This document shows positions 1 to 64,000 of a DNA stretch of 64,000 nt, piece by piece. How positions within the stretch are numbered: the first letter of the stretch is position 1; each line of letters begins with the position of its first letter. Made by a program: the position numbers and the translations under genes. Source of the DNA: Clostridia bacterium (lineage in GTDB: Bacteria; Bacillota; Clostridia; Oscillospirales; CAG-272); the NCBI GenBank assembly GCA_017550315.1, contig JAFZPN010000038.1, positions 4,419 to 68,418 of the forward strand. Reading direction: 5' to 3'. The notes beneath the pieces are model-generated. The model was not told where the DNA came from. It worked only from the letters and a program-made list of their open reading frames with translations, and made no database searches.

Positions 1-526
1 AGAGCGTGCGGCTTCCCCAGCGGGACAGGCGGACGGCAGGTGCATCGGGCTCCTCGGATGTGCTGCGGATGCGCAAAACGGTCACGCCGCTGTCGTGCTC
101 GGCAAACGCGTCCATCGAGAAGCTCCCGAACGGCGTCTCGGCGTCGATCTTCCCCGCCGCGTCGGCAAGGGACAGACGGGCGCAGTACGCCTTCTGATAG
201 AGATACTCGAAGAGCGGCGCGTCAAAGCGGATCGTGATCTCCCCGGCGTGCTTGACGCAGGTCAGCTCCTCCTCGTGTCCCGAGCAGTAGCACGCATCGT
301 CCCAGGTCACCCCGGGAGGCGCGTCCTGCCAGAGATCGCATTTGTTCAGATGGATGTGAAGCCCGTCCTTTTCCGTCCAGAGAAGGGAACCGGTGTCGCC
401 GTCGCCGATCGGAAGTCCCGCGGTCGGGTGATTGACGGGCGTGCCGAAGTACAGGTCATGCCGCGGGATCCGCGCAGATGTCGAACGGAGCCAGCGGCTG
501 AGGGATGGATCAAAATGCGTTTTCAA
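1..526 (-). CDS. Partial CDS (N-terminal ~175 aa; remainder lies beyond window start): glycoside-hydrolase-like protein with GH95/DUF5703-type N-terminus
   Basis: Absent from the ORF track because it runs off the edge. Manual minus-strand translation from TTG (526-524), behind AGGAGG (539-534, 7-nt spacer), gives MKTHFDPSLSRWLRS...GLPIGDGDTGSLLWTEKDGLHIHLNKCDLWQD..., open to position 1. The N-terminus resembles that of the 699-aa protein at 43430-45529 (LPDGLIAGNGDVTAIL...GKADFWKADG). Confidence 0.45.
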   Translation of the reverse strand, partial: MKTHFDPSLSRWLRSTSARIPRHDLYFGTPVNHPTAGLPIGDGDTGSLLWTEKDGLHIHLNKCDLWQDAPPGVTWDDACYCSGHEEELTCVKHAGEITIRFDAPLFEYLYQKAYCARLSLADAAGKIDAETPFGSFSMDAFAEHDSGVTVLRIRSTSEEPDAPAVRLSRWGSRTL

Positions 527-568
527 GACAAGACCTCCTGTCGGTATCACGGAATGAGGAACGGGCTG

Positions 569-1051
569 TCAGCGGTTCGCGTCGTAGACCTCCATGAACA
601 GCGCGTGGAACGCGGCGGAGGCTTCGCTGTAATGATCCGGCCATTCCATGAGGCCGACCGCGTCGATTTCCGCTCCGCTCGCCAGGATGACGTGCAGAGT
701 GAAGCCGACCCCGTCGATGTAGTGGTAGTCCTTCTTGTCGAATCCGTTCCAGCTTCCGACGTCGTAGTCCCGCAGGATCCCTTCGAGCCGGTCGACGAAA
801 TCCGCATCCACATTCATGACCAGGGCGTTTTCGTCCTTCACGCCTTCCGGCTTGATGCTCACGGAATAGTACCCGTCTGCATAATCGAGTTCATAGACCG
901 TGCGCATGTCGAAATCGCTGCCGTTGGATTCCGTGTAGAAAAAGCGCTCGATGCCCCGGATCTCCGACGGCGGGATCTTTTTCTTGAAGCAGCCCGAGAG
1001 CGCGCCGAGCAGAAGCAGGGCGGCCAGGAGCAGGGAAAGAATCCGTTTCAT
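569..1051 (-). CDS. Hypothetical lipoprotein (160 aa)
   Basis: MKRILSLLLAALLLLGALSGC: signal peptide plus LSGC lipobox. The ATG overlaps the stop of the upstream gene (ATGA at 1051-1048), suggesting translational coupling. No recognisable domain. Confidence 0.7.
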   Translation of the reverse strand: MKRILSLLLAALLLLGALSGCFKKKIPPSEIRGIERFFYTESNGSDFDMRTVYELDYADGYYSVSIKPEGVKDENALVMNVDADFVDRLEGILRDYDVGSWNGFDKKDYHYIDGVGFTLHVILASGAEIDAVGLMEWPDHYSEASAAFHALFMEVYDANR

Positions 1052-1668
1052 GCTTTCACCACCCATTCCGCCGTCTCTGGAATGTGATTCCGGATCCAGT
1101 CCGCGGCGAAGTCGAAATCATCCCCGTCCGCGTAGACCTCGTTCCAGCCGATACTCCGGATCTTGATGACGCTTCGCTTCTTGTTGACGACGACCTTTTT
1201 CACGCGGGGGAATTCCGTCGTGGAGGTCGAGCGGATCGCAGAGTTGTAGCCCGCGCTGACGGCGCCGCGGTTGTGCGTGGCAGCGCCCATGATCATCGCC
1301 GCCGTGCCGATCGCTTCCGCTTTTTTGGACTGCTTTGCGCACTGCGCGTGGACGATGGCCTTCTCGTCCATCTCGAAATCGACGATGTACACCCCGCCCA
1401 TGATTGCCGCGTAGAGTAGGTAGCCGAGAACGAGAAGAACGGCGAAGATGCCGAACATGATGAGGGCAAGCTCTCCGACGAACCGGAGGCTGTCCGCCGA
1501 GAAGCCGTCCGCAATGCAGCTGATGAGGCCGATCAGAAGGACGGTGATGGCGAGCGCGATGAGAAGCGCTTTCGCCGTTGTGAGGAAGATCGTCGGGTTC
1601 TTGAACAGGCTCATTTCATACTGCCAGCAGAACTTTCCTTTGTTTTTTTCAATGGGTTTCGTTTGCAT
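1048..1668 (-). CDS. Hypothetical integral membrane protein (206 aa)
   Basis: Two or three long hydrophobic segments (LLIALAITVLLIGLISCI, LALIMFGIFAVLLVLGYLLYAAIMGGV) followed by a soluble C-terminal tail. Coding-like composition; the plus-strand ORFs here are Arg/Gly-rich artefacts. Confidence 0.65.
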   Translation of the reverse strand: MQTKPIEKNKGKFCWQYEMSLFKNPTIFLTTAKALLIALAITVLLIGLISCIADGFSADSLRFVGELALIMFGIFAVLLVLGYLLYAAIMGGVYIVDFEMDEKAIVHAQCAKQSKKAEAIGTAAMIMGAATHNRGAVSAGYNSAIRSTSTTEFPRVKKVVVNKKRSVIKIRSIGWNEVYADGDDFDFAADWIRNHIPETAEWVVKA

Positions 1669-1714
1669 GATGGTCCTCTCTTTCTGTATGTAAAGATGGG
1701 GTTTCTTATGCGGT

Positions 1715-4700
1715 TTATTTGACCTTCTTGAAGATGATTGTCAGGTCCCAATCCTCCTTGCCTGTGCTGGAGGACGAATCCGAATGCGTGGTGGAATAAG
1801 AGCAGGAGAGTCCGTTTCCTCCGTCGCTGATAAACCGGATGGTGATCTCCGTCCCGGATTCCGAGACGGTGACGTAGGGCGTCAAACCTTCGAGGGTGCC
1901 GTTTGAGGAGGTGCTCGAGGACTGCACTTTGCCTTTCGCATCGCCCGTCCGGTGGGTCTGGGAATGTGACAGGCTTGCTGTAAGCGAAACGGAGCCGGTG
2001 CCCATTTTTCGGTCGACCGTGCCGCTCAGCTCGGCATGGAGACTGTCATAAACGCTGCCCTCCTCCCAGACGGGATGGAAGGGTTCCTCTCCGTATAAGA
2101 CCTCCGCTTCCGGGAAAATCGAATTGTTGATGTCATGCCGGGGTTCGTTGTTATCATAAAGCACGCTCCCGTATGCCGTGAAGCTCCCGTCCTCGCCGAG
2201 GGTGAACTCCATGGTTTTGAGCGCTTCCTCGAGATAGACGAGCATGCGCGTCGACGCGTCGTCTCCGGAGGTGCTGAGGTTGTAGTCTATCCAATCCTGG
2301 AACTTGAAAACGCCTCCTGTGCTCTGCGGGATGATCACCTGAACGTCGGCCTTTTTCACCGGGGCCATCTCCGTGATCTTGTGTTTTTTGTTCCGGTAAG
2401 TGTCGGTGACGACCTTGGATACGGGCGTGGCCAGATCCGGCATTACGATCTTTCCGGGGATTTCCGCCTCGTCTTTGGCAAAGCTCTTTTTGCTCACATC
2501 CTTGAAGAACATCACCTTCGGCGCACCCATCATCAGATAGTGGTAATAGGTACATCGGTACACCACATCGCCTTTCTCCGCGGGCTTGGGGATAAAATCC
2601 GCCGTATAGGGATAATAGTTCTTGACCGTGTTTTGGATGAGGACGCCGTTGTCTTCCGCCTTTTTGTAGGAGGGCAGCAGCGGAAGGAAGCAAGCCTCTT
2701 TCGCTGCGTCGAAGCGCATGGGCGTGATGAGGTCCGGACTGTCGTAGCGGAGACCGGCATCCCCTCTGACATACGGACGGTTGGCGATGATGGTCGTCCA
2801 GTCCTGACAGTACAGAGAGTTCTGGAAGCTCGCCCCGACAGGCAGGTTTTCATCCACGGCATGGAAGGTCAGCATGCAGTTGAGCAGGGGCAGAACCTTT
2901 TTATCCATTTCCTTCATCAGGGCATCGAAGGACTTGTGCTGCATCGTCTCCAGAACATCCTGCAGGATCGGCTTGGTCTCCTGCTTGAGAAGATTGACGA
3001 AGTCTTCGGTGCACTTGGTTTTATCCGACACCTTGACTTTTTTGCCGCCGTTCACCTGTTCGAGGGACATCAGTGTTCCTTCTTCTGCCGTGGACCAGAA
3101 CCGACTGCAGATCGGATCCAGAATGTATTCCTTATCGAGCCGCCAGAAGGCGTAGGCATAGTTCCAGTAAAACTCGTCGAGGACGGCCTGTAAATACTCC
3201 GGGTCGTCGCCGCAGAGCGTCAGGATGACCGTGAACGCCTCTGCCCAACCGTCATGCGCGATCTCTGAGCCCGCTTCCCCGGCGGTATAACACTCATACC
3301 AGGCCGTGGCTGTTTTGAACGAACCTTCGGGATATCTCCGCAGCGGTTTCTTGGCGACCTCTTTTTTCAGGATTTTAAAATCCTCGTCCGTCATGGAGGA
3401 GATTTTGTACATAGGGACAGTCTGCTTTTTCTTCTTGTTCTTACCGTCCTTCTCGTCCAAAAAGGTTTTCAGTGTATTTATGTCACTGATTTCGTCGCCG
3501 TATACCATTTCGGTCGTGGGGAGGGTGCAGAAATACTGATGGATCGTTTCGAGCGTCGGATCCGTAAAAGCTCCGTACCCCGTGTCGATCTCATAGAGTT
3601 TCCCGACGGTCCAGCAGGTCACGCCCACGAGCGCGGCAAGCCAGGGGGCCAGATAGGTGGCGGCCGCTGCGGTCACGGTGAGCCCTGCGAGCTCTTCTTT
3701 GTGATTGTAGACCGCAGTGGGCATGTTCATCAGGGTTTCCACCACGGTGTCGTTCCCGCGCCTCGCCTCCACGCAGATTTTCATAGAAGTCATCAAGGCG
3801 TCGTAACAGAACAGGAATTTGTCGAGCAGCTCGACTTCCGGTTTTACCTTGTTTTCCAGGACATACTCGGAAAGCTCCTTCGGCAGCGTGAAAGCGCCTT
3901 TGACACTGTCCACTTCTCCGACGAGATTATGTAAGTAATCCATCCCGTCGTAGATCTTCTGATTGGCGGCGATCGCGTCGCTTTCTTTCATGATGGCTTC
4001 TATGTCTTGGTAGAAATTCTGGATGTCATCGTCCGTTGTCTTCTGATACAGATACCATAAGCGCTCGTAATCGACCTTTACCGGCCAGCACATGCGGTTG
4101 TCTTCGCCCTTCTTCTTGACTTCCACGAAAACGCCGTCGTTCAGATCGATCCGGCCGCCGGAGACGTCGAGCGTCATCGTGTTCGGGTTGAACCGGTAGT
4201 AAACCACCCCGTATTTGCTGAAATGATCCGTATAGACGAGATAACTGCTCTCGTCCTCGCTCACTTCAAAATAGATATTCTCCCATTCTCCGGTCTCCTC
4301 GTTGAACCATACGCAGCGGGAGAGAGTGCCCGGATGCGTGCGCGGGAGGGTGATCGTGATATCCGTGGCAAATTCGTCCTGTCCGGAGCCGAGGGAGAAG
4401 TCGTACGCCTTCAGGACCCAGCCTTCCTCCCCTTCGGAGAGCTCCGGCAGCTCTCGCATGGTCAGCGTGTCGTTTTCATTGTCGAGGCTCCATTCGTCAA
4501 GCTCCACCTTGACCTGCCCGAAATCCGCCACCGGCTCCCACGGAGAGACGTCGATGCTTATCGTAAGTGCGGAATCGATCTGTTTTTTGGTATAGCGGAG
4601 CGGGATCTCGTCCGCATACTCCGAGAGATCATCCGTCACGCTGCCGCCCTCTTTTTTGAGAAATCCCGGATACTTGAAGCCCGCGATGCAGAACTCGGCG

Positions 4701-5038
4701 ACAAGGACCAGCGACAGGAAGAGGCTGAGCCCCCGGCCGCCCTTTTTGACCTTGGGCTGCGCCGCCGGACGCTGTGCGGTCTGAACGTAGGCGGGCTGGA
4801 CGGGAGACACGGGCGCCGGTGTGGAATTCCGCGCCGCACGGTTCGGAGTCGGATTTGCCGTGCCGGTTGCTTTCGCGCCGCAGGCAGGACAAAACGCGGC
4901 GTCCGCCATCAGTTCCCGGCCGCAGGCAGAACAGAAGCGCCTGGCAGGCTTTGTGCCTGTCACTTTTGCACCGCACATCCGGCAGAACTGCGCGCCTTCT
5001 GCGAGTTCCACGCCGCATTCCCTGCAAAATCTTGCCAT
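1715..5038 (-). CDS. Large membrane-anchored protein (1107 aa) with N-terminal double zinc-ribbon
   Basis: N-terminus MARFCRECG-x10-CRMCG then CSACG-x10-CPACG (two CxxC...CxxC ribbons). A Pro/Ala-rich linker and one TM helix (LSLFLSLVLVAEFCIAGF) follow, then ~950 aa with no motif I recognise. SD GGAAGGAG lies 7 nt upstream of the ATG. Confidence 0.75.
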   Translation of the reverse strand: MARFCRECGVELAEGAQFCRMCGAKVTGTKPARRFCSACGRELMADAAFCPACGAKATGTANPTPNRAARNSTPAPVSPVQPAYVQTAQRPAAQPKVKKGGRGLSLFLSLVLVAEFCIAGFKYPGFLKKEGGSVTDDLSEYADEIPLRYTKKQIDSALTISIDVSPWEPVADFGQVKVELDEWSLDNENDTLTMRELPELSEGEEGWVLKAYDFSLGSGQDEFATDITITLPRTHPGTLSRCVWFNEETGEWENIYFEVSEDESSYLVYTDHFSKYGVVYYRFNPNTMTLDVSGGRIDLNDGVFVEVKKKGEDNRMCWPVKVDYERLWYLYQKTTDDDIQNFYQDIEAIMKESDAIAANQKIYDGMDYLHNLVGEVDSVKGAFTLPKELSEYVLENKVKPEVELLDKFLFCYDALMTSMKICVEARRGNDTVVETLMNMPTAVYNHKEELAGLTVTAAAATYLAPWLAALVGVTCWTVGKLYEIDTGYGAFTDPTLETIHQYFCTLPTTEMVYGDEISDINTLKTFLDEKDGKNKKKKQTVPMYKISSMTDEDFKILKKEVAKKPLRRYPEGSFKTATAWYECYTAGEAGSEIAHDGWAEAFTVILTLCGDDPEYLQAVLDEFYWNYAYAFWRLDKEYILDPICSRFWSTAEEGTLMSLEQVNGGKKVKVSDKTKCTEDFVNLLKQETKPILQDVLETMQHKSFDALMKEMDKKVLPLLNCMLTFHAVDENLPVGASFQNSLYCQDWTTIIANRPYVRGDAGLRYDSPDLITPMRFDAAKEACFLPLLPSYKKAEDNGVLIQNTVKNYYPYTADFIPKPAEKGDVVYRCTYYHYLMMGAPKVMFFKDVSKKSFAKDEAEIPGKIVMPDLATPVSKVVTDTYRNKKHKITEMAPVKKADVQVIIPQSTGGVFKFQDWIDYNLSTSGDDASTRMLVYLEEALKTMEFTLGEDGSFTAYGSVLYDNNEPRHDINNSIFPEAEVLYGEEPFHPVWEEGSVYDSLHAELSGTVDRKMGTGSVSLTASLSHSQTHRTGDAKGKVQSSSTSSNGTLEGLTPYVTVSESGTEITIRFISDGGNGLSCSYSTTHSDSSSSTGKEDWDLTIIFKKVK

Positions 5039-5053
5039 GTGTCCGCTCCTTCC

Positions 5054-5800
5054 TTACGGCCGGATCATGCCGAGCAAGGCGGTCGATCCGTTCGGCAGAT
5101 TCCATTCGCCGAAAGCAAATTGCTGTCCGTTCGATTCATAGATGGCATAGAAGGATATGCTGCCCGCTCCGCTCACCGTCATGCCGCCGTTCGTAAAAGA
5201 GCCGGTGAGCGCGGTATCCCCCATGCCCTCTTCGTTTTCCCACGATTCCTCGCCCGAGTAACGGATCTGATACCAGTCCACCGTCAGGATCACGGACGAT
5301 GCGGAGCCGGACACGGTGACGTTCACCATCTCTTCCGCCGTGTCGTACTGAACGAAGCCCTTCCACGATCCCGTGATGCTGCTGAAATCCGTGATGTTAC
5401 GGGCATCGGGAGGAATATAGCCGATCATCTGTTTCCAGTTTTCTAATTCTTCGACGGACGGTCTTTCCGCCGCGCTATCGGAGACGGATGCCTGCGTGTC
5501 GCTGTGGGAATCGAGGATCCAGTTGTCCGTGTATTCGCCGACAGGATCGGCGTTCATGTTTTCCGTCGTGTCGGAATTGCCGGGCAGACCGACGGTCGAG
5601 GCGGCCGGGGAATCCGTACCCGATGCGCCGTCGAAGCCGCTCCCATTACCGCTGAGGCTGACCGAGTATCCTTCCGTCGTATCGGGCTTCCGCTGTCCGT
5701 ACCACGACCAGACGATCCAGACGAGGAGCGCCAGATCAATGAGGATCAGGACCGTATTGAAAAAGCGCCGCCCGCCGGAGGTCTTGCTGTGCTCCATCAT
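5054..5800 (-). CDS. Hypothetical N-terminally anchored membrane protein (248 aa)
   Basis: TM helix FFNTVLILIDLALLVWIVWSW, then a Ser/Thr/Asp-rich linker and a C-terminal globular part. First gene behind the promoter at 5836-5864. The start could be the second ATG (5797). Confidence 0.65.
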   Translation of the reverse strand: MMEHSKTSGGRRFFNTVLILIDLALLVWIVWSWYGQRKPDTTEGYSVSLSGNGSGFDGASGTDSPAASTVGLPGNSDTTENMNADPVGEYTDNWILDSHSDTQASVSDSAAERPSVEELENWKQMIGYIPPDARNITDFSSITGSWKGFVQYDTAEEMVNVTVSGSASSVILTVDWYQIRYSGEESWENEEGMGDTALTGSFTNGGMTVSGAGSISFYAIYESNGQQFAFGEWNLPNGSTALLGMIRP

Positions 5801-5835
5801 GTTCTCCGTTACCGTTTTTCATTGTATGTTACTTC

Positions 5836-5864
5836 ATTATATCATGTTTTTCCGGGCCGCGCAA
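5836..5864 (-). promoter_or_regulatory. sigmaA-type promoter for the 5800->569 operon
   Basis: Minus strand reads TTGCGC (5864-5859), a 17-nt spacer, then TATAAT (5841-5836), about 35 nt upstream of the start codon. Confidence 0.6.
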
Positions 5865-5881
5865 GGGCATGGAACGGATTT

Positions 5882-5928
5882 TTGAAAAGATAAAAGCCGC
5901 CGCAGGTCTTCGGGCAAAGAGATGCGGC
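5882..5928 (-). terminator. Putative rho-independent terminator after the nucleoside hydrolase gene
   Basis: Minus strand: GCCGCA/TGCGGC outer stem (5928-5923 with 5904-5899) and an inner 4-bp stem. It is followed by GGCTTTTATCTTTTC. Confidence 0.45.
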
Positions 5929-5941
5929 AGCTGTTCTGCGG

Positions 5942-6880
5942 TCAATATGCGCGGCGGTCAGCCTTCGTGCAGATCAGGCGGAAGAGGTCGGTGAAAATGC
6001 CGTCGCGGTCATAGGTCTTGTTGTAGATCATGACGCCGCCCGCGGGAGACGGGGTGAACATCCCTTCGTCGTCCACGGAGAGCGCGTCCCGGATTCCGGG
6101 ATCCCAGAAGCGGTGTCCGCGGCGGAGGATGGCGACGGAGGCGATGTCCCAGATGATGTGCGTCGTCGACATCACCGTGCCGAAGGGGACGCCGTGATCC
6201 CGCCGCATCAGACCGGTGAGATAATCCCCGGCGGGGAGGTTCTTGCCCTCGAGCGCATAGGCGCACTCCATCGCGGTGAGATGCAGGACCTCGGTCCCAC
6301 CCGCCGCGGGAAGCAGGATCACGTTCGCGCCGGTCCCGAGGAGCACCTGGGCGGCCGCGCGGTCCTGGCGGAGGTTGAAATCGTTCGCGCTCCGGTAGAG
6401 ATCCGCATCGTTCGCCCCGATGAGCACGGCGACCATGTTCTGCCGGATGGACGGATCGAGCAGCAGGGCGGAGGCTGCGTTCGTGAAGCATCCAATCGAC
6501 GCGACGAACACATAGTCGTCGGTGGCGCGGCAGGCTTCGACGATGGCGCGCGCGGCGGGACTGTCGACGGGGGTGTCCCGGTCGGGCAGATAGCGGTCCG
6601 CGCCGCGATAGGCAGGGACGCCGCAGCCGGGCAGGGTCAGATCCCGCACGCGGACGAGTTCCTCATAGGACTTCTCCATCCCGTCGGCGACGGAGGCAGC
6701 ATTCTGATTCAGAAAAGGCGCCGCGCCGAAGCCGAGCACCTCGACGTCTTCCGCGAGGAGCGCGTAGGCGACGGCAAACTGATCGTCGATCTCGTTGGCG
6801 GTGTCGGTATCGAGAAAGAATTTCTTCGGTCTGTCCTCTTCGATGCGGGCGAGGATGGCTTCGCAGGTTTCACGGTTCAT
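5942..6880 (-). CDS. Nucleoside hydrolase family protein (IUNH-type, 312 aa)
   Basis: N-terminal Asp cluster FFLDTDTANEIDDQFAVAYALL matches the DxDxxxDD calcium/ribose-binding signature of inosine-uridine-preferring nucleoside hydrolases. Length is typical for the family. Confidence 0.7.
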   Translation of the reverse strand: MNRETCEAILARIEEDRPKKFFLDTDTANEIDDQFAVAYALLAEDVEVLGFGAAPFLNQNAASVADGMEKSYEELVRVRDLTLPGCGVPAYRGADRYLPDRDTPVDSPAARAIVEACRATDDYVFVASIGCFTNAASALLLDPSIRQNMVAVLIGANDADLYRSANDFNLRQDRAAAQVLLGTGANVILLPAAGGTEVLHLTAMECAYALEGKNLPAGDYLTGLMRRDHGVPFGTVMSTTHIIWDIASVAILRRGHRFWDPGIRDALSVDDEGMFTPSPAGGVMIYNKTYDRDGIFTDLFRLICTKADRRAY

Positions 6881-6916
6881 GGTATTCCTCCTGTCCGATG
6901 TCGGAATCGCTTTGTG

Positions 6917-8917
6917 TCAGGCTCTTCGGATGAAGAAGAGTCTCGCGGTGCGGGGCTTTTCAAAGGCAAGGGTGAATTCGCCGGATACGGTGTGTTCCTC
7001 TCCGGTGTCGGCGTCGCGCACGGACCAGCTTGCATCCCGTTCGAAGGGAAGCGCGGTCGTCAGGGTCGCTTCGTCGCAGTCCTCCTGCCGGAAGGCGATG
7101 AGCACGCCCTCTTCCTTGTCGGGATCGTAGTAGGCGAAGGCGGTGAAGCCGGTCTTTTCGTGTTCCGCGTGCCACGGTGTTAGGGGATAGAACTCCTTCA
7201 GAAGATAGGGCCGCACGCTCTTCCATTCCCGGATGCCCTCTCTGAGCGGGGAGAAGTTCTGATCCGGATTCATGACGAAGGACGAGCTGACGTTGAGGAC
7301 CGGCAGATACGACGCCCGCCAGATGTAAACGTCCGAGGTCCGCCCGCCTTCGAGCTGACCGGCGGATTCCTTCGTGGACGCGCCGCAGAACGGGATCCAG
7401 CGGTTGAAGCCCCACGTCATCGAGAGCCGGAGCGAGGTCCACGTCCGGTCCGCGTCGCTGCGGAGCAGGGGAACGCCGCGCCGCATGGATTCGAGGTCGT
7501 TCCGTCCACCGCCCGACGCGCAGGAATCGACGAATCCGCACCCGCCGAAGGACGTCGTGCAGGCGATGATGTCGTCCCACATCCGGTAATGCGCGTCGAT
7601 GAAGCGGCATTCCGTGATCCCGGCGCGGTCCTCCCCTTCGATGGCGTCGAGGTGCTTCCAGAGCCCGGCGGGATCGCTGTTGTTGTCCTCGCGGTACATC
7701 TCCACGCGGTTCTTCCGGAGGGTGTCCGTGACCTTGCCGAGGGTCCAGCGGTAGCAGTCCGGATCGCCGATGTTGTTCGAGATCGAACCGACGCCCTCCC
7801 GGCGGATCGCCCAGCGCGTGTCATACCCGTAGTTTTCCGCGAGCGCCTCCGGATTCGTCACCCGTTCGGGCTCGAACCAGAGCAGGGTCTTCATGCCGTT
7901 CTCGCGCGCAAAGTCCGTGGATTCGCGGAAGGTGTCCCCCGGCCATTTCGCGGGATCGAAGGTCCATGTCCCGACGGTGCCCCACCAGTCGACCTCCGGC
8001 GAGGAATTGTCCGGCGCGGCATACCATCCGGCGTCCATCCAGCGGAAGTCCACCCGGATATCCTCCGCGAGCATCTTTTCCATGCTGCGTCTCCACGTGA
8101 AGTGCCGCTCGGAGATGGAGCCGTCGGAGTTCGGCAGACCGGTGTCCCCGGAGAGACAGCAGGTGGAGAAAGGTTCGAGGGGCGTCCCCGCGCCGTCGGC
8201 CTTCGGCAGATTGTATTTCATGAACCAGCTCCGCCAGCAGTTCGTCGCGTACGCCTCATCCCGGACCGCGTAGGGAACCGTGGCGAAGAGCGCGGTGCGG
8301 ATCCGCTCGCCGGGCTTCAGGCGGGTCCTCAGATTGTTGACCGATCGGAGGAGGACGGAGGTCTTCTCGTCTGCGGAACGGAACTCCGCCGTCCAGGTCC
8401 CGGCCCAGCCGATGGCCAGAAGAACGCCGCCGTCCCCGCATTCCAGATTGAAGTAGGGGAAATTGACGTGTGTCGCCCGGCCGCTGTTCGAGGTGAAGAC
8501 GATCGGACCGTCCTCGGGATTCATCGCGTATGGACGGTAAGCGCATACATGGTCGCCGAGGATGCCCTTGAGCATCGGATACGCGCCCTCGAACGTGAGT
8601 TCCGAGCACACATCGGTGAGAATCCCGCTGTCCTCTTTTCCGGGGTTCTCGAACCATACGGTCCACTCGCTCGCGCCGTAATCCGCATAGTGCACGGCGC
8701 GGAGGATGAGGACAAGCGTCTCGGATGCCCGGTACCGCCGGGTGTAAACCGTCTTCGCGCCTTCGGTCTGCGTGTCCGCATCCAGCGGGACGAGTGGCGC
8801 GCCGAACCCCCGGTATGCGGTCCCGCCGCAGGTAAAGCGGAAGGGGAAGCGCTCCGGATTTTCCATGACGTCCGCAAACCACGCGGATGCCGCCGGATTC
8901 TCATACTGTCTCTGCAT
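6917..8917 (-). CDS. GH36-type alpha-galactosidase family protein (666 aa)
   Basis: Motifs FRWMDAGWY, MKTLLWFEPERV, YREDNN and CASGGGRNDL match GH36 catalytic-barrel signatures (xWFEPE, C-[SA]-S-GGG-R-x-D). Start placed at ATG 8917, behind AGGAGG with a 6-nt spacer. The longer ORF to 8995 has no SD. Confidence 0.75.
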   Translation of the reverse strand: MQRQYENPAASAWFADVMENPERFPFRFTCGGTAYRGFGAPLVPLDADTQTEGAKTVYTRRYRASETLVLILRAVHYADYGASEWTVWFENPGKEDSGILTDVCSELTFEGAYPMLKGILGDHVCAYRPYAMNPEDGPIVFTSNSGRATHVNFPYFNLECGDGGVLLAIGWAGTWTAEFRSADEKTSVLLRSVNNLRTRLKPGERIRTALFATVPYAVRDEAYATNCWRSWFMKYNLPKADGAGTPLEPFSTCCLSGDTGLPNSDGSISERHFTWRRSMEKMLAEDIRVDFRWMDAGWYAAPDNSSPEVDWWGTVGTWTFDPAKWPGDTFRESTDFARENGMKTLLWFEPERVTNPEALAENYGYDTRWAIRREGVGSISNNIGDPDCYRWTLGKVTDTLRKNRVEMYREDNNSDPAGLWKHLDAIEGEDRAGITECRFIDAHYRMWDDIIACTTSFGGCGFVDSCASGGGRNDLESMRRGVPLLRSDADRTWTSLRLSMTWGFNRWIPFCGASTKESAGQLEGGRTSDVYIWRASYLPVLNVSSSFVMNPDQNFSPLREGIREWKSVRPYLLKEFYPLTPWHAEHEKTGFTAFAYYDPDKEEGVLIAFRQEDCDEATLTTALPFERDASWSVRDADTGEEHTVSGEFTLAFEKPRTARLFFIRRA

Positions 8918-8953
8918 AAACAGCCTCCTGTGCAATGGGTGATCTCTGAGCCT

Positions 8954-8962
8954 ATTGTAGCA
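8954..8962 (-). promoter_or_regulatory. Possible extended -10 element (TGcTACAAT) for the GH36/nucleoside-hydrolase unit
   Basis: Minus strand reads TGCTACAAT about 37 nt upstream of ATG 8917. The -35 is poor (TTTCAC). Confidence 0.35.
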
Positions 8963-9074
8963 TATTCCGCCCGCCGTGAAAAGGGGGATCGGCAAACTTG
9001 CACGGTTTTTTTCGCGTGTTCCCGCGATATGACGCGGGGGAGTGGGAGAAAAGCGGCGATCTTAAACAAAACGG

Positions 9075-9103
9075 TTGACGCGGGCGGGCCGGTCTGCTAT
9101 AAT
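9075..9103 (+). promoter_or_regulatory. sigmaA-type promoter for the 9168->14408 operon
   Basis: TTGACG (9075-9080), 17-nt spacer, TGcTATAAT (-10 at 9098-9103). Confidence 0.65.
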
Positions 9104-9167
9104 GAAAACAGGAAATCAGGCTTTGCCGGGACTGCCGGCCGAGCCGCAATGCCCGGGAGGAATCGGG

Positions 9168-10415
9168 ATGGAGCTGTCAGAGCGGGACCGGAACACGCTG
9201 CGCGAACTGGCGACGCGTTACATGACGTACGCGCTGTCCGATAAGAACAACGAAAAGCGGGAGCTGTGGCGCGCGCTCAACCATCACGCGATGCAGAAGC
9301 CCATGCTCGCGATCGATCAGATGCCGTGGAACGAACTGGACGTCGACGGCTTTCTCGTGTGCACGGTCGAAAATCCCTATTTCCGCAGGGTGGAGTGGAA
9401 TCTGCGGGCGGAGATCTATAAATGGGAGCGTCTCCCCGCCGACATGGTGCTCAATCCCTACATCCTCCTGCCGCGGCCCATCGGCAACACGGGCTACGGT
9501 GTGCCCTATGTCAAGACGACCCTCGCCACCGACGAGACGAACAGCGTCGTCGCGCAGCATTTCATCAACCAGTTCGAGGAGCCGGAGGATATCGAAAAGA
9601 TCAAGACACCCGTTATCACCGTCGACCGCGCTGCCGAAGCCGACGTGATCGGGACGGCGAACGATCTCTTCTCCGGGATCGCACCGGTGCGGATGCAGGG
9701 CATCATCCTCCACCTCGGCTTCTGGGATTTCATCGCGCAGTGGATGGGCGTGGAGAACTGCTACATCGAACTCATGGACCGCCCGGAGATGATGCACGCC
9801 ATCATGGAGCGGCTGACGGAGGCCACCATCGCCGAGATCGAACAGATCAACGAACAGGGCCTCTACGACGTGAACGGAAATATGTGCCACTGTTCCTATA
9901 CCTTCTCGGATACGCTGCCGACGGCGGAGTGCGACCGGGACAACCCGACCACGCACGACGGATGGGCATTCGGGCTGGCGCAGCTCTTCACCTCCGTCTC
10001 CCCGGACATCACGGCGGAGTTCGAGGTACCGTACATGCAGCGGCTGTTCCCCTATTTCGGCTCGATCTACTACGGCTGCTGCGACCGCCTCGACGACCGC
10101 CTGGACGTGATCGACCGGATGCCGAACATCCGCAAGATCTCGTGCAGCCCGTGGAGTGACAGGGAAAACTTCGCGGCGAACCTGCCGAAGAAGTATATCA
10201 TGTCAAATAAGCCGAGTCCCGCCCTCCTCGCGCAGTCCTCCTTCGACGAGGACGCCGTCCGGGCGGACCTGAGGCGCACCATCGCCGCGGCAAAGGCGCA
10301 CGGGCTCGGGCTCGAAATGATCTTAAAGGACATCAGTACCGTGAAATACAAGCCCGAGCGGCTCTGGCGGTGGTCACAGATCGCACAGAAAGAGACGCTC
10401 CGCGCGGCGCTGTAA
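9168..10415 (+). CDS. URO-D (uroporphyrinogen decarboxylase)-superfamily-like protein, long form (415 aa)
   Basis: Start ATG 9168 lies behind GGGAGG (7-nt spacer). The ORF-track start at 9075 is the TTG of the -35 box. The C-terminal half (RKISCSPWSDRENF...KPSPALL...ADLRRTIAAAKAHGLGLEMILKDIST) resembles the C-terminal barrel strands of URO-D/MtaA-like proteins. The family call is tentative. Confidence 0.45.
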   Translation: MELSERDRNTLRELATRYMTYALSDKNNEKRELWRALNHHAMQKPMLAIDQMPWNELDVDGFLVCTVENPYFRRVEWNLRAEIYKWERLPADMVLNPYILLPRPIGNTGYGVPYVKTTLATDETNSVVAQHFINQFEEPEDIEKIKTPVITVDRAAEADVIGTANDLFSGIAPVRMQGIILHLGFWDFIAQWMGVENCYIELMDRPEMMHAIMERLTEATIAEIEQINEQGLYDVNGNMCHCSYTFSDTLPTAECDRDNPTTHDGWAFGLAQLFTSVSPDITAEFEVPYMQRLFPYFGSIYYGCCDRLDDRLDVIDRMPNIRKISCSPWSDRENFAANLPKKYIMSNKPSPALLAQSSFDEDAVRADLRRTIAAAKAHGLGLEMILKDISTVKYKPERLWRWSQIAQKETLRAAL

Positions 10416-10447
10416 TACGATTAAGGATTAAGACGGAGGAGATCCTC

Positions 10448-11839
10448 ATGGCGGGAGAACAGAAAATCATCCGCGACCTGACGACGGGGAGCGTGCCGGG
10501 GACCCTTTTAAAGTTCTCCATGCCCCTGTTCTTCTCGGGCCTCTTGCAGATGGGCTACAATATGGTGGATATGGTCGTGGTGGGACGCTTCGTCGGCACG
10601 GAAGGCCTGTCCGCGGTGGCGATCGGCGGGGAAGTGCTCCAGCTCATTACCTTTGTCGCCATGGGATTCTCGAACGCGGGGCAGATCCTCATCTCCCGGT
10701 ACGTCGGGGAGGACGAGCGGGACAAGGTCGGCAAGATGGTCGGGACGCTGTTCACGCTCCTCGGCGGACTGGCCGTCGTCATCACGGTTGTTTTCCTCTT
10801 CTCCTACCGCGGGATCCTGCACTGGCTGAACACGCCGGAGGACATCTGGGAATACACCCGCCAGTACAGTGTGACCTGTGTGTACGGGACGTTCTTCATC
10901 TACGGCTACAACCTCGTGTCCGCCATCCTGCGCGGCATGGGCGATTCCCGGCATCCGTTCCAGTTCATCGCCATCGCCTCCGTCATCAACATTGTGCTCG
11001 ACGTGCTCTTCGTCGGTCCGCTGGGCATGGGACCGCTCGGCGCCGCCCTGGCGACCGTGATCGGTCAGGCGTTCAGCTTCCTGTTCGCTCTGCGGCTCCT
11101 CTACCGCAACCGCGAGCAGATCCGCTTTGATTTCCACCCCGCCCATTTCCGCATGGACCGCGAGGTGACCCGCCCCCTCATCTCCCTCGGCATCCCGATG
11201 GTGATCCAGTCCGCGGCGGTGACCTTCTCCATGCTGTTCGTCAACTCCTATGTCAATTCCTACGGCACGGTGGCGGTCGCGGTGACGGGCGTCGCGCGGA
11301 AGCTCGAGAGCATGATCGGCGTGATCTCGCAGGCGATCTCCTCCGCGGGCGGCGCGATGGTCTCCCAGGCACTCGGCGCGCGCAAGCTCGAGCGGGTCCC
11401 GAAGATCGTCGTCACCGCGCTGTGGGTCGTGGCGATCCCGGCGAGTATTTTCGCCGTCGTCACGCTGTTCCGTCCGGAATGGCTGTTCGGACTGTTCTCG
11501 GACGATCCCGCGGTCCTCGCCATGGCCGTGACCTATGTTCCCGTCGCCCTGGTGCAGTATCTCGGCGCGACGCTGCGTCCGGCCAATTTTGCGCTCATCA
11601 ACGGCTCCGGCAACTCGCGTCTGAATCTGGCGGTCGCGCTGCTGGACGGGATCGCCGCGCGGATCGGACTTGCGCTCCTCCTCGGCATCGAGCTCGGCAT
11701 GGGGATCCTCGGATTCTGGTACGGCAACGCGCTCGCGGGACTGGTGCCGTTCCTCATCGGGAGCGTCTATCTCCTCTCCGGACGCTGGAAGACGCGCGCC
11801 TCCGGGAGAGGGAATCGGGAACGGACGGAATCCGAATAA
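10448..11839 (+). CDS. MATE family efflux transporter (463 aa)
   Basis: N-terminus DLTTGSVPGTLLKFSMPLFFSGLLQMGYNMVDMVVVGRFVG is the canonical MATE/NorM start. About 12 hydrophobic segments; SD GGAGGA. Confidence 0.85.
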   Translation: MAGEQKIIRDLTTGSVPGTLLKFSMPLFFSGLLQMGYNMVDMVVVGRFVGTEGLSAVAIGGEVLQLITFVAMGFSNAGQILISRYVGEDERDKVGKMVGTLFTLLGGLAVVITVVFLFSYRGILHWLNTPEDIWEYTRQYSVTCVYGTFFIYGYNLVSAILRGMGDSRHPFQFIAIASVINIVLDVLFVGPLGMGPLGAALATVIGQAFSFLFALRLLYRNREQIRFDFHPAHFRMDREVTRPLISLGIPMVIQSAAVTFSMLFVNSYVNSYGTVAVAVTGVARKLESMIGVISQAISSAGGAMVSQALGARKLERVPKIVVTALWVVAIPASIFAVVTLFRPEWLFGLFSDDPAVLAMAVTYVPVALVQYLGATLRPANFALINGSGNSRLNLAVALLDGIAARIGLALLLGIELGMGILGFWYGNALAGLVPFLIGSVYLLSGRWKTRASGRGNRERTESE

Positions 11840-11866
11840 GCATATCGCTCATCAGGAGGTTTGGCC

Positions 11867-13036
11867 ATGCGCATTTTCACGCCCGACGACGGGTGGCATT
11901 ATTTCTTCGGGTATTACGATCTTCAGCCCTTTGATTCGACCGAACGCTTCCACCTGATGCACCGTGTCCCCTTCATGGACAGTCTTCCGGGCCCTGACGA
12001 CACCGCAGAGCTCGGAGAGATCGATCTCGAGACCGGGGAATTCCGCAAGCTTGCCGAGACCACCGCGTGGAACTTCCAGCAGGGCGCCATGCTCCGCCGG
12101 TTCCGGGATGACGGGCACATCCTCTACAATGTCCGCGATCCGGGGACCCCGTCCGGCTTTGCCGCGGAGATCCTCGACACCGAGACCGGCGCGCGGAGAC
12201 GGCTCCCCGTACCTGCCGCCGATGTGTCGAAGGACGGACGACGGCTCCTTTCGGTCAATTTCAGCCGGATCTATGACTTCCGGCCCGGCTACGGATACGC
12301 GGGCGTCCCCGATCCGTGGAAAGAGATCCGCGCGCCGCAGGACGATGGGGTGTTTCTCACGGATACGGTGACCGGCGAGACCCGGCTGCTGATCAGCTAC
12401 GCCGCGATCCGGGAGGCGTTTCCGGAGCCCCCGTATTCCGACGGAAAGCTGCTTGTGAACCACATCACCTTCGGTCCGGCGGGAGACCGGTTCCTCTTCC
12501 TTGTGCGCAATTTCCCACAGCCCGGTCAGCGCGGCTGGAAGACAGAACTCATCGTCTCGGACCTCGAGGGGAACATGAAACGGCTCACCGGCTTCTGCCT
12601 CAATTCGCATTACCACTGGAAAAACGACCGCGAGATCCTGATCGTCTCCTCGCTCCGGACGGAAGACAGTTCTTTCGCCCTCGCCCTCATCGACAGCGAG
12701 ACCGGCGCGGCGGCTCCGCTTCCCGAACCGAATCCCGATTTCGACATCCACTGCATCTATTCGCCGGATCGCCGATGGATCGTCGGGGACAGCTATCCCG
12801 GCGGATCCCGCGGCGCGACGCGCAGTCTCTGGCTGATCGACACGGAGCGGGGTATCATGACGGAGCCGGTGCGCGTGGACACGGTGATCCCGCCCGTCGT
12901 CGACATCCGCTGCGATCTGCATGTGCGCTGGAGTCCGTCCGGGAAACTGCTTTCCTTCGATTCGACGCACACCGGACGGCGGACGTCGGTCCTGCTCACG
13001 GCGGAGGAGATCGGGATTCCTTCCGCGGGCCTCTGA
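11867..13036 (+). CDS. Beta-propeller protein, TolB/oligogalacturonate-lyase-like (389 aa)
   Basis: Repeated blade-like segments. The C-terminal DLHVRWSPSGKLLSFDSTHTGRRTSVLL resembles the terminal blade of TolB/PL22-type propellers. ATG 11867 follows AGGAGG (7 nt); the track start at 11861 is a TTG. Confidence 0.4.
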   Translation: MRIFTPDDGWHYFFGYYDLQPFDSTERFHLMHRVPFMDSLPGPDDTAELGEIDLETGEFRKLAETTAWNFQQGAMLRRFRDDGHILYNVRDPGTPSGFAAEILDTETGARRRLPVPAADVSKDGRRLLSVNFSRIYDFRPGYGYAGVPDPWKEIRAPQDDGVFLTDTVTGETRLLISYAAIREAFPEPPYSDGKLLVNHITFGPAGDRFLFLVRNFPQPGQRGWKTELIVSDLEGNMKRLTGFCLNSHYHWKNDREILIVSSLRTEDSSFALALIDSETGAAAPLPEPNPDFDIHCIYSPDRRWIVGDSYPGGSRGATRSLWLIDTERGIMTEPVRVDTVIPPVVDIRCDLHVRWSPSGKLLSFDSTHTGRRTSVLLTAEEIGIPSAGL

Positions 13037-13070
13037 TACCGAACATCTTACCTCAGAAAGGGGAATCACC

Positions 13071-14408
<1,338 letters not shown>

Positions 14409-14415
14409 ACGGCAA

Positions 14416-14458
14416 AAGGCTCCTCACACCGACCGTGGGGAGCCTTGTCTTTGGTATT
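14416..14458. terminator. Bidirectional rho-independent terminator between convergent genes
   Basis: 12-bp stem (14416-14427 with 14435-14446, core AAGGCTCC/GGAGCCTT) and a 7-nt loop, followed by GTCTTTGGTATTT. Confidence 0.65.
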
Positions 14459-14487
14459 TGAGCACAGATCGAACCGTGTATCCGCCG

Positions 14488-15654
14488 TTACGCGCCCTTC
14501 TTCCGTTCTTCCGTCGTCTTCGCGATCCAGTTCTCGATCGTTTCGAGCACCAGCGGCAGATTCCCGATCTGGCAGTGATGCCCGGCGCATTCCTCCTCGG
14601 TGAACAGCCGTCCGGTCACGCTGCGCGCGTTTGTCAGGGCCTTGATCTGCTCGTCGTAGTAGACCGTGTAGAGATCCTCCGATCCGGCGAGCACGAGGAC
14701 GTCCTGCGTGAGAAGCTGGGAGATTTGACGGGTGTTGTACTGCTTGATGCAGTTGAAATATTCGCAGGGCGTGTGCACGTTTTCATAGATCGCGTAGCCC
14801 TGGCCGAGCAGCCACCGGGTGAAGTAGTTCTCGTCGAGCTTTCTGCCGAGCCATTTCCAGAGGATATTGCGCGGATGCGCGGTCATGTAGTCGAACAGCT
14901 TTGCCTTCCGCTTGCCCATCTTCTGCGTGATCGCGCCGTAGAAATCGTAGATCAGATCGTACATGACGACCCGCTCGATCCGCTTGTCATACGCCGCGGC
15001 CCGGGGCGCAAGATACCCGCCGAGTGAGATGCCGATCAGCGTGACGTCGCACAGATCGAAGTGATCGAGGACCGCCGCGGTGCAGTGCTCCCATTCCGGC
15101 GTCATCCGGATTCCGCAGCGCATCAGCACCTCGCCCTGACCCGGGCCCTCGAAGAAATAGGTCTCGTATCCCTTTCCGCCGAAGTACGGCAGGAGATCCA
15201 AAAACTCCTGAATCAGGCTGTCATATCCGCCGTGCAGGACGATGACGCCCTTCGGATCTTCCAGCTTTACGGAGTACACCGGCAGATAGCCGTTCTGATA
15301 GGGAACGCGGTCGTACCGGATCTCCCCGATCGCGCCGTAATACGCATCATAGTGCGCCATGCACTTTTCATAGAGCGCCTCTTTCAGGGATCGGCCCCCT
15401 TCGTCCGTCGTGCCGCTGATCGTGTAAAACTGCGCGGCCCGGTAACACACCGCCGCCTTCCGGTGATCACCTTCTCCGGCAGCGCGGTCCCCCGCTTCGG
15501 TGAACAGCGCGATCCATTTCTCGAAATCCGTCGCCTGTTTTCCGATCTCCATGAGCTCATCCCTGCCGAACACGCCCATCGAATAGAACCGGTTCATCTG
15601 AAAGTTCATGCCGACGTTGTCGCTGAAATCGTAGTATCCCACTTGAAACTGCAT
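14488..15654 (-). CDS. Alpha/beta hydrolase (388 aa)
   Basis: Nucleophile elbow LIGISLGGYLA (GxSxG). Start set at ATG 15654 behind GGAGG. The GTG at 15687 would sit at the predicted transcription start of the promoter at 15694-15722. Confidence 0.7.
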   Translation of the reverse strand: MQFQVGYYDFSDNVGMNFQMNRFYSMGVFGRDELMEIGKQATDFEKWIALFTEAGDRAAGEGDHRKAAVCYRAAQFYTISGTTDEGGRSLKEALYEKCMAHYDAYYGAIGEIRYDRVPYQNGYLPVYSVKLEDPKGVIVLHGGYDSLIQEFLDLLPYFGGKGYETYFFEGPGQGEVLMRCGIRMTPEWEHCTAAVLDHFDLCDVTLIGISLGGYLAPRAAAYDKRIERVVMYDLIYDFYGAITQKMGKRKAKLFDYMTAHPRNILWKWLGRKLDENYFTRWLLGQGYAIYENVHTPCEYFNCIKQYNTRQISQLLTQDVLVLAGSEDLYTVYYDEQIKALTNARSVTGRLFTEEECAGHHCQIGNLPLVLETIENWIAKTTEERKKGA

Positions 15655-15693
15655 CCCTGCCGCCTCCGCTGTCTGTGTGATTTTCACAGGATT

Positions 15694-15722
15694 ATTATAC
15701 GGGATTCAGGCCCCGAAGTCAA
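15694..15722 (-). promoter_or_regulatory. sigmaA-type promoter for the alpha/beta hydrolase gene
   Basis: Minus strand reads TTGACT (15722-15717), 17-nt spacer, TATAAT (15699-15694). Confidence 0.6.
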
Positions 15723-15794
15723 GGGAGCGCGCAGGTTTTCGCATAAAATGCCGCCGGAGGATCCGCAAACCGCAGGACGCGCACCGCTTTCCTG

Positions 15795-15823
15795 TTGACA
15801 GGAGGGCCGCTTTCCTGTATAAT
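15795..15823 (+). promoter_or_regulatory. sigmaA-type promoter for the DUF4838 / GH76-like unit
   Basis: Consensus TTGACA (15795-15800), 17-nt spacer, TATAAT (15818-15823). Confidence 0.7.
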
Positions 15824-15877
15824 AAGACCGACAGCACGACGGGAGGATCGCCCTCCCCGATGAAAGAGGCAGGCTCT

Positions 15878-17776
15878 ATGGAAAAGCTGTATCTGACCGA
15901 AAAAGACTATATCGTGATCCGCGGCGCGGCCGCTGCCGAAGCGGAGATCTATGCCGCACAAGAACTGGCGGAATACTTCCGGAAAATTACCGGCAGGACG
16001 CTGCCCGTGCGGACGGATGAGGACGCCGAGGGGGAATATGAAATCGTCGTCGGCCGCACGAACCGCAATGGAATGCCCGTCACAGAAGGGCTCGGCGAGG
16101 ACGGTTTCGTTCTCCGGACCGTCGGAGAAAAGCTCTTTCTGACCGGCGGCAGTCCGCGGGGGACGCTCTACGCGGTTTATGAATGGCTCGAATCGCGGCT
16201 CGGATGCCGGTTCTATGCGTCGGATTTTGAAAAGATCCCGCAGCGGGACACCGTAGTCCTCGATCCGATCGACGAGCGGCAGGTCCCCGTATTCACCGTG
16301 CGGAACGACTTCTGGTCCGATTATATCCGCAACCCCGGATTCGCCGCCAAGCGGAAGATGAACGGGAACAAGGGCCCGTCCCTGCCCGCGAAGTTCGGCG
16401 GTTCCATGCCGTGGGCCGGCGGCGGATGCCATACCATCGGAGAGCTTGCCGGCATGACGGGGAACCTCACGGACCGCCAGCCGTGTCTCTCGGACGAGGC
16501 GGTCTATGAGACCGTGCTCGGCAAGGTGAAGAAGCTCCTCAAGGACAATCCCGGAGCGCGGTTCATCTCCGTTTCCCAGAACGACAGCACGGATCGGGGC
16601 GTGGGATGTCAATGCGAGAAATGCCGGGAGGTCTTCCGGGAAACGGGGAGTTATGCCGGCTCGTTCCTGCGCTTCGTGAACCGGATCGCCGACGAGATCC
16701 GGGACGAATACCCGGACGTGATGATCCATACCTTTGCCTACCGCTACACCCGTCAGGCGCCGAAGGGCGTGATTCCCCGTCCCAACGTGATGGTGGAGCT
16801 CTGCTCGATCGAAGCCTGCTTCCGCCATCCGCTCGCCGTCTGCACCACGGTGGGGAAGGATCACGCGGCGGCGGACGATTTCTCCAAGCTGATCCGGGAC
16901 TGGTCGGCGATCTGCGAAAACCTGTCCGTCTGGGACTACACGACCGATTTTGCCAACTACAACCTCACCTTCCCGAATTTCGCGGTCCTGCGGGACAATG
17001 TGCGCCTCTTCGCGGACAATCACGTGAAATACGTCTTCGAGCAGGGCGCGTACCAGTCGCGCAACGGGGAATTCTGCGAGCTGCGCGGCTATCTGCTCGC
17101 AAAGCTCCTCTGGGATCCGTACATGTCCGATGAGGAATACGCGCGGATCGTAAGCGAATTCTTCGCGGATTTCTACGGAGAGGGAGGGGAGGCGATCCGG
17201 CAGTACGCGGACCTCTCGCTTGCCGAGACGAAGGAGAGGCACGTGTCGATCTACATCTCCCTCGAAGACCTGTACCCGAACCGGATCGAGACCCGCCGCG
17301 CCGACGGAGAGCTCCCGGATGGTCTGACCGCCGACGCGATCCGGAGCGGTTCTGTCGACCTCTCCGCTTACACCGAATGGTTCACGGCGGTGAAGCCGCA
17401 CATCCTGCTCGAAAAAGGCACACAGCTCTTCCGGTCCGCACTCGATGCCGCCCGGGACGACGCCGTCCGGCAGAATATCGAGCGATCCATGATCCAAGTC
17501 GGGGTATTGCGCTCGTTCTGGCGATACCGGGTGATCGAGAGTCACCGGGAGAACCTCACAAAGGTCCTCTGCGGCGTCCTCCGAGTCGAACCGGAAGACG
17601 AGACCGTCAAGATCATCTGCGACGGCGCGCTCCGGAGCGAGGAGGAGGCCTATGTCGAAGAGAACCGGCGCCTCCAGGTCAACATGATGGACCTCGGGGT
17701 GTATTTCCTCACCGAAGGAAACAGCATGAAAAACCGGGACGTCTTCCGCTTTCAGCTGCCCGTGACCCGGTGGTGA
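15878..17776 (+). CDS. DUF4838-type glycoside-hydrolase-like protein (632 aa)
   Basis: The N-terminus (IVIRGAAAAEAEIYAAQELAEYFRKITGRTLPV) resembles GH20b/GH67N-type lead domains. The central block QPCLSDE...SVSQNDSTDRGVGCQCEKCREVF...HTFAYRYTRQAP matches my recollection of the DUF4838 core. No signal peptide. The start could instead be ATG 15860. Confidence 0.6.
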   Translation: MEKLYLTEKDYIVIRGAAAAEAEIYAAQELAEYFRKITGRTLPVRTDEDAEGEYEIVVGRTNRNGMPVTEGLGEDGFVLRTVGEKLFLTGGSPRGTLYAVYEWLESRLGCRFYASDFEKIPQRDTVVLDPIDERQVPVFTVRNDFWSDYIRNPGFAAKRKMNGNKGPSLPAKFGGSMPWAGGGCHTIGELAGMTGNLTDRQPCLSDEAVYETVLGKVKKLLKDNPGARFISVSQNDSTDRGVGCQCEKCREVFRETGSYAGSFLRFVNRIADEIRDEYPDVMIHTFAYRYTRQAPKGVIPRPNVMVELCSIEACFRHPLAVCTTVGKDHAAADDFSKLIRDWSAICENLSVWDYTTDFANYNLTFPNFAVLRDNVRLFADNHVKYVFEQGAYQSRNGEFCELRGYLLAKLLWDPYMSDEEYARIVSEFFADFYGEGGEAIRQYADLSLAETKERHVSIYISLEDLYPNRIETRRADGELPDGLTADAIRSGSVDLSAYTEWFTAVKPHILLEKGTQLFRSALDAARDDAVRQNIERSMIQVGVLRSFWRYRVIESHRENLTKVLCGVLRVEPEDETVKIICDGALRSEEEAYVEENRRLQVNMMDLGVYFLTEGNSMKNRDVFRFQLPVTRW

Positions 17777-17854
17777 CGGGATCCCGCCGCGGCACTTTGC
17801 ATAGCGATCCGCTCAACATCAAAATATATTCATAAAAGAGGTTTTGCGACCATC

Positions 17855-19510
17855 ATGAAACCATTTCGCATCCTGCTGCTTTTCCTCGCGCTGCTCCTGA
17901 CCGTCTCTCCGGCGCTCAGCGCGTGTTCGAGGGCGGAAACGGAACCGTCTTCCCCGGAAACCGAATTGCCCGTCCCGTCGGACTCCGATCCCGAACCGGA
18001 ACCTGAACCGGAACCTGAACCGGAGCCAGAACCTGAGCCGGAGCCAGAACCCGAGCCCGAGCCAGAACCCGAGCCCGAACCGGAACCCGAACCGGAGCCG
18101 GAACCCGAGCCCGAACCGGAACCCGAACCGGAGCCTGAACCGGAACCCGAACCGATCAAAGAAGTCCCGGTCCGGTTGGTTTATTCCGACCCCGAGCAAT
18201 ACGCCCTCTATCTTGACGAGGCGATCACATACGCCAAAACGATCCACGATCTCTATTGGAACAGCGAGACCTGCCTCTCGAAGCTCACGCCCGACGGGGG
18301 AACGCCGTATATCTGGCCGTTTACCGAACAGTCGAGCATGGTGAACGGGATCCTTCTGGCGATGGACAAGGATCATCCGGACCGGGCGTATTTTGAGGAA
18401 TACCTCCGCGAACTGCTCACGGGACTGCGGCATTACCGCGTCAGACGGGTCGCTTTTGACAAGAAGACGGAGAGCTGGAACGATCCGGACAACACCCTGA
18501 CGGCCTTCGGCGAATCCGACGGCACGCCGCATTCCTATGCGATCTACGCGGCGGGGCGGCAGGACAACCGGGTGGATTCCGTCATCGCGAAGCCCGAGGG
18601 CATCTACTTCGACGACAATATCTGGGTGGCGAAGTCCTTCTATTACGCGTGGGTGAACACCGGCGACATCGCCTACCTCAACGAAGCGACGAGCATCGTC
18701 AACTGGATCCTCGGCGAGGGACGCGAAACCGCGGGCGCGCTCGACGGCATCTACTGGAACTGGGGGCGAAAATTCAAACTCCCGGCGGACGCGGGCGACA
18801 ACAACCGCGCGTCGATCAACACCTGCTCCACCTCTCCAACGACGATGGTCCTCGCCAAACTCGTCACCGCGGTCTCCGGCACGCCGCTTGAAGGTCTCCG
18901 GGACGGGTATCTCGAGGCCGCCGTCTCCCTCTTTGATTTCTGCACGGACGTCTTCGTGGATCCGTCGACGAAGTGCCTCTACGACAACATCACCCTGAAA
19001 AAGGGATTTGACACCGAAACCGAGCTGAAGAAACAGATTCTGCGGCTCGACAAGAACATGTACGCCTACAACACCGGCACCTATCTGACGGCGGGCGCGG
19101 AGCTTTACGCGCTCCTCTTTGCCGACAATCCGGAGAAAGCGGAGGCCGTCCTCTCCGCCGCCCTTGCCTCCGCGAAAGGCGCCGACAACTATTTCGCCGA
19201 CCGTACCGTGATGAAGGGCCAGTATTCCTATCCCTCACACAGCTGGTTCACCTCGTTCCTCGTCTCCGGATTCGCCGATCTCGCCGCCTATGACGAGGGC
19301 TGCGCGGAATACGAGGAGCACATGCGCTCCGCGCTCGATTTCGCGTGGAAATATCACCGCGAGAGCGACGGTCTTGTCAGTCCCGCGTGGATCAAAGGGT
19401 GGTCCCATTTCAAGGGCAAGACCGGGATCAACGAGGACAATCCCCGCCAGATCCTGTATCAGTCCGCCAACGCGCATTCCTACGCCATGCTGGCGCAGTA
19501 CTACCGATAA
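17855..19510 (+). CDS. Surface lipoprotein with (Pro-Glu)n linker and GH76-like (alpha-1,6-mannanase-like) domain (551 aa)
   Basis: Signal peptide plus LSAC lipobox, then about 28 PE dipeptides. The catalytic-domain-like block is [36 protein letters not shown]; an adjacent Asp-Asp followed by an aromatic-rich helix is typical of GH76. Confidence 0.6.
17990..18154 (+). repeat. Hexanucleotide tandem repeat (CCN-GAR)x~27 encoding the (Pro-Glu)n linker
   Basis: 165 nt of ccg/ccc/cct/cca + gaa/gag units with synonymous variation. The reverse strand reads as a (Gly-Ser)n ORF (17830-18159). Confidence 0.95.
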
Positions 19511-19525
19511 ACGAAACAAAAAACC

Positions 19526-19559
19526 GTCCGGGAGAAGCAGTCGTTTCTCCCGGACTTTT
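19526..19559. terminator. Bidirectional rho-independent terminator between convergent units
   Basis: 11-bp perfect stem GTCCGGGAGAA/TTCTCCCGGAC (19526-19536 with 19545-19555) and an 8-nt loop, flanked by A6 upstream and TTTT downstream. Confidence 0.8.
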
Positions 19560-19575
19560 CTTGTTATCAGCGATT

Positions 19576-21516
19576 TCAGCTTTCCACGATCACTGCCGAA
19601 TACGCGGGGATCCGGAATGCCGGAGACTCTGCAACCTCACCGGTGAGCAGATCCCATACGGTGGGGGGCCCGCCCGCGACGGACACGTTGACTGCCGTCT
19701 CTTGCGGGCAGTTGTTCACGAGATACCAGAAGCGGCGTCCGTCCTTTTCATAGGGCGAGATGAGGATGATGCCCGGCTCCGAGGCTTCGACGCGGATTCC
19801 GGTGTCCGTCTTCTCCCGGAGGAGTGCAGCCGGATCTTCGGTCAGCGCGGCATCGATCCCGTCCGGCATCGCAGCAGTCCAGAGGAGCACACCGCCTCCC
19901 GCCTCAAACTGGGCCAGTTTCGTCCGCACATCCTCGTCCAGCCAGCGCACGGCGGGCATGACGAGCGCGGAGACTGCGAGCCCGTTCGCCGAGAGCACGC
20001 CGTCCGCAAGGTCCGCCTCCCGGATCCAGTCGCCGTCGATCAGGGTGTAGTCGAGCCCCGCCGCACCGAGGGAACGGTTGAGGTCCGCGAGGGTCTTCTC
20101 CGCCAGCCGTACGGCATCGGGGAGGGACGCGCCGCTGTTGATGCCGACGACGTCCGGATAATAATATCCCTGCGCCGTCTCGATGGGGTAGTACACGCCG
20201 ATCTCGCTGCGGAAGTGCGCGCCGCGGAGCCAGTACGCCGCGCGCCCGAACATCGCCGCGTAGAGCGGGAAGTCCTCCCCCAGCCGGTCATGCGACAGAT
20301 AGGAGTTGATGTGGTTGATCCCCGCGCGGAAGAGAAGCGCCATCGTGCCGCGCTGCTCCGCGAACGTGAAGTCCCCATCGTGGGTCTGGGCGGCGATGGG
20401 GCAGATCTCCACCATCACCCGCTCGGTCTTGCCGCTCATCCGCGCCGCGCTGCCGACGTATCGTGCCGCCATGGCGAAATCCGCCGGGGAATGCCAGTAC
20501 GATTCCGGACTGCCCGTCAGCATGTCCACGCCCGGCCAGTCGAAGGCCTTGAGCTGGCGCATCAGATCCCCGTAGAGCGGGACGTGCATCGAGAGGCTCT
20601 CTTCGAGCAGACAGTGCCCGGAGAAGGCGATCCCGTGCGCCGCGCACCACGCCTCGATCTGTCCGAAATACGCGTCCTCGGTCATCCTGGCTACCGTGCG
20701 CCAGAACCGGAGCTTGCCCTCCTCGAACCGCTCCTCGCGCGAGAAAAGCACGGGCAGATCGTCCCATAGCTCCCGGCCGTGCATCCGGCGGAACACCTCC
20801 GGCAGCTCCTCCGCCCACGGCACGAAGACAAACGGCATGGGAACGCCGCAGTTCACATAGCCGGACATCAGGCTCGGCTCGTCGGTGAAAACGGCCTCGA
20901 AACGGGAAAACCGCGCGGTCTTGTCGTAATATCGGTCGTACGTGCAGCGCAGGAACGCGGCGACGGCCTCGCGGTCCATGAGATTCGGGTAATGCCGCGG
21001 CCCCCATCCGCATTTCTGCGCGTGCGATCCCTCAAAGACGGGCCGCACGACATAGACCCGGTCCGCGCCCTCGGCGTAATTAACATCAAAGCGAACGGGG
21101 CTCCCGTCGTCCCGGCACGCATAGACGATCTTCTCGAAGGTGTCGGGCCGCACCCAGGTCCCGCCGTCCGTGCGGATCTCGGTCAGACCCCGCGCCTCAT
21201 ATTCCGGATGACCGAGCATGGTCAGGCCGTCAGCGGACGCGCTGGGATAGCCCTTTTCGTCGTAAAGCCAGACGCCCATTCCTCTCGCTTCCGCCGCTTC
21301 AATCGTACGGTCGAGCAAGAGGAAATCCCCGTCGTCGGCGAGGTAGAACGCGGGATCGCCCTTCGCCGTATGCCACGCGGCATTCGTGACGATGCCGCCG
21401 AACCCGGCCTTTGCAAGCGCGTCGAGCTTGCCGCCCGCTTCTCCTTCCGCCGCGTCGTGACGGAGCATGTACGGCCGGTCTTCGTTCTTCGGATTCAAAA
21501 ACCGCTCTCTGTCCAT
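19576..21516 (-). CDS. Putative TIM-barrel glycoside hydrolase, family not assignable by eye (646 aa); paralog of 60765-63350
   Basis: Start ATG 21516 behind AGGAGG (6 nt). It shares blocks with the 861-aa protein: FTDEPSL vs FSDEPSL, and WCAAHGIAFSGHCLLEE vs WCEAHGVQYIGHIIED. The N-terminus (FLNPKNEDRPYMLRH...GFGGIVTN) resembles GH106-type or related uncharacterised glycosidases. No signal peptide. Confidence 0.5.
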   Translation of the reverse strand: MDRERFLNPKNEDRPYMLRHDAAEGEAGGKLDALAKAGFGGIVTNAAWHTAKGDPAFYLADDGDFLLLDRTIEAAEARGMGVWLYDEKGYPSASADGLTMLGHPEYEARGLTEIRTDGGTWVRPDTFEKIVYACRDDGSPVRFDVNYAEGADRVYVVRPVFEGSHAQKCGWGPRHYPNLMDREAVAAFLRCTYDRYYDKTARFSRFEAVFTDEPSLMSGYVNCGVPMPFVFVPWAEELPEVFRRMHGRELWDDLPVLFSREERFEEGKLRFWRTVARMTEDAYFGQIEAWCAAHGIAFSGHCLLEESLSMHVPLYGDLMRQLKAFDWPGVDMLTGSPESYWHSPADFAMAARYVGSAARMSGKTERVMVEICPIAAQTHDGDFTFAEQRGTMALLFRAGINHINSYLSHDRLGEDFPLYAAMFGRAAYWLRGAHFRSEIGVYYPIETAQGYYYPDVVGINSGASLPDAVRLAEKTLADLNRSLGAAGLDYTLIDGDWIREADLADGVLSANGLAVSALVMPAVRWLDEDVRTKLAQFEAGGGVLLWTAAMPDGIDAALTEDPAALLREKTDTGIRVEASEPGIILISPYEKDGRRFWYLVNNCPQETAVNVSVAGGPPTVWDLLTGEVAESPAFRIPAYSAVIVES

Positions 21517-21548
21517 CGGAATCCTCCTTCCCTCAGCCTGTCCGGGCC

Positions 21549-22505
21549 TCAGAACCCGCCGACGATCCCGCCGAACCCGTCGAAGGGATCGTCGATCGTG
21601 ATCCTTCCTTCCGCCGCGTCGCAAACGCCCGAATACAGATCCGCCTTCCCGTCCTCCCGCACCACGATGCCGGAGGTGAAGGTGCAGTTGCGCAGGCGGC
21701 TGAGCTTCGGCACGGACGCCGGATAACAGGACCGGCATCCGACGATCTTGAAATCCAGAACGTCCCGGGTATCCGGATCGAGCACGAACGAGGAATTGAC
21801 GTAAACCTGCAGCCGCTCCCCGTCATCCGGCGCGGTGTCCTCCCACGACATGTGGCCGATCACGCCGATCTTTCCGCTCATGAGGAAATACGCCTGGTTG
21901 GGGCCGCCCCATTCGCTGGGTCCGAAGAGACCGCGCAGCCGGGGTGCGTTTTCGATGACGTCCGCGGTCAGTTCGTCGAGGGAGGAGATCACGGCAAATC
22001 CGATCGCGGATGCCGCGCCGTCCTCATAGACGCCGTTGCGCGGACGGGAGAACACGCCGATCCGCCCGCCGTCCATCTCGACGAGCCGGATGTCCTTCAT
22101 GCGGTCGGGGCCGGTCGTGAAGTAATACAGATCGTTCAAATCGGTCCCGCGGTAGAAATAGCCGTAATAGGTGTCGATCTGCCCGCTCTTCATGCGGACG
22201 TGCGTGCCGCCCAGAACCATCTGTCCGCCGATCTTCGCCACATAGGGATCTTCGAGCTGATAGACCACGGCGCCGTTTACGGCCTTCCAGCGGTCTTTAC
22301 CAGCTTCCTCGAAGAGATGGACCGTGGAGCGCGCCCATTCATTGTGCCGCTCGACCCGTCCGTAGATGTACCGTTTTCCGTTCCACGTGAACGGAATGGA
22401 GCAGTTGTAGACGTCATACCCGTCCACGCCCTCGAAGGTCAGGAGCGCGGAATCGTAGATCCGCTTGTTCTGCTCGAAATCGAGATACTTTTTCTTGATA
22501 TCCAT
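21549..22505 (-). CDS. DUF1861-like beta-propeller protein (GH43/GH130-clan fold; 318 aa)
   Basis: LTFEGVDGYDVYNCSIPFTWNGKRYIYGRVERHNEW..., MKDIRLVEMDGGRIGVFSRP..., EWGGPNQAYFL..GKIGVIGHM and a C-terminal ITIDDPF match my recollection of DUF1861 family proteins. SD GGGAGG (8 nt). The gene starts 29 nt downstream of the GRE stop. Confidence 0.5.
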   Translation of the reverse strand: MDIKKKYLDFEQNKRIYDSALLTFEGVDGYDVYNCSIPFTWNGKRYIYGRVERHNEWARSTVHLFEEAGKDRWKAVNGAVVYQLEDPYVAKIGGQMVLGGTHVRMKSGQIDTYYGYFYRGTDLNDLYYFTTGPDRMKDIRLVEMDGGRIGVFSRPRNGVYEDGAASAIGFAVISSLDELTADVIENAPRLRGLFGPSEWGGPNQAYFLMSGKIGVIGHMSWEDTAPDDGERLQVYVNSSFVLDPDTRDVLDFKIVGCRSCYPASVPKLSRLRNCTFTSGIVVREDGKADLYSGVCDAAEGRITIDDPFDGFGGIVGGF

Positions 22506-22534
22506 CTTGTATTCCTCCCGTTATCGGGTTGCCG

Positions 22535-24685
22535 TCAGATCTCGGCGTGCTCCGTGCGGTGCAGAATGTCCTCCTGCACGGCCCGGTCGAGGGAGACAAA
22601 GTAGGCGGAGAAGCCGGAGACGCGCACCACCAGATCGAGGTAGTTCTCGGGATGCTCCATCGCGTCCATCAGGGTCTCGCGGGAGACGCAGTTGATCTGC
22701 ACCTCCTGACCGCCGCGGTGGAAATAGACCTTGATCGCGGAGAGCAGCGCGTCGCGCTTGACCGGATCGGTCAGCATGTCGGGCGTGTATTTCTGGTTGA
22801 CCACCGTGCCGCAGGAGACCAGCCGGTAATCCGGCTTCGAGAGGGAGAGGAACGCGGCGGTGGGGCCTTCGCGGTCCATGCCGTAGGTCGGGGAGGCGGC
22901 GTCGGAGAGGGGAGCCCCCGCATGGCGCCCGTCGGGGGTCGCGCCGGTGCTCTTGCCGCAGTAGACGCTCGCGGTGTTCGACGCGATGGCGGTGTAGAAG
23001 GGTCCGCCGTCCCGGGTGTGATACTGAGAGAACACGGCGTCCGTGAATTCCACGAACCACACGGCGTATTTGTCGACGAACGGATCGTCATTCCCGTATT
23101 TCGGCGCGGCGGCGAGCTTGGCCCGGAGCCGTTCATAGCCGGCAAAATCCGCGGCCATCGCGTCCCGCAGCTCGGCGAGGGTGCAGGTCTTGTCGAGATA
23201 CACGTTCTTCTCGATCGCGGCGAGGGAATCGGCGACGGTGGCGATGCCCATCATGCACGCGCCGTGCGCCGAGGGATACAGCGCGCCGCCCGCATTGATG
23301 TCCATGCCGCGCGCGATGCAGTCCTCGCAGAAGACGGACATCCACGGCTCGGCATAGTTGCGGTAGTTGATCCCGCTGTTCATGTTGTTGAATTCGGCGG
23401 TGTATTCCGACGCGGCATACGCGACCTGCTGCTCGTACGCGCCGAGGAAATCCTCCATCGTGACGAGATCCTCGAGCGGACCGGTGTCCAGCCCGAGATA
23501 GGTGTCGTCCGACATGGATTTCCCGCGGAAGAACACGGCCTCGAGGAATTTCGGCATGTTGAAGCGGCCGTCGGACCACGCGGGCTGCCGGCCGGGGATG
23601 AAGTTCTCGATGCAGCCGACGAAGCAGTAATCGCGCGCGTGTTCGGGCCGGTAGCCGTGACGGGCGAGCGCGGGGATGTTTACCCGGTCGTTCATCAGGG
23701 CGGGATAGCCGAGCCCCGTGCCGATCACCCGCAGGCATTCGTCGATGAATTCGTCCGGGATCCCCTCGTGCAGCCGCGCGGAGAGATTGGGCCCCGGCAC
23801 GTTGCAGTCGCGGACGGCGTGCAGGATGCGGTAGGAGAGCTCGTTGACGCCTTCCTGCCCATCCGGCGTGACGCCGCCGATGCAGATGTTCACGACGTCG
23901 TCCCCGCCCGTCCAGCGGCTTTCCGTCAGCTTGATGAAGACGGAGGCGAAGAGATCTTCCGCGTCCTCCGGGGTGAGGATCCCCGCCTCGATGTCGTGCC
24001 GGTAGTAGGGCAGGAGGTACTGATCGAGACGGCCGAGCGCCATCGCGTACTTGCCCTGGAAGGGGAAGGAGAGATGGATGAGCCAGACGAGGTTCAGCGC
24101 CTGACGGAGCGTCACGGGCGGCTCGGAGACCACGGCGCAAAGATCGGCGGCCAGCCCTTCGAGTTCCCGGCGGTATTCGTCGGAATCGGTCGCGGCGGCA
24201 GCTTCCCGCGCGGCTTCGGCATACCGGCCGACGAAGGTCTGAAATCCCTCCGTGACGAGCCGCTGCGCCGTGAGGAATTCCGTCTTTGCCGCGTCGTCCC
24301 GATGCGCATCCAGCGAGGCGTCGATGCGGGCGAGGGTCCCCCGGATGCCGTCGGCGAGGAAGCGTCCGTATGCCGGGGCGAAGTGGTCGGAATTGGTGCC
24401 GAAGTGGAGGGAGCCGTAGGAGGCGAGAGTTTTGCGCGCGGCCCGGAGTTCCGTTTCGTCGTATTCCGTGACGAAATTGCCGCGCCGGTTTCCCGCGATC
24501 CGGTCGCAGTCATAGACCGAGGCGGGGAAGCGCTCGAACCACTCCTTCTGCGCGAGCGCTTTTGCCATGAGCGGCGTCTTATCGAAATTCTTCCGCAGAG
24601 AACGGTACCGGATCAGATCCGTGGCGATATATTCGCCCGCCGGTCTGATTCCCACCGCTTTCCGTATGGCTTCGAGATGTTTCAA
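22535..24685 (-). CDS. Glycyl radical enzyme, PFL-like superfamily, eliminase/dehydratase-type active site (716 aa)
   Basis: Glycyl radical motif VRVSGFSAYF sits with its Gly 26 residues from the C-terminus. ATPDGRHAGAPLSDAASP block present. The thiyl loop FVGCIENF is Cys-x-Glu, as in CutC/GDH/PD-type GREs, not the Cys-Cys of PFL. Start assigned to TTG 24685 behind GGGAGG (9 nt). In-frame upstream codons cross the promoter region and the divergent gene. Confidence 0.85.
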   Translation of the reverse strand: MKHLEAIRKAVGIRPAGEYIATDLIRYRSLRKNFDKTPLMAKALAQKEWFERFPASVYDCDRIAGNRRGNFVTEYDETELRAARKTLASYGSLHFGTNSDHFAPAYGRFLADGIRGTLARIDASLDAHRDDAAKTEFLTAQRLVTEGFQTFVGRYAEAAREAAAATDSDEYRRELEGLAADLCAVVSEPPVTLRQALNLVWLIHLSFPFQGKYAMALGRLDQYLLPYYRHDIEAGILTPEDAEDLFASVFIKLTESRWTGGDDVVNICIGGVTPDGQEGVNELSYRILHAVRDCNVPGPNLSARLHEGIPDEFIDECLRVIGTGLGYPALMNDRVNIPALARHGYRPEHARDYCFVGCIENFIPGRQPAWSDGRFNMPKFLEAVFFRGKSMSDDTYLGLDTGPLEDLVTMEDFLGAYEQQVAYAASEYTAEFNNMNSGINYRNYAEPWMSVFCEDCIARGMDINAGGALYPSAHGACMMGIATVADSLAAIEKNVYLDKTCTLAELRDAMAADFAGYERLRAKLAAAPKYGNDDPFVDKYAVWFVEFTDAVFSQYHTRDGGPFYTAIASNTASVYCGKSTGATPDGRHAGAPLSDAASPTYGMDREGPTAAFLSLSKPDYRLVSCGTVVNQKYTPDMLTDPVKRDALLSAIKVYFHRGGQEVQINCVSRETLMDAMEHPENYLDLVVRVSGFSAYFVSLDRAVQEDILHRTEHAEI

Positions 24686-24721
24686 TGCATGATTCCTCCC
24701 TTGAAGCGGATCTATGCATCC

Positions 24722-24750
24722 AGTATAGCACAAGAAAGCGCGGAAAGCAA
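24722..24750 (-). promoter_or_regulatory. sigmaA-type promoter for the GRE operon
   Basis: Minus strand reads TTGCTT (24750-24745), 17-nt spacer, TGcTATACT (-10 at 24727-24722), about 35 nt upstream of TTG 24685. Confidence 0.55.
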
Positions 24751-24811
24751 GCCTCCCTTTGCAGGATTCGCGCAAAAAACGAAAGGATATCACCGATTTC
24801 CGCGTTTGCCC

Positions 24812-24840
24812 TTGCGAAACCGTCCGGCTTATGCTATACT
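24812..24840 (+). promoter_or_regulatory. sigmaA-type promoter for the SGNH hydrolase gene
   Basis: TTGCGA (24812-24817), 17-nt spacer, TGcTATACT (-10 at 24835-24840). Confidence 0.55.
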
Positions 24841-24887
24841 GGTCTTGCAAGGATCCCCGAATTCTCATGGAACGGAGTTGAATCGAG

Positions 24888-25868
24888 ATGAAACTCATAG
24901 CCTGTACCGGCGATTCCCACACCTGGGGGCAGGGAGGCGCGGGCGTGCGGGATGCGTTCGACAAGTGGACCTCGCCCGTCATCGCCGGAGAACACCGGAT
25001 GCTCCCCTTTGCCACGGGAGCGTATGTCAATCTCCTGCGGGAGTACGTAAACGCATATACCGGCTCCTCCGCGTCGGATTATGAGGCGCCGGTCCTGTGC
25101 CGGGCCTTCGGACTCGAAGCGGACGGGAACTGCGCGCAGGCAGACGGGCTCCGCTTTCCCTTCGACGGCGCGCTTCTGCGGCTGCAGTTCCGCTATACGC
25201 CTGCGCATGTCCGCGCCGCGGTCCGTGTGGACGGGGAGACGCTCTGGGAAGACGATCTCTTTCGCGAAGAGCGGAGCAATCCCTACAACCTCGTCACGCT
25301 GATGCTCCCGGACGGCCGTCACTGCGCAGAGATCACGGGTCCCGGCGCGCCGCTGTACCGCCTCGAGGTTTACCGCGGACCGTGGGCGGTGGTCAACTGC
25401 GGCGTCGGGAGCTGTCCCGTCGGAAAGTTTCTCGCGGAATACTACGACAAACTGGTTGCGCCGCTCCGTCCGGTCGCCGTGCTGGCGGAAGGGCATACGA
25501 TCAACGACTGGATCGTCGACCGGGATGCGGACGAGCAGGAAGAGAACATGACCGCCTTTTTCCGCCGGATCCGCGCAGACGGGGCCGATCCGTGGCTTCT
25601 GACGGTGGAACCGATCCTCGGCTCGCTCGCGTCCCCTCTCTCCGGGCACCCGTTCGGGGATTTTGACGAGGCTTGCCGCCGCGCCGCACGAGCCGAAAAC
25701 GTACCTCTCATCGACGCCTATGCCGCGCTCGCCGAAAAGCTGGACGCGTTCCCGGACGAACAGGCGCGCTTTGACGCCTGGTACGAGGACAACTGGCATC
25801 CGAACGCTGCCGGTCACGCGCTCTACGCCTCCCTCTCTTTCGACGCGCTCCGGCACATCCTCGCCTGA
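24888..25868 (+). CDS. SGNH/GDSL-family hydrolase (probable carbohydrate esterase; 326 aa)
   Basis: Block I is ACTGDSHTWG (GDS with the Ser nucleophile). Block V is DNWHPNAAGH (DxxH). Confidence 0.75.
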   Translation: MKLIACTGDSHTWGQGGAGVRDAFDKWTSPVIAGEHRMLPFATGAYVNLLREYVNAYTGSSASDYEAPVLCRAFGLEADGNCAQADGLRFPFDGALLRLQFRYTPAHVRAAVRVDGETLWEDDLFREERSNPYNLVTLMLPDGRHCAEITGPGAPLYRLEVYRGPWAVVNCGVGSCPVGKFLAEYYDKLVAPLRPVAVLAEGHTINDWIVDRDADEQEENMTAFFRRIRADGADPWLLTVEPILGSLASPLSGHPFGDFDEACRRAARAENVPLIDAYAALAEKLDAFPDEQARFDAWYEDNWHPNAAGHALYASLSFDALRHILA

Positions 25869-25904
25869 CGGGCAGGGAAGCGGCCGCGATTTCTCCCGTC
25901 CGCC

Positions 25905-25933
25905 TTGCATATCCGCGCGGGATATGGTATAAT
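25905..25933 (+). promoter_or_regulatory. sigmaA-type promoter for the binding-protein gene
   Basis: TTGCAT (25905-25910), 17-nt spacer, TGgTATAAT (-10 at 25928-25933). Confidence 0.65.
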
Positions 25934-25970
25934 CAAATCACCACTACTTCATCGAAAAGGAGAAGTTCCC

Positions 25971-27470
25971 ATGAAGAAAACCGTCTCTCTGATTCTCTGC
26001 TTCCTGATGATCGCCGGACTCTTTGTGTCCTGCTCGGAAAGCGGCACGAACGCGGATCCCTCCGCTCAGACGCAGGATGTCTCTCCGGCGGACGGCGGTA
26101 CGGCCGAGGACACGCCCGCCGAAACGGAATACGACCGCTCGCATGTGCCGGACAATCTGCCCGCGCTCGATTTCGGCGGCGAGACCGTCGTGATCCACTC
26201 CCGCGGCGACTCGGAATCCGTCAACGAAGTCGTCTCCGAAGAACTAACGGGCGAAGCCGTCGCCGATTCCGTGTATGAGCGGAACGAAATGGTCTCCGAC
26301 CGTCTGAACGTGAAGATCGAGTGCTTTGCCGGCGACGGCTGGGAGAATTACAACAGCACCGTCAGCGCGCTTCGCTCCTCCATCATGTCGGCGGACGGCG
26401 CCTATGACATCATCGCCGGATGGTCCGCGAGAATCCCCGCGCTCTCCCTCGAAGGGCTGTTCCTCGATTACAACAAGCTGCCCTACATCGATTTCGGTCA
26501 GCCGTGGTGGAACGATTCCGTCACGAGCGAGCTCCAGATCGGAAACAAGCTCTACTTCATCACCGGCGACATCGCCCGGACGATGCTCTCCGCGATGTGC
26601 GTCTATGCCTTCAACCAGAAGGTCGCCGTGGACGAACAGATCGAAAACCTCTACGACGTCGTGAACGAGCACCGCTGGACGATCGATTACGTCTACGATC
26701 TCACCTCGAAGATCCATGCGGATTCCGACGGCAACGGCAAGGCTGATCAGACGGACTACTGGGGACTGGTCACGTCCTCGGTCAACGACGCGGACGGCTA
26801 TATGCAGGGCTCCCTGGTTTCGATGGTCGACCGCGATGAGGAAGGCTATCCCGTCCTCTCCGTCGATGAAGAGTTCATGGCGGAGCTCGTGACGAAGGTC
26901 TACCGTCTCATGTGGGAAAACGAGGGCTGCTACGCCATCACCGGCGACGGCACCAACATCAAGGACACGCTGGCGCAGGACAAAGCACTCCTCGCCACGA
27001 CGCGCATGGTCGCCGTGGTCTCCAACCTCGGCGATATGGAGAGCGACTACGGCATCCTCCCCTATCCGCTGGTGAACGAGAATCAGGAGCATTACGGAAC
27101 CCGCGTGCAGGATGCGGTCTCCCTCTGGTGCGTGCCGATCGACGCGAAGAACAGCGACATGTCCTGCGCCGTCATGGAAGCGCTCGCGGCGCAGAGCTGG
27201 CGCACGACGACGCCCGTCTATTTCGATATGGCATTGAAATCCCGCTATTCCCGCGACCCCGAAACCTCGGCGATGATGGACCTCATCAAGGACAGCGTTC
27301 TCATCAATTTTGAGTCCCTGTACAACGAATCCATCGGCAATCCGTGGTTTGTGCTCCGGACCCTGATGCCCCAGAAGAAGGACAATTTCGCCTCCTACTG
27401 GGCCTCCAACAAAAAGGTCATCACCAAGACGATGGAAAAGGCGATGGACAAGATCCGCAGCCTCGACTGA
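25971..27470 (+). CDS. Extracellular solute-binding lipoprotein (ABC family-1-like, 499 aa), paralog 1 of 3
   Basis: MKKTVSLILCFLMIAGLFVSCSESG is a lipoprotein signal. Size and the blocks ...YDIIAGW...PWWN... and C-terminal TPVYFDMALKSRYSRD match the large sugar-binding lipoproteins of Firmicutes. Paralogous to 41879-43375 and 59192-60727. Confidence 0.7.
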   Translation: MKKTVSLILCFLMIAGLFVSCSESGTNADPSAQTQDVSPADGGTAEDTPAETEYDRSHVPDNLPALDFGGETVVIHSRGDSESVNEVVSEELTGEAVADSVYERNEMVSDRLNVKIECFAGDGWENYNSTVSALRSSIMSADGAYDIIAGWSARIPALSLEGLFLDYNKLPYIDFGQPWWNDSVTSELQIGNKLYFITGDIARTMLSAMCVYAFNQKVAVDEQIENLYDVVNEHRWTIDYVYDLTSKIHADSDGNGKADQTDYWGLVTSSVNDADGYMQGSLVSMVDRDEEGYPVLSVDEEFMAELVTKVYRLMWENEGCYAITGDGTNIKDTLAQDKALLATTRMVAVVSNLGDMESDYGILPYPLVNENQEHYGTRVQDAVSLWCVPIDAKNSDMSCAVMEALAAQSWRTTTPVYFDMALKSRYSRDPETSAMMDLIKDSVLINFESLYNESIGNPWFVLRTLMPQKKDNFASYWASNKKVITKTMEKAMDKIRSLD

Positions 27471-27522
27471 GGCCGTGCCGGATGACAGCCCGTGAGAGTG
27501 CTCTTGTATCGGAGGAACGAGC

Positions 27523-28245
27523 ATGACCAAAGAAACATTATATAAACAAATCAGCATATGCGATGACGAACTCGGCACCCTTCTTCAGGGAGACGATCTC
27601 GACGCGATCAAGCGCTGCGCGCTCGATTACCACGCATTGGTGCATCTCGCGGAAGTGTCCGGCAGGAAAGGGCCCACCATCGCGGATTATGTCTTTCAGT
27701 ATATGGCAGACGGGCACCAGAACGAAATCGTGCCGCGTCAGTCCTATGACGTGGATCTGCATTACGCGGGGACCAACACCGTCCCGCTGTGCTGGCATTT
27801 CTGGCACACAACCCGTATCGAGGACCTCGTCAGCAACATTCTGATGGCAAACGGCAGACAGATCTTCGACGCGGAGTGGCAGGCAAAAATCGGCGCGTCG
27901 ATCACCGATACGGGCAATGCGCTGGAGGAGGACGAGGCTGTCGCTTTCGGACAGAAGATCCGCCTGGGCGCTCTCCGTCAATATATGATCGCCGTCGGAC
28001 AGAACACCCGCAGGATCATCGAGAGCCTGACGCTCGAACAGGTGAAAACAAAGGTCCCGGAGGAATGGGTCATGCGCATTCTGGAAGAGGGCGGCGTGAC
28101 CACCGATTTCCGTTCGGTCTGGCTTCTCGTATTCTGGGGAAGACTGACCGTCGGCGGCATGATCGTGATCCCCCTGACGGATCACCACATGATGCACCTC
28201 ACACCGTGCGCGGATCATCTTCCGATTTTCCCGCCCGCGGAGTGA
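27523..28245 (+). CDS. Hypothetical protein (240 aa), possibly a DinB-like helical bundle
   Basis: SD GGAGGA (6 nt). His-rich positions (WHFWHTTRIED, LTDHHMMHL) faintly suggest a DinB-type metal-binding bundle. This is a weak call. Confidence 0.5.
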   Translation: MTKETLYKQISICDDELGTLLQGDDLDAIKRCALDYHALVHLAEVSGRKGPTIADYVFQYMADGHQNEIVPRQSYDVDLHYAGTNTVPLCWHFWHTTRIEDLVSNILMANGRQIFDAEWQAKIGASITDTGNALEEDEAVAFGQKIRLGALRQYMIAVGQNTRRIIESLTLEQVKTKVPEEWVMRILEEGGVTTDFRSVWLLVFWGRLTVGGMIVIPLTDHHMMHLTPCADHLPIFPPAE

Positions 28246-28268
28246 ACGGTCAAAAGAACAACAAAAAA

Positions 28269-28303
28269 ACCGTGGATCGGATGTCTTCCGGTCCGCGGTT
28301 TTC
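28269..28303. terminator. Bidirectional rho-independent terminator
   Basis: 13-bp stem ACCGTGGATCGGA/TCCGGTCCGCGGT (two G-U pairs; 28269-28281 with 28287-28299) and a 5-nt loop, flanked by A7 upstream and TTTT downstream. Confidence 0.75.
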
Positions 28304-28335
28304 TGATGTATAGTTTCTTCTGACGGGGATCCGGC

Positions 28336-31300
28336 TCAGTTCCCGCTGCCCGGCGAGCCCGTGACCGTGATGTCCGCGCCGCTGTCCCGCTTCAGATCCA
28401 CGTTGAACGAGAACGAATACGTCCCGTCCGCGTCGCGATAAACCTGATACCCGTCGTACCCGTTCTCACCCGCGAGCGTGAGTTCGGTTTCCGTGCCGTT
28501 CTTCGTGACGGTCACGCGCGGCGCGGCATAGGTATCGAATCCGTAGATCCGGACGGCGGCGGTGCTCCTGCCCCCTTCGAGCCGGAACGAAGCCCGGTTG
28601 TCCGCGGCCCGGACGGAGGGGATGAAGCGGTCATCCACGGCCTCTCCTTCGAGTACGGTCAGACGGACCGGATCGAGGCAGGAATCCTCCCGGACCGCGC
28701 GGACGTTGCGGTCGGTCTTGTTTGTCGAATAACCCCACGGGAGGAGAATGATCTCGAGCTCCAGCCGGTCGCCCTTTTTCAGCGTCACCTCGCCGAGATC
28801 GAGGGACAGGGAGCCCGCGTTGAGCGTGTCGTCCGCGCGGTCGTACAGGACGAAGGGGCCGTCGTATGCCTCACCGCCGATCACGATCGAGGCATTTCGC
28901 ACGATCAGGGCGAAGTTCACGGAATCCTCGATATTCCCGCCTAAGTAATCGTAATACGGGTATTCCCGCCCGAGGACGAGGACCCGCTCGCCCGGTTCGA
29001 CATTCTCGATGACCGGGATGCCGTCCTCGCCGAGATACCCGATGTTCCGATAATACACCGCGCGTCCGTCGAAGGTGAAGAACGAGAAGTCCCGGCGGAA
29101 ATCCGCGATGGTCACGTCGTCGAGGACGTCGAGCGCGATATGATAATACGTCCGGTTCTCGTCCGTCTGCGCCATCTCGGCATGGCGGTACGCCGCCCGG
29201 ATCTTTCCGTCGTCGGAGAGATATTCCATCTCGATGTCCGCGTACACCGGTCCACCCGAGACGATCTCGGCGGACTGGGATTCGGACTTGCAGGCATGGC
29301 CGTCCGCGTCCGTGTAGCGGAGGAAGTACAGCCGCCCGGCGCTCGTGTGCTGGGGCTGACCGGACCACAGCGGCGCGGAGTTCGCGCGGAAGTCGGGCAG
29401 GGTCCAGCCGTCCTTGCCGTACACGAAATACGGCGCGATGCAGTTCGTCTCCGTCACGCCGACGGACAGGTGATAATACGGAATGTGAAACGCGATGGAT
29501 GAGAGCTGCTTCAGGGGATAATTCCCCCAGTTCTGATAGAGGTGCAGGACGGTGAACCGCTTGACCTCGTTTTGCCCGATCGTGACGGGGAAGTACACCT
29601 CTCCGTAAGCCGGATCGTAGGGGTCGAACAGCGGTTCTTCGTATTCGCCGCAGAAGTTCTTGCAGACCTCGACCGGAATGGGGAGGAGCCGGTTCTCCTC
29701 GTTGAGCACCGCGCCGCATTCCAGCTGCCCTTTGCCTTCCGCTGCCAGCAGATAGATAGTCCTGTCCGCGATGCCGTCTCCGCCGATCTCGGCATGGATC
29801 GCGTAATGCTTGTCCGGTTCCATGTAGTACGCGCGGTTGAAATCCGAGGACCCTACGGTAAAGCGGTAGTATCCGGCGAACGCATCGTATCCGGCGTATT
29901 TCGCCCCGTCACTCGGAGTCGAAATCTTCACGTGCTTGAGCGGGCTGCGCTCGATTTCCGCTTCCCGCCGGATGCCGTCGAAATCGTGCTCCGCGGAGGT
30001 GTACAGCCGCTGCCCGAAGACGGCGTCGTTCCCCTTCCGGATCTTCGTTTTCAGATCGATCCCGCGGGTCACGACGTAATACCCGTCCCGCAGCTCGACG
30101 CGGATATCGCCGTTGTCCTCCGTGTTCGGCAGGATGATGCCCCAGACCCCGGCGTCCCGGATATCGAAGGCGACGAATTCCGTGCCGGCAAAGGAAAAAC
30201 CGTAGAGCGTCGCGGATTCTCCGCCGGCGTTTTTAAGAAGGATCCCCTCGACCGTATCCGCCGGGATCGCGGTCTCGGTCTCAAACCGTCCGCCGCCTTC
30301 AAAGGCATCCGTCGCGACGATGCGCAGGACCTCGTGTACCTTGTCGGAATAGGTGTGGTATATGCGTTCGAGGGCGAAAGGAGCGGAGGACGCGCCGGTC
30401 TTGACCGCGGTGAGCTCCCGGATCTCGACGACTTCGTCCTTTTCTGCGCCGAAATCGAGGCGGAAGCCGCGGACCGTTCCGGTGTAATCCGGGATCACCG
30501 TCAGCGGCACGGTCACCGTCGTCCATGTCCCGGGCGTCACGGTGACCCCCGTCCTCTGCTCGGCGGAATACCCGTCGTGCGATCCGGCGATCAGGAAGAA
30601 CTCGCCCGATGATGCCGCTTCCGTCCGGATCGTGATCCTCACCGCGTCGTAATCCGCCGTCTTGAAGCGGACCGACGCATAGACATACGGATCGTAAGAA
30701 CTGGTGACGGTATATGACATCACGCCGTCCTTGATCCGGACGGGGGAGGTGTCATGGGTTCCCCATGTCCCGGAGCGGCTGAGGATGTCGTAGCCCCCGT
30801 CCCCACTCGCGGCAAGGGCTTCGCCGTTCACGAAGAGCTGATCGCAGAACCGGAAATCGTAGTAGTAATAGCCGAGACGGTGGCTGTTCATCCGTCCGTT
30901 CTTCGGGGAGTACGCCGCGCTGCATCTCGTCCCGTCCGGGAGCACGATCCGCGCGTCCATGGTGTCCCGGAAATACGGCACGCCGTCAGAATTGCAGATC
31001 GCCTCGACACCCTTGTGCCCATCCGTCGAGAGATCGTATAAGAGCGACATGTTCCCGTTCGTCACGAGGAATTTCTTTCTTTCCGGGTCCGTGAATTTCC
31101 CGCTGATTCCGTTCGCCCGCGCGGCGGCGGCTTCGATGGTCGAGAGCCAGTCCGCGCTTTGTGGCTCATAAATCGGTTCTTCTGCGGTCGTCTCGGGGAT
31201 TTCGTTCATGGTTTCTGCCTCCGTTTCCTCCGTTTTTTCCGTTTCCGCAATCGGCGGCGGATCGTCTTGCTGCTTGTCGTCCGATTTGTCTCTCTCACAT

Positions 31301-31407
31301 CCCGGGAAGAAGACACATGCCGCGAGAAGAAGAACGGACAGCGCGAAAACAATCCCGGATCTCTTCGGGTCTGTCTGACGTGGCTGCCGATTATTTCTGT
31401 TTTTCAT
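28336..31407 (-). CDS. Large hypothetical surface lipoprotein (1023 aa)
   Basis: Signal anchor IVFALSVLLLAAC with an LAAC lipobox, then an acidic linker (DDKQQDDPPPIAETEKTEETEAE) and ~950 aa with no motif I can place. Last gene of the 39493->28336 unit. Confidence 0.7.
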   Translation of the reverse strand: MKNRNNRQPRQTDPKRSGIVFALSVLLLAACVFFPGCERDKSDDKQQDDPPPIAETEKTEETEAETMNEIPETTAEEPIYEPQSADWLSTIEAAAARANGISGKFTDPERKKFLVTNGNMSLLYDLSTDGHKGVEAICNSDGVPYFRDTMDARIVLPDGTRCSAAYSPKNGRMNSHRLGYYYYDFRFCDQLFVNGEALAASGDGGYDILSRSGTWGTHDTSPVRIKDGVMSYTVTSSYDPYVYASVRFKTADYDAVRITIRTEAASSGEFFLIAGSHDGYSAEQRTGVTVTPGTWTTVTVPLTVIPDYTGTVRGFRLDFGAEKDEVVEIRELTAVKTGASSAPFALERIYHTYSDKVHEVLRIVATDAFEGGGRFETETAIPADTVEGILLKNAGGESATLYGFSFAGTEFVAFDIRDAGVWGIILPNTEDNGDIRVELRDGYYVVTRGIDLKTKIRKGNDAVFGQRLYTSAEHDFDGIRREAEIERSPLKHVKISTPSDGAKYAGYDAFAGYYRFTVGSSDFNRAYYMEPDKHYAIHAEIGGDGIADRTIYLLAAEGKGQLECGAVLNEENRLLPIPVEVCKNFCGEYEEPLFDPYDPAYGEVYFPVTIGQNEVKRFTVLHLYQNWGNYPLKQLSSIAFHIPYYHLSVGVTETNCIAPYFVYGKDGWTLPDFRANSAPLWSGQPQHTSAGRLYFLRYTDADGHACKSESQSAEIVSGGPVYADIEMEYLSDDGKIRAAYRHAEMAQTDENRTYYHIALDVLDDVTIADFRRDFSFFTFDGRAVYYRNIGYLGEDGIPVIENVEPGERVLVLGREYPYYDYLGGNIEDSVNFALIVRNASIVIGGEAYDGPFVLYDRADDTLNAGSLSLDLGEVTLKKGDRLELEIILLPWGYSTNKTDRNVRAVREDSCLDPVRLTVLEGEAVDDRFIPSVRAADNRASFRLEGGRSTAAVRIYGFDTYAAPRVTVTKNGTETELTLAGENGYDGYQVYRDADGTYSFSFNVDLKRDSGADITVTGSPGSGN

Positions 31408-31467
31408 AGCCTTCTCCTCTCACGGTTCTTTTCTTCCGGGCCTGGATTCACGCGGCGCGGTCGGCGA

Positions 31468-31755
31468 TCATTTGAAAAAGTGCAGATACCCGACGGTAAG
31501 CAGGGCGATCTGGATGATCAGGAAGAGGGGGAAGAATACCTGGAAATACCAGTGCTTGGTCTTGTGGCGGCAGAGCGTCATGCCGAGCACGCCGCCGAGT
31601 CCGCCGAAGCAGGCCGCCGCGAGAAACAGCGTCTTCTCCGGCACGCGCCGTTTTCCGGATTTGGCGCAGCGCTTGTCATAGGCCATCAGGCAGAAGGAGA
31701 TGAGGTTCAGTACGGCCAAAACCGCAAGGATAATCGGGAGAATGGCGTCTTTCAT
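31468..31755 (-). CDS. DUF1294 family small membrane protein (95 aa)
   Basis: MKDAILPIILAVLAVLNLISFCLMAYDKRCAKSGKRRVPEKTLFLAAACFGGLGGVLGMTLCRHKTKHWYF matches the DUF1294 pattern (DK..A....R.PE..L....GG..G......HKT.H..F). The 175-aa track ORF is an upstream over-extension. Confidence 0.75.
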   Translation of the reverse strand: MKDAILPIILAVLAVLNLISFCLMAYDKRCAKSGKRRVPEKTLFLAAACFGGLGGVLGMTLCRHKTKHWYFQVFFPLFLIIQIALLTVGYLHFFK

Positions 31756-31829
31756 GTTGGTCTTGATCCTTTCTATCGTGGAATATATGAGATTCTTCCA
31801 ATATGATCCGGCAGGGGATCCTGTGCCCC

Positions 31830-32927
31830 TCACCGCGCGAGCTTCCACCGCGTCCCCATGACGACCGGGAAATTCTCGCCGGGCAGCGCCTGATAATAGA
31901 CCGTGAACAGCGAACCGTCCGCGCATTCGGCGGTCGCGGGATAACCGAGATCGCAGAAGGTGTTCTTGTCGTCGATCACGTAGTCCTCCTCCCACGTCTC
32001 GCCGTAGTCATAGCTGACGCAGGCCCTCTCGGTCTTCGGCGCGCCGCCGCGGTCGCAGTATGAGAGGATGAGCGCGCCGGAGGAATGGAGCAGCAGATGG
32101 GGAGGCAGACCGCGGATCCCGATGAATTTCGGTTCGCTCCACGTCATCCCGCCGTCGTCGGAATAGGTCGTATAGCAGGTCTCGTTCGGGATCATCGGAC
32201 GACCGACCCGCAGCGCGCCGAACAGCCTGCCGCCCGGGAGCTCCACGACGTGCGGCTCATGGAAGTAATACCACTCGTGATCCGCGGGGAGGGGAAGGGT
32301 GCCTTTCTGTTCCCAGGTCCGGCCCCAGTCGGCGCTGATCCAGCAGCGGACCTTCTGCGTTCCGTCCTCGCACGGCTCGAAATCCTTCCCGAGGTAGATC
32401 GCGCGGTTCCCGGACAATCGGTTCGGTCCGTGCGGCGCGGTCATCGGCACCCGGATCGGATCGCTCCACGAGAAGCCCCAGTCGTCGGAGACGATCACGT
32501 AGGAGCCGTGCTTCTGATACTCCGGCTTCATGTAACGATATACGTTCATCAGTCCGAGGATCGTCTCCCGGTCCTCGATCCCGACGGCGGAGAATCCGGG
32601 ATTCTTCGGATAGGAATCGTCCGTCCGTTCGGAGAACCAGGTGGCGATCATGTGTCCGCCGCCGAGCGAGACGATGCCGGTGTCGCGGTCGTCGAGACGG
32701 GAATCGTTGAGGATGATCGGCTTCGACCAGGTGTGTCCGTCGTCAAAGGAGACGAACATCGCGTTCTTCCCGGACGGATCGACGTGCTGGATGCGGAAGG
32801 ACGAGGCCGTGACGTACATCGTCCCCCGCTCGTCCCGACAGATCGACGGCCAGCCGTTGTACTTGAAGATCGATGCGGGATTGCGCCAGATCACGGTCTG
32901 CGGCGCGTCGATGCGGATCTCTTTCAT
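31830..32927 (-). CDS. BNR/Asp-box beta-propeller protein, sialidase (GH33)-like (365 aa)
   Basis: Five Asp-boxes: SFDDGHTW, SDDWGFSW, SADWGRTW, SDDGGMTW, SYDYGETW. No signal peptide. SD GGAGG. Confidence 0.7.
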   Translation of the reverse strand: MKEIRIDAPQTVIWRNPASIFKYNGWPSICRDERGTMYVTASSFRIQHVDPSGKNAMFVSFDDGHTWSKPIILNDSRLDDRDTGIVSLGGGHMIATWFSERTDDSYPKNPGFSAVGIEDRETILGLMNVYRYMKPEYQKHGSYVIVSDDWGFSWSDPIRVPMTAPHGPNRLSGNRAIYLGKDFEPCEDGTQKVRCWISADWGRTWEQKGTLPLPADHEWYYFHEPHVVELPGGRLFGALRVGRPMIPNETCYTTYSDDGGMTWSEPKFIGIRGLPPHLLLHSSGALILSYCDRGGAPKTERACVSYDYGETWEEDYVIDDKNTFCDLGYPATAECADGSLFTVYYQALPGENFPVVMGTRWKLAR

Positions 32928-32945
32928 GTCGTCTTCCTCCGTTGT

Positions 32946-34241
32946 TCAGATGCTCATCGTCAACGCCTGAAGGCGCAGACGGTCGGACAGATACCGGTCC
33001 TCGAATGTATCGGCGTTCAGCCAGTTCCCGCGGAAAGAGACCTCCCGCAGCGTGCGGTACGGCTCCGGGACCTCCGTCTGTATCTGCGGCCTGACTGTGC
33101 CGACGGGATGCCCGGCGAGGACTTCCCATGCGGCGCAGAGATAGTCCCGCGGCCCGATGACATCTCCGTCGACGGTGATGCGGGACGGCAGGAACGTCCC
33201 TTCTCGGATTTGCTCCGCGGCCGCCGTCAGCGCTTCCCGGGAAAATTCCCTATCCGTATCCGCCGCTGCCGGCTGTTCGAGAAATCCGTACACTTCCTCC
33301 TGCCGGTACGTCTTGCGATCGGGATCCCGGAGGAACGCGGCTGCCGCGAGAAGAAGCTCGGACTGCGAATTCCGATAGGGCGGTTTGGTCCGGAGCATGG
33401 CGAATATCCTGCCCGCATCCTCTCTCCGGATGACGGGCGTATCTGGGACCTTGGCAAGAAGCTCATCGAGGTTCGTGACCGCAAAGGTCTCGTCCGCCCG
33501 GATCGCTTTGATCAGGCGGTCGAGATTGCAAAAGAACCGGTCGATCTCCTCGGGGGGACGTTCGGGACACGGCATCCATTCTCCGAAGGGCGTCCGGTTT
33601 TCCTTCGCATAATTGACCGTATCCCAGAATTCCGTGTGACAGATCATGTTCGGGTGGTTGTACAGGGTGATCAGACCGCCTCCGGCAAGCAGGTCGAGAA
33701 AGGCGTCCGGGTCAAAGTCGTGCGCAAAGAGATGGTTTTCGAGCATGTAGGTGTAGGGGATCTGGACCGCGTTGCAGAACCGGAAAGGCGCGTCCTGTTC
33801 GTCGAAGATGCCGCCGATGTAGACGGGGATCTCCATTTTCGCATACCCGTAGAGCGCGGCGTAGGAGATGCTGTTCCCGGGCGGACAGGCGGAGCAGAGG
33901 GACGTTCTTCCGAAGACGCGCTTCACGATTTCTGCTCCTTCCGGTTCCTTTTCGAGAAACCGTTCCCTGGCTGTTCCATAGTCCTCCGTATCCGTCTTCT
34001 CCATCAGATTCGGGTGGATGGAGTGGTCATAGGAATGATAGCCGATCCGGTGAGGAGCCAGGGCGCGGACGACGTCCTGCCGGTTTTTGCGCGCGATATC
34101 CGCCGCCAGCAGACCGACCATCTGGAAATGCCCGACGACGCCGTTTGCCGCGAGCGTATCGCCCAGCCGGACCAGCATGTCCGTCGAGAGGTCCGACGTG
34201 TAGTCCTCGCAGTCGAAGCTGAACAGGATGTTCGTTTTCAT
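32946..34241 (-). CDS. Polysaccharide-deacetylase-fold-like protein (431 aa), tentative
   Basis: Start ATG 34241 behind GGAGG. The N-terminus (ILFSFDCEDY...HSYDHSIHPN) resembles the Asp and His metal motifs of deacetylase/NodB-like barrels. Weak call. Confidence 0.4.
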   Translation of the reverse strand: MKTNILFSFDCEDYTSDLSTDMLVRLGDTLAANGVVGHFQMVGLLAADIARKNRQDVVRALAPHRIGYHSYDHSIHPNLMEKTDTEDYGTARERFLEKEPEGAEIVKRVFGRTSLCSACPPGNSISYAALYGYAKMEIPVYIGGIFDEQDAPFRFCNAVQIPYTYMLENHLFAHDFDPDAFLDLLAGGGLITLYNHPNMICHTEFWDTVNYAKENRTPFGEWMPCPERPPEEIDRFFCNLDRLIKAIRADETFAVTNLDELLAKVPDTPVIRREDAGRIFAMLRTKPPYRNSQSELLLAAAAFLRDPDRKTYRQEEVYGFLEQPAAADTDREFSREALTAAAEQIREGTFLPSRITVDGDVIGPRDYLCAAWEVLAGHPVGTVRPQIQTEVPEPYRTLREVSFRGNWLNADTFEDRYLSDRLRLQALTMSI

Positions 34242-34257
34242 GGTGTCCTCCGTTGTG

Positions 34258-35172
34258 TCAGATGCGGTCGATCTCTGCGAGCGCCGCGATCTGTTCCTCG
34301 TCGATCGAGCCGTCGCGGTACAGGGCACAGTCATAGGTGGCGATGCCGCCCGCCTCGTTGACGCAGCGCGTGAAGTGGTGTAAATACTGTCCGCTGTACC
34401 GGCAGCCGGGACGACCCCACGTCGCGCCGAGCGGGGCGAGCAGATGCGCCTGCGCACCGTCGATAAAGCGCTGACGCGGGATCACGGTCAGATCGTTGAA
34501 TTCCCCGCACACGAAGTCCTCATGGGCGTAATTCTTCCGGTAATCCGGGAAGACGCCGTTGTTCATCGCGACGAGCGCCTCCGGATTCCCGCGCTTCACG
34601 GCGGTATAGTAGGGCTCCATCAGCGCGTCGGTATAGCGGAAATAGTCCCGGTAACATCCGTCGATCCACCACGCCTTGACCTTGTCGCCGTACCGCACCG
34701 CGTATTCTTCCAGAACGGATGCCCAGCGCCGGACGAAATCCTCCGTCACGCCCCGGTCCCGCGGCTCCGTGAATCCGAACCGCTGCCCGATGACGGGATT
34801 CTGATACGGGCCGTCCCCGGTATAGTACAGGCAGAGATCGATGCCAAGCGGCGCCAGCGCGTCATACAGATCGAGTACCAGGTCCCGCCTGGCGCATGCC
34901 TCTCCCGGCTTTGTTCCGGCGATCTCGTCGAAGGTCCGGTTCGGGGCGATCAAGCGCTCGTTCCCCTGCATCAGGGTGATGAAATAGTACCCGGCTCCGC
35001 AGTTTTTCAGGGAATCGGCGAGCCGCCCGACGTCGAAGGCATCGACGCAGTCGCTCCAGGATGTGCGGCCTGCCCCCTGATTATGGGGACTGGCGGGATT
35101 GTTCTGAATGCCGTCGAGATAGTGGGTGAACACGCCCCACCGCTTCCCGAACAGTCTGTCGCTGAGTTGCAT
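34258..35172 (-). CDS. GH29-like (alpha-L-fucosidase-like) TIM-barrel protein (304 aa), tentative
   Basis: KRWGVFTHYL..., DLCLYYTGDGP and VKAWWIDGCY resemble GH29 and related TIM-barrel strands. SD AGGAGG. No signal peptide. Confidence 0.4.
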   Translation of the reverse strand: MQLSDRLFGKRWGVFTHYLDGIQNNPASPHNQGAGRTSWSDCVDAFDVGRLADSLKNCGAGYYFITLMQGNERLIAPNRTFDEIAGTKPGEACARRDLVLDLYDALAPLGIDLCLYYTGDGPYQNPVIGQRFGFTEPRDRGVTEDFVRRWASVLEEYAVRYGDKVKAWWIDGCYRDYFRYTDALMEPYYTAVKRGNPEALVAMNNGVFPDYRKNYAHEDFVCGEFNDLTVIPRQRFIDGAQAHLLAPLGATWGRPGCRYSGQYLHHFTRCVNEAGGIATYDCALYRDGSIDEEQIAALAEIDRI

Positions 35173-35213
35173 GGAAAACCTCCTTGTTCAGAAGACGGAA
35201 AGATGGAGGATCG

Positions 35214-36965
35214 TCAAAAGATTCTCGCCATGCCGGCCCGCGGGAGCGCGATTGTCCGGAGGGCATGCGGCGCGAGCTCTTCCGTCCCGAGGAAGACGGA
35301 TCCGAAGCGATCATAGATCTCCACCGTCTTCGTCTGATCCGTCATGTTTTCGAGAATCAGCGGATCTTCCCCGCAGTCCGCAAAGACGTCGCAGGGCTTC
35401 TCTCCCACGCGGAACGAACGCTCTCCGTACAGGACCGTGATCTGCTTATCGGCTCCCTCCGCGACGATCACGGGGTAGTTGGCCTCGGGATGTTCTGGCA
35501 TGAACGCGCCGTGCAGAAGGATCTCCCGGTTTGCGACCCAGTAGGCGAGGAATGCCCGGATCAGCTCCTTCTGTTCCTCCGTGCTCTCCGTGAGCAGGAC
35601 GGAGATCTGCGGGACCGAGAACATCACGCCGAGCAGCTGCTTCGCGCAGAGGATCGGGGACTCGGAGGGCGCCCAGAAGAGCATGTCCGAGTGTACGGCG
35701 ACGGGATAGTGCAACAGACGCAGATCGACCGTCCCGATCCGGTTGACGTTCGCGTCGTAGGCGCAGTCCCCCACCCGGAGCATGTTCCCGAAGCGGTTGA
35801 CGGCGGGTCCGACGTAGTTCTGCCGGTATTCATACAATAGATCCGGTTTGATCGCGCCGAGCTCCTCCGTGATCTCCTCGAGGAGCTTCCGGACCGCCTC
35901 GCCGACCGTGGGGCAGTCCATGACGGCGGGATCGTACGGTGCTGCCTCCGCTCCCGGGTAGAAGGAGTCGATGAAATCGAATTTGAATCCGTCGATGTCG
36001 TATTCCGTGAGGAACCTGCGGTAATTCGCGAGGATGATCCGGCGGATCTCGGGATAGCGGATGTCGAGGGCCCCCGCCTGCAGGAGCCCGCGGTCGATAT
36101 AGAGGTATTTCCCGCGGAACGTCTCGAAGAGCGGACTCTTCACCCCGATGAACGGGACGGTGAACCACACCATCAGCTTCATGCCGTATCCGTGCACGGC
36201 GTCGGCAAACGCGCGGAAGTCCGGGAATTTGTCCCCGGCGACCTGCCATTCCCCGCAGAGCGAATAATCGCCGCAGGACGGTCCCGGAAACTGCCAGCCG
36301 TCGTCGAGGATCACCGTCCGGAAGCCGAGTTCCGACGCGATTTTAAGCTCTTCGAGCAGCTTCTCCCCGTTCGGCGCCTGATGGAAATTGTACCAGGAGG
36401 AATAGAGAGGATCTTCTGCGGCGCGGGGCGGATCCGGAATGGACCATCCGCACGCCTTCCACCACGGATAGACGTCTTCGACGGCAAGGGAATACGGGAC
36501 CGGGCGGCAGTCGATCCGGAGCGTGGTTTCATACGTTTCAAAGGGATCCGTCGCTTCCGTGAAGAGGCAGAGGGCGAACCCCACCCTGTTCTGCTGCTCT
36601 AAATCCTTGACCCAGAAGCGCACTTCCAGCGGCGTGACCGGATCCGCGACGGCGACGGTGCCCCGGTTCTTCCCGAGATCCCCGAACACCGCCAGCACCG
36701 GCGCTCCGAAATGGAAGCACGAGCGGCTGACGGTCGGGGAGAACCACTGCCGGACTGCGTGATCCGTGCCGCATGACGGACGCCACACGCCGAGGATGTC
36801 GCGCATCTCGTCCTCCCATTCGATCCGGACGGGGGAGGGCGCTGCCTTCTTCGGAAGCCGGACCCGGATTCTATATTGGGCGATCCCGTCCTCCGCGGCG
36901 ATGGGAGAGACCGTCACGTCGGTGTCGGGATCCGTAGAGCGGATATCAAAATGAAAATCGAACAT
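35214..36965 (-). CDS. Clan-D (GH36/GH27-like) alpha-galactosidase-family protein (583 aa)
   Basis: Start ATG 36965 behind AGGAGG. FRTVILDDGWQ, MKLMVWFTVPFIG and FKFDFIDSF match the DDGW / xW(F)xP / KxD strand motifs of melibiase-type barrels. The 776-aa track ORF adds an Arg/Gly-rich extension that overlaps the upstream gene. Confidence 0.6.
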   Translation of the reverse strand: MFDFHFDIRSTDPDTDVTVSPIAAEDGIAQYRIRVRLPKKAAPSPVRIEWEDEMRDILGVWRPSCGTDHAVRQWFSPTVSRSCFHFGAPVLAVFGDLGKNRGTVAVADPVTPLEVRFWVKDLEQQNRVGFALCLFTEATDPFETYETTLRIDCRPVPYSLAVEDVYPWWKACGWSIPDPPRAAEDPLYSSWYNFHQAPNGEKLLEELKIASELGFRTVILDDGWQFPGPSCGDYSLCGEWQVAGDKFPDFRAFADAVHGYGMKLMVWFTVPFIGVKSPLFETFRGKYLYIDRGLLQAGALDIRYPEIRRIILANYRRFLTEYDIDGFKFDFIDSFYPGAEAAPYDPAVMDCPTVGEAVRKLLEEITEELGAIKPDLLYEYRQNYVGPAVNRFGNMLRVGDCAYDANVNRIGTVDLRLLHYPVAVHSDMLFWAPSESPILCAKQLLGVMFSVPQISVLLTESTEEQKELIRAFLAYWVANREILLHGAFMPEHPEANYPVIVAEGADKQITVLYGERSFRVGEKPCDVFADCGEDPLILENMTDQTKTVEIYDRFGSVFLGTEELAPHALRTIALPRAGMARIF

Positions 36966-36991
36966 GGAGACCTCCTGATTGTCTTGGGATT

Positions 36992-37702
36992 CTACGGCAG
37001 GTTCCGCAGAATGAAATCGACCGTCTGTTCCTGCTGCTCCTCCGGGGACAGGGAGGCGTCCCCGTCTCCGCGCTGCCTGCCGTAGCTGCCGAACTGCGCG
37101 TGATTGCCGCCCTCGAGGACCTGCTCGATATACTGCGCCGGCATGTACTTCCGGGCAGCCGCGATCTGATCGGGATCCACGACGCCGTCTTCGGAACCGT
37201 ACAGGCTGAGGCATACGAGATCGAGATCGAGGGCACGCGTCGGATAAGCGGCCAGCAGGATGACGCCGCATAGATCTTCGCCGTGTTCGGAAGCGTAGCC
37301 TGCCGCCATCACGCCGCCGAGGGAATGCCCGCCCACATACCGGTATTCGTAGGCAAGCGAATCCAGCGCGGAGTCCGCCTTGTTCGCATCGAAGACCGCG
37401 AGGCGGAAGGGGACCTTCAGAAGGCAGACATCCATCCCCTCCCGGGCAAGACGGTGTAAAAGCGGCGCGTAAGCGGTCTCTTCGACCTTTCCGCCCGGAT
37501 AGAACACCAGAACGTGATCCTCGGACGGTCCGTCGAAAAACCATCCGTACCCGGTTTCCGTGACCGACACCGTCTCATCCGATTTGAGCGCGGCAAGCGC
37601 GGACGGATCGGCGTGATAGTAGATTCCCGTATAGAGAAGGAACGCGGCGATCAGGACGAGGAAGAGTGCCAGGGGGAGCATCCACCGCAGTTTTGTTTTC
37701 AT
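36992..37702 (-). CDS. Membrane-anchored alpha/beta hydrolase (236 aa)
   Basis: N-terminal TM helix WMLPLALFLVLIAAFLLYTGIYY. Nucleophile elbow VGGHSLGGVMA (GxSxG). SD GGGAGG. Confidence 0.7.
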   Translation of the reverse strand: MKTKLRWMLPLALFLVLIAAFLLYTGIYYHADPSALAALKSDETVSVTETGYGWFFDGPSEDHVLVFYPGGKVEETAYAPLLHRLAREGMDVCLLKVPFRLAVFDANKADSALDSLAYEYRYVGGHSLGGVMAAGYASEHGEDLCGVILLAAYPTRALDLDLVCLSLYGSEDGVVDPDQIAAARKYMPAQYIEQVLEGGNHAQFGSYGRQRGDGDASLSPEEQQEQTVDFILRNLP

Positions 37703-37735
37703 CCGTTACCCTCCCTTCGGTATCCGGATCCGCCC

Positions 37736-38014
37736 TCACAGCCCGAAGCTGATGATCGCGAGCGCATACAGGACAATGATGGACGCCATCGCCAGCCAGT
37801 CGAAGATGCCGAGGATCCGCACGGCACGGTCGCCCTTCGCGAGGCGGCGTCCGATGAAGAAGAACACGAACCCGAATAGCGCAAGGAGCACACCGGCGGA
37901 GATGATCCCGCGGATCGGCGCGCTGTTGTACGGCGACAGGATCAGGCCGATGGATACGACTGCCGAGAGGATCGGGATCGCTTCGAGGATGATCGCAAGC
38001 GTTTTCTTTTTCAT
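37736..38014 (-). CDS. Small hypothetical membrane protein (92 aa, ~3 TM)
   Basis: Three hydrophobic segments and an SD GGGAG 8 nt upstream. It fits the 30-33 nt spacing of the flanking operon genes. Confidence 0.55.
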   Translation of the reverse strand: MKKKTLAIILEAIPILSAVVSIGLILSPYNSAPIRGIISAGVLLALFGFVFFFIGRRLAKGDRAVRILGIFDWLAMASIIVLYALAIISFGL

Positions 38015-38044
38015 ATTCTATACTCCCTTTTTGCATATACGCCG

Positions 38045-39493
38045 TCACGGCCGGAACTGGATCGCGTAGAGATCCGCGTCGAACATGTTGACCGAGAGGA
38101 TAACCGGGCGTCCGGCAAATCCGGCGACGTCGCCGTCGAAGCGCACCCGGCGGTCCGTGCTGTCGCCGAAGGTCTCCCCGGAGGTGATGGTTTTCCCGTC
38201 CGTGTCCTTCAGCTTGAACCGCATGTGCCCGTAGGCGGAGGTCGAGAAATTGACGTAGAGATCCCGTCCCTCAAAGATAAAGGGTTTGGTGACGAGATTG
38301 GATTCGGGATAGACGCCCGTGCGGGAGACGAAGCCGTCGAGCCGGATGCTGTACCGCCACGCCTCGGGCGGATTCGGGAAGAACCGGTTCTGCATGCAGT
38401 AGAAGGACAGCTCGTTGTCGCAGCCCGGATGATGCGGCGGCGTCTCAAACATGCCGTTCGAGAAATACACGCTGCCGTACACCCAGTTCCGCGGATGCTC
38501 CGGACCGGGACGCAGGAACGCCTCCGGATAGCGCTTGAAATGATATCCGTCCCGGGACATCATGAAGAGCGTATCGCTCACCGAAAGCCCGAGCCGGTCG
38601 TCGAGCCGTTCGCCCGCGCGCTTCCGACGCTCTTCGCTCCCGCACAGCTCCTCGTAATTGTCCGTCCACTGCCGGCGGATGACATAGCGGGAAGGGAACC
38701 CCACGAGGATGTGGTCCGCCCGCTCATACGGCAGGATCGAATTGATGTACATCTGCCAGGCGTTCGGCGTGTCGTACTGCAAATACTGCGCCTTCGGCCA
38801 TCTTCCGCTCTTCGGGAACAGCTCCGCGCTTTCGGAGGCCGAGATCGCCCGGATCCAGATCGGGTCCGCCGGGTTGCTCGCCTGGAAATAGTCGCGGACA
38901 TAGGCGCGGTATTTTCCGATGTTCTTGTCATAGAACAGGGTATTCACGCTGTCGTAGGGCGTGCCGGGATTCTGCGCGGGGATCGCGAGCTGTCCGGCAT
39001 ACCGGAACCGGAATCCGTCCACGCTGACGAGCAGATGCAGGCTCGAATGCATGCTGACGAGTGCCTTGATTCGCTCCTCGGGGAGGCAGTCCGGGTTTGG
39101 GTCGACGAACATGCGGAACCCGTCGAAAAACGCGGGGACATAGCGGTCCGCGGGATAGTACGCCGTCTCTCCGTCGCCGATGATCCCGATCAGGGAATTA
39201 TGCAGCGAGCCTTCGTATTCCGCGATGCCGAGATCGGGCTGCTCCCAATGGATGCCGTCCGTGCTGACGGAGCAGGTCACCCCGCCGTTGTGTGCGGTAT
39301 ACATCCGATACTGATCCCCGTCCCGCATGACGCAGAGATAGGGGCTGGTCCCCTGGGCCCACGGATCCTCGAATAGGGTGCATTCCCGCTCGACGGGATG
39401 ATGCAGAAGGAGCGGGGTGTCGGTCTCTTCGGTGTCGATCAGCCAGTCGTCCCACATGGGCTCCCGTCTTGATCCGATAAACAGCGGTTCCAT
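38045..39493 (-). CDS. Hypothetical protein (482 aa), possibly a beta-propeller glycosidase-like fold
   Basis: Start ATG 39493 behind GGAGGG (5 nt). The segment YLCVMRDGDQYRMYTAHNGGVTCSVSTDGIHWEQ resembles a blade of GH32/43/130-type propellers. No family is assignable by eye. Confidence 0.5.
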   Translation of the reverse strand: MEPLFIGSRREPMWDDWLIDTEETDTPLLLHHPVERECTLFEDPWAQGTSPYLCVMRDGDQYRMYTAHNGGVTCSVSTDGIHWEQPDLGIAEYEGSLHNSLIGIIGDGETAYYPADRYVPAFFDGFRMFVDPNPDCLPEERIKALVSMHSSLHLLVSVDGFRFRYAGQLAIPAQNPGTPYDSVNTLFYDKNIGKYRAYVRDYFQASNPADPIWIRAISASESAELFPKSGRWPKAQYLQYDTPNAWQMYINSILPYERADHILVGFPSRYVIRRQWTDNYEELCGSEERRKRAGERLDDRLGLSVSDTLFMMSRDGYHFKRYPEAFLRPGPEHPRNWVYGSVYFSNGMFETPPHHPGCDNELSFYCMQNRFFPNPPEAWRYSIRLDGFVSRTGVYPESNLVTKPFIFEGRDLYVNFSTSAYGHMRFKLKDTDGKTITSGETFGDSTDRRVRFDGDVAGFAGRPVILSVNMFDADLYAIQFRP

Positions 39494-39544
39494 ATTGTCC
39501 CTCCATGATGTAAAGCGTGATTTGTGCCGACTTGTTCTGATGAA

Positions 39545-39573
39545 ATTATAGCAAAAGACGGCTTCTGTGTCAA
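39545..39573 (-). promoter_or_regulatory. Consensus sigmaA promoter for the nine-gene 39493->28336 unit
   Basis: Minus strand reads TTGACA (39573-39568), 17-nt spacer, TGcTATAAT (-10 at 39550-39545). Both hexamers are perfect. Confidence 0.75.
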
Positions 39574-39620
39574 GGAGAATTCTGTGCTTCGAAATCCCGC
39601 GTCCGTTTTTCTTCTCCCGC

Positions 39621-39649
39621 TTGCAGAAAGTTGCGGAATCTGGTATAAT
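39621..39649 (+). promoter_or_regulatory. sigmaA-type promoter for the TIM-barrel isomerase-like gene
   Basis: TTGCAG (39621-39626), 17-nt spacer, TGgTATAAT (-10 at 39644-39649). Confidence 0.65.
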
Positions 39650-39679
39650 ACGTTCAGCACAATACGACCGGAGGCAAAA

Positions 39680-40525
39680 ATGAAAACAGGCATTTCCGTT
39701 CACTTCGACCTCTCCCCGGGATCCGCCCGGGAATCTTTCACTCATCTCCGTCTCCTCGGATATGACTGTGCCGACCTGCAGTCCTTCGTGAACACCGAAA
39801 CCGAATGGTTCTCTTCAGAAGACCGCGAGCGCCGCTGGCGGCAGATCGGCGAGATCGCCCGGGAATGCGGAATCGGGATCTCCCAGACCCACGGTCCCTG
39901 GCGCTTTCCCCCGCGCGATTTTACCGAGGAGGACCGTAAGGAGCGGTTCGAGAAGATGTGCATCGCGCTCGAAGGCACGGCGGCGGTCGGCGCGCCCTGC
40001 ATGGCGATCCACAACATCATGCCCGACGGCGCGGATCGGAACCCGGATCCCGCGCGGTTTCTCGATCTGAACCGGGAATTCTTCTCCCGCCTGATCGAGA
40101 AGGCCGAGGAGTGCGGCACGGTGATCGCGCTCGAGAACATGCCCTTTCCCGCGCTCATCCTCTCCACCCCGGAGCAGGTGTTCGATTTTGTGAAAGAGTT
40201 CGATTCCCCGTATTTCCGCGTCTGTCTCGACACCGGACACGCGGCGGTCTTCGGGCTGTCCGCGGGCGACGCCGTGCGGAAGATCGGGCGGGAACACCTC
40301 GCCTGCCTGCACGTCCACGACAACGACGGCGCGCACGATTATCACTGGCTCCCGTACCGCGGTGTGACGGACTGGGCGGATTTCTCCCGCGCGCTGCACG
40401 AGATCGGCTTCGACGGCACGCTCTCCCTTGAGACGAACGTCAGCGGAAAGCTCCCGGCATCCGTGCGCGGAGAATGGGAAAAGGCCCTCGCCGCCACGGC
40501 CCGCGCGCTCACGATGAAGCCGTAA
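39680..40525 (+). CDS. Sugar phosphate isomerase/epimerase (xylose-isomerase-like TIM barrel) family protein (281 aa)
   Basis: Start ATG 39680 behind GGAGG. ...IALENMPF..., VCLDTGHA and CLHVHDNDG are the metal-binding strand motifs (E, D/H, H-D) typical of AP-endonuclease-2/xylose-isomerase-like barrels. Confidence 0.7.
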   Translation: MKTGISVHFDLSPGSARESFTHLRLLGYDCADLQSFVNTETEWFSSEDRERRWRQIGEIARECGIGISQTHGPWRFPPRDFTEEDRKERFEKMCIALEGTAAVGAPCMAIHNIMPDGADRNPDPARFLDLNREFFSRLIEKAEECGTVIALENMPFPALILSTPEQVFDFVKEFDSPYFRVCLDTGHAAVFGLSAGDAVRKIGREHLACLHVHDNDGAHDYHWLPYRGVTDWADFSRALHEIGFDGTLSLETNVSGKLPASVRGEWEKALAATARALTMKP

Positions 40526-40533
40526 CGGAAAAA

Positions 40534-40551
40534 GGACCGCGGAAACGGTCC
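40534..40551. terminator. Weak hairpin between convergent genes (possible terminator)
   Basis: GGACCG/CGGTCC 6-bp stem and a 6-nt loop, with A5 upstream and CTTTC downstream. Confidence 0.35.
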
Positions 40552-40566
40552 CTTTCATGATGCTGT

Positions 40567-41259
40567 TTATTCCTCTTTCTGCCCGTACACGCGCTTCCGG
40601 ATCGCGTCGAGGACGGCGAGATACAGAAACCCGACGAGGAGTAAGAGACCGAGGAGCGCAAGGATCCACCAGACGCATCCCATGAAGGGAAGCTCGTGGG
40701 AGAAGCCGAACGCCCCGGCAGGGGAGCCCCAGTTGAGGAAGAAATACGGGTAATTCCTGCCCGGCGAGAACTCCCATCCGCGCGCAAATCCGATCCCGGC
40801 GTAGATTGCATAAGCCAGCGGCGGCAGGAGGACGAAGACGATGCTCCGCCGCCCGATCCTGCCGTAAATCCCCGTCACGAAGAAATCCGCGACGGCGATG
40901 ACCGGGACGACGACGTGCGTCAGGATGTTCTGGACGTTCCACGCCGCCTGTCCCATCGTGGGAGCGAGCACGAAGCAGAACACCGCGCCCGTCAGCGTGA
41001 TCGCCACCGTCCCGACGAATTTGACGACCGGCCACGCATCCCCGATCCGGCGGTTTCGCAGGAGCAGGATCGCGCCGACGAGGCAGATCAGCGCGACGGC
41101 GATGTTCGACTGGATGGTGAAGTACATGAAGACCACGCGGCCGCCCATGAAGACCCGTCTGCCGCCTTCCGCGCTGAGTACCGTGCCGATCACGGCGGAG
41201 AGGATCACGACGGCTTTCAGGAGCAGGGAAACTGCCTTGCTTTTCGGGGGAATGCTCAT
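40567..41259 (-). CDS. Integral membrane protein (230 aa, ~6 TM), possibly Pr6Pr/AIG1-like
   Basis: Six hydrophobic segments. FMYFTIQSNIAV resembles the first-helix motif I associate with Pr6Pr-family proteins. SD GGGAGG. Confidence 0.55.
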   Translation of the reverse strand: MSIPPKSKAVSLLLKAVVILSAVIGTVLSAEGGRRVFMGGRVVFMYFTIQSNIAVALICLVGAILLLRNRRIGDAWPVVKFVGTVAITLTGAVFCFVLAPTMGQAAWNVQNILTHVVVPVIAVADFFVTGIYGRIGRRSIVFVLLPPLAYAIYAGIGFARGWEFSPGRNYPYFFLNWGSPAGAFGFSHELPFMGCVWWILALLGLLLLVGFLYLAVLDAIRKRVYGQKEE

Positions 41260-41389
41260 CTCGCTGACCTCCCTGTATGTCCGGTCCGTCCGGTGACAGG
41301 ACAGCCGGATCGTGTTATGATTATCATCAAAATTCTGTTTGTTTCTTTAAAGTGTTCGGTATTGTCCGAAAAAACCAAGGAGGTCCGCT

Positions 41390-41812
41390 ATGTACCGGGA
41401 TGAAATCCAGGCTTTTGTCGAAACCTTCCTCCGCAGGGAGAAGCGCGACCGCATGCGCTATCTATTGGGGAACCCCCGGAAGCGCCGTGCCGGATTGGAC
41501 CGTTTCTGCCACGAGACCATGGATTTGATCGATCGCGAAAAGATCCTGCTCGAAGGCGCGGATCTCGAACGCAGGGACGAATTCCGGCGTTTTCTCGCTG
41601 CTCACGGCGCCCCCGTGATCGTCTTCTCCCCCGACGCCTATCCGGAAGGGGAGCGGATGTCCGTCCGGGATGCCCTCGCCTTCGCGCTCACCGGACTGGA
41701 CGCGGTCCTGATCCTCGGAGAGGGCTATGCCGTCATCTTCGGAGAACCGATGAAGGGCGGGCGGGACAAGGTGCTGCTTGCCGCTGAGAAGGGTGATCGG
41801 GCAGACAGATAG
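41390..41812 (+). CDS. Hypothetical cytoplasmic protein (140 aa)
   Basis: Strong SD AAGGAGG 6 nt upstream of the ATG. Balanced composition; no recognisable motif. Confidence 0.55.
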   Translation: MYRDEIQAFVETFLRREKRDRMRYLLGNPRKRRAGLDRFCHETMDLIDREKILLEGADLERRDEFRRFLAAHGAPVIVFSPDAYPEGERMSVRDALAFALTGLDAVLILGEGYAVIFGEPMKGGRDKVLLAAEKGDRADR

Positions 41813-41824
41813 CATACACGCAAA

Positions 41825-41854
41825 GGACGGGATCGGCGGGGATCCCGTCCTTTT
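41825..41854. terminator. Bidirectional rho-independent terminator
   Basis: 10-bp perfect stem GGACGGGATC/GATCCCGTCC (41825-41834 with 41841-41850) and a 6-nt loop, flanked by AAA upstream and TTTT downstream. Confidence 0.75.
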
Positions 41855-41878
41855 CCGCGGCTTACGTGAACGCTTTCC

Positions 41879-43375
41879 TCATTCGCCTTCGCGGATGGAC
41901 TCGACGAGCTTGGAGAACACCTTGTTGTAGACCTTTTCGCTCTTCTTGAAGGTGGATGCGAAATCGGTGCTCTTCGACACGCCGATCAGGTCGCGGAGGG
42001 AGAGCATCATGTTCGACATGCCGTAGTTGTAGATGTACGCGAAGTCCGTCTTCATGGAATCGTGGATCAGGTCGATGACCTGGGAGGCGGCGTCCGAGGA
42101 ATCGCGGCGGTACTTGTTCTTTAAGATCACGTCGTAGTAGCTCGGCATCACGTCGTAATAGTAATAGTATCCCATCTTCTCGAGCACCGCCGTGGAGGTC
42201 TTCACGTTCTGACTCACCACGGGGATGCAGAGGATCACCGCGTCGTCATGCGTGGCGGAGCCGTAGGTTTCGATGGTCTCGTCCAGCTTCGGAACGGGGA
42301 CGATCGTGAAGTCCGTCTGCATGTCGCGGATCATATCCAGGCGCGAGAATTTTTCGCAGAGGAAGAGGACCTGGTTGTTCTCCATCATCTCGAAGGTCGG
42401 GATCCCCTCGACGTAGTAGGAGCCTTCGTTGTTCCAGAGAAAATCGACGAGGGTCTCGACGAACTTGACCGTCGTGTCGTTGTTGAAGTCGATGTAGGGC
42501 ACGCCTTCCTCATCGCGGGCGCAGCCGTGCACGCCGCAGTCGATGATGAAGTGGTCGACGTCGCTGCGGGTCCAGGACGCAAAGCCGAAGGTGTCGCCGA
42601 CGTCCTTTTTGCCGTTGCCGTTCCCGTCGACGTACAGGCTCCCGACGATCTCGGAAAGCTTGTCGAAGGTCCAGTCGCCGTTCAGGATGGTTTCATAGAT
42701 ATCCCCCACGTCCCGGCCGATGTCGGTGAGCAGGTCGGTGTTGAGGATCATCATGGAGGCGCGACGGAACACGTCGGGCGAGGCGTCTCCCGCAAGGAAA
42801 TAGGTGTGGGTGTTGTCGGCCATCGTCTCGTGGATGTAGTTGAGATACCACCACGGCTTCTCGTAGTCGATATACACGTCTTCGCACTCGTTGAGGTTGG
42901 CGAAGATGTGCTGCGACACGACCGGCGCGACCTTCCACTGCGTGCCGTACACGATCTCGTAGATATCGTCGCCCGCTTTGTATGCGTTCGTCAGCTTGGT
43001 CGGCTCGATGCCGCCGTTTTCGATGTGCTCGAACGTGCAGTCGAGATCCTCCATGACCTTCTGATTGGAGGTGAAGACCGCGTCGTTCAGAAGTTCGCCG
43101 TTGAGTTCCGTCACGCTGACGTTATAGGTCTGCTGGTCGTGGAAGTGCAGGAAGCGGACGGAGCTCCCGCCCAGGCTCAGATCTTCCGGCACGGAGCAGA
43201 CGAGCATCTCTTCCGCCGCCTCCGTCTCCGCCTCTTCCGCCGCCGGGGTCACTTCCGTGTTTCCCGCGTCCGCACCCCCGGCCGGATCGCCGTTTCCTTT
43301 TTCACTGCATCCCGCGAAAGCGGGGACGAGCATCACGAGCGCCAGAAGAAGCGCCGTCAGTTGATTTCGTTTCAT
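41879..43375 (-). CDS. Extracellular solute-binding lipoprotein (498 aa), paralog 2 of 3
   Basis: MKRNQLTALLLALVMLVPAFAGCSEKG contains an FAGC lipobox. It shares the YEKPWWY and C-terminal MPSYYDVILKNKYRRD blocks with the other two. Confidence 0.7.
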   Translation of the reverse strand: MKRNQLTALLLALVMLVPAFAGCSEKGNGDPAGGADAGNTEVTPAAEEAETEAAEEMLVCSVPEDLSLGGSSVRFLHFHDQQTYNVSVTELNGELLNDAVFTSNQKVMEDLDCTFEHIENGGIEPTKLTNAYKAGDDIYEIVYGTQWKVAPVVSQHIFANLNECEDVYIDYEKPWWYLNYIHETMADNTHTYFLAGDASPDVFRRASMMILNTDLLTDIGRDVGDIYETILNGDWTFDKLSEIVGSLYVDGNGNGKKDVGDTFGFASWTRSDVDHFIIDCGVHGCARDEEGVPYIDFNNDTTVKFVETLVDFLWNNEGSYYVEGIPTFEMMENNQVLFLCEKFSRLDMIRDMQTDFTIVPVPKLDETIETYGSATHDDAVILCIPVVSQNVKTSTAVLEKMGYYYYYDVMPSYYDVILKNKYRRDSSDAASQVIDLIHDSMKTDFAYIYNYGMSNMMLSLRDLIGVSKSTDFASTFKKSEKVYNKVFSKLVESIREGE

Positions 43376-43429
43376 GGTATATTCCTTTCCCGGCAGAGGA
43401 TCCTGCCGCAGCGTCGTCTTTTGATGATG

Positions 43430-45529
43430 TCATGCGTTCATCCTGCACACGGTCAGGATCTCGCCCGGCGTCGTCGGGATCTCAGTGATTTCTCCGTCGA
43501 GCAGGATCGTCTCGCCGCCCCGGAGGAGGACATATTCCTCGCCCGGCCGCTCGATCCGGAGGAGCATCCCTTTTTCGCTGAGGATCTGTGCACGGATCGC
43601 CCCGCCGCTCAGCTCCGCATCGACAACGAACGCGCCGTAGGCCCGCAGCCCGTGGAACGAGGCATCCGCCGACCGGTCCCAGCAGGGGAAGAGTCGGACG
43701 ATCCCCTCGTAGCTCTGGAGGAGCATTTCGTTGACCGTTCCGGGGATGCCCGCGCTGTTCTCGATCCCGCCCCCGCCGTACCGGATCATGCCGTTCGGCA
43801 GTCCGCGCTTCTCGAGCACCTCGTGGATGTGGCCGATGATCTCCTCCGGCGGGAGCCCGAGCCGCGCCGCCATCGGATAATAGGCGCAGAAGCGGTTGTG
43901 GCTGTCCCAGATGCTTAGTTTTCGGTGGGTGTTCTTCGCCGCCTCGAAGAGATCGGGCGTGATGGTTTTGCCGACCGCGCCGATCGGCATCATGTATTCG
44001 AGGGTCAGTTCGCGCAGAACGTCGCTTCCGTCGATCCCGCGCAGAATCGGCCCGTCGTCGGTATCGATGGTGTCGGCGCCGGGCAGGCGGTCGAGGATGT
44101 CCTGCCACACGGGGATCTTGTCCTCGTCAAGCCCGAGGGCCGAAGACAGATCGATCATCAGCTTCATGAGCATCCGCACGAGCCCGCGCGAGAGGATGGG
44201 ATTCCTGTCGTCCTGGCCCGAGGGCATGTGATCGGGACCGGCATACCATCCGACCTCATTCAGGGAATCGTTGTAGATCTGATAGACCTCGTCTTCGAGC
44301 ACGAGGTAATCCTCCCAGAATTCCGCGACCGACCGGAGGAATTCATAGTATTCGCGCCGGGCAAATTCCTCGTCCCGCGTCGCGTACCAGTGCATCATCG
44401 GGACCACGGCGGCGTAAGCCCCGTTGCTCTTCTGTCCGAGGAAGAGGTGCCCGTGCTCCTTGGTGTCCGGGCGGACGTCGGTCTCCATCCCGAGCGGACC
44501 GATCCCGACGGGGAAGTACGCGCCCCTCGTGCCGAGATACTCCGACGCATACCGCCTGGCGATCGGCAGAAAGTCGTTCAGCGGGGAGAAATAGCACGCG
44601 AGCAGCTCCGGATGGTTCGAGGCCGTCAGCGCGTAGAACGGCGCCTCGAAATTGTAATTGAGGTGATAGTCGCCGAACCAGCCCATGCCGTCCGCCGTGG
44701 AGTACGCGCCCCAGAGCCCCGGCGGGAATCTCTTGTTTCCCGCGCAGCAGGCGACCGCGTAGATCCCGGCATACCATCCGCGCTCGAGTTCCTTGTCCGG
44801 GAGGTTCACGCCGCTCTTCGACCAGAACTCCTCCCAGTGTCTCGCATGCTCCGCACGCAGACGGCAGCAGGCCTCCTCGTCGAGCGCGCGGACCTTTTCG
44901 ATCGCCTGATGCCGGTACGCCGCGGAGTCGTGATTGGTCATGACGGTGATCGCCCACAGCGTCCTCTCCCGTCCGTTCGAGACGGCGCGCGAGATCCGGC
45001 GGAGCGCGCAGATGCCCACGCTCGGGAAGCGGCATTCCGGCGTGTCAAAACCGCGCAGCGTGTAGACGATGTCCCCCTCCTCTCCGCGTACCGCCTCGGC
45101 CTCCGAACCTTCGAGGGGCAGGAGATTGAGCGAAGCGGACACGGCGGGATAGGAACGGTCGAGATCGAAGAGTATCGTGTTGTCCCCTGCACAGACCGTG
45201 ACCGTCAGGGATGCCGAGAAGCGCCCCGAAGTCAGGTTCAGGCGGATCAGGGCACGGTCGAGATCCTCTTCCGCCTCGTATTCCGCATACGCGAGATGGG
45301 GCAGGAGAAGCTCCGACAGCCCGAGAGGGGCGATCCCGCCGCGGTGTTCCGTATAGACGCGTCCGTCGGCTTTCCAGAAATCCGCCTTGCCGATGTAGAG
45401 CCGTACCCGGTCCGCACCGCCGGCGAGGATGGCGGTCACGTCGCCGTTGCCCGCGATCAGCCCGTCGGGCAGGGCGGTCGAGGGCGTCGCTTTCGCGGGC
45501 TCCCGGATGATATACTTGTGTTCGCTCAT
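43430..45529 (-). CDS. GH95/DUF5703-like glycoside-hydrolase-like protein (699 aa)
   Basis: Start ATG 45529 behind GGAGGG. The N-terminus reads ALPDGLIAGNGDVTAILAGGADRVRLYIGKADFWKADG (an LP.GNG start as in GH95-type beta-sandwiches). The central and C-terminal regions are helical-repeat-like (FEAPFYALTASNHPELL...). No signal peptide. Confidence 0.45.
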   Translation of the reverse strand: MSEHKYIIREPAKATPSTALPDGLIAGNGDVTAILAGGADRVRLYIGKADFWKADGRVYTEHRGGIAPLGLSELLLPHLAYAEYEAEEDLDRALIRLNLTSGRFSASLTVTVCAGDNTILFDLDRSYPAVSASLNLLPLEGSEAEAVRGEEGDIVYTLRGFDTPECRFPSVGICALRRISRAVSNGRERTLWAITVMTNHDSAAYRHQAIEKVRALDEEACCRLRAEHARHWEEFWSKSGVNLPDKELERGWYAGIYAVACCAGNKRFPPGLWGAYSTADGMGWFGDYHLNYNFEAPFYALTASNHPELLACYFSPLNDFLPIARRYASEYLGTRGAYFPVGIGPLGMETDVRPDTKEHGHLFLGQKSNGAYAAVVPMMHWYATRDEEFARREYYEFLRSVAEFWEDYLVLEDEVYQIYNDSLNEVGWYAGPDHMPSGQDDRNPILSRGLVRMLMKLMIDLSSALGLDEDKIPVWQDILDRLPGADTIDTDDGPILRGIDGSDVLRELTLEYMMPIGAVGKTITPDLFEAAKNTHRKLSIWDSHNRFCAYYPMAARLGLPPEEIIGHIHEVLEKRGLPNGMIRYGGGGIENSAGIPGTVNEMLLQSYEGIVRLFPCWDRSADASFHGLRAYGAFVVDAELSGGAIRAQILSEKGMLLRIERPGEEYVLLRGGETILLDGEITEIPTTPGEILTVCRMNA

Positions 45530-45582
45530 GTCATCCCTCCTTGATGTCGCATAGAAATCGGCTGTCATGATCTGTTGCTCCT

Positions 45583-45611
45583 ATTATACAGGATTCTCGG
45601 GTGAATTTCAA
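45583..45611 (-). promoter_or_regulatory. sigmaA-type promoter for the 45529->41879 unit
   Basis: Minus strand reads TTGAAA (45611-45606), 17-nt spacer, TATAAT (45588-45583). Confidence 0.65.
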
Positions 45612-45623
45612 CTGTTTTTTCGC

Positions 45624-45652
45624 TTGATTTCCATGCGCGGACTTGCTATAAT
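45624..45652 (+). promoter_or_regulatory. sigmaA-type promoter for the seven-gene 45736->53452 unit
   Basis: TTGATT (45624-45629), 17-nt spacer, TGcTATAAT (-10 at 45647-45652). It lies back-to-back with the minus-strand promoter 12 nt away. Confidence 0.65.
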
Positions 45653-45735
45653 AGGGGTGACAGAAATCGGGATGCCGGGGGAGGGGAAAACGCCCGCCGT
45701 GACGCCCGGATTTTCCAAAGCAAAGGAGTCTCATC

Positions 45736-47622
45736 ATGAAATGCCTGCTTCTCGCGAATGACTGTTCCGATTTTTCCCGCGTGCTCGAGAGCTGCGGGAT
45801 CGAGATTGTCCGGATGACGTTCGAGGATGCGCTGTGCGCGGATGTCACGCCCTATGACGCCTATGTGATCTTCGGCGCATCCCGGGTCCTCGATCCCCGG
45901 CTCCGCATCCGGCTGGAGGAGGAATGCGCGAAGGGAAAACGGTTCCTGACCGAAGCCCTCGGCAGCTGGCGCGGGATCTACTCGGCCCCGCCGGTCGTCA
46001 CCACGTCCCGCCGTCTGGTCGTCGTCTCCGAAGAGGAGGAGATCCCGGGTCTCTCCGTCGGGGATCTGCTCGACGACGGCAGCAACCGCATGACCCAGCC
46101 CTACTATCTCATCCCGGGCGTGAAGATGCTCCTCGCCTACCGGGATCACATCATTGCCCACCGCCATTGGAATGCCGATCCGGAGGAGATGCGGAAGGGC
46201 AGCGTCCCCGGCCTCTGGACCGTCGGCGACAATCTGATGATGACCTCCTTCGTGTTCCACAACTTCAATCGCGCGCGTCTCTCCCCACGGGAGGCATGGC
46301 GTAGGCTCATCGTCTTCCTCGTGAAGTGGATCACGGGGCGGGAACCTGCATGGTTCCCCGAACCAGTTGTGCGCTTCGGGGTCCCCGAGGATCTTACGGA
46401 CGACGCCGTTTTCGCGCGGTGCCGGCAGGAAGCTGTCGAGCACGGGATCCGCTGGCTCGAGCGATATTTGATCGACGAAGGACGCGGCGGCATCCGGGAA
46501 GGACTGCGCCACGACATCGATCCCGAAGGGAATCAGGCTACCGCCGACGGTGTGCGGACGGACTGCACCGGAGAGGCGGCAGGCGCGTTCCGGTTTTACG
46601 GCGCGCGGAAGGGGGACGGGAAAGCAGCGGCGATCGCGGACAATCTGACGGAGCTCGTCTTCGGCCCCATGATGGAGAAGGGCGGCCTGTTCGACGGGAT
46701 GCTTCGCTGGACGGACACGGCGTGGGAGGTCTGCTATCAGGACGACGCGGCCCGCGCGATGCTCCCGGCGCTGTATAACTGCCTGTTCCTCGGCGACAAC
46801 CGGGACTTTCCCGCCGTCTGCCGGGCGCTCGATTTTCTCGTGAAGACCACCGCGAAGGACGGATGCCGCGTCTCCCGCACCGATGCGCCGAACTTGAACG
46901 AAGAGAGCTTCCGCGCGCTTGCCGAAGCAGAACACGGCCATCCCTCCGCGCACTACAACGCCTACTATCACGCCGCCCTGCTGCTCGCTTACCGGATCGG
47001 CGGGAACCCGACCTATCTCGATGTCGGACGGCGCGGGCTCGAGACCATCATGGCGCTCTATCCCGACACGAAGCGGGAGCAGAGCGAAACGGAAGAGCAG
47101 TGCCGCCTGATCTTGCCGCTTGCCGCACTCTACGGCGCGACGGGAGAGGAGAAGCACCGCGCAATGCTGTATCGCGTGACGGACGATCTCGTGACGCACA
47201 TGCATCCGACGGGCGGCATTTCGGAATGGGACACGGGCTACCGGGCGAACTGCTCCCGCGAATCCCGCGGCGAATGCTCGCTTCTGACGGAAAACGGGGA
47301 CCCCGTAGCGGATCTCCTGTATGCGACGAACTGGCTGCCCGTCGGGTTTGCCTATGCCTATCACGTGACCGGGGACGAACGGTTCCGCAGTCTGTGGCGG
47401 GACGTCGCCGCGTTCTGCATCCGGGCGCAGCTCCGCTCGGACGATCCGAAGACCGACGGGTCATGGTGCCGCGCGTTTGACATGGAACTCGGCGAAGCAT
47501 ACGGCTGTCCGCACGACGTGGGCTGGGCGGCGAACTGCAGCGAATCCGGCTGGACGGACGCCGAGATCCTCATGGGCCTGATGATGCCGGAGATCCTCTC
47601 CCGCGCGGAGAAGCGCCGGTAA
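45736..47622 (+). CDS. Hypothetical two-domain protein (628 aa): small alpha/beta N-domain plus helical (alpha/alpha-toroid-like) C-domain
   Basis: SD AAGGAG (7 nt). The N-terminus MKCLLLANDCSDFSRVLESCGIEIV looks like a flavodoxin/GATase-like strand-helix start. The C-terminal ~350 aa are rich in helix pairs with Trp/Tyr/His (HYNAYYHAALLLAY, NWLPVGFAYAYHVTGD), as in (alpha/alpha)6 glycosidases or lyases. The antisense 572-aa ORF is rejected. Confidence 0.55.
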   Translation: MKCLLLANDCSDFSRVLESCGIEIVRMTFEDALCADVTPYDAYVIFGASRVLDPRLRIRLEEECAKGKRFLTEALGSWRGIYSAPPVVTTSRRLVVVSEEEEIPGLSVGDLLDDGSNRMTQPYYLIPGVKMLLAYRDHIIAHRHWNADPEEMRKGSVPGLWTVGDNLMMTSFVFHNFNRARLSPREAWRRLIVFLVKWITGREPAWFPEPVVRFGVPEDLTDDAVFARCRQEAVEHGIRWLERYLIDEGRGGIREGLRHDIDPEGNQATADGVRTDCTGEAAGAFRFYGARKGDGKAAAIADNLTELVFGPMMEKGGLFDGMLRWTDTAWEVCYQDDAARAMLPALYNCLFLGDNRDFPAVCRALDFLVKTTAKDGCRVSRTDAPNLNEESFRALAEAEHGHPSAHYNAYYHAALLLAYRIGGNPTYLDVGRRGLETIMALYPDTKREQSETEEQCRLILPLAALYGATGEEKHRAMLYRVTDDLVTHMHPTGGISEWDTGYRANCSRESRGECSLLTENGDPVADLLYATNWLPVGFAYAYHVTGDERFRSLWRDVAAFCIRAQLRSDDPKTDGSWCRAFDMELGEAYGCPHDVGWAANCSESGWTDAEILMGLMMPEILSRAEKRR

Positions 47623-47643
47623 ACGATCGAAAGGAGCGACAAC

Positions 47644-49077
47644 ATGTATTTAAGACATCTTTATCCCGCCCCGAAATCCTTCCGCGAGGACGAATCCGTG
47701 CGGTTCTGCTTCGGCGCGCACGTCACGGCCCGGGTGAGCGGACTTTCCCCGGCCTCTGCTGAGCGGGTCAGGGCGCTTTGGCATCGGTTCTGCTGCGACG
47801 CGTCCGATCTCGCCTGTATCCCCGGCGGCGAAGGATTTTGCTTCACCGTAGGAGAGACGTGCACCGCGCTTTCCGACGGAGATCGCTATGCGATTTGCGC
47901 CGATGCGTCCGGCGTCGCGGTGACGGCAGCGGACGAGGCCTCGCTGTTATATGGGATCGAAACCCTTGTGCAGCTGATCTGTCCCGACGATCTGACCGAG
48001 GGCAGGGAAGCCTTCTATATCTCGTCCGCCGAGGTACACGACGCCCCCGCGACCCCCTTCCGCGCCGTGCATTTCTGTCTCTTCCCGGACACGAAATTAT
48101 ACAATATCGAGAAGGCGATCAACCTCGCGGGATTCTTCAAGATGACCCACGTGATTCTCGAATTCTGGGGGACCTTCCCCTATGCCTGCGAGCCCGCCCT
48201 TGCGTGGAAGGACCGGTCCTTTTCGCGCTCGGAGCTGAAGAGCCTCGTCGATCTGGCGAGAAGCTGGGGCATGGAGGTCATTCCGATGTCGAATCAGTTC
48301 GGCCACGCCACACAGTCCCGCGGAGGCTACGGCCGGCATGTCCTTTTGAACCGCAATCCGCGGCTTTCGCGCCTCTTTGAGCCGGACGGCTGGACATGGT
48401 GCCTCTCGAACCCGGATACCTACAAGCTGCTCGCCGAAATGCGGGCGGAGCTCATCGATTTCTGCGGACCCGGCGGGTATTTCCACCTCGGATTCGACGA
48501 GGCATACTCCTATGCGACCTGCGACCGGTGCCGGAAGCGCGTCCCGCATGAGCTGCTCGCCGAATTCCTCAACCGCCTGACCGAGGACGTGTGCGGGACG
48601 GGCCGCCGTCCCATCGTCTGGCACGATCAGTTCCTCCGCCGCTCCGATTTCGGAGAGGGTCCCATTGTGGCGAACGGGGACAACCGGAACACGGCCGCCG
48701 CCCTCGATCTGCTCGACAGGAGGATCATCATGGCGGACTGGCAGTACGACTACCGGGACGGCTTCAACGTCACGACCTCCGTGCTGATGAACAAAGGATT
48801 CGACACCGTCGTCTGCCCGTGGGACAACCGGGAGAACATCCGCTCCCTCGCCGCCGACGCGAAAAAACTCGGTGCGTACGGCATCATCCTCACGACCTGG
48901 GATCATCTTCCGGCATGGCTGCGCGACGCGTCCTTTGCCGCCGGATGCGTCTGGGGAGAGGGCGAGGAAAACCCGCCGCATTCCTCCACCGAGAGCGCCT
49001 GCCTGCTCCGGCGTCTGTACGATGCGGACGGCAGCTTTGAAAAATCCGGCTGGAATCTCAACGAAGTCCTGCAATAA
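47644..49077 (+). CDS. GH20-like (beta-N-acetylhexosaminidase-like) TIM-barrel protein (477 aa)
   Basis: FRAVHFCLF...KMTHVILEFW..., MEVIPMSNQFGHA and YFHLGFDEAY parallel the GH20 strand motifs (R-x-x-x-D, H-x-H, IPE-x-D-x-PGH, H-x-GGDE) with substitutions. No signal peptide. Confidence 0.55.
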   Translation: MYLRHLYPAPKSFREDESVRFCFGAHVTARVSGLSPASAERVRALWHRFCCDASDLACIPGGEGFCFTVGETCTALSDGDRYAICADASGVAVTAADEASLLYGIETLVQLICPDDLTEGREAFYISSAEVHDAPATPFRAVHFCLFPDTKLYNIEKAINLAGFFKMTHVILEFWGTFPYACEPALAWKDRSFSRSELKSLVDLARSWGMEVIPMSNQFGHATQSRGGYGRHVLLNRNPRLSRLFEPDGWTWCLSNPDTYKLLAEMRAELIDFCGPGGYFHLGFDEAYSYATCDRCRKRVPHELLAEFLNRLTEDVCGTGRRPIVWHDQFLRRSDFGEGPIVANGDNRNTAAALDLLDRRIIMADWQYDYRDGFNVTTSVLMNKGFDTVVCPWDNRENIRSLAADAKKLGAYGIILTTWDHLPAWLRDASFAAGCVWGEGEENPPHSSTESACLLRRLYDADGSFEKSGWNLNEVLQ

Positions 49078-49136
49078 AACCCCTGCCGCCCGGGAATCCG
49101 TCACGGCACGCGAAAAGCAGAAAGAGAGGATCCATC

Positions 49137-50162
49137 ATGACAAGAGAAGAGGTTCGCGCGGCCATCCGGTTCGGAACTCCGCCGCGTCCGCCCCGCGCGT
49201 TCACCAAATGGTGGGGAGAGGGACTCGGGGAACAGTACGGAGCCGCGCTCTCCCGGTTTGACCGCTATGAGGAGGACGTCACGGTCGTCCCGTTTCCGTG
49301 TCCGTCCTTCACGCCGCGGGACGACGGGTTTTACTGGCGGCTGCCGACGATCGACCGTTCCCGCATGACGGGGATGGATTCCGCCGCCGCGCTCCCCGAC
49401 TGGGACGATCTCCCGGCCCTGCTCGCCGCTCTGCCCGATACGGACGCCCCCGGACTCTTTGACGACGCTGCGCGGATGGCAGAAGAGGCGCGGGCACAGG
49501 GACGGTATGTCCTGATCCACCACTGGTCCCTCATGTACGAGCGGATCTGGAACTTCCGCGGGATGGAGACCCTCATGATGGACTATTACGACTATCCCGA
49601 TGAGGTCCACGCTCTGCACCGCGCCATCTGCGACACGGAGATCAAGCTGTTCCGCCGGGCCATGCGCGAGGTGAAGCCGGACGGCTACATGATCAGCGAC
49701 GACCTCGGCACACAGAAAGCCCTCATGATGAGCCCCTCCACCTTCCGGGAATTCATCAAGCCCTATTACCGGGAGCTCTGGGGACTGGTGCGCGGATGCG
49801 ACGTGGACGTCTGGCTGCACACCTGCGGCAACATCACGGAGATCATCGGCGATCTCATCGAATGCGGGCTCTCCGTCCTGCACCCGATCCAGAAGCACAC
49901 GATGGACTGGGACGAGGTGGCGGCAAAGTGGAAGGGAAAGGTCGCGTTCTGGGTCGGGATGGACGTGCAGGACACGCTCATCAACGGGACCCCGGAGGAC
50001 GTCCGGCGCGAGGTGCGGCTCATGCGCGACACGTTCGACTCTCCGGCGGGCGGCTTTCTGTACGCGGCGGGGAACGGCATCGTACGAGGAACGCCGCTTG
50101 AGAACATCGAGGCCTTCCTCTCCGAATGCCTGACATACGGAAACGACGGAGAGATGCAATGA
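49137..50162 (+). CDS. URO-D superfamily protein, MtaA/MT2-like short form (341 aa)
   Basis: VWLHTCGNITEIIGDLIECGLSVLHPIQ (H-x-C-G) and the C-terminal GGFLYAAGNGIVRGTPLENIEAF match the URO-D/methylcobamide-methyltransferase barrel. Paralog of 52463-53452. Confidence 0.65.
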   Translation: MTREEVRAAIRFGTPPRPPRAFTKWWGEGLGEQYGAALSRFDRYEEDVTVVPFPCPSFTPRDDGFYWRLPTIDRSRMTGMDSAAALPDWDDLPALLAALPDTDAPGLFDDAARMAEEARAQGRYVLIHHWSLMYERIWNFRGMETLMMDYYDYPDEVHALHRAICDTEIKLFRRAMREVKPDGYMISDDLGTQKALMMSPSTFREFIKPYYRELWGLVRGCDVDVWLHTCGNITEIIGDLIECGLSVLHPIQKHTMDWDEVAAKWKGKVAFWVGMDVQDTLINGTPEDVRREVRLMRDTFDSPAGGFLYAAGNGIVRGTPLENIEAFLSECLTYGNDGEMQ

Positions 50163-50650
50163 AACGGGAACAGAAAACGATCCGCCTCCTCTTCGTCTGC
50201 TGGGGCAATATCTGCCGCAGTCCGATGGCGGAGTTCATCATGAAGGATCTCGTTCAGAGCGCGGGCCGTGCAGACGACTTTGTCATCGCGTCCGCGGCGA
50301 CCAGCGACGAGGAGATCGGATGGGGAGGCGTCGGGAATCCGGTCTATCCCCCGGCACAGAAGATCCTCGCCTCCCACGGCCTCGACTGCGGGAACAAGCG
50401 CGCCCGCCAGATGACCCGCTCCGATTATGAGAAGTGGGATCTTCTGATCGGCATGGAAGAGATGAACCTTCGATACATGAAAGAAATATGCGGCGGGGAT
50501 CCGGCAGGTAAGATCCGGCGGCTCCTCGACTGGAGCACCGATCCGCGCGACATTGCCGATCCGTGGTTCACGGGCGATTTTGAATCGACGTGGCGGGACA
50601 TTTCGGAGGGCTGCGCCGCGCTCTTTGCCGCACTGACGAAAGGAGCATGA
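50159..50650 (+). CDS. Low-molecular-weight protein tyrosine phosphatase (163 aa)
   Basis: P-loop LFVCWGNICRSPMAE (C-x5-R-S) and a DPW general-acid motif (IADPWFTGDF). The ATG overlaps the upstream stop (ATGA at 50159-50162). Confidence 0.85.
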   Translation: MKREQKTIRLLFVCWGNICRSPMAEFIMKDLVQSAGRADDFVIASAATSDEEIGWGGVGNPVYPPAQKILASHGLDCGNKRARQMTRSDYEKWDLLIGMEEMNLRYMKEICGGDPAGKIRRLLDWSTDPRDIADPWFTGDFESTWRDISEGCAALFAALTKGA

Positions 50651-50651
50651 C

Positions 50652-51026
50652 GTGGCCTCAACAAACGGATTTCTCGAATTTGTCCTCGAACAGCTTTCCC
50701 CGCTCGGCGACGTCTCCGCCCGGGCGATGATGGGGGAATACGTGCTGTACTGCCATGGCCGCGTGATCGGCGGGGTGTATGACGACCGCTTTCTCGTGAA
50801 GCAGACGGAGAACGCCCTGCGGATCCTGCGGGAAGAGGACGCCCCGATCGAATATGACATTCCCTACGAAGGCGCGAAGCCCATGCTTGTCGCGGACGTG
50901 GACGACCGGGAGCTGACCTGCCGGATCGTCGAAGCGGCGGCGGGCGATCTTCCCGCTCCGAAGAAAAAGGCGGGAAAAAAGAAAAAAGCCGGTGCGGCCG
51001 AAGCGGACGATTCACCGATCTCCTAA
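50652..51026 (+). CDS. TfoX/Sxy N-terminal-domain protein with Lys-rich tail (124 aa)
   Basis: GTG start 6 nt after AGGAG. FLEFVLEQLSPLGDVSARAMMGEYVLYCHGRVIGGVYDDRFLVK matches the TfoX_N pattern (...MFGgyglY..g..fa.i.dd.LylK). The C-terminus reads PAPKKKAGKKKKAG. Confidence 0.65.
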   Translation: MASTNGFLEFVLEQLSPLGDVSARAMMGEYVLYCHGRVIGGVYDDRFLVKQTENALRILREEDAPIEYDIPYEGAKPMLVADVDDRELTCRIVEAAAGDLPAPKKKAGKKKKAGAAEADDSPIS

Positions 51027-51060
51027 ATCTAAATCAACACGCAGAGGAGGATTTCACGGT

Positions 51061-52437
51061 ATGGAAGGCAAGTTCAATTACGACTACGCAAGGACGATGT
51101 GGATGAAGATGTATCTGGCGACGCCGGATTTTCCTCACGGCACGTCCGATGTCAAAATCAACTTCGAGCAGGCGCTCGGCATCATTAAGACGGTCGACGC
51201 GCTCACGCAGGGGATCACGAAGATCCTTTATCTCGTCGGCTGGCAGGGCCTCGGACACGACGACTGCTATCCGGAGATGCACAAGGTCAACGATTTTCTG
51301 AAACGGGACTGCGACCGCGACGGGCGGGAAGGCCTGCTCTGGCTGATCGCGGAGGCGAAGAAATATCACACGGTTGTCAGCGTCCACGGCAACCTCGCCG
51401 ATGAGTACGGCGACAACGAATCCCATGCGGATTTCGTCCGGGAAAACGCCATCGTGAAGCACCCGGACGGGGAATCGGCGGTCATCGAAGTCTTCAACGG
51501 GCGCAACGCCTATAAGGTCTCCTACAAGCAGTTCTGGGAAAGCGGGCTGTTCAAAAAGTACTGGGAGAAATTCCTCGAAACCGTTCCGGTCCGCGAGGCG
51601 GGGACGGTGCACCTCGACAATTTCTGCATCGCGGAGAACTTTTATCCCCGCACGACCGTGGAAGAGCAGGATGCCGCGCGCTGTGCCATCCTCGACTACA
51701 TCCGCGCGGAGGGGATCGACGTGACGTCCGAGTATCCCTACCGTGAACTGCTGCTCCGCGCCGACGATCCCGGCCATCCGATCCGCCGCTTCTACGCGCA
51801 GCACGTCGATGAGCTTCCCGTCGGTTCGTGGAAGGACGCCCCGATCCGCACCCTCGGCAGGATCGCTGCGACGTGGTGGACGAGCTGCATGACGCCCGAG
51901 GAATGCGTCTCCATTCCGCCGTCCCTCTACGGCGGCCACCTGACGGACAGCGCGCTCGGCGCGGTCTTTTACGGGACCATGCACGGCGAGGACATCTGGA
52001 TGTCGCACGGCATCCGCCCGGAAGACTGGGTTCCCCCCTTCCTGCGCGAGTTCTGCACGTATCAGCTCCCGTATCTCTATCTCAACCGGTACGCACGGAC
52101 GGGGATCGAGAAACAGGCGGACGGCAGCTACATCGCGCGCTTTTCGGACGGCATCGAGACCCGCGGGGCGGACCGGTCCATCCGGAAAAACGGGATCGTC
52201 GTCAAGCAGGGCGGGGATGTCATTCTGCCGCTCACGGACGACAACCGCACCTATATCGCCTATTCGGCGGACGGCTTCTCGGGCCGCTGGAATCTCCCCG
52301 ACGCAGCATTCACGTCCGGGACCGTCTGGGATATTACCGCCGAAGGAAACCGTTTCCTTGCGCCTTTGATGGTCGAGGACGGCGGGATCACGCTTTACCT
52401 GAAGCCGGGAGAAGCCGTCGTGATCCTCGCGGACTGA
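51061..52437 (+). CDS. GH101/GH129-like (endo-alpha-N-acetylgalactosaminidase-family-like) protein (458 aa)
   Basis: KILYLVGWQGLGHDDCYPEMHKVN matches the LVGWQ..GHD..YP strand motif I associate with GH101/GH129 catalytic barrels. No signal peptide. Confidence 0.5.
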   Translation: MEGKFNYDYARTMWMKMYLATPDFPHGTSDVKINFEQALGIIKTVDALTQGITKILYLVGWQGLGHDDCYPEMHKVNDFLKRDCDRDGREGLLWLIAEAKKYHTVVSVHGNLADEYGDNESHADFVRENAIVKHPDGESAVIEVFNGRNAYKVSYKQFWESGLFKKYWEKFLETVPVREAGTVHLDNFCIAENFYPRTTVEEQDAARCAILDYIRAEGIDVTSEYPYRELLLRADDPGHPIRRFYAQHVDELPVGSWKDAPIRTLGRIAATWWTSCMTPEECVSIPPSLYGGHLTDSALGAVFYGTMHGEDIWMSHGIRPEDWVPPFLREFCTYQLPYLYLNRYARTGIEKQADGSYIARFSDGIETRGADRSIRKNGIVVKQGGDVILPLTDDNRTYIAYSADGFSGRWNLPDAAFTSGTVWDITAEGNRFLAPLMVEDGGITLYLKPGEAVVILAD

Positions 52438-52462
52438 GAAAGACGATCGGAAAGGGAAAACC

Positions 52463-53452
52463 ATGACAAGATACGAACGGGTCAAAGCCGCCCTTGCGCA
52501 CCGCACGCCGGACCGCGTCCCCTCCTGCATCCACCTCGCGGGCGACGGTCAGCAGGCATATTTCGGGAAGCTCTACGACCGGTACGTCACGGGAGAACTG
52601 CGCGAAAAGCAGAAGGCCGGGCTGATCTCCTACGCCAACGCGATCTATTACGGCATGGGGAACCATGTGCTCCCCGTCGGATGCCCGTGGTGGGGGTGGA
52701 AGGATCTCCCGCCGGAATACGGATACGAGGAAGCGCCGGGATTCTTGCCGAAGACCGTGGGATACGGGAGCTACGAAGGCTTCGCCGCGGAGGTCCGGAA
52801 CCTGAAGGAAAACACCGACGCCTACGTCCTCGTGACGATCTGGGGCAGCCATTTCGAGAAGGCCAATTTCGCCCGCGGGATCGAAAACTTCCTCGCCGAT
52901 CTCGCCGCAGATCCGGAATACGCGCAGTCGATGCTCGATTTCATCATCCATAAGAACCTCGTGATGCTCGAGAACATCGTGAACATCCCCGGCATCGACG
53001 GCATCCTCCTCGGCAGCGACTGGGGATCCCAGCGCGATCTTCTCATGTCCCCGTCCACCTGGCGGACGATGATTCGGCCCGGCGAGGAGCGGGAATACAA
53101 GATCATCAAGGACGCGGGGCTCGACGTGTGGATCCACTCCTGCGGCGATATCCGCAAGATCATGCCCGATCTCTACGACATGGGAATCGACGCGCTCAAC
53201 CCCGTCCAGCCGGAGTGCATGGACATCTATGAGCTCAAGGACCGCTACGGCGACCGGATCACCTTCTGGGGCGGCATCAGCACCCAGCGGACACTCCCGT
53301 ACGGAACGCCCGAGGACGTGAAGCGTGAAGCGCGGGAGATCGCCGCTTACATGGGCCGGGACGGCGGGTACATCCTCGCGCCGTCGCAGGAGATCCAGGC
53401 CGACGTGCCCTACGAAAACCTCTGCGCGCTGATCGAAGCGGCGGAGGAGTGA
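52463..53452 (+). CDS. URO-D superfamily protein, MtaA/MT2-like short form (329 aa)
   Basis: VWIHSCGDIRKIMPDLYDMGIDALNPVQ (H-x-C-G), ITFWGGISTQRTLPYGTPEDVKREAREI and GGYILAPSQEIQADVPYENLCALIEA together form a typical URO-D/MtaA-like C-terminal half. Confidence 0.7.
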   Translation: MTRYERVKAALAHRTPDRVPSCIHLAGDGQQAYFGKLYDRYVTGELREKQKAGLISYANAIYYGMGNHVLPVGCPWWGWKDLPPEYGYEEAPGFLPKTVGYGSYEGFAAEVRNLKENTDAYVLVTIWGSHFEKANFARGIENFLADLAADPEYAQSMLDFIIHKNLVMLENIVNIPGIDGILLGSDWGSQRDLLMSPSTWRTMIRPGEEREYKIIKDAGLDVWIHSCGDIRKIMPDLYDMGIDALNPVQPECMDIYELKDRYGDRITFWGGISTQRTLPYGTPEDVKREAREIAAYMGRDGGYILAPSQEIQADVPYENLCALIEAAEE

Positions 53453-53489
53453 CGAAAAAGACACGGCACAGAATACGCAGCAAGAAAAC

Positions 53490-53535
53490 GGCTGCCGCAT
53501 GCAACCGATAGAGGGAAATGCGGCAGCCATTCTTT
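53490..53535. terminator. Hairpin terminator between convergent units
   Basis: 11-bp perfect stem GGCTGCCGCAT/ATGCGGCAGCC (53490-53500 with 53518-53528) and a 17-nt loop. AAAA upstream and ATTCTTTCT downstream. Confidence 0.55.
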
Positions 53536-53561
53536 CTGTCATCGTTTTGTTGGAGCTTTGA

Positions 53562-56500
53562 TCACGCGTTTCCGAGCAGGCGGTACAGGAAGGTCACGAT
53601 CTGGCCTCTCGTGCAGACGTCATTCGGCGCGAAGAGGCTGTCCGAGACGCCCCTCGTCACACCGCGGGAGAGAGCCCAGACCACCGCATCGCGGTAATAC
53701 GCGCCGTCCGGCACATCGAGGAACGGATTCTCTCCGTCGGCCGCTTCGTCCATCAAGCGGCAGAGCAGGGTGACTGCCTGGCCGCGGGTGACGGATTCGC
53801 CGGGCGAGAAGTGCGCGGGATCCGTTCCGGTGGTGACCCCGTTCTGATAGGCCCAGAGGACCGCATCGGCGAAGTAGGCATCCCCGGGAACGTCGGCGAA
53901 GGGATTCGCCGCATCTGCGGGAGCGGGACAGCCGGCAGCGCGCCAGAGGAAGGTGATCATCTGCGCGCGGGTGCAGGAGCCGTCCGGCGCAAAGTGCGTC
54001 TCATCCACACCGGCGGTGATCCCGAGCTTCACAGCCCAGTCCACGGCGTCCGCATAGTACGCACCGGCAGGCACATCGACGAACACGGGTGTCTGCTCTG
54101 CGGCCGGCACATCCGGCGTCACGGGCGTATTGTCTGCCGCGGGAGCTGCGGGTGCGGCGTCCGTCTGCGGCTTGGATTCGGATTCCAGAGCGGCGCGGCG
54201 CAGGGCGAGCAGCTCGGACCCGATGGACGGGAAGGGTATCCACGGCCGGACGGAGGTGCCGGGCTTCTCCTCCTCTTCCGGTTTCTCCGGTTCGGCAGGG
54301 AGCAGATTGAATGTGTATTCCGCATCGACAAAGGATTCGTACCACTTCTCTTCCCAACTGTCGTAGTACGCCGGAATGTGGTACAACATCTCTATATCCT
54401 CACCGTTGATGGTGAAGAGTCCGGCGTATGTGTATTCGTCATCCGGATCGACGTAAAACGCGACGTCATCCGCACACAGAAATACTTTGAAACCGAAGGT
54501 CCATTCCAGATCGCCGTCCAGAGCGGTCTCTTCCGTGACGTCTTCGGCGAAATATTGGTAACGATATTCTTCGTCGTGGAGCAGGAATTCTCTCGGCTCA
54601 TACGGAACGCCGTCCGGCGCGCGCAGGAGGAGGAGATCCTCTCCGCGGTCGTCCTCATGGGGAATTTCGTAGGTCAATTCGATCTTGTCGATCAGACGGA
54701 TCCATTTTGCCGAGAGGATCATGTCCTCCTCCGCGAGGAGGTCGTCCCACGGCGTCCCGTTCTCATCTTCCCAATCGACGAACTGCCAGCGCCAGCATAC
54801 CGTATCGTCCTTGTATGTGCCGAGGTCGTCCGGCCTCATGCCCGACAGGCTGAGCGGCGTGCCCTTGTCCATCGTCACGGGATCGGGAGCAGGCGCATAG
54901 CCGTCCGTGTCAAACGAAACGGTGACCTGTTCCGGCGTGCCGATCGTGAATTTCCACGTGCCGCTGACGCGCATCTCGCCGTCCCGGTATTCCACCGTGC
55001 GGTTCCCGAAATCCTCCCCGTTGAGGGTAAAGCGGGAGTCGGCCGGACCGGAATGTCCGATCATGACAAGCGTCGCATCAAGGTAATAGACCTTGCCGCT
55101 CTCCAGGACATCGTCATCCGTCCGCCAGGCAAGGTCTTCGACGGTCAGCCACGGCAGGCCGAGCGCCTTCGCGGCATCCTCCGTCTCACCCGGGGCGGCA
55201 GCTGCGTCATCCCCTGCGGCAGGTTCCGTGATCGTGAGCGCGATGTCATCCGGCACCGGTGCGGGAGCCAGCAGCTTCAGCCGCGCGAGGATCACGTCGG
55301 GATGGTGGGAGAACACGAGCGTGCCGCTGTCGAGCGCGAGGTTGAGCACGGAGCTGATGATCGATTGAATGTCTTCGGGTATATCGTAGTCTTCCGCGTA
55401 CACTGCCAGATTCTGCGCGACGTATTCTTCCGCGTTCGGGAGGATATAATCTTCCTCTAAGGCGGGCGAGACATCCACGAGCAGAGGCGCGAGGAGATTC
55501 AAGAGCGCGTAGACCCCGGTTTTCTCGACGGAGGCCCCGATCTTCTCCGTCATCAGAGCGCAGACGCGTTCCGTGATGCCGTAATACTGTTCGGCGGATG
55601 CCGCGATCGCCGCATCCTTATCTTCGCCTGCGGGGAGGGTCTGGGCGTACGCATCCGCGCAGCACGCGAAGACCAGCCGGGAGAGGACGTCGATCAGTTT
55701 CTCCATCTCGCCGAGCAGCTCGGTGAGCTCCGTCTTCAGGGCGTCCATCGCCTCCGGTGAACCGAAAATCACATGGCACAGAGCTTCCAGCCCCTCCTGA
55801 TACGTGAAGGATCCGATTTCGGGCCGTTCGTTCGGCGCGGTATAGGCATCCCGCGTGGGAACGGTCGTGCCGAGGCTGTCCGTCAGGGATGTGAGATATT
55901 CCTTCACGCTCATCCCGTATTTATCGGCATAGTTCCGGTTGTAGTGCGGATCCGCCTGATCGTTTCCGAGATAGTATTCCGCGGCCGGCGCGTTCAGCTT
56001 CTCGAGCGATTCCATGACCTCGTCGAAGGAAAACCGCGTGTTGTAGATGAATTCCTCGCCGTAGCGGGTCATGCCCCAGAGAGGCAGCATCGTGACCGGG
56101 TCGTCGTCGGAGAGGTAGTTGTGGATGCCTGTGTACCGCGTATCGTGTGCGTCCGCGTTCTCCGTCGTGGCGGGGGCTTCCAGCGTATAGCCGAAGACCG
56201 TGGGATGGCTGTCCCGGTCGAGCAGATACGCCGCCGCAAGATTCGCGATCGCGCCGCCGCGGCTCTGTCCCGTGACGAGGAGGATATCCTCTTCTCCGAA
56301 TCCGAGCGCATCAAAATCGCTGAGGAAGGCTTTCGCGGCGGCGGAATACGAGGCGTGGTCGGGCGTCGTGTTGTCCGCGCTGTTCACCTTGACATTCTGC
56401 TGCCAGCCCTTGTCGCCGTAAAGATCGCCCTGGAACGAGACGACTGCTAGCTTTCTGTCGCCGAGCGTCTTCGTGCCGAGGATGTAGGCGCTGTCGTCCG

Positions 56501-56846
56501 CCGACGTGCTGTCATACCGTTTGCCTGCGGCGTCGAACCCGAGTGCGGTGAGCGTGTCGACGACATGGCTGCTGTCATCCGTCGAACCCGCGGCGAGCTG
56601 TGCGGCCCACAGCGCGAGGCTGTCGTTGCGCTCCGACGGATCGGCGTCGAACCATTCGTCGGTGTAATAGCAGCTGTCGGTGACGTATTCGTTCAAAACT
56701 TTGGAGAAGTATTCCAGCTTCGCCGTCTGATAATCGGCTTCGCTCTCCTCGGCGGCGAAAACCGCGGACGGCACCGCGCCGATGCAAAGGACAAGCGCAA
56801 GCAGGAAGGAAAGAAGCCGGATTCTTGTTTTCTTCGTGTTGGTCAT
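53562..56846 (-). CDS. Secreted, SLH-anchored lipase/esterase-like protein (1094 aa)
   Basis: Signal peptide RIRLLSFLLALVLCIGAVPSAVFAAE. Class-3-lipase-like elbow LLVTGQSRGGAIANLAAAYL (GxSxG). Three C-terminal SLH repeats: FVDVPAGAYYADAVDWAV..., FADVPGDAYFADAVLWAY... and FLDVPDGAYYRDAVVWAL.... Confidence 0.7.
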   Translation of the reverse strand: MTNTKKTRIRLLSFLLALVLCIGAVPSAVFAAEESEADYQTAKLEYFSKVLNEYVTDSCYYTDEWFDADPSERNDSLALWAAQLAAGSTDDSSHVVDTLTALGFDAAGKRYDSTSADDSAYILGTKTLGDRKLAVVSFQGDLYGDKGWQQNVKVNSADNTTPDHASYSAAAKAFLSDFDALGFGEEDILLVTGQSRGGAIANLAAAYLLDRDSHPTVFGYTLEAPATTENADAHDTRYTGIHNYLSDDDPVTMLPLWGMTRYGEEFIYNTRFSFDEVMESLEKLNAPAAEYYLGNDQADPHYNRNYADKYGMSVKEYLTSLTDSLGTTVPTRDAYTAPNERPEIGSFTYQEGLEALCHVIFGSPEAMDALKTELTELLGEMEKLIDVLSRLVFACCADAYAQTLPAGEDKDAAIAASAEQYYGITERVCALMTEKIGASVEKTGVYALLNLLAPLLVDVSPALEEDYILPNAEEYVAQNLAVYAEDYDIPEDIQSIISSVLNLALDSGTLVFSHHPDVILARLKLLAPAPVPDDIALTITEPAAGDDAAAAPGETEDAAKALGLPWLTVEDLAWRTDDDVLESGKVYYLDATLVMIGHSGPADSRFTLNGEDFGNRTVEYRDGEMRVSGTWKFTIGTPEQVTVSFDTDGYAPAPDPVTMDKGTPLSLSGMRPDDLGTYKDDTVCWRWQFVDWEDENGTPWDDLLAEEDMILSAKWIRLIDKIELTYEIPHEDDRGEDLLLLRAPDGVPYEPREFLLHDEEYRYQYFAEDVTEETALDGDLEWTFGFKVFLCADDVAFYVDPDDEYTYAGLFTINGEDIEMLYHIPAYYDSWEEKWYESFVDAEYTFNLLPAEPEKPEEEEKPGTSVRPWIPFPSIGSELLALRRAALESESKPQTDAAPAAPAADNTPVTPDVPAAEQTPVFVDVPAGAYYADAVDWAVKLGITAGVDETHFAPDGSCTRAQMITFLWRAAGCPAPADAANPFADVPGDAYFADAVLWAYQNGVTTGTDPAHFSPGESVTRGQAVTLLCRLMDEAADGENPFLDVPDGAYYRDAVVWALSRGVTRGVSDSLFAPNDVCTRGQIVTFLYRLLGNA

Positions 56847-56873
56847 TTTTTGGATCTCCTGTTCGGGATGGGT

Positions 56874-58025
56874 TTACGGGATGAGCGCCGCGGTCCAGCC
56901 ACTCGAGAAATTCTCTCTCCGGTACCACGTCGCCGTCAGATTGGTCTGGTCGTAGATCACGCTCCACTCCGTCCGCTCGTTCGGATCCGGATCGAAGTTC
57001 GATTCCCCGGCGGCGGTCAGCGCATCGCGCACTTCATAGATCGAGGCGGTCGGATGGGAGGCGAGGAAGGCCTCGAGGACCTTGAACCTCTGATGGGACT
57101 GCGCCGCGCCGATCCCGTACTTCTCGCCTTCCGTGACGTAGAAATTCGTGAGGACGGGCGTTTCGGTGACGCACATTTCCTGTCCGATGTATTCCACGGC
57201 GACCGCATGTCCTGACGCATCCGTTACGGCAAAGTGGATCATCATGTCGTAGGATCCGTGAAGGTCGTATTCGCCGAGCAGGGCAAGGGCTTCGTCCGTG
57301 GTGGCTGCCCGGTCGAGCAGGAGCCGCAGGGCGGTGGTCGTCGTGAGATCGGGCAGATCGGTCTTCTGGCCGATGCGGGCGGAATCGTTGATCATGTTGA
57401 CGGACACCGCGAGTCCCTTCTCGTTCATCCCGTCGAGCGGCGCGTAATAAGCTGCCGTGGGGATCGCTTCCATCGGCAGGCTCGATGCGCTTTCCTTGAT
57501 GAAATCGACGTTGACGGTCGAGAACGAGGCATAGCCGCCGTCCGGATGCGCTTCGAGGAGGAGCACCTCGCGGCAGCTCCAGTCGAAATTGCGGCCGAAG
57601 AACTGTCCGCCGTCCGGTGACGCGACGGAAACCGTGCTGCATCCGACGCCCGGGATCTCCAAGTTCAGGCCGGGCACGCAGAGCATGCCGCTGAGAAACG
57701 CGAGCACCTCCCGGTCCGAGGATGCGCCGCCCGCTTCGAGAAACGCGGAGAAGCCGCAGTCCCCGACCCGGGCGATGTAGACGTTCGACGCGATCTCCTC
57801 GATCCCGTCCTGCGGTGCGGTGACCGTCACGGCACAGAGATCCGTGTCCGTATCGTCCTCCGGCGCGGCGGGTTCGGTCTCTTCTTCTTCGGGTTGTGTT
57901 TCCGGTGTCTCCGGCGCTGCGGATGCCTGTGTTTCCGGGGCGGGAGCGGGGGACTCTTCTTTCTTCTGACAGGCCGGCAGCAGGAAGCAGAGAAGTGCGA
58001 GAAGCACGCAGATGATTCGTTTCAT
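56874..58025 (-). CDS. Lipoprotein Cys-Ntn linear-amide hydrolase (choloylglycine hydrolase/C59 family-like; 383 aa)
   Basis: LPAC lipobox, an acidic Pro/Glu/Thr linker and a ~60-aa pro-region. Then GVGCSTVSVASPDGGQFFGRNFDWS matches the nucleophile-Cys plus xGRNxDW signature of bile-salt hydrolase, penicillin V acylase and ceramidase-type Ntn hydrolases. Confidence 0.65.
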   Translation of the reverse strand: MKRIICVLLALLCFLLPACQKKEESPAPAPETQASAAPETPETQPEEEETEPAAPEDDTDTDLCAVTVTAPQDGIEEIASNVYIARVGDCGFSAFLEAGGASSDREVLAFLSGMLCVPGLNLEIPGVGCSTVSVASPDGGQFFGRNFDWSCREVLLLEAHPDGGYASFSTVNVDFIKESASSLPMEAIPTAAYYAPLDGMNEKGLAVSVNMINDSARIGQKTDLPDLTTTTALRLLLDRAATTDEALALLGEYDLHGSYDMMIHFAVTDASGHAVAVEYIGQEMCVTETPVLTNFYVTEGEKYGIGAAQSHQRFKVLEAFLASHPTASIYEVRDALTAAGESNFDPDPNERTEWSVIYDQTNLTATWYRRENFSSGWTAALIP

Positions 58026-58048
58026 AGTGTCAAGATCCTCCTGTCCGT

Positions 58049-59161
58049 TCATTCCGGCTGTTTCGCGCCGAACACGTCCCGGATCGCTTCGAGATAGCCG
58101 TAGCCCCAGACGTCGTCCGGTTCGAGATAACTCATTTCGGTCCATTCGTTCCACGAGTTGATCGTGATGAGCGGCACGCCGTTATAGGCGTCGCTGTATG
58201 CCTTCGCCATTTCGAGACCTTTCTTGAAATTCTCTGGCGTGTTGTTCTTCATGACCGGCAGCGTGAGGAAGTGATGCCGCGGGTTGTTGTCCCAGCCGAC
58301 GGTGACGTGGGGGTAGAAGGGAACGTCATATTCCGCATGAATGCGCTCCCATTCTTTCGCGACGTCCGGCAGGATCTCCAGATAATCGCGGTTGCAGTCC
58401 GTGAAGTGGACGAATTGATAATGCGTGACCGAATCGAAGCCGAGCAGCCGCACAAGATCCTTGGTCGAGCCGGTATGCGCGCTGTCCACGCCGCTGACGT
58501 TCACGGCTCCCTCGCCGTAGATCGTCGCCTGCAGATGCAGATCGGGGAATCCCGCCTCCCTGACGAGGGACCGGAAGGCTGAGAGTGCTTCCCGCGTCTT
58601 CTCGATCCCGCCGAGCCCGCGAACAAGGTTCGACATTTCATAGATCATGAACACCGGGCAGCCGCCGATCTTGTAGTAGTTCGGCCGCATGAAATAGAGA
58701 TCGATCACCCGGCGGCAGACGCGGTCGAATTCTTCCCGGTTCTGGGAGCCGAGCCAGATCGTCCCGTCCCGCCCGGACTGCCGTTTGTCCCAGGTGTAGC
58801 CCGCGTCGTGATTCGCCCACATGAGGTAGAACTTCATGTCCTCATTGTTCGGCGCGCCGAGGAAGCCTTCGTCGAGACACTGTTCGAGGAAGGGCCGCCG
58901 GTCGTACCAGTACCAGTCGTAGATGAAGACGTTCACGCCATGACGGAGAGCCTCTTTGATCTGGAATTCCATCACGGCCGGATCGGCCTCGTCGACGGTT
59001 CCCCAGAGCGGATGCCGGGGCAGGATCTGTCCCTCGAGGCGGCTTTCGGCGGTGAGGACGGACTGCCATTCGCCGATCCCCTGTTCCCAGAACTGATAGC
59101 TGCGCGGCTCGCGTCCCGTATAGGAAGGCCAGATGTAGGCTGCGATGTCATACTTTTTCAT
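58049..59161 (-). CDS. WbsX-like / GH99-like TIM-barrel protein (370 aa)
   Basis: IAAYIWPSY...FWEQGIGEWQSV...PRHPLWG...HGVNVFIYDWYWYDRRPFLEQ follows the pattern I recall for the Glyco_tran_WbsX domain (YLPQFH..ENDxWWGKGFTEW..., GfcfYhYWF.Gk..Le.P). No signal peptide. Confidence 0.5.
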   Translation of the reverse strand: MKKYDIAAYIWPSYTGREPRSYQFWEQGIGEWQSVLTAESRLEGQILPRHPLWGTVDEADPAVMEFQIKEALRHGVNVFIYDWYWYDRRPFLEQCLDEGFLGAPNNEDMKFYLMWANHDAGYTWDKRQSGRDGTIWLGSQNREEFDRVCRRVIDLYFMRPNYYKIGGCPVFMIYEMSNLVRGLGGIEKTREALSAFRSLVREAGFPDLHLQATIYGEGAVNVSGVDSAHTGSTKDLVRLLGFDSVTHYQFVHFTDCNRDYLEILPDVAKEWERIHAEYDVPFYPHVTVGWDNNPRHHFLTLPVMKNNTPENFKKGLEMAKAYSDAYNGVPLITINSWNEWTEMSYLEPDDVWGYGYLEAIRDVFGAKQPE

Positions 59162-59191
59162 AGGGTTGTCTCCTTTGCTGTCTTGGCTGAC

Positions 59192-60727
59192 TTATTTGAT
59201 TCCCTCGTACTTCTCAAGCAGCTTTTCGAGGGATTTCATCGTGACCTTTTCGTTCTTCGCCAGGGATGACGCGGCGTTTTCACAGTTTGTCGCGGAGGCA
59301 AGAAGACCGCGGATCTTGCCGATGGGGGAGTTCAGGCTTCCGCCGAAGATGTAGCCGATATCGAGATAGATCCCGTCCACGATAATGTCAAGCATCTGGG
59401 AGGTTTCGGAATCGCGGGAGTACTTTGCCTTGAGCGCCGTCTCAAAGTAGGCGGGCGTCACCGTGCGGAAGGATTCAGCGCTCATGGCTTCGAGGAACGC
59501 CGCGACCATGGCCGCATCCGGCTCCGTGACGGGGATGCTGAAGGAGGAGGATGCATCGTGGACATATTCGGCGTATTTTTCCTGCGCCGTGTCAAGCTTC
59601 GGCATCGGCAGGATCCCGAAGTCGGATTCCATATCGCGCAGCAGATCGATGCCCGAGAGCATCCACGTGACGAAAATCGTCTGGTCCGCCTTCATCGTAT
59701 CCATGATCTGGTCGTTGTTGTACGGCAGACGCAGGGTGTTCGTCCCCTCGAAGAGGAGCTTGTGCATTTTCTCCGTGAAAGTGATCATCCGGTCGCAGGT
59801 CGCGTTGAAGAACCACGTTCCGTCGTCAGCTTTCTTCAGGTATTCGACTCTGGCCGCTCCGTAGAAGGAATCTGCGCCGAGCGTGTCGGTGTTCGTGAAG
59901 TAGTGACCGAAGATATCGCCTTCATCCGGTGATCCGTTGCCGTTCGCGTCCTGATAGACCGGTTCGCAGAGGGAGGTCATCTTGTCGATGGTCCATTCCC
60001 CCTCGTTTACGATCTGATAGAGGTTGATCTCTCCGTTGTAAAAGGTGTCGAACAGGGTCCTGTTGAAGAACATCACGAACGCACCGGAGATCATCGTCTG
60101 CCCGATCTCGCCCATGACGGTGTAGTTGTGCCCGTTGAAATTGGTCTGCTCCAGAAAGGCATGGTTGTACCACGGCGCCGAGAAGTCCAGGTACGGCAGC
60201 TCTTCCATCGGCAGAAGGATGTTCTCCATCGTCAGGGACATCATCGAATACATGCCGTTGCCGAGCAGGTCATAGTCATTGGTCCCGGAGGCGACGGATT
60301 TCTGAATCTGGGTATTTGTGCCGCCGTGGATGTTGACTGCTGCGAGGATCAGATCCATCGCAATGTTCAGTCTCTCCTGCGCGGCGAGATTCCGGGCATA
60401 CACCGCGTCGTTGACCACTTCGCCGTTCAGTTCTTCCGCCTGAAATTCCATCAGGGTGTCACGGTCGCCGCCGCGGGTGAAGAAGTGCAGCGTCGCGCCG
60501 CCGAAGTCGAGATCATCCGGCAGCGAGTCCTTCACATTGGAGCGTCCGTTGCCCGCGGGTTCTTCGGGATCCTCCGCCAGGGCATCCGCCGTGGGAGCAT
60601 CCGCGGTCAGCGCGGGGGAAGCGGTCGGTTCGTCGGTTGCGCCGTTCCCGCCGGATGAGCAGGAGACGGTCCCCCAGAGCAGGAGCGCCGCAAGGAGCAG
60701 GGAGAGGATGCGCATTCTGTTTTTCAT
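59192..60727 (-). CDS. Extracellular solute-binding lipoprotein (511 aa), paralog 3 of 3
   Basis: MKNRMRILSLLLAALLLWGTVSCSSGG contains a VSC lipobox. It shares FSAPWYN and TPAYFETALKAKYSRD with the other two paralogs. SD GGAGG (7 nt). Confidence 0.7.
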   Translation of the reverse strand: MKNRMRILSLLLAALLLWGTVSCSSGGNGATDEPTASPALTADAPTADALAEDPEEPAGNGRSNVKDSLPDDLDFGGATLHFFTRGGDRDTLMEFQAEELNGEVVNDAVYARNLAAQERLNIAMDLILAAVNIHGGTNTQIQKSVASGTNDYDLLGNGMYSMMSLTMENILLPMEELPYLDFSAPWYNHAFLEQTNFNGHNYTVMGEIGQTMISGAFVMFFNRTLFDTFYNGEINLYQIVNEGEWTIDKMTSLCEPVYQDANGNGSPDEGDIFGHYFTNTDTLGADSFYGAARVEYLKKADDGTWFFNATCDRMITFTEKMHKLLFEGTNTLRLPYNNDQIMDTMKADQTIFVTWMLSGIDLLRDMESDFGILPMPKLDTAQEKYAEYVHDASSSFSIPVTEPDAAMVAAFLEAMSAESFRTVTPAYFETALKAKYSRDSETSQMLDIIVDGIYLDIGYIFGGSLNSPIGKIRGLLASATNCENAASSLAKNEKVTMKSLEKLLEKYEGIK

Positions 60728-60764
60728 GTTTCTGCCTCCGTATATTTTTCTTTTCGGATTGCGT

Positions 60765-63350
60765 TTATCGGAGCCACGTGAGCGGGCCGATCAGCCCGGA
60801 CGCGGGGATCGCCATATAGGCGGAGAATCCGTCGCGCACGGCGTTGGCAAGCGTATTCGAGACCTCGATCACGAGCGCGTTTTCTCCGTCTCGGAGCGCG
60901 TCCGTGAGATCGTACCGGTACGGCGGGCAGACGCGGACACCGAGATCCCGTCCGTTGAGCCACAGGTGCGACGTCTGGCCGACCTCTCCGAGATCGAGGG
61001 CGAGGGATTCCCGCTTGCCTGTGAACGAAGCGGTGTAGCGGATCCGCCCGGAGAAGCCGGGATCCCCCTCCGCCGAGGTGATGTTGAAGAGCCCGGACGC
61101 GGGGACAGCCTCGGCGACGGTCGTGAAATCGCCCAGCGCGGTGTACGGCGCCTGCTCAATGCGGAAGGTGAGTTCCGCGGGAGCCGCCGGAGCCCATGTC
61201 TTCTTATCCGGGAGCGCGGGGCATGTCCCATCTTTCCCGAATACGGCGATCACGGATTGATACGGCGCGAGGTCCAGTGCAAGTCCGCCGTCCGCGATTT
61301 TTACGCGCGCGCAGTCGTCGTTCAGGAGATCGAGCAGGACGCCCTCCCTCACGCCGTCGAGGTTCGTGAGCCGGACGGTCGTCTTCACCGGATCCGCCGT
61401 GGATTCGTTGACGAACATGTAGATCTCCGACGAGCCGGCACTCACGTGGGAGCAGCGCAGCATCGGGTACCCGCCGTCGACCGTGAGATCCCGCGCGAGG
61501 AACCCGTCGAGGATCGCGAGCAGTTCCTCCGGTGCGGTGTCCGGCTGCATGCGGATCACGGGGATCCCCGCCTCTCCGAGCAACTCGAGCGCATCGGTCA
61601 GCGGCTTCGGCAGTTCTTTTGCCGCCGGGACGATGAGGCACTGATACAACGCCTGCCCGACACGGAGCCGTCCGTTCTCCGCGCGCGCGGGATGGACACG
61701 GCTTCCGCTCGCCCCTCCGGTGAAGCAGTCGGCGGGGAGAATGTCGAAATCGATGTGCGCGTCGTAAAGCGTCTTCGCCGGGACCTGTGTGAGCATCGCG
61801 TCGCCGTCCTTGTTCATCCATTCGGCGTCGGCGTGATAGAGGATCGCGCAGTCCACACGGGGGATGCCGCCCGAGAGCAAATGCGCCGCGCGGTTGCCGT
61901 AGGTCATGAGCTTCGAGAAGGCCTCAAACTGCGGATCGGATCCGTTCGCGCCGAAGTGGGGCGGGCAATCGGGATCCGGGAAAGCCGGGGAGAACGCATG
62001 CGGTACGAAGTGATTCACGCCGCGCACGAGCAGGTAGTCGAGCAGCCATTTCATCGCCGGTCCGCCCTCCGCCCAGCCGTATGCGCCGAAGACCTCGCAC
62101 ATCGCGCGGCCCTCCGTCTGCGTCCCGATGCGCGCGAAGGAGGAAGCCAGCTTGGCGAGCACATAGTCGAAGAACGCAGGATCGGCATTGTTCCCGAAGG
62201 TGGATGCGGAGTGGATGTAATCGCTCATGCCGGGCATGATCTGATGCAGGACGATGTCGATGCCGCTCATGTGCTGTCCGTCGAGGGAGCGGAAATAGTG
62301 ACCCGCGCTGCATCCGGTCCGCGCATGGGCGTTCATGTCCTCGATGATGTGGCCGATATACTGCACACCGTGCGCCTCGCACCAGTCGCCGAGCTGCCGG
62401 GTGAAGCAGTCGCGGTAGAGTTTCGTCACCGCGTCCATGTAGGCGTGCCGGACCGCGCCTGTCGCCTCTCCCATACCGAACCAGAGGGCGGGGAGGTACG
62501 GGAGCGGATCAAAGCCGAGGGCTTCGTGCATCATCGCGGGGATGCGGTCGTTCCACGGGAGGGCGAGTCCGGGCATCCCGACGCGGCGGTCATACATGCC
62601 CCGGTCGACGGCGTGCGAACCGAACCACGTGTTCCCGAGGGACGGCTCGTCCGAGAAGAACCCGGCGATGGTCGTGCCGAAGTATTTCGCATAATGTGCG
62701 TAATGGCTCTCGTAGACCGCGTCGATGAGGACCCGCACGGATTCTTCCGAGAGCATGTCGATGTAATCGGGATGGCTCGTCCCGCGGCGGGTCTTGTAGA
62801 GGAAGAAGACGCGCCAGCACCCCGCGGGGATCGTAAAGCGCAGGAAATCGCCGCAGACCCCGTCGGTCAGCCGGATCCAGTCGGGCGCGCAGTCCTCGAG
62901 GATCTCGCTTTTCGCGGACGGGACGCGGCGGCAGGCGTAGACGTCGAGGAGGATGTGCTCGTCGCTTGTCTTGTCCGTCATGAGCAGGGCGTCCGTGAGC
63001 GGGCCCATCACGTCGACGTGACGCTCGGCGAGCTGCCAGTTGCGCAGTTCGGGGTGATCCTTGATCCGGCCTGCGGCGTGACCCGTCGGGAAGTGGTCGT
63101 CGTCGAGGATCCAGACCTTCATGCCGCGCTTTTCCGCTTCCGCGAGGATGATGTCCATATCGCGCCACCAGCCTTCGCCGACGAAATCGCGGTGCGGTCT
63201 CGATTCGACGCAGAACGCCCGCGCGCCGCTCTGCCGGATCCGCTCGACCTCTTCCGGGATCGAAGCGGTGTGATCCCCGTGCTGCCAGTAAAAGGGAAGC
63301 ATATAGTTGTCTTCTTTGCCGCGCAGAACATCGTCCAGTCGCTGATACAT
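60765..63350 (-). CDS. Putative TIM-barrel glycoside hydrolase with C-terminal galactose-binding-like domain (861 aa); paralog of 19576-21516
   Basis: MLPFYWQHGDH...KVWILDDDHFPTGHA, FSDEPSL and WCEAHGVQYIGHIIED. The C-terminal LDLGEVGQTSHLWLNGRDLGVRVCPPYRYDLTDALRDGENALVIEVSN is the classic GH2-N/sugar-binding jelly-roll motif. No signal peptide. SD AGGAGG (6 nt). Confidence 0.55.
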   Translation of the reverse strand: MYQRLDDVLRGKEDNYMLPFYWQHGDHTASIPEEVERIRQSGARAFCVESRPHRDFVGEGWWRDMDIILAEAEKRGMKVWILDDDHFPTGHAAGRIKDHPELRNWQLAERHVDVMGPLTDALLMTDKTSDEHILLDVYACRRVPSAKSEILEDCAPDWIRLTDGVCGDFLRFTIPAGCWRVFFLYKTRRGTSHPDYIDMLSEESVRVLIDAVYESHYAHYAKYFGTTIAGFFSDEPSLGNTWFGSHAVDRGMYDRRVGMPGLALPWNDRIPAMMHEALGFDPLPYLPALWFGMGEATGAVRHAYMDAVTKLYRDCFTRQLGDWCEAHGVQYIGHIIEDMNAHARTGCSAGHYFRSLDGQHMSGIDIVLHQIMPGMSDYIHSASTFGNNADPAFFDYVLAKLASSFARIGTQTEGRAMCEVFGAYGWAEGGPAMKWLLDYLLVRGVNHFVPHAFSPAFPDPDCPPHFGANGSDPQFEAFSKLMTYGNRAAHLLSGGIPRVDCAILYHADAEWMNKDGDAMLTQVPAKTLYDAHIDFDILPADCFTGGASGSRVHPARAENGRLRVGQALYQCLIVPAAKELPKPLTDALELLGEAGIPVIRMQPDTAPEELLAILDGFLARDLTVDGGYPMLRCSHVSAGSSEIYMFVNESTADPVKTTVRLTNLDGVREGVLLDLLNDDCARVKIADGGLALDLAPYQSVIAVFGKDGTCPALPDKKTWAPAAPAELTFRIEQAPYTALGDFTTVAEAVPASGLFNITSAEGDPGFSGRIRYTASFTGKRESLALDLGEVGQTSHLWLNGRDLGVRVCPPYRYDLTDALRDGENALVIEVSNTLANAVRDGFSAYMAIPASGLIGPLTWLR

Positions 63351-63563
63351 AAAGAGCCTCCTGCATCTCCCGTCCTATCGAAGGAACGGGAGGGACTGGG
63401 TTGGATGGATGCGGAAAATCTGCACCAAATTAAATATATTATACCGGATTCACCGTGAAATTACTATAAAAATCCTGTACGGAAAATCGTGAGTTTCTGA
63501 CCGTGGAACGTGCGCTTTTTGGGAGATTCTCTTCGTGGAATCGGTCGGCATCCGCGCTCAGGC

Positions 63564-64000
63564 TCACGCGTCCGTCATGACCCGGCGTCCGGTCTCGAAC
63601 GATTCGATCGCCGCGTGTGCCAGCCTCAGGGCGCGGAGTCCCTTTTCCGCGGGGACGGGCGGCTCGCGGCCTTCGAGGAGGGCGGGGATCAGGGCGTCGA
63701 GATGCCTATCAAGGTTGCGGTTGAAGCTTCTCTCGTCGTCCCGGAAGAACGCGGGATTCCACACCTCCGCGCGCCGGGAGTCCGCCGACTGGAAGCGATA
63801 GCCACGGACGGAGTCCTCCATCAGGATCCGCCCCTTCGTGCCGTTGATCTCGACGAAGTGGGACAGCGTGTAGTTCTCCGACGAATCAAAGGTCCCGAGG
63901 AAGGACCCGACACCGCCGCCCGCGAACCGGAGCGAGAGGGAGAAGGTGGAATAGCTCCCTTTGCCGGTCATGTCGGTCATCTCTGCCTCCACCGACGCGA
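63564..64000 (-). CDS. Partial CDS (C-terminal ~145 aa; N-terminus beyond window end): Gfo/Idh/MocA-family oxidoreductase
   Basis: The frame is open to position 64000; the track's 'M' at 63992 is an internal GTG. ...FVEINGTKGRILMED... and ...PPVPAEKGLRALRLAHAAIESFETGRRV are typical of the Gfo/Idh/MocA C-terminal alpha/beta domain. Confidence 0.55.
   Translation of the reverse strand, partial: ASVEAEMTDMTGKGSYSTFSLSLRFAGGGVGSFLGTFDSSENYTLSHFVEINGTKGRILMEDSVRGYRFQSADSRRAEVWNPAFFRDDERSFNRNLDRHLDALIPALLEGREPPVPAEKGLRALRLAHAAIESFETGRRVMTDA

Follow-up and report, generated by a model that had tools for sequence, protein, structure and literature searches.

The window considered here, the whole stretch of 64,000 nucleotides analysed from a Clostridia bacterium, carries a minus-strand open reading frame whose product is, by its sequence, a true glycyl radical enzyme (GRE) of the Cys-x-Glu class, with radical formation predicted. 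The gene is intact, and the protein belongs to an uncharacterised clade of unusually compact, oxygen-sensitive GREs (about 700-725 aa) from Clostridia. In the reading that we favour and regard as fairly probable, the protein is a functional, 1,2-eliminase-like Cys-x-Glu GRE, which is activated in trans and probably dehydrates a small hydroxylated substrate released by an esterase; its chemistry, substrate class and activation in trans are what we infer for it. The gene, its signals and its two catalytic loops are located as follows.

22535..24685, minus strand: GRE coding sequence, 716 aa, TTG start, stop codon included; supported by Pfam, AlphaFold (AF2) and Foldseek
24683..24685, minus strand: start codon TTG, aligned to the ATG of orthologues L094, L095 and L001
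24695..24700, minus strand: Shine-Dalgarno sequence GGGAGG, 9-nt spacer before the TTG, read directly from the sequence
24722..24730, minus strand: extended -10-like element TGcTATACT of a putative GRE promoter, found by manual reading
24750-24745, minus strand: weak -35 element TTGCTT of the same putative promoter, 17-nt spacer to the -10
23591..23623, minus strand: Cys loop FVGCIENFIPG, residues 355-365 (Cys358 at 23612-23614, Glu360 at 23606-23608)
22598..22627, minus strand: Gly loop VRVSGFSAYF, residues 687-696 (Gly691 codon at 22613-22615, aligned to G763 of glycerol dehydratase)

Various lines of evidence agree on the identity of the protein. The Pfam domains PFL-like (PF02901, 452 bits) and Gly_radical (PF01228, 104 bits) are both matched far above cutoff. 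The AF2 model (pLDDT 92.6, pTM 0.92), together with Foldseek, has the ten-stranded beta/alpha barrel of the superfamily, with TMq 0.92 to glycerol dehydratase (GDH, 1r8w) and 0.85-0.92 to 40+ solved GRE chains; the nearest structures are GDH, CutC and the 1,2-propanediol (PD) dehydratases, and no solved GRE exceeds about 35% identity. Translation returns both loops at the residues given above, as quoted in an earlier sequence-only reading, and the catalytic residues are correctly aligned: Cys358 and Glu360 fall on C433/E435 of GDH, C441/E443 of YbiW and the corresponding loop of CutC and HypD, Gly691 falls on the radical glycine of GDH, and all three are unchanged throughout the 121 members of the family. 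Within the G-C-I-E-N stretch the single deviation among these members is Ile359->Val, while Cys358, Glu360 and Asn361 are invariant. The Gly loop carries the fingerprint RVxG[YFW] with the radical glycine. Its form RVSGFSA is invariant in the 121 members, and all six reference Cys-x-Glu GREs, eliminases and isomerases alike, have RVAGYSA; since the single changes RVAGF, RVSGY and RVTGY each occur widely among other clades of GREs, RVSGFSA is a signature of this clade and not anomalous.

The C-x-E motif on the Cys loop places the protein in the class that unites 1,2-eliminases and isomerases (PMC13450708). The same reading had taken Cys-x-Glu as the hallmark of 1,2-eliminases. The motif is indeed present; however, it is also retained by the GRE isomerases YbiW, PflD and HplG (PMC13450708), and thus it alone cannot tell a net eliminase from an isomerase.

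The TTG start proposed earlier, with its GGGAGG sequence and 9-nt spacer, is borne out by the minus-strand reading, by translation through to 22535, and by alignment with orthologues: the L094 gene begins ATG AAG CAT CTG GAA and the window gene TTG AAA CAT CTC GAA, codon for codon. An ATG-CAT-TGA mini-ORF overlaps this start region. The putative GRE promoter went unreported in the consensus promoter scan because its -35 element matches 3 of 6 positions. More than 120 homologues at 100% coverage are 703-730 aa long. An N-terminal truncation or a wrong start is ruled out, since the TTG corresponds to the ATG of the orthologues and the N-terminal helices align with those of GDH, YbiW, PflD and HypD, in agreement with the dehydratase-like helix pattern noticed before. 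A longer reading frame extending upstream to 25030 was rejected: it would cross a divergent SGNH gene together with the promoter of that gene, and none of the homologues reaches this length; an 851-aa antisense frame over the GRE gene (22529-25084, plus strand) is an artefact of high G+C content. A look-up of the exact protein sequence found no record.

The short length results from internal deletions ahead of barrel strand beta1 and not from N-terminal truncation: the missing segments correspond to about 83-108, 126-153 and 322-330 of GDH, and the N-terminal helices are kept. In the top 150 cluster representatives, this clade alone has full-length members of 690-726 aa; the others span about 733-940 aa, so that the earlier placement of the protein among the shortest of its family stands. 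So does its description as a divergent dehydratase/lyase-type GRE, given the Pfam domains, the aligned catalytic residues and the fact that none of the curated NCBIfam equivalog cutoffs is reached. The scores against cutoffs are 407/1050 for CutC (TIGR04394), 395/1100 for HypD, and 367/1000, 350/1000, 155/994, 263/1150 and 247/1100 for the set HpsG/HpfG, PFL, HPAD and IAD. With 444 bits against a cutoff of 678, the clade is an outlier relative to TIGR01774 (PFL2-3) as well.

Members of the compact clade are found repeatedly in Clostridia of gut, rumen and digesters, and copies of the window GRE at 99% identity are present in other metagenomes, one of them L105 on contig Ga0129306_1001790. A scan of genome contigs recovered only seven close loci, the remainder being distant GREs, for example those of Streptomyces and Bacillus. 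The GREs with known function comprise six C-O eliminases, one C-N eliminase, three C-S eliminases and three isomerases, and a 2026 review stresses that whole GRE clades lack an assignment (PMC13450708). A literature search combining glycyl radical with SGNH gave nothing relevant, and among the GRE papers listed from 2024 on no title or abstract characterises this clade.

Pocket residues were assigned by sequence alignment to published positions, and the GDH ligand contacts were taken from the review and the alignment. Two of the assigned positions are located as follows.

24383..24385, minus strand: His101 on strand beta1, equivalent to GDH His164, HypD His160, CutC Asp216 and IslA Gln193
23564..23566, minus strand: Arg374 on strand beta6, family-invariant, in the column of CutC Tyr506, HypD Tyr450 and GDH Phe450

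The role of the beta1 site has been described (PMC8473560, PMC13450708). His101 is invariant in the 121 family members and by homology would be the general acid acting on the leaving hydroxyl, as in C-O dehydratases. Arg374 lies in a region that reads PW[SA]D[GS]R in the broader short clade. Together with Gly691, Cys358, Glu360, Asp372 (GDH Asp447, kept with one exception in 121) and Asn570, these residues are invariant or nearly so and align with published catalytic or pocket sites. At the same time, H281, S282, Y339, F450, Y640 and S642 of GDH are replaced by Y213, A214, V264, R374, A568 and N570, which are strongly conserved in the family; of the GDH-type pocket residues H281, S282, Y339, D447 and Y640, only D447 is kept. 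No known enzyme among those compared (GDH, PD dehydratase, CutC, HypD, YbiW and PflD) matches the aligned pocket positions; several sites differ from each. A small polar hydroxylated molecule is the most likely substrate, and the invariance of Arg374 suggests that it is possibly anionic.

The gene neighbourhood in the window includes the following features.

24888..25868, plus strand: SGNH/GDSL-type esterase of 326 aa, divergent from the GRE gene; Pfam Lipase_GDSL_2, with GDSH, TIND and DNWH blocks and an insert of ~120 aa
24812..24840, plus strand: promoter-like TTGCGA-17-TATACT with a TG extension, preceding the SGNH gene, from the consensus scan
25905..27470, plus strand: large extracellular solute-binding protein, 3' of the SGNH gene; clusters with solute-binding-protein-like GRE neighbours from 14 loci
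21549..22505, minus strand: DUF1861 protein (Pfam DUF1861, 375 bits), its start 29 nt beyond the stop codon of the GRE gene
19576..21513, minus strand: glycoside-hydrolase-like protein of ~645 aa, the next gene on the same strand; faint alpha-L-rhamnosidase match, no Pfam match

The SGNH gene is orthologous to the in-operon SGNH genes of three other GRE loci, L087 (36%), L004 (55%) and L103 (36%), and its type is carried by 13 GRE loci. The family is small, comprising 110 proteins in all, one of which was called as an SGNH-ADH_N fusion, and the SGNH protein has no sequence relatives in PDB at E<=1. In the solute-binding protein cluster, the representative from L122 matches SBP_bac_8. The scan found no minus-strand terminator-like site between the GRE and DUF1861 genes, and their arrangement suggests that the two are probably co-transcribed. 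As a conserved GRE partner, DUF1861 is ruled out, being absent beside the GRE in all other loci; the literature on it yielded one irrelevant paper. Glycoside hydrolases are abundant in the window locus. No riboswitch or other RNA was detected by Rfam in the whole window at gathering thresholds.

The sister clades, at 45-66% identity, provide the operon logic GRE-activase-Zn alcohol dehydrogenase (Zn-ADH). In the set of 79 sister loci, whose counts include near-duplicates, Zn-ADH is present in 47, AraC in 23, and an in-operon esterase in 22 (about 28%: SGNH in 11, SASA in 7, lipase-like Lip_C in 4). Both the activase and the ADH gene are downstream of the GRE gene and share its strand, as the esterase genes nearly always do, and AraC is divergent. 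The operon SGNH-GRE-AE-ADH of L103 is placed amid GH4, ABC sugar permeases and a GH36/31-like gene, and in L010 a GH38 gene follows directly 3' of ADH. The ADH is a medium-chain (MDR) enzyme of the polyol/threonine dehydrogenase type, with an uncharacterised Thermotoga Zn-ADH as its closest PDB relative. Gene contexts are variable among loci of the window's own clade. No Zn-ADH was found in the window, and of the sister-operon partners (activase, ADH and esterase) it retains only the divergent SGNH esterase. Three features had escaped the earlier reading: the lack of an activase, the conserved association with esterase and alcohol dehydrogenase, and the glycoside-hydrolase-like genes that are probably co-transcribed with the GRE gene.

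An isomerase of the YbiW, PflD or HplG type would fit part of this picture: acting on a cyclic substrate that derives from a sugar, the Cys358 thiyl and Glu360 would break a C-O or C-N bond of the ring to give a keto isomer, which the ADH would reduce. The Cys-x-Glu motif and the beta1 histidine are common to YbiW and PflD, and the glycan-utilisation context and the polyol/threonine dehydrogenase type of the ADH are in line with it. However, GDH, CutC and PD dehydratase outrank YbiW and PflD by both structure and sequence, the pocket columns are unlike those of either isomerase, and the neighbourhood lacks the aldolase and PTS genes of YbiW-type loci. We consider this reading unlikely.

Somewhat less likely still is an isofunctional glycerol/1,2-propanediol dehydratase on a new scaffold, converting glycerol freed by esterase, lipase or glycosidase (e.g., from acylglycerols or glycosylglycerol lipids) to 3-hydroxypropanal, which the ADH would reduce to 1,3-propanediol. 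GDH is the best structural match, the protein keeps the His164, Glu435 and Asp447 of GDH, the order GRE-AE-ADH parallels that of dhaB1-dhaB2-dhaT, and the operons include lipase-like and GDSL partners. On the other hand, the six family-conserved pocket replacements, the GDH-type motifs that PD dehydratase 9rco has and the window GRE does not, and the PFL2-3 score below cutoff all speak against it.

A lyase expelling an anionic or other non-hydroxyl group by C-S, C-N or C-P cleavage, as in IslA, HpsG and CutC, is very improbable. The invariant Arg374 at a predicted substrate-facing beta6 position would suit it, and the top NCBIfam match of the ADH is a phosphonate-catabolism-associated ADH, though far below cutoff. 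But beta1 bears a dehydratase-like His where CutC has Asp and IslA has Gln, the protein lacks the Arg-Gln-Arg sulfonate triad of IslA/IseG/HpsG, with T97 in the column of IslA Arg189, and sulfite- or amine-handling genes are absent nearby.

An adjacent activase is present in 58 of the 79 sister-clade loci but in none of the 17 loci of the window's own clade, and within the 64-kb window we found no CxxxCxxC frame of >150 aa in six frames and no tblastn match to the family activase. Several sister operons likewise lack the activase yet keep ADH. A linked activase is usual and not obligatory, and its absence lowers confidence in local completeness, not in the identity of the GRE. The window GRE is under purifying selection: the clade without a linked activase has dN/dS of 0.11-0.20. 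The least probable reading of all is a relic, in decay or without a radical, left by the loss of the linked activase, given the intact frame, the nearly identical copies in other metagenomes, this selection and the invariance of all catalytic residues.

For the favoured dehydratase-like reading, the mechanism can be tentatively outlined. A radical-SAM activase encoded outside the window would install the radical on Gly691, from which it would move to Cys358. The Cys358 thiyl would take a hydrogen from the carbinol carbon of the substrate, Glu360 would deprotonate the carbinol hydroxyl, and His101 would protonate the vicinal leaving hydroxyl, with loss of water; the product radical would then regain hydrogen from Cys358 to yield an aldehyde or ketone. 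In the sister clades the co-operonic Zn-ADH most likely reduces the carbonyl product and would serve as an electron sink. The linked esterase, in the window the divergent SGNH protein, would free the substrate by de-esterifying glycan- or lipid-derived material. With more reserve, we suggest that the compact RVSGF clade may act on a substrate class new to GREs, an esterase-liberated polyol or hydroxy-acid of glycan or lipid origin, which the invariant Arg374, Asn570 and Tyr213 would bind and which would be processed with a Zn-ADH, and that the enzyme of the window's own clade may have become independent of a dedicated, co-encoded activase.

The compact clade is the shortest PFL-like GRE type in this analysis, and its pocket residues, as aligned, make a distinctive and invariant combination. 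Its links to esterases, Zn-ADH and glycan-utilisation genes offer a testable route to a new step in the anaerobic breakdown of glycans or lipids. Being small, the enzyme could suit use as a structural or biocatalytic scaffold, and the subclade that has systematically lost its linked activase is a natural test case for activase promiscuity.

Among the characterised enzymes, CutC (5A0U, 5FAU) is the top PDB sequence match (E 1e-120, ~35% identity) and shares Cys-x-Glu, but its choline-binding Asp216 corresponds to His101, Tyr506 to Arg374 and Phe395 to Val264, and, unlike CutC, the window GRE has no microcompartment genes beside it. YbiW and PflD, isomerases of anhydro-hexitol-6-phosphate, are 27-28% identical to the window GRE and share its carbohydrate-linked context; their loci have F6P aldolase and PTS genes rather than esterase plus Zn-ADH. 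The trans-4-hydroxy-L-proline dehydratase HypD has the equivalent beta1 His160 and dehydratase chemistry in common, while its R156, D278, F340, Y450 and T645 correspond to T97, Y213, V264, R374 and N570. PD dehydratase (Roseburia 5I2A; 9RCO) is structurally close (TMq 0.91-0.92) and has the same dehydratase-type beta1 His, but it also carries GHVSVDYG, GHSISPG and GWHDAAFFN, motifs of the GDH type that are missing from the window GRE. Finally, GDH (C. butyricum DhaB1, 1R8W/1R9D) shares the barrel, both loops, Cys-x-Glu, H164 (H101) and D447 (D372), and its operon follows the same logic of GRE, activase and alcohol dehydrogenase as the sister operons. In contrast, the structural alignment gives 29% identity, the window GRE is 71 residues shorter, its pocket bears the changes H281Y, S282A, Y339V, F450R, Y640A and S642N, with RVSGF in place of RVAGY, and the partner ADH of the sister operons is of the Zn type, whereas that of GDH is of the Fe type.

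The 716-aa open reading frame at 22535-24685 on the minus strand encodes a glycyl radical enzyme (GRE), with Pfam matches to PFL-like (452 bits) and Gly_radical (104 bits). Its AlphaFold2 model, built from 63 family sequences (mean pLDDT 92.6, pTM 0.92), is closest by Foldseek to B12-independent glycerol dehydratase (GDH; TMq 0.92, 29% identity), followed by CutC, 1,2-propanediol (PD) dehydratases and HypD, this closest set lying at 24-30% identity; the top PDB match by sequence is CutC (~35% identity). The protein falls below every NCBIfam model cutoff by a wide margin: none of the CutC, HypD, HpsG/HpfG, PFL, HPAD and IAD equivalogs is reached, and the broad PFL2-3 subfamily model gives 444 bits where 678 are needed. 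Thus the sequence-only reading of a divergent dehydratase/lyase-type GRE stands.

The TTG start and short length proposed in that reading are likewise borne out. The minus strand reads GGGAGG-aatcatgca-TTG at 24700-24683, and translation gives 716 codons from TTG to the stop at 22535. The stop-to-stop frame extends upstream to 25030, overlapping a divergent gene (start 24888) and the intergenic promoter region. The TTG matches the ATG start of relatives (TTG AAA CAT CTC GAA in the window, ATG AAG CAT CTG GAA in the homologous locus L094), and more than 120 homologues (52-99% identity, end-to-end query coverage) are 703-730 aa long; therefore both start and length are right. A two-codon mini-ORF, ATG-CAT-TGA (ATGCATTGA; 24682-24690, minus strand), lies 4 nt past the Shine-Dalgarno sequence, its stop overlapping the TTG; it is absent from orthologues starting with ATG and might affect translation initiation at this weak start codon. 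An 851-aa antisense ORF across the whole gene (22529-25084, plus strand) was rejected as a high-G+C artefact; such ORFs cluster between loci for no other reason than that the GRE they mirror is conserved.

Alignment of GDH, CutC, a HypD, YbiW and PflD with 121 family members revealed that the N-terminal helices are kept and aligned, and that the ~71 missing residues are internal deletions.

Deletions in the window GRE
Near the N-terminus: ~9 residues
GDH 83-108: 16 + 10 residues
GDH 126-153: 28 residues
GDH 322-330, directly ahead of strand beta3: 9 residues

In a search of 1.84 billion protein clusters, ~15 of the 150 best-matching representatives belong to the short type (690-726 aa, 39-54% identity), whereas lower-ranked matches are ordinary GREs of 733-940 aa, aligned only from query residue ~97 on. 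In this set RVSGFSA occurs in all short-type clusters with an intact C-terminus, and those Cys loops caught by a simple pattern read GC[IV]E...PW[SAG]D[GSC]R. Query residues 154-309 also match 183-342 in the long N-terminal extension of full-length K. pneumoniae CutC (PDB 9f3w), so that, judged by sequence, this extension resembles a partial and degenerate duplicate of the N-terminal part of a GRE. In addition, many GRE-like proteins at 27-30% identity (loci L033-L085) were found in Streptomyces, Bacillus, Zooshikella and cyanobacterial genomes, unexpectedly, as these hosts are mostly aerobic; they may belong to a group treated in PMC11528403, the non-canonical aminoacyl radical enzymes.

The residue mapping is reliable at the sequence level, since published numbering was recovered with constant offsets both for HypD (R156, H160, D278, F340, C434, E436, Y450, T645) and for CutC (D216, T334, F395, C489, Y506). 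The catalytic assignments made earlier from motifs alone hold: Cys358 and Glu360, in the Cys loop FVGCIENFIPG (residues 355-365), and Gly691, in the Gly loop VRVSGFSAYF (687-696), fall on GDH C433, E435 and G763, and none of the three varies within the family. The Ser and Phe of the Gly loop are real and invariant in the clade, versus RVAGYSA in six reference Cys-x-Glu-class GREs (eliminases and isomerases). As RVAGF, RVSGY or RVTGY is often found in other GRE clades, the Ser and Phe are diagnostic of the clade and no anomaly.

Aligned pocket positions of the window GRE
His101: column of GDH His164, HypD His160, CutC Asp216, IslA Gln193
Asp372: column of GDH Asp447; conserved
Thr97: column of HypD Arg156 and IslA Arg189; differs
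Tyr213-Ala214: column of GDH His281-Ser282 and HypD Asp278; differs
Val264: column of GDH Tyr339 and CutC Phe395; differs
Asn361: Pro in GDH and CutC; invariant in family
Arg374: column of CutC Tyr506, HypD Tyr450 and GDH Phe450 (described as substrate-pointing); invariant in family
Ala568: column of GDH Tyr640; differs
Asn570: column of HypD Thr645 and IslA Phe682; invariant in family

The His101 column is a common substrate-contacting site on beta1 (PMC8473560), and GDH His164 has been proposed to protonate the leaving hydroxyl as general acid (PMC13450708). PD dehydratase 9RCO has GDH-type motifs, unlike those of the window GRE; together with the column differences, this makes the aligned pocket set identical to that of no known GRE. 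By alignment it is predicted to have a more polar character and to include a cationic residue that is conserved, and the invariant Arg374 and Asn570, with Tyr213, suggest a polar, perhaps anionic, small-molecule substrate.

We infer dehydration chemistry modelled on Cys-x-Glu GREs (PMC13450708). An activase would make the Gly691 radical; Cys358, as a thiyl radical, would abstract hydrogen from the carbinol carbon; Glu360 would deprotonate its hydroxyl, and the vicinal hydroxyl, protonated by His101, would leave as water before Cys358 quenched the product radical. In the sister clades (45-66% GRE identity) the carbonyl product would then be reduced by a Zn-dependent MDR alcohol dehydrogenase (ADH). 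A less likely alternative is a YbiW/PflD-like isomerase, which would belong to the Cys-x-Glu class as well. An isofunctional glycerol or propanediol dehydratase would fit the closest fold and is disfavoured by the pocket columns.

The putative dehydratase was placed in its genomic context by scoring 96 family loci by tblastn and neighbour clustering, with Pfam run on cluster representatives and near-duplicate loci counted separately. The sister clades comprise 79 loci and the window's clade (at least 66% identity) 17, 14 of them with at least 1.2 kb downstream.

Neighbours of the GRE gene (sister clades; window's clade)
GRE activase: 58/79, directly downstream, same strand; 0/17
Zn-dependent MDR alcohol dehydrogenase: 47/79, downstream; 1/17 (L142)
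AraC regulator: 23/79, divergent; 1/17
Any esterase: 22/79, almost always on the GRE strand; 3/17
SGNH/GDSL_2 esterase: 11/79; 2/17 (window and its 99%-identical copy L105)
SASA esterase: 7/79; 1/17 (L095)
Lip_C lipase-like: 4/79; 0/17

These counts indicate an ancestral module AraC / GRE-activase-(esterase)-ADH, and the recurrence of three different esterase families inside the operon is an argument for a substrate, or substrate precursor, delivered in ester form. Within the 64-kb window, no ORF >150 aa in any frame contains CxxxCxxC, and the family's own activase and ADH, used as tblastn queries, gave no match. Since the GRE is under purifying selection inside the window's clade (dN/dS 0.11-0.20), and several sister operons lack the activase and keep the ADH, the simplest reading is that the activase is encoded in trans. 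The sole window's-clade locus with a Zn-ADH directly after the GRE (L142; +146 nt, GRE 76% identical) has no activase between them and may be an intermediate in operon break-up.

The divergent 326-aa SGNH gene of the window (24888-25868), with intact GDSH, TIND and DNWH blocks, is orthologous over its full length to the SGNH encoded within the operon at three loci (36% identity to L087, 55% to L004, 36% to L103), in a small family of 110 proteins at E<=1e-10. Three contexts were sampled from the SGNH side: it adjoins a DUF4838 gene in L099 and PIG-L and AraC genes in L101, both without a GRE, and L103 has the order solute-binding protein (SBP), ROK, GH4, two ABC permeases, NagB-like, SGNH, GRE, activase, ADH, GH36/31-like. 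The L004 operon has no activase, and its SGNH orthologue, 3' of the GRE (12150-13132), is broken into two ORFs in different frames, one of 40 aa with the GDSH block and one of 287 aa; this is a frameshifted pseudogene or a misassembly. One SGNH homologue in this family, the 470-aa protein P0302, was called as a single protein with an ADH_N domain and is either a true fusion or a merged call of neighbouring SGNH and ADH genes.

The window is a glycan-degradation island, with GH4, DUF4838, GH76-like lipoprotein, DUF1861, BNR propeller, GH36/31-like and large SBP genes; in L010, a GH38 gene lies directly 3' of the ADH. The DUF1861 gene (21549-22505, minus strand) starts 29 nt past the GRE stop, the gap holding no terminator-like site on the minus strand, and is followed by a glycoside-hydrolase-like gene of ~645 aa (19576-21513, minus strand), so that the GRE is apparently the first gene of an operon containing both. 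The GRE-DUF1861 pairing occurs in no other collected locus. A lipoprotein-like gene at 17855-19510 (plus strand) encodes a signal peptide, a long Pro-Glu (PEPE...) dipeptide run and a weak GH76-like domain. Rfam found no tRNA, riboswitch or other family at gathering score across 1-64000.

Literature searches returned nothing on the compact GRE clade, and among the GREs listed by a 2026 review (PMC13450708) none has its size, pocket or partner set. The first reading is sharpened by four points: internal deletions that account for the short length, a signature of the clade, partnership with an esterase and an ADH, and a missing activase. The window GRE adds a new, uncharacterised member to a kind of enzyme that is well known.

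Follow-up and report, generated by a model that had tools for sequence, protein, structure and literature searches.

Two URO-D-superfamily paralogs, here called A and B, are encoded among glycosidase genes in a rumen-type Clostridia bacterium; their kinship is with the methyltransferase MtaA of methanogens and not with HemE, their usual annotation. At least 596 species genomes carry B, and members of the family are widely found next to glycosidase genes. We tentatively propose that A and B are cytoplasmic metal-dependent sugar-modifying enzymes with an open coordination site, which act here without a dedicated corrinoid protein. A literature search found no paper describing the family.

Operon architecture

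The window, by which we mean the whole 64-kb stretch of DNA analyzed, was described preliminarily as carrying A and B within a seven-gene unit. Both reading frames were present on the plus strand, and the arrangement is real (Table 1): the genes are tightly packed, with gaps of -4 to 59 nt, and the likely start of gene 4 overlaps the stop codon of gene 3. The same gene order was found in two MAGs (L015 and L016) with B orthologs that share 93-94% identity with that of the window. The N-termini, as read from the sequence, lack signal peptides. The GH95-like gene is divergent from the unit, and the intergenic region is common to both.

Table 1. Features of the operon and of the related gene elsewhere in the window
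Feature	Position	Strand	Description
415-aa protein	9168..10415	+	predicted URO-D fold, outside any Pfam family
GH95-like gene	43430..45568	-	alpha-L-fucosidase/galactosidase family; PF22124 5.9e-18
Promoter-like site	45624..45652	+	TTGATT-17-TATAAT, extended TG; 84 nt upstream of gene 1
Gene 1	45736..47622	+	628 aa, without signal peptide, no assigned function
Gene 2	47644..49077	+	477 aa, distant GH20 beta-N-acetylhexosaminidase-like
Gene 3 (paralog A)	49137..50162	+	341 aa, URO-D-like
Gene 4	50159..50650	+	low-molecular-weight phosphotyrosine-phosphatase-like (LMW-PTP); PF01451 2.6e-28; CWGNICRS motif
Gene 5	50652..51026	+	124 aa, TfoX N-terminal domain (TfoX_N); PF04993 2.1e-9
Gene 6	51061..52437	+	~458 aa, weak GH101-like (endo-alpha-N-acetylgalactosaminidase family)
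Gene 7 (paralog B)	52463..53452	+	329 aa, URO-D-like
Hairpin	53490-53529	+	11-bp stem, GGCTGCCGCAT...ATGCGGCAGCC; T-rich tail after stem; between convergent genes

The hairpin is the probable terminator of the unit. The promoter function of the upstream site is predicted from a consensus scan that found 4 sites against 1.5 expected. Gene 2 matched PF00728 (3.4e-13) and PF02838 (9.8e-6), as well as 16 GH20 chains in the PDB (best 7.5e-12). Gene 6 matched PF12905 at 9.3e-7 (28.9 bits, cut-off 25), and the sole family match of gene 1 was a sub-threshold one to the GH127-like PF07944 (16.2 bits against 24.9). For neither of these two did the PDB sequence search return a relative.

Family and fold of A and B

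The paralogy of A and B was confirmed by BLASTP (30% identity over 247 aa, E 9e-39) and by hhalign (probability 100%). Both matched the URO-D profile PF01208, at E 1.7e-21 and 7e-20, with coverage limited to ~190 C-terminal profile positions. The MT2 enzyme MtaA is their closest characterized relative, as had been suspected: 4ay7 was the only PDB sequence match (E ~3e-8), and phmmer aligned the expected motifs WLHTCGN of A and WIHSCGD of B to its LHICGN. An AF2 model of B (pLDDT 92.6) searched with Foldseek also gave MtaA 4ay7 as the best match (E 7.5e-15, TM 0.69), followed by HemE structures and then by MetE.

MtaA and MtbA (methylcobamide:coenzyme M methyltransferases, MT2; TIGR01463) share with A and B the URO-D-type TIM barrel, a length of ~330-340 aa, and a His-x-Cys-Gly at the same strand end; like MtaA, B has an acidic residue (Glu251) after the next strand. 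However, identity is only ~19-24%, the N-terminal half of A and B is unrelated in sequence, and the NCBIfam MtaA/CmuA profiles gave 59 and 83 bits, far under the 235-bit cut-off. The setting also differs, as A and B lie in bacterial glycosidase operons without a corrinoid protein or a methanogenesis context.

The 415-aa protein had been taken for a third, longer relative. Its predicted structure does have the URO-D fold, with HemE structures as top matches, but neither Pfam nor NCBIfam profiles matched it, so that the kinship rests on predicted fold and not on sequence. Its vicinal Cys304-Cys305 is invariant, and its orthologs adjoin B orthologs in other genomes.

The candidate metal site

Of the H-x-C-x(n)-C zinc site of MT2 enzymes, with which both proteins had been compared, the H-x-C part aligns with the His and Cys ligands of MtaA, but the distal Cys is missing. 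Opposite the MtaA segment APGCGI stand APSQEI in B and AAGNGI in A, and the distal-Cys position is occupied by Gln309 in 72/72 B orthologs and by Asn313 in all 39 A orthologs. The further Cys residues pointed out downstream of the motif are not conserved (in B orthologs, Cys252 in 53/72 and Cys321 in 25/72; in A orthologs, Cys243 in 22/39 and Cys331 in 27/39), and none aligns with the third zinc ligand of MtaA.

The candidate ligands are invariant: His225, Cys227, and Glu251 in all 72 B orthologs, and His228, Cys230, and His249 in all 39 A orthologs. The residue aligned with the MtaA Glu is Gln in both (Gln249 in B, Gln252 in A). Further invariant residues of B are Gln249, Gln309, Asp186, Trp76/77/79/187, Glu132, Lys133, and Arg138, and its conserved positions are rich in Trp and Tyr (W76, W77, W79, W187, W223, W269, Y121). 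The B set covers at least 10 phyla and spans Clostridia, Treponema, Lentisphaerae, Planctomycetota, Verrucomicrobiota, Kiritimatiellia, Latescibacterota, Armatimonadota, Chloroflexota, and KSB1.

In the alignment, related paralogs from sugar loci likewise have three candidate ligands each, and the sets differ, with His at the distal position in the VHN, AHE, and SHE types and Asp, Glu, or His in the xSDG type. Such varied three-ligand sets would be more in keeping with a catalytic Lewis-acid site than with thiol activation at a sulfur-rich one.

Distribution and genomic neighborhood

The usual neighbors of B are fucosidases (GH95/GH29), GH31, GH116, sulfatases, AraC regulators, and more URO-D-like paralogs. 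Among 99 genes directly next to B, 9 were URO-D-like, 8 AraC, 4 GH95, and 3 GH31, with GH116 and sulfatase genes also present. GH95, the commonest glycosidase neighbor, or GH29 occurred in 14 of 80 loci, GH31 in 8, and sulfatases in 7, as raw counts. Representative arrangements are GH116-B-URO-D-GH29 in Oscillospiraceae (L021), GH3/CBM6-B in Armatimonadota (L090), and an AraC gene followed by B-GH63-like...GH29 (L005). Overall, the ~90-100 neighbors comprised 114-128 Pfam families, with no single partner above ~10%.

Two side observations run counter to a sugar-modifying role. A orthologs have contexts that are not consistently glycan-related, with fumarase, dxr, and xanthine-dehydrogenase-like genes as neighbors, and in one B clade the genes that come after B are PF06838 (C-S-lyase-like) and RimK-like, not glycosidases.

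The reported absence of a corrinoid partner was upheld for the 64-kb window. In the loci and the window together (1.44 Mb searched), neither a corrinoid protein nor RACo was found beside B in 93 of 94 loci. At the remaining one (L052), a B ortholog with 53% identity is flanked on one side by RACo, an MtaA-like gene with an intact SSGCDI Cys, and a 378-aa URO-D gene, and on the other by AraC and a corrinoid protein with a DLHDIG motif. This ortholog keeps all invariant residues and is nested inside the B family in an NJ tree without branch support; an ordinary B within such a cluster is a further observation against the role proposed here. Frequent colocalization of corrinoid methyltransferases, corrinoid proteins, and activases has been reported (PMC10418091).

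Alternative functions

A and B could instead be corrinoid-dependent, either MT1-like (substrate-activating) or MT2-like, and strip O-methyl groups from sugars to a corrinoid protein encoded elsewhere, with 2-O-methyl-fucose, 2-O-methyl-xylose, 6-O-methyl-galactose, and 4-O-methyl-glucuronate as candidate substrates. MtaA as the closest characterized relative by sequence and fold, the His-x-Cys kept at zinc-ligand positions, the L052 locus, and fucosidase-rich contexts that match fucose decorations all point this way, and we regard this possibility as unlikely yet deserving of weight. Against it stand the invariant Gln or Asn in place of the distal Cys and the aligned Glu, the low MtaA/CmuA scores, and the single corrinoid-linked locus among 94. 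Genes for MT2 enzymes, MtaA among them, often lie apart from those for their corrinoid proteins, so the missing neighbor is weak evidence. Likewise weak is the occurrence of the family in Armatimonadota, Poribacteria, and Planctomycetaceae, which to our knowledge are not known for corrinoid methyltransferase systems. We know of no corrinoid O-demethylase for aliphatic sugar methyl ethers, and a literature search found no paper on one.

Two known systems bear on this alternative. The URO-D-fold MT1 proteins of bacterial O-demethylase/dehalogenase systems (OdmB, VdmB, MtvB, CdmB; PDB 9rui) resemble A and B in their barrel and in their common paralog arrays. They accommodate a small methyl donor in an aromatic-lined cavity with the corrinoid docked above it, and only some of them contain zinc (PMC13222342); such a cavity, which may be zinc-free as in CdmB, speaks for a corrinoid-dependent role. 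CdmB has marginal sequence kinship to B (profile E 0.3). However, the MT1 proteins are ~400-430 aa long, are normally encoded beside their own corrinoid protein and MT2, and act on aryl methyl ethers or halomethanes, not sugars. [quoted passage not shown] Their several URO-D-superfamily paralogs in non-methanogens recall the tandem paralogs seen here, which also resemble MT1/MT2 sets, and L052 resembles an mlp cluster. By definition, however, Mlps show >25% identity with CoM methyltransferases, and a corrinoid protein and an activase always accompany them; both are lacking from the window, and A and B stand farther from MtaA than Mlps do.

It is improbable that the glycosidase link is a by-product of GH-dense genomes and that A and B have a housekeeping or small-molecule role, such as demethylation of plant methoxylated aromatics. 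The contexts of A orthologs, the diversity of neighboring families, and the raw nature of the neighbor counts fit such a by-product, whereas the tight same-strand B-GH arrays in distant phyla (L021, L005, L090, and L089, the last also Armatimonadota), the AraC-type regulators of the sugar-responsive kind adjoining B in 8-9 loci, and the concentration of the family in glycan-degrading lineages do not.

Quite doubtful is a MetE-like role, in which A and B would be corrinoid-independent thiol-activating zinc enzymes that pass an alkyl or methyl group straight from an activated donor to an acceptor, be it homocysteine, a different low-molecular-weight thiol, or a Cys residue of a protein; the glycosidase neighborhood would then be secondary. 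The C-terminal barrel of MetE (cobalamin-independent methionine synthase) has the superfamily fold (Foldseek E 1e-6 to 1e-4) and a zinc site of His, Cys, Glu, and Cys on equivalent strands, of which, as of the MtaA site, the His/Cys/Glu set is a version minus one Cys. In six related rumen Clostridia loci, moreover, the PF06838 gene (Met-gamma-lyase-like, PLP) follows B in the same apparent operon, and in the NJ tree without branch support the L052 ortholog is their sister. However, thiol-activating zinc sites normally keep at least two Cys ligands, and only one Cys is invariant in B. The PF06838 link is restricted to one clade (6/80 loci), the Pfam profile search found no sulfur-metabolism genes in the window operon, and the window offers no folate/homocysteine context. 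MetE is also a two-barrel protein of ~750 aa.

That A and B are genuine uroporphyrinogen III decarboxylases (HemE) of heme or siroheme biosynthesis can practically be dismissed, in agreement with the preliminary description, despite the PF01208 matches (HemE being the founder of that family), homologs named "uroporphyrinogen decarboxylase" in database records, and a similar fold (Foldseek E 1e-13 to 1e-9, TM ~0.65-0.70), because only the C-terminal half of the profile is matched, MtaA outscores every HemE, HemE has no metal site (FTKGGG where A and B carry H-S/T-C-G), the PxWxMRQAGR motif of E. coli HemE (PVWMMRQAGR) and its catalytic Asp/Tyr positions are missing or gapped, and the window and 188 neighboring genes contained no tetrapyrrole genes.

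Proposed role

For the sugar-modifying role that we tentatively favor, the conserved residues suggest how a metal may be bound. Of the MtaA zinc site, A and B keep the front half, with His-x-Cys at one barrel strand end and a candidate third ligand on the next strand (Glu251 in B, His249 in A), whereas the exchangeable Glu and distal Cys of MtaA have given way to invariant amides (Gln249 and Gln309 in B, Gln252 and Asn313 in A). The metal, probably Zn2+, would have three protein ligands only and one position open, in a pocket whose aromatic- and carboxylate-rich conserved residues would suit sugar binding. It may serve as a Lewis acid toward an oxygen of the sugar (hydroxyl or ether/ester oxygen), by analogy with the zinc that polarizes methanol in MtaB and the Cys/His/Glu zinc site of polyol dehydrogenases.

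The neighboring GH20, GH101-like, and GH95-like enzymes would release oligo- or monosaccharides intracellularly, and A and B would take off or rearrange a small, non-glycosidic substituent of these sugars; at this locus, no dedicated corrinoid protein would be needed. The only activities of the URO-D superfamily known to us are tetrapyrrole decarboxylation and methyl/alkyl transfer, so a different reaction for A and B would be without precedent. A and B would represent a large branch of the URO-D/MT2 TIM-barrel superfamily that was recruited to glycan breakdown.

Gene content of the window and the seven-gene array

Since the G+C content of the window is 61%, most of its long ORFs are spurious; real genes were selected by codon-position G+C, which gave around 39 genes, including the two URO-D-like paralogs A and B. 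Both lie in a compact plus-strand array in the order 628-aa protein, distant GH20, A, LMW-PTP-like protein, TfoX_N protein, weak GH101-like protein, and B, with intergenic gaps of -4 to 59 nt. The array is preceded by a promoter-like site and followed by a hairpin that is common to the convergent gene, and its gene order is repeated in two ruminant MAGs (L015 and L016, B orthologs 93-94% identical). The coordinates, the tight gaps, both flanking signals, and the kept order agree with the preliminary description of a single seven-gene unit.

Coordinates of A, B, and accompanying features in the window
Feature	Position	Strand	Size	Description
415-aa protein	9168-10415	+	415 aa	predicted URO-D-fold protein
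Glycyl-radical enzyme	22535-25030	-	831 aa	PFL-like 5.8e-135; Gly_radical 8.5e-30
Lipoprotein	25905-27470	+	~500 aa	no Pfam match
Lipoprotein	41879-43375	-	~500 aa	no Pfam match
Promoter-like site	45624 (start)			upstream of array
First array gene	45736-47622	+	628 aa	sub-threshold GH127-like match
A	49137-50162	+	341 aa	URO-D-like
LMW-PTP-like and TfoX_N genes	50159-51026	+		mid-array pair
B	52463-53452	+	329 aa	URO-D-like
Hairpin	53490-53529			11-bp stem, T-rich tail; 3' of array
Secreted protein	53562-56846	-	1094 aa	Lipase_3-like domain, three C-terminal SLH domains; convergent with array
Lipoprotein	59192-60727	-	~500 aa	no Pfam match

The GH127-like match of the first array gene reached only 16 bits, and its product had no solved relative; the gene may encode a further unclassified glycosidase. 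The mid-array pair, which encodes a low-molecular-weight phosphotyrosine-phosphatase-like protein and a protein with a TfoX N-terminal domain, was found in L015 as well. Glycosidase-like genes crowd the window (two GH36-like, GH4, DUF4838/GH20b, GH76-like, BNR_2, GH95-like, GH20, GH101-like, and GH106-like). The glycyl-radical enzyme, located in a GH-rich region, could be a dehydratase of deoxy-sugar-derived diols or another glycyl-radical enzyme. The three lipoproteins are paralogous and may serve ABC transporters as sugar-binding components; of 80 other loci with a B ortholog, 7 had homologs of them nearby, as did L005.

Superfamily membership and fold

Both proteins matched the URO-D profile PF01208 (A, 77.1 bits, E 1.7e-21; B, 71.8 bits, E 7e-20; cut-off 23.9), with coverage confined to the C-terminal ~190 positions (profile ~152-345). 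They are 30% identical to each other over 247 residues (E 9e-39), and their homolog profiles align end to end with an hhalign probability of 100%, through which A was placed in the URO-D fold, while B and the 415-aa protein were placed through models. The AlphaFold model of B, a predicted rather than a solved structure (pLDDT 92.6), gave MtaA as its best Foldseek match (E 7.5e-15, TM 0.69), followed by HemE structures, with MetE more distant; MtaA and 24 HemE chains together ranged from E 7.5e-15 to 2e-9 and from TM 0.63 to 0.70. MtaA from Methanosarcina mazei (PDB 4ay7, E ~3e-8), a methylcobamide:CoM methyltransferase (MT2), was also the sole solved relative detectable from sequence. The profile matches, the mutual identity, the hhalign result, and the modeled fold bear out the placement of A and B as paralogs in the URO-D superfamily. 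No GH or CE family in Pfam or NCBIfam matched A, B, or the 415-aa protein, and the similarity of the B model to sugar epimerases and GH5-type enzymes was a generic TIM-barrel likeness (E >= 3e-6, TM <= 0.5).

Candidate metal site and relation to MT2 enzymes

The motifs LHTCGN of A and IHSCGD of B align to LHICGN of MtaA, which bears its His and Cys ligands, and the His-x-Cys pair is invariant in 39/39 A orthologs and 72/72 B orthologs, the latter from at least ten phyla. The distal Cys of MtaA (Cys319, APGCGI) aligns to APSQEI in B and AAGNGI in A, a position occupied by Gln309 in all 72 B orthologs and by Asn313 in all 39 A orthologs. The Glu of the MtaA VEE motif aligns to Gln in both proteins (Gln249 in B and Gln252 in A, each invariant). 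Two residues past Gln249, B carries an invariant Glu251; the A counterpart, His254, is variable, yet His249 is invariant. The conserved positions are thus His225, Cys227, Gln249, Glu251, and Gln309 in B (72/72 each), and His228, Cys230, His249, Gln252, and Asn313 across the 39 A orthologs.

The preliminary description had pointed to the H-x-C-x(n)-C zinc site of MT2 enzymes and to additional downstream Cys residues in A and B. Its His-x-Cys half holds; since the distal Cys is replaced and the other Cys residues are variable (Cys252 in 53/72 and Cys321 in 25/72 B orthologs; Cys243 and Cys331 across the A orthologs), the full site is not present in A or B, and the downstream Cys residues were rejected as third ligand because they are unconserved. 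As judged from the alignments, what is conserved instead is a candidate ligand trio, His/Cys/Glu in B and His/Cys/His in A, beside two invariant amides.

Three candidate ligands, in differing sets, are likewise kept by each of the other URO-D-like paralogs that neighbor B orthologs. The VHN, AHE, and SHE types carry a His at the distal position, while the xSDG types carry Asp, Glu, and His, with T/M-S-D-G in place of H-x-C and the His of a GNH motif at the distal position.

A and B resemble most closely the zinc enzymes of the MtaA, MetE, and MtaB type. Their scores were far below the family cut-offs, with 59.4 bits for A and 82.9 bits for B against TIGR01463 (MtaA/CmuA, cut-off 235.4), and 52-64 bits against the NCBIfam MtaA equivalog (cut-off 400). 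Canonical MT2 membership was rejected on these cut-offs and the distal Cys. Of the earlier assignment to the MT2 branch, the nearness to MtaA in sequence and fold survives; A and B fall short in the distal Cys, the family scores, and a corrinoid partner gene nearby, and are MT2-like only loosely.

MT1 enzymes with a URO-D fold may contain or lack zinc and have aromatic cavities (PMC13222342). A and B do not qualify for this group of O-demethylases and dehalogenases (OdmB/VdmB/CdmB) by sequence or setting: the B profile matched CdmB (9rui) only marginally, at E 0.3 over 68 residues only, and among 94 loci corrinoid and MT2 genes were adjacent solely at L052, a B-ortholog locus in another genome.

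The third relative

The 415-aa protein had been described as a third, longer relative of A and B. It had no Pfam or NCBIfam match, its PDB profile search was empty, and its similarity to A and B was marginal (BLASTP E 0.02-0.07; hhalign 49% over 43 columns). In its model (pLDDT 92.4), the best 22 Foldseek matches comprised HemE and MtaA structures only (E 3e-8 to 1e-5). In L001-L004 (67% identical), L020, and L058, the gene directly upstream of the B ortholog is an ortholog of this type. NCBI locus tags added one more pair of neighbors, IJB52_06560/06565; E7631_04960/04965 is apparently the L001 pair again. The relationship is therefore supported by predicted fold and gene linkage, and not by sequence. 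The family comprises 1,768 representative clusters, with an invariant vicinal Cys304-Cys305 pair (YGCC, 59/59) and invariant E76, W266, and Q272. The Cys pair brings to mind the Cys-Cys in the zinc site of GH127 enzymes.

Distribution and genomic neighborhoods

The B family alone comprises >5,000 clusters at 90% identity, and its NP[IVL]QPECM signature was found in at least 596 genomes in a scan with one genome per species. Most of its carriers belong to rumen and gut Clostridia or to glycan-specialist phyla such as Lentisphaerae (with Victivallales), Planctomycetota, Verrucomicrobiota, and Kiritimatiellia; others are Treponema, Latescibacterota, Armatimonadota, Chloroflexota, Poribacteria, and KSB1. 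Family members are labeled 'hypothetical', 'uroporphyrinogen decarboxylase', or 'methylcobamide-CoM methyltransferase'; neither of the latter two labels is supported.

Neighborhoods of ±10 kb were collected for each homolog, with genes outside the window called by a simple ORF picker. The genes adjacent to B (n = 99, 80 loci) included other URO-D genes (9), AraC (8), GH95 (4), GH31 (3), GH116 (2), sulfatases (2), and DUF5703 (2), and second neighbors added xylose-isomerase-like barrels (5), GH95, GH29, and sulfatases. By locus, GH95 or GH29 occurred in 14/80, AraC in 9/80, GH31 in 8/80, and sulfatases in 7/80; as raw counts, these make the enrichment a descriptive one. Same-strand arrays were, for example, GH116-B-URO-D-GH29 (Oscillospiraceae MAG) and GH3/CBM6-B (Armatimonadota MAG). 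B was paired with an xSDG-type paralog in at least nine loci (L021, L024, L034, L044, L050, L058, L072, L075, and L089); in L089, from a second Armatimonadota MAG, the pair has a GH29 gene ~1.5 kb upstream. The Chloroflexota locus L058 (7613-10939) carries three URO-D-fold genes in tandem, 415-type, TSDG-type, and B, preceded by genes for a double class II aldolase and an AA_permease-Usp protein.

Six loci from a single clade of rumen Clostridia (L033, L035, L037, L039, L041, and L094, ~11000-13060 each) have, downstream of B and on its strand, genes for a PF06838 'methionine gamma-lyase-like' PLP enzyme and a RimK-type ATP-grasp protein; a GH31 gene is divergent. Such neighbors are a hint that this clade may use B in the chemistry of sulfur or amino acids.

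The A family is smaller (591 clusters), and no conserved partner was found for it; the lipoproteins beside A orthologs were not common to the loci. The glycosidase setting noted for both paralogs recurs for B, near glycosidases, sulfatases, and AraC genes; the contexts of A orthologs were varied and mostly non-glycan.

Corrinoid partners and alternative functions

It had been proposed that A and B may be methyl or other alkyl transferases acting on modified, for example O-methylated, sugars. Corrinoid methyltransferases, corrinoid proteins, and activases are reportedly often colocalized (PMC10418091). A six-frame search for the B12-binding motif was combined with tblastn for the corrinoid protein and its activase RACo across 94 loci and the window (1.44 Mb). 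Both were empty in the window, in line with the sequence-only reading, and the 64 kb held no corrinoid-binding protein, RACo, or intact MT2. Rfam gave no family at the gathering threshold over the whole window (1-64000), and thus no cobalamin riboswitch.

A corrinoid protein or RACo was also missing from 93 of the 94 loci, which speaks against a dedicated corrinoid partner as the general case. The sole exception was L052, in which the B ortholog (53% identical to B) lies within what looks like a complete corrinoid methyltransferase cluster (6218-14120), in the order 378-aa URO-D, MtaA-like protein of 333 aa, RACo, B, AraC-type regulator, corrinoid protein (211 aa, DLHDIG motif), and a 189-aa protein. 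This locus has a genuine MtaA-like protein, which retains the distal Cys (SSGCDI). The cluster resembles the mlp clusters of Kountz & Balskus, which are confined to obligate anaerobes (PMC10418091). An ancestral corrinoid link through a basal L052 was rejected, as its B ortholog is nested inside the B family in a neighbor-joining tree that carries no support values. This single case keeps the methyltransferase idea alive. Corrinoid-dependent demethylation of sugars appears unlikely.

A function of A and B unrelated to glycans, with which the mostly non-glycan contexts of A orthologs would be compatible and against which the recurrent glycosidase neighbors of B speak, is improbable. For thiol transfer in the manner of MetE, one of the zinc enzymes that A and B resemble but a more distant Foldseek match than MtaA, we see little likelihood.

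The catalytic residues of HemE are an Asp (human D86) and a Tyr (human Y164). In an alignment with E. coli K-12 HemE (L095), its N-terminal substrate-binding motif PxWxMRQAGR (PVWMMRQAGR in E. coli) was missing from A, B, and the 415-aa protein, the Asp region LFSDIL was gapped in A and B, and GSPWTLATYMVEGG aligned to GSHFEKANFA of B. Tetrapyrrole biosynthesis genes were found neither in the window nor among the top families of 188 neighbors of B orthologs. Lacking the motif and both catalytic positions, A and B are therefore not HemE; they fail on motif, catalytic positions, and gene linkage alike, so that a HemE identity has practically no chance of being right and the earlier suggestion that they are not haem-pathway enzymes stands.

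Proposed role of the family

A and B are cytoplasmic URO-D-fold proteins whose nearest characterized relative is MtaA. Their candidate ligand set is retained in part and strictly conserved, and genes of the family recur next to those for glycosidases, sulfatases, AraC regulators, and more URO-D-like paralogs. They form a large, conserved, misannotated subfamily with a remodeled putative metal site in a new genomic setting. No paper was found in the full-text literature searched that ties URO-D or methylcobamide enzymes to glycosidases, PULs, CAZymes, fucosidases, sulfatases, or methylated sugars.

We tentatively favor, at somewhat less than an even chance, a role of A and B as metal Lewis-acid enzymes acting on sugar decorations. 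Three residues would bind a divalent metal, probably Zn2+, leaving one position open, in a pocket rich in conserved aromatics and carboxylates (W76/W77/W79/W187/W223/W269, Y121, D186, E132, D254, and D314). The metal would act as Lewis acid on a sugar oxygen, and a small decoration would be removed from, or rearranged on, imported or released saccharides.

Aerobes remove sugar methyl ethers via cytochrome P450. A broader and rather doubtful proposal is that A, B, the 415-aa protein, and the xSDG-type paralogs constitute an unrecognized class of metal-dependent carbohydrate-active enzymes on the URO-D scaffold, which in its boldest form would supply the missing anaerobic removal of sugar methyl ethers, with the methyl group passing to an in-trans corrinoid, as in L052, or to a thiol.

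The distinctive motifs (B, HSCG ... NPxQPE ... SQxxQxD; A, HTCG ... HPIQK ... GNG; 415-aa family, YGCC) provide handles for mutagenesis and annotation correction. Should A and B act on sugar decorations, they would close a gap in the anaerobic stripping of non-glycosidic substituents from fucosylated, sulfated, or methylated glycans, and the carbohydrate-enzyme repertoire would gain a new scaffold.

Follow-up and report, generated by a model that had tools for sequence, protein, structure and literature searches.

Five closely spaced minus-strand genes in the genome of an uncultured Clostridia bacterium of high GC content from rumen or gut combine two glycosidase-like proteins, a binding lipoprotein, an amidase lipoprotein and a surface protein with a lipase-type fold, and the locus raises the question of whether such a combination is a dedicated pathway or an assembly of separately acquired parts. 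A sequence-only reading of the window (the whole stretch of 64,000 nucleotides, 64 kb, analysed here) had proposed a unit for deconstructing a glycolipid or lipoglycan. The families and the operon structure of that proposal stood, its functional unity was lost in the synteny comparison, and nothing specific to a lipid substrate was found. The five genes are most likely a recent lineage-specific patchwork rather than a conserved glycolipid-dismantling machine.

Layout of the operon

The gaps between the genes (Table 1) are 37, 30, 23 and 27 nt, as previously read, and the GC3 of all five (0.76-0.84) shows the bias typical of genuine genes from this genome. Given the 23-37 nt gaps and a single terminator, all five genes are probably co-transcribed, and hence co-expressed, here, and may therefore act on a common substrate. 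The leader contains a 70-nt block, conserved in relatives, that includes a TATAAT-like -10 box; read from 63503 to 63434, the block is 81-86% identical to the sequence preceding the GH106-like gene in L001, L007 and L009. Promoter function of this block is what we infer, because a strict sigma-70 scan of the region gave no full promoter match; a search of the leader against Rfam matched no RNA family. The hairpin had been read as the end of the unit, which is borne out by its stem, its energy (-32.9 kcal/mol; z = -3.56 against shuffled sequences) and a U-tract that follows it on the minus strand. On the plus strand a T-rich tract also follows the hairpin, past a URO-D-like gene ending at 53452, and from its position between convergent genes the terminator is probably bidirectional.

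Table 1. Features of the five-gene operon and its flanks (window positions, or residues where marked aa)
Feature	Position	Strand	Basis or remark
Gene 1, 861 aa, cytoplasmic glycosidase, distantly GH106-like	60765..63350	-	C-terminal rhamnosidase-type jelly-roll
Gene 2, 511-aa lipoprotein, predicted sugar-type ABC solute-binding fold, orphan	59192..60727	-	AlphaFold model and Foldseek
Gene 3, 370 aa, cytoplasmic WbsX/GH99-like TIM-barrel enzyme	58049..59161	-	PF14307
Gene 4, 383-aa lipoprotein, C45/CBAH superfamily, predicted Cys-Ntn amide hydrolase or acyltransferase	56874..58025	-	NCBIfam, Pfam
Gene 5, 1094 aa, secreted, cell-wall-anchored predicted serine hydrolase	53562..56846	-	Lipase_3 and SLH
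Gene 5, Sec signal	aa 1-31
Gene 5, class-3-lipase-fold domain with ~260-aa helical insert	aa about 40-530
Gene 5, beta-rich region	aa 541-900		no Pfam match
Gene 5, three SLH repeats	aa about 918-1094
5' leader with predicted promoter	63351..63563	-	contains 70-nt block 63434-63503
Intrinsic terminator hairpin	about 53490..53528	-	13-bp GC-rich stem, then GUUUUCUUG
Lineage-specific cassette: lipase-SLH gene with RBS and terminator, in a variable slot	53453..56851	-	blastn breakpoints

Families and folds of the five proteins

Profile searches with the four Pfam families implied by the sequence-only reading (PF02275, PF01764, PF00395 and PF14307) all returned matches. Gene 1 had been described as a cytoplasmic glycosidase-like protein; the glycosidase character stands and inspection of the N-terminus revealed no signal peptide, with the correction that the protein is only distantly GH106-like. 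It scored 22.1 bits against GH106 (Pfam PF17132), under the cut-off of 29, and its C-terminal jelly-roll scored 49.7 bits against a cut-off of 50 (NCBIfam rhamnoside_JR). In a PDB search, residues 552-840 matched the GH106 structures 5mwk and 5mqm (E 3e-12) and no other part matched. These are structures of the alpha-L-rhamnosidase BT0986, with which gene 1 recognisably shares the jelly-roll at the C-terminus and some of the barrel, but from which it differs in its sub-threshold Pfam score and its weak match over the catalytic domain; the sequence hints at GH106 membership. The GH106-like family is a large one, with 7303 cluster representatives at E ≤ 1e-3, and its members are usually found beside sugar ABC permeases, an SBP_bac_1/DUF3502 binding protein, AraC, GH42, GH78, GH2 and Gfo/Idh/MocA genes, the GH78 neighbours of some relatives being rhamnosidases, which recalls the GH106 alpha-L-rhamnosidases.

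The WbsX/GH99-like call for gene 3 was sustained by a strong match to the WbsX family (PF14307, 158 bits, cut-off 25.1) and by retention of the NEWxE motif. Its residues W337-N338-E339-x-x-E342 are invariant and align with 'SFNEWHEGT' of the GH99 endo-alpha-mannosidase 4acz, and we take the Glu pair of the motif, from the GH99 literature, to be the GH99 catalytic residues. While gene 3 shares this motif, aligned to the 'NEWHEG' segment, with GH99 endo-alpha-1,2-mannosidase/mannanase, it differs from GH99 enzymes in scoring below threshold against the GH99 model (PF16317, 20.5 bits, cut-off 33) and in being cytoplasmic (no signal peptide was seen at its N-terminus). A literature search returned nothing on WbsX as a glycoside hydrolase or on PF14307.

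Gene 2 gave no Pfam match even at E ≤ 10, and PDB searches with the single sequence and with a seven-sequence profile returned nothing meaningful. Its AF2 model (pLDDT 87.7) matched the oligosaccharide-binding proteins 5f7v, 3jzj, 7vfr and MalE in Foldseek (E about 1e-13, probability 1.0, target TM-scores 0.57-0.73). By its predicted fold, gene 2 would be a sugar-type solute-binding protein, and this fold together with the invariant lipobox cysteine C23 upholds the earlier identification as a solute-binding lipoprotein. Some homologues carry SBP_bac_1 or SBP_bac_8 matches (PF01547, PF13416) and are named 'extracellular solute-binding protein'; the homologues appear to form a family of sugar-binding lipoproteins that Pfam misses. 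Two more gene 2 paralogues lie elsewhere in the window. No ABC permease or ATPase was present within the window or beside the three homologues inspected, and the transport partner must be encoded elsewhere.

Gene 4 was taken to start at the ATG at 58025, which follows a GGAGGA ribosome-binding site, rather than at the start of a longer GTG ORF. The protein scored above cut-off against CBAH (PF02275, 36.1 bits, cut-off 20.4), AAT (PF03417, 39.8 bits, cut-off 23.2) and the NCBIfam C45_proenzyme family (NF040521, 98.8 bits, cut-off 85) and carries an LPAC lipobox, in agreement with its earlier description as a Cys-Ntn lipoprotein. No variation was seen among 27 homologues at C129, R145, D148, N210 and N294, and G128 is nearly invariant; the spacing from the cysteine (+16, +19, +81, +165) is close to that of the canonical bile-salt hydrolase (BSH) residues given in PMC8228234, which also counts choloylglycine hydrolase, penicillin acylase and acid ceramidase among the superfamily members. 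Gene 4 thus shares with PF02275/PF03417 enzymes the Gly before the Cys nucleophile and the Arg, Asp and Asn at BSH-like spacing, and with the C45 acyl-CoA:6-APA acyltransferase proenzymes a pro-segment ahead of the Cys; self-cleavage is predicted at G128|C129. It differs from choloylglycine hydrolase and penicillin V acylase (PVA) in being a lipoprotein with a low-complexity linker, and its nearest solved structures, of the choloylglycine hydrolase/PVA type, are matched at E 1e-8 to 1e-4 only. That the amidase is an ordinary bile-salt hydrolase, which the sequence-only reading had named as a possible outcome, was rejected because of its low score against the BSH equivalog (NCBIfam NF038245, 23.5 bits, cut-off 350) and its lipoprotein and pro-segment architecture.

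Acid ceramidase and NAAA, which also undergo self-cleavage at an internal Cys, fall within the same Ntn superfamily as gene 4. Neither was detected in the PDB by phmmer with gene 4 or by the family profile, which found only BSH and PVA, and the likeness to gene 4 is one of superfamily. The amidase family as a whole numbers more than 2000 members, and we know of no characterised member of the gene 4 clade; an exact-sequence database look-up of the protein returned no record and a literature search on peptidase C45 as an Ntn hydrolase returned nothing.

For gene 5, the previously noted GQSRGG elbow, three SLH repeats and secretion were all recovered. Three copies of SLH (PF00395, 96.6 bits) were matched, the same region matched the SLH domains of Sap and SbsB in the PDB, and the Lipase_3 score was 25.2 bits (PF01764, cut-off 22). 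Across 13 sequences, S195 of the elbow G193-Q-S195-R-G-G is nearly invariant, D248/D249 and H514 are invariant and S513 is conserved; H514 is the only conserved His and lies ~265 residues after the Asp, beyond the ~260-aa helical insert. The AF2 model (pLDDT 77.9) matched EDS1/PAD4, the lipases of Rhizomucor miehei and T. lanuginosus and A. niger feruloyl esterase A (FaeA) in Foldseek, and the lipase-like domain resembled FaeA about as well as true lipases. With class-3 lipases and FaeA, gene 5 shares the GxSxG elbow, the DDPV Asp motif and the predicted fold, and with plant EDS1/PAD4 (a lipase-like plus a helical domain) the predicted fold, but it differs from all of these in its distant His, the added beta-rich region and the SLH repeats. 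The sequence tentatively suggests a lipase. Homologues are rare (12 found, in unrelated contexts, adjoining STAS, HTH/HMA and aldo-keto-reductase genes), and they may represent a rare lipase-fold family with a large helical insert. The best database match to gene 5 is only 45% identical; the closest matches of the binding protein and the amidase are 92-95% identical.

Gene order in relatives

The expectation that the five genes form a conserved functional unit failed in the synteny comparison, where they were not co-conserved across diverged genomes. Genes 1 to 4 occur as a block with 83-86% DNA identity in at least 3 species-level lineages, limited to close relatives (amidase at least 79% identical), and the retention of this block is compatible with selection for the combination. 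In relatives an AraC gene lies directly upstream of the block; in this genome AraC is absent from that position, which is occupied by a Gfo/Idh/MocA gene. Blastn homology to the relatives breaks off sharply at 56852 and picks up again at 53452, and in the relatives the slot between these breakpoints holds Rce1-like, MerR and GH116 genes, with or without a 5'-nucleotidase/LysM gene. The lipase-SLH gene was found in none of the 6 related contigs with the amidase neighbourhood, 0/80 amidase loci and 0/80 GH106-like loci; one lipase-lacking contig retains 94.7% DNA identity across the amidase, to 22 nt past its stop codon. Arrival of the lipase gene on a mobile element was considered, but the cassette showed no transposase, integrase or flanking repeats, and GC3 of gene 5 (0.77) is like that of the neighbouring genes.

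Beyond the close relatives the remaining genes also part company. The amidase is linked to the glycosidases of the block in 1/80 GTDB species loci and is present in 0/80 GH106-like loci. In ~65 other Clostridia species (hosts in Lachnospiraceae, Oscillospiraceae and Anaerotruncus), an amidase homologue 42-55% identical lies in a conserved operon of LysR, amidase, AMP-ligase, ABC ATPase and FtsX/MacB permease genes, without glycosidases. Within the rumen clade (amidase 61-72% identical), the amidase is always embedded among glycosidases: LacZ-type GH2 beta-galactosidases adjoin it in 3/6 loci, and GH20 hexosaminidases, DUF4838 and a GH38 alpha-mannosidase are also present. A GH106-like gene 79% identical to gene 1 stands alone (L095), and a gene 2 orthologue (62% identical, L092) adjoins a gene with a PI-PLC-X domain. 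On three unrelated metagenome contigs (L103, L146 and L158), a WbsX gene 58-62% identical to gene 3 lies next to or near a GH106-like gene 39-47% identical to gene 1, a pairing which suggests that the GH99-like and GH106-like enzymes form the functional core. The window itself is a glycosidase island, with GH95-like, GH20, GH101-like, melibiase-type, GH4, GH76-like, DUF4838 and BNR genes and several further esterases (GDSL, alpha/beta hydrolases).

A probable mosaic operon and alternative functions

We favour, at a probability of roughly 0.6, an ordinary polycistronic sugar-use operon in a fast-rearranging glycosidase island, with two recently recruited surface hydrolases. Whereas gene order, family and fold calls, predicted signals for localisation, the terminator and synteny were observed, we infer co-transcription, substrates and a division of labour as follows. 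One promoter in the conserved leader block would drive a ~9.9-kb transcript ending at the hairpin, and the lipid-anchored binding protein would capture an oligosaccharide at the cell surface and pass it to the ABC permease encoded elsewhere. Breakdown would follow in the cytoplasm, with the GH99-like enzyme endo-acting (NEWxE motif) and the GH106-like enzyme exo-acting, while the amidase lipoprotein and the SLH-anchored serine hydrolase plausibly strip amide- or ester-linked non-sugar groups outside the cell. These two surface enzymes would be recent additions and not obligate partners: the amidase would have entered the block only in this genus-level clade, and the lipase-SLH gene would have dropped into the variable slot in this genome alone.

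The arrangement resembles the AraC-regulated sugar operons of Firmicutes with LplABC-type transporters in pairing a sugar-binding lipoprotein with cytoplasmic glycosidases, and the resemblance extends to the AraC gene of the four-gene relatives and to the LplABC-type transporters of GH106-like relatives. It differs in that no permease or ATPase lies in the operon or the window, no AraC gene lies upstream here, and two secreted hydrolases other than glycosidases have been added. Should the mosaic reading be correct, the locus would be another example of rumen Clostridia reshuffling genes for glycosidases, esterases and binding proteins in hypervariable islands, and tight operon spacing alone would be no evidence of a dedicated pathway.

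It is rather unlikely that both surface hydrolases are passengers with no functional tie to the sugar operon whose promoter they share, the amidase acting on small N-acyl amides (signals, antibiotics or conjugates of bile acids or amino acids) and the SLH enzyme serving as a general lipase or in envelope remodelling. The glycosidase-free LysR/AMP-binding/FtsX operon of the ~65 species and the scattered neighbours of the lipase homologues would fit such a role, but the constant glycosidase company of the rumen-clade amidase argues against it, as does the spacing of 23-27 nt between the amidase and its neighbours with no internal terminator, which implies co-regulation with the sugar genes.

We give little credence to a dedicated pathway dismantling one acylated glycoconjugate, be it a glycosphingolipid (for instance plant or fungal GIPC), glycolipid, lipopeptide or lipoglycan, in which the SLH lipase would remove ester-linked acyls and the Cys-Ntn enzyme, ceramidase-like, the N-acyl group before the glycan head group is imported and finished by the two glycosidases. 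A weak hint in its favour comes from the PI-PLC-X gene beside the binding-protein orthologue and from GH116 near the block in relatives; both families have lipid-linked glycan substrates in other organisms. Probable co-transcription of all five genes, the predicted extracellular location of the acyl-cleaving candidates with intracellular glycosidases, which fits the order of steps, and the presence of N-acyl amidases in the CBAH superfamily (PMC8228234) are also consistent with it. Set against these are the absence of the lipase from all relatives examined and its unrelated contexts elsewhere, the rarity of amidase-glycosidase linkage, a lipase fold that fits a carbohydrate esterase (FaeA) about as well as lipases, an amidase profile that retrieves only BSH and PVA, and the other esterases scattered through the island, as is usual for plant-glycan deacetylation.

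Similarly improbable is that the amidase clade was recruited in rumen Clostridia as an extracellular glycoconjugate amidase, which might de-N-acylate a glycosphingolipid, a lipoglycan or an N-acylated sugar or cut a glycan-peptide amide, with the glycosidases and the binding protein handling the glycan and the SLH enzyme de-esterifying it in this genome. Least probable is an operon targeting glycoprotein N- or O-glycans from plants, fungi, protozoa or the host, in which the Cys-Ntn enzyme, by analogy with glycosylasparaginase or a glycoamidase, would cut the glycan-peptide-junction or a glycopeptide amide and the GH99-like enzyme would act on the imported glycan as an endo-alpha-mannosidase: the GH2, GH20, DUF4838 and GH38 neighbours of the rumen-clade amidase, the GH20, GH101-like, GH95-like, BNR and GH76-like genes of the window and the GH99 catalytic motif of the WbsX protein fit, but the proposal draws wholly on gene context, we know of no Cys-Ntn CBAH/C45 member that cleaves glycan-Asn bonds, the GH78 rhamnosidase and GH42 genes beside GH106-like genes point to plant pectic or arabinogalactan substrates, and the main conserved context of the amidase in other Clostridia is unrelated to glycans.

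Gene 4 belongs to a large clade of secreted Cys-Ntn lipoproteins whose annotations read 'linear amide C-N hydrolase' or 'choloylglycine hydrolase' and which are clearly not BSH; surveys counting BSH genes from annotation need to take this clade into account.

Families, folds and localisation signals of the five gene products

The five minus-strand genes (Table) are ordered 5' to 3' as GH106-like, binding protein, WbsX, amidase and lipase-SLH, and the sequence-only reading of co-directional genes spaced by 23-37 nt was borne out, with gaps of 37, 30, 23 and 27 nt when the amidase is started at 58025. A longer amidase ORF that starts at a GTG at 58154 is also possible but overlaps the preceding gene; we took the ATG at 58025 because it has a GGAGGA ribosome-binding site and enters directly into a lipoprotein signal (MKRIICVLLALLCFLLPAC). 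GC3 bias in 5/5 genes was that of real genes in the window. On the 5' side, a Gfo/Idh/MocA-type gene ending at 63564 was followed by 210 nt of spacer that contain a TATAAT-like box; at the other end, the hairpin proposed from sequence was confirmed and separates the unit from a convergent URO-D-like gene. Rfam families gave no match anywhere in the 64-kb window. We infer that the five genes are co-transcribed.

Coordinates of the features (window positions unless a locus is named; L001, L007 and L175 are relatives, L016-L088 are loci with amidase homologues)
Feature	Coordinates	Strand	Basis or remark
GH106-like gene, 861 aa	60765-63350	minus	ORF reading
Solute-binding lipoprotein gene, 511 aa	59192-60727	minus	ORF reading; Foldseek on AlphaFold model
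WbsX gene, 370 aa	58049-59161	minus	ORF; Pfam
Amidase gene, 383 aa	56874-58025	minus	ORF; Pfam/NCBIfam
Lipase-SLH gene, 1094 aa	53562-56846	minus	ORF; Pfam
Terminator hairpin, 13-bp GC-rich stem and U-tract	~53490-53528	minus	-32.9 kcal/mol, z = -3.56
Binding-protein paralogues, ~500 aa, 28-33% identical	59192-60727, 25905-27470, 41879-43375		three, including the operon member
Hypervariable slot, amidase to URO-D-like gene	53453-56851		vs L175:2188-6733, L001:11173-17660, L007:11191-15730
Alternative amidase operon, loci L016-L088	e.g. L072:8743-16207, L068:9887-15596, L024:7818-15629		

The 861-aa protein scored 22.1 bits against PF17132 (GH106; Pfam cut-off 29) and 49.7 against a threshold of 50 for a C-terminal rhamnosidase-type jelly-roll (NCBIfam), and its residues 552-840 matched GH106 structures 5mqm and 5mwk; the earlier glycosidase-like call stood as far as a relation to GH106 goes, but with PF17132 below its cut-off the protein is predicted to be GH106-like at a distance only. 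A 720-aa ORF at window 19576-21738, for which Pfam gave no match, is distantly paralogous to it (24.5% identical across 359 aa). The WbsX/GH99-like call was upheld by PF14307 (158 bits) and by an invariant W337-N338-E339-x-x-E342, which lines up with 'SFNEWHEGT' in the GH99 endo-alpha-mannosidase 4acz and shares its NEWxE motif.

The 511-aa protein had no Pfam or PDB sequence match, a small profile included. Its AlphaFold model (pLDDT 87.7, built on a 46-sequence alignment) returned oligosaccharide ABC binding proteins as all of its top Foldseek matches (E ~1e-13, probability 1.0), and some homologues matched SBP_bac_1 or SBP_bac_8; the call of a solute-binding lipoprotein is therefore correct.

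The Cys-Ntn (choloylglycine-hydrolase superfamily) call for the amidase also held (Pfam CBAH 36.1 and AAT 39.8 bits; NCBIfam C45 proenzyme 98.8 vs 85), with C129, R145, D148, N210 and N294 invariant across 27 homologues at a spacing that resembles bile-salt hydrolases (BSH; residue list in PMC8228234). A BSH itself was ruled out because the NCBIfam BSH model gave 23.5 bits, its cut-off being 350. Searched against solved structures, the amidase profile matched BSH and PVA with E-values of only 1e-8 to 1e-5; acyltransferases, NAAA and acid ceramidase were not among its matches.

The lipase-SLH protein carried the expected GQSRGG elbow and three SLH repeats (96.6 bits), with Lipase_3 barely over threshold (25.2 vs 22; Pfam). 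Across 13 sequences the elbow S195 was nearly invariant, and D248/D249 and S513-H514 were invariant; the sole conserved His (FSHxPD) lies ~265 residues past the Asp, on the far side of a ~260-aa all-helical insert (aa 270-530). The model (pLDDT 77.9) matched class-3 lipases, Aspergillus feruloyl esterase A and, as Foldseek's best matches, EDS1 and PAD4, plant immune proteins that likewise join a lipase-like domain to a helical domain. The family is rare, with 12 homologues in a 5.8-billion-protein collection, the closest 45% identical.

Synteny in relatives and the variable slot

In close relatives (amidase identity 79-95%; metagenomes and MAGs of rumen, goat and sheep origin), the order GH106-like, binding protein, WbsX, amidase was kept with an AraC gene in front, and the lipase-SLH gene was present in none. 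Homology by blastn began at 63350, broke off at 56852, which lies 22 nt beyond the amidase stop, and resumed from 53452 onward; the 3.4-kb interval between, comprising the lipase gene and terminator, was replaced in every relative by Rce1-like, MerR and GH116 genes, with or without a 5'-nucleotidase/LysM gene. Flank identity to the relative L175 was 94.7% next to the amidase and 84.6% across the slot from it, a drop that suggests recombination at the slot; given this and the replacements, the slot is a putative recombination hot spot.

Among 80 GTDB species representatives, with neighbours within 10 kb of the amidase, GH106-like and WbsX genes occurred together at 1/80 loci, a binding-protein paralogue at 4/80 and the lipase domain at 0/80. 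The 80 metagenome loci anchored on the GH106-like gene held the amidase in 0/80, binding-protein paralogues in 4/80 and WbsX in 5/80 (three of the five 58-62% identical and adjoining or near the GH106-like gene). Usual neighbours there were two sugar ABC permeases, an SBP_bac_1/DUF3502 binding protein, AraC, GH42, GH78, GH2 and Gfo/Idh/MocA genes, and locus L095 had a 79% identical GH106-like gene without any of its partners. The five genes are not a conserved unit. The three lipase-homologue contexts inspected (STAS, HTH_5/HMA, aldo-keto reductase and DNA polymerase IV genes) were unrelated to the operon.

Candidate function of the locus

The evidence best supports reading the locus as an oligosaccharide-utilisation operon. 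Its core would be an orphan sugar-binding lipoprotein and two cytoplasmic glycosidases, the GH99-like enzyme probably endo-acting and the GH106-like enzyme probably exo-acting. The Cys-Ntn amidase and the SLH-anchored lipase/feruloyl-esterase-fold enzyme would be surface hydrolases, recently added, which may remove amide- or ester-linked substituents extracellularly. The families, folds, localisation signals and synteny are direct results of the analysis; we infer the substrates and step order. A glycoprotein or glycopeptide target would fit the company of beta-galactosidase, hexosaminidase and mannosidase that the amidase keeps in rumen relatives (homologues at 61-72% identity adjoin LacZ-type GH2, GH20, DUF4838 or GH38 genes) and is otherwise unsupported, as is the proposal that the surface amidase and lipase are passengers with unrelated substrates. 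The glycolipid or lipoglycan deconstruction unit of the sequence-only reading found no support; the co-conservation of five genes on which it was to be judged fails.

All five proteins fall into known superfamilies, and operons of this type are familiar; new are the lineage-specific five-gene combination, an uncharacterised amidase clade and a rare family of lipase fold that carries a helical insert.

Amidase and binding-protein homologues and the surrounding island

Amidase homologues at 42-55% identity, from ~65 species of gut Clostridia (Lachnospiraceae, Oscillospiraceae, Anaerotruncus, Christensenellaceae), lay in a different, strongly conserved operon: divergent LysR, Cys-Ntn lipoprotein, AMP-binding (PaaK-like), ABC ATPase and FtsX/MacB-type permease, often with a LysE-type exporter. 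Across the 80 amidase loci, the AMP-binding/PaaK-like enzyme (~445 aa) occurred in 54, the ABC ATPase in 46 and the permease (~786 aa) in 48. In joining an acid-activating enzyme to a C45-type acyltransferase/hydrolase, this operon is reminiscent of the last steps of penicillin biosynthesis. Its product might be an N-acyl amide for export, either made or modified here; we found no published description of it.

Binding-protein homologues at 43-62% identity were 'orphans' adjoining AraC genes and assorted enzymes, with no permease and none of the other four operon genes beside any of those examined. The three window paralogues form a Pfam-unrecognised family, and each has glycosidase genes around it. 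Neither the window nor the surroundings of the homologues inspected in other genomes contained an ABC permease or ATPase; the paralogues must either depend on one distant permease in common or serve some other purpose. At L092:8946-11539 (a Clostridia MAG), a 62% identical orthologue directly follows a PI-PLC-X-domain gene and an AraC gene, the only neighbourhood that hints at a lipid-anchored glycan as substrate of this subfamily.

The window is a glycosidase island with GH95-like, GH20, GH101-like, two melibiase-type, GH4, GH76-like, DUF4838 and BNR genes, together with a glycyl-radical enzyme, two URO-D-like genes, a GDSL esterase, two alpha/beta hydrolases and the binding-protein paralogues. 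The glycyl-radical enzyme (PFL-like, 831 aa) adjoins a DUF1861 protein mid-island (21549-25030), and in a 1107-aa protein (1715-5038) the only recognisable domains are double zinc ribbons at the N-terminus. URO-D-like (uroporphyrinogen-decarboxylase/MtaA-type) genes, at 49137-50162 and 52463-53452 and in L001, L004 and L007, recur in glycosidase islands of several genomes with TfoX_N and low-molecular-weight phosphatase genes; one idea for their role in a sugar island is demethylation of methylated sugars.
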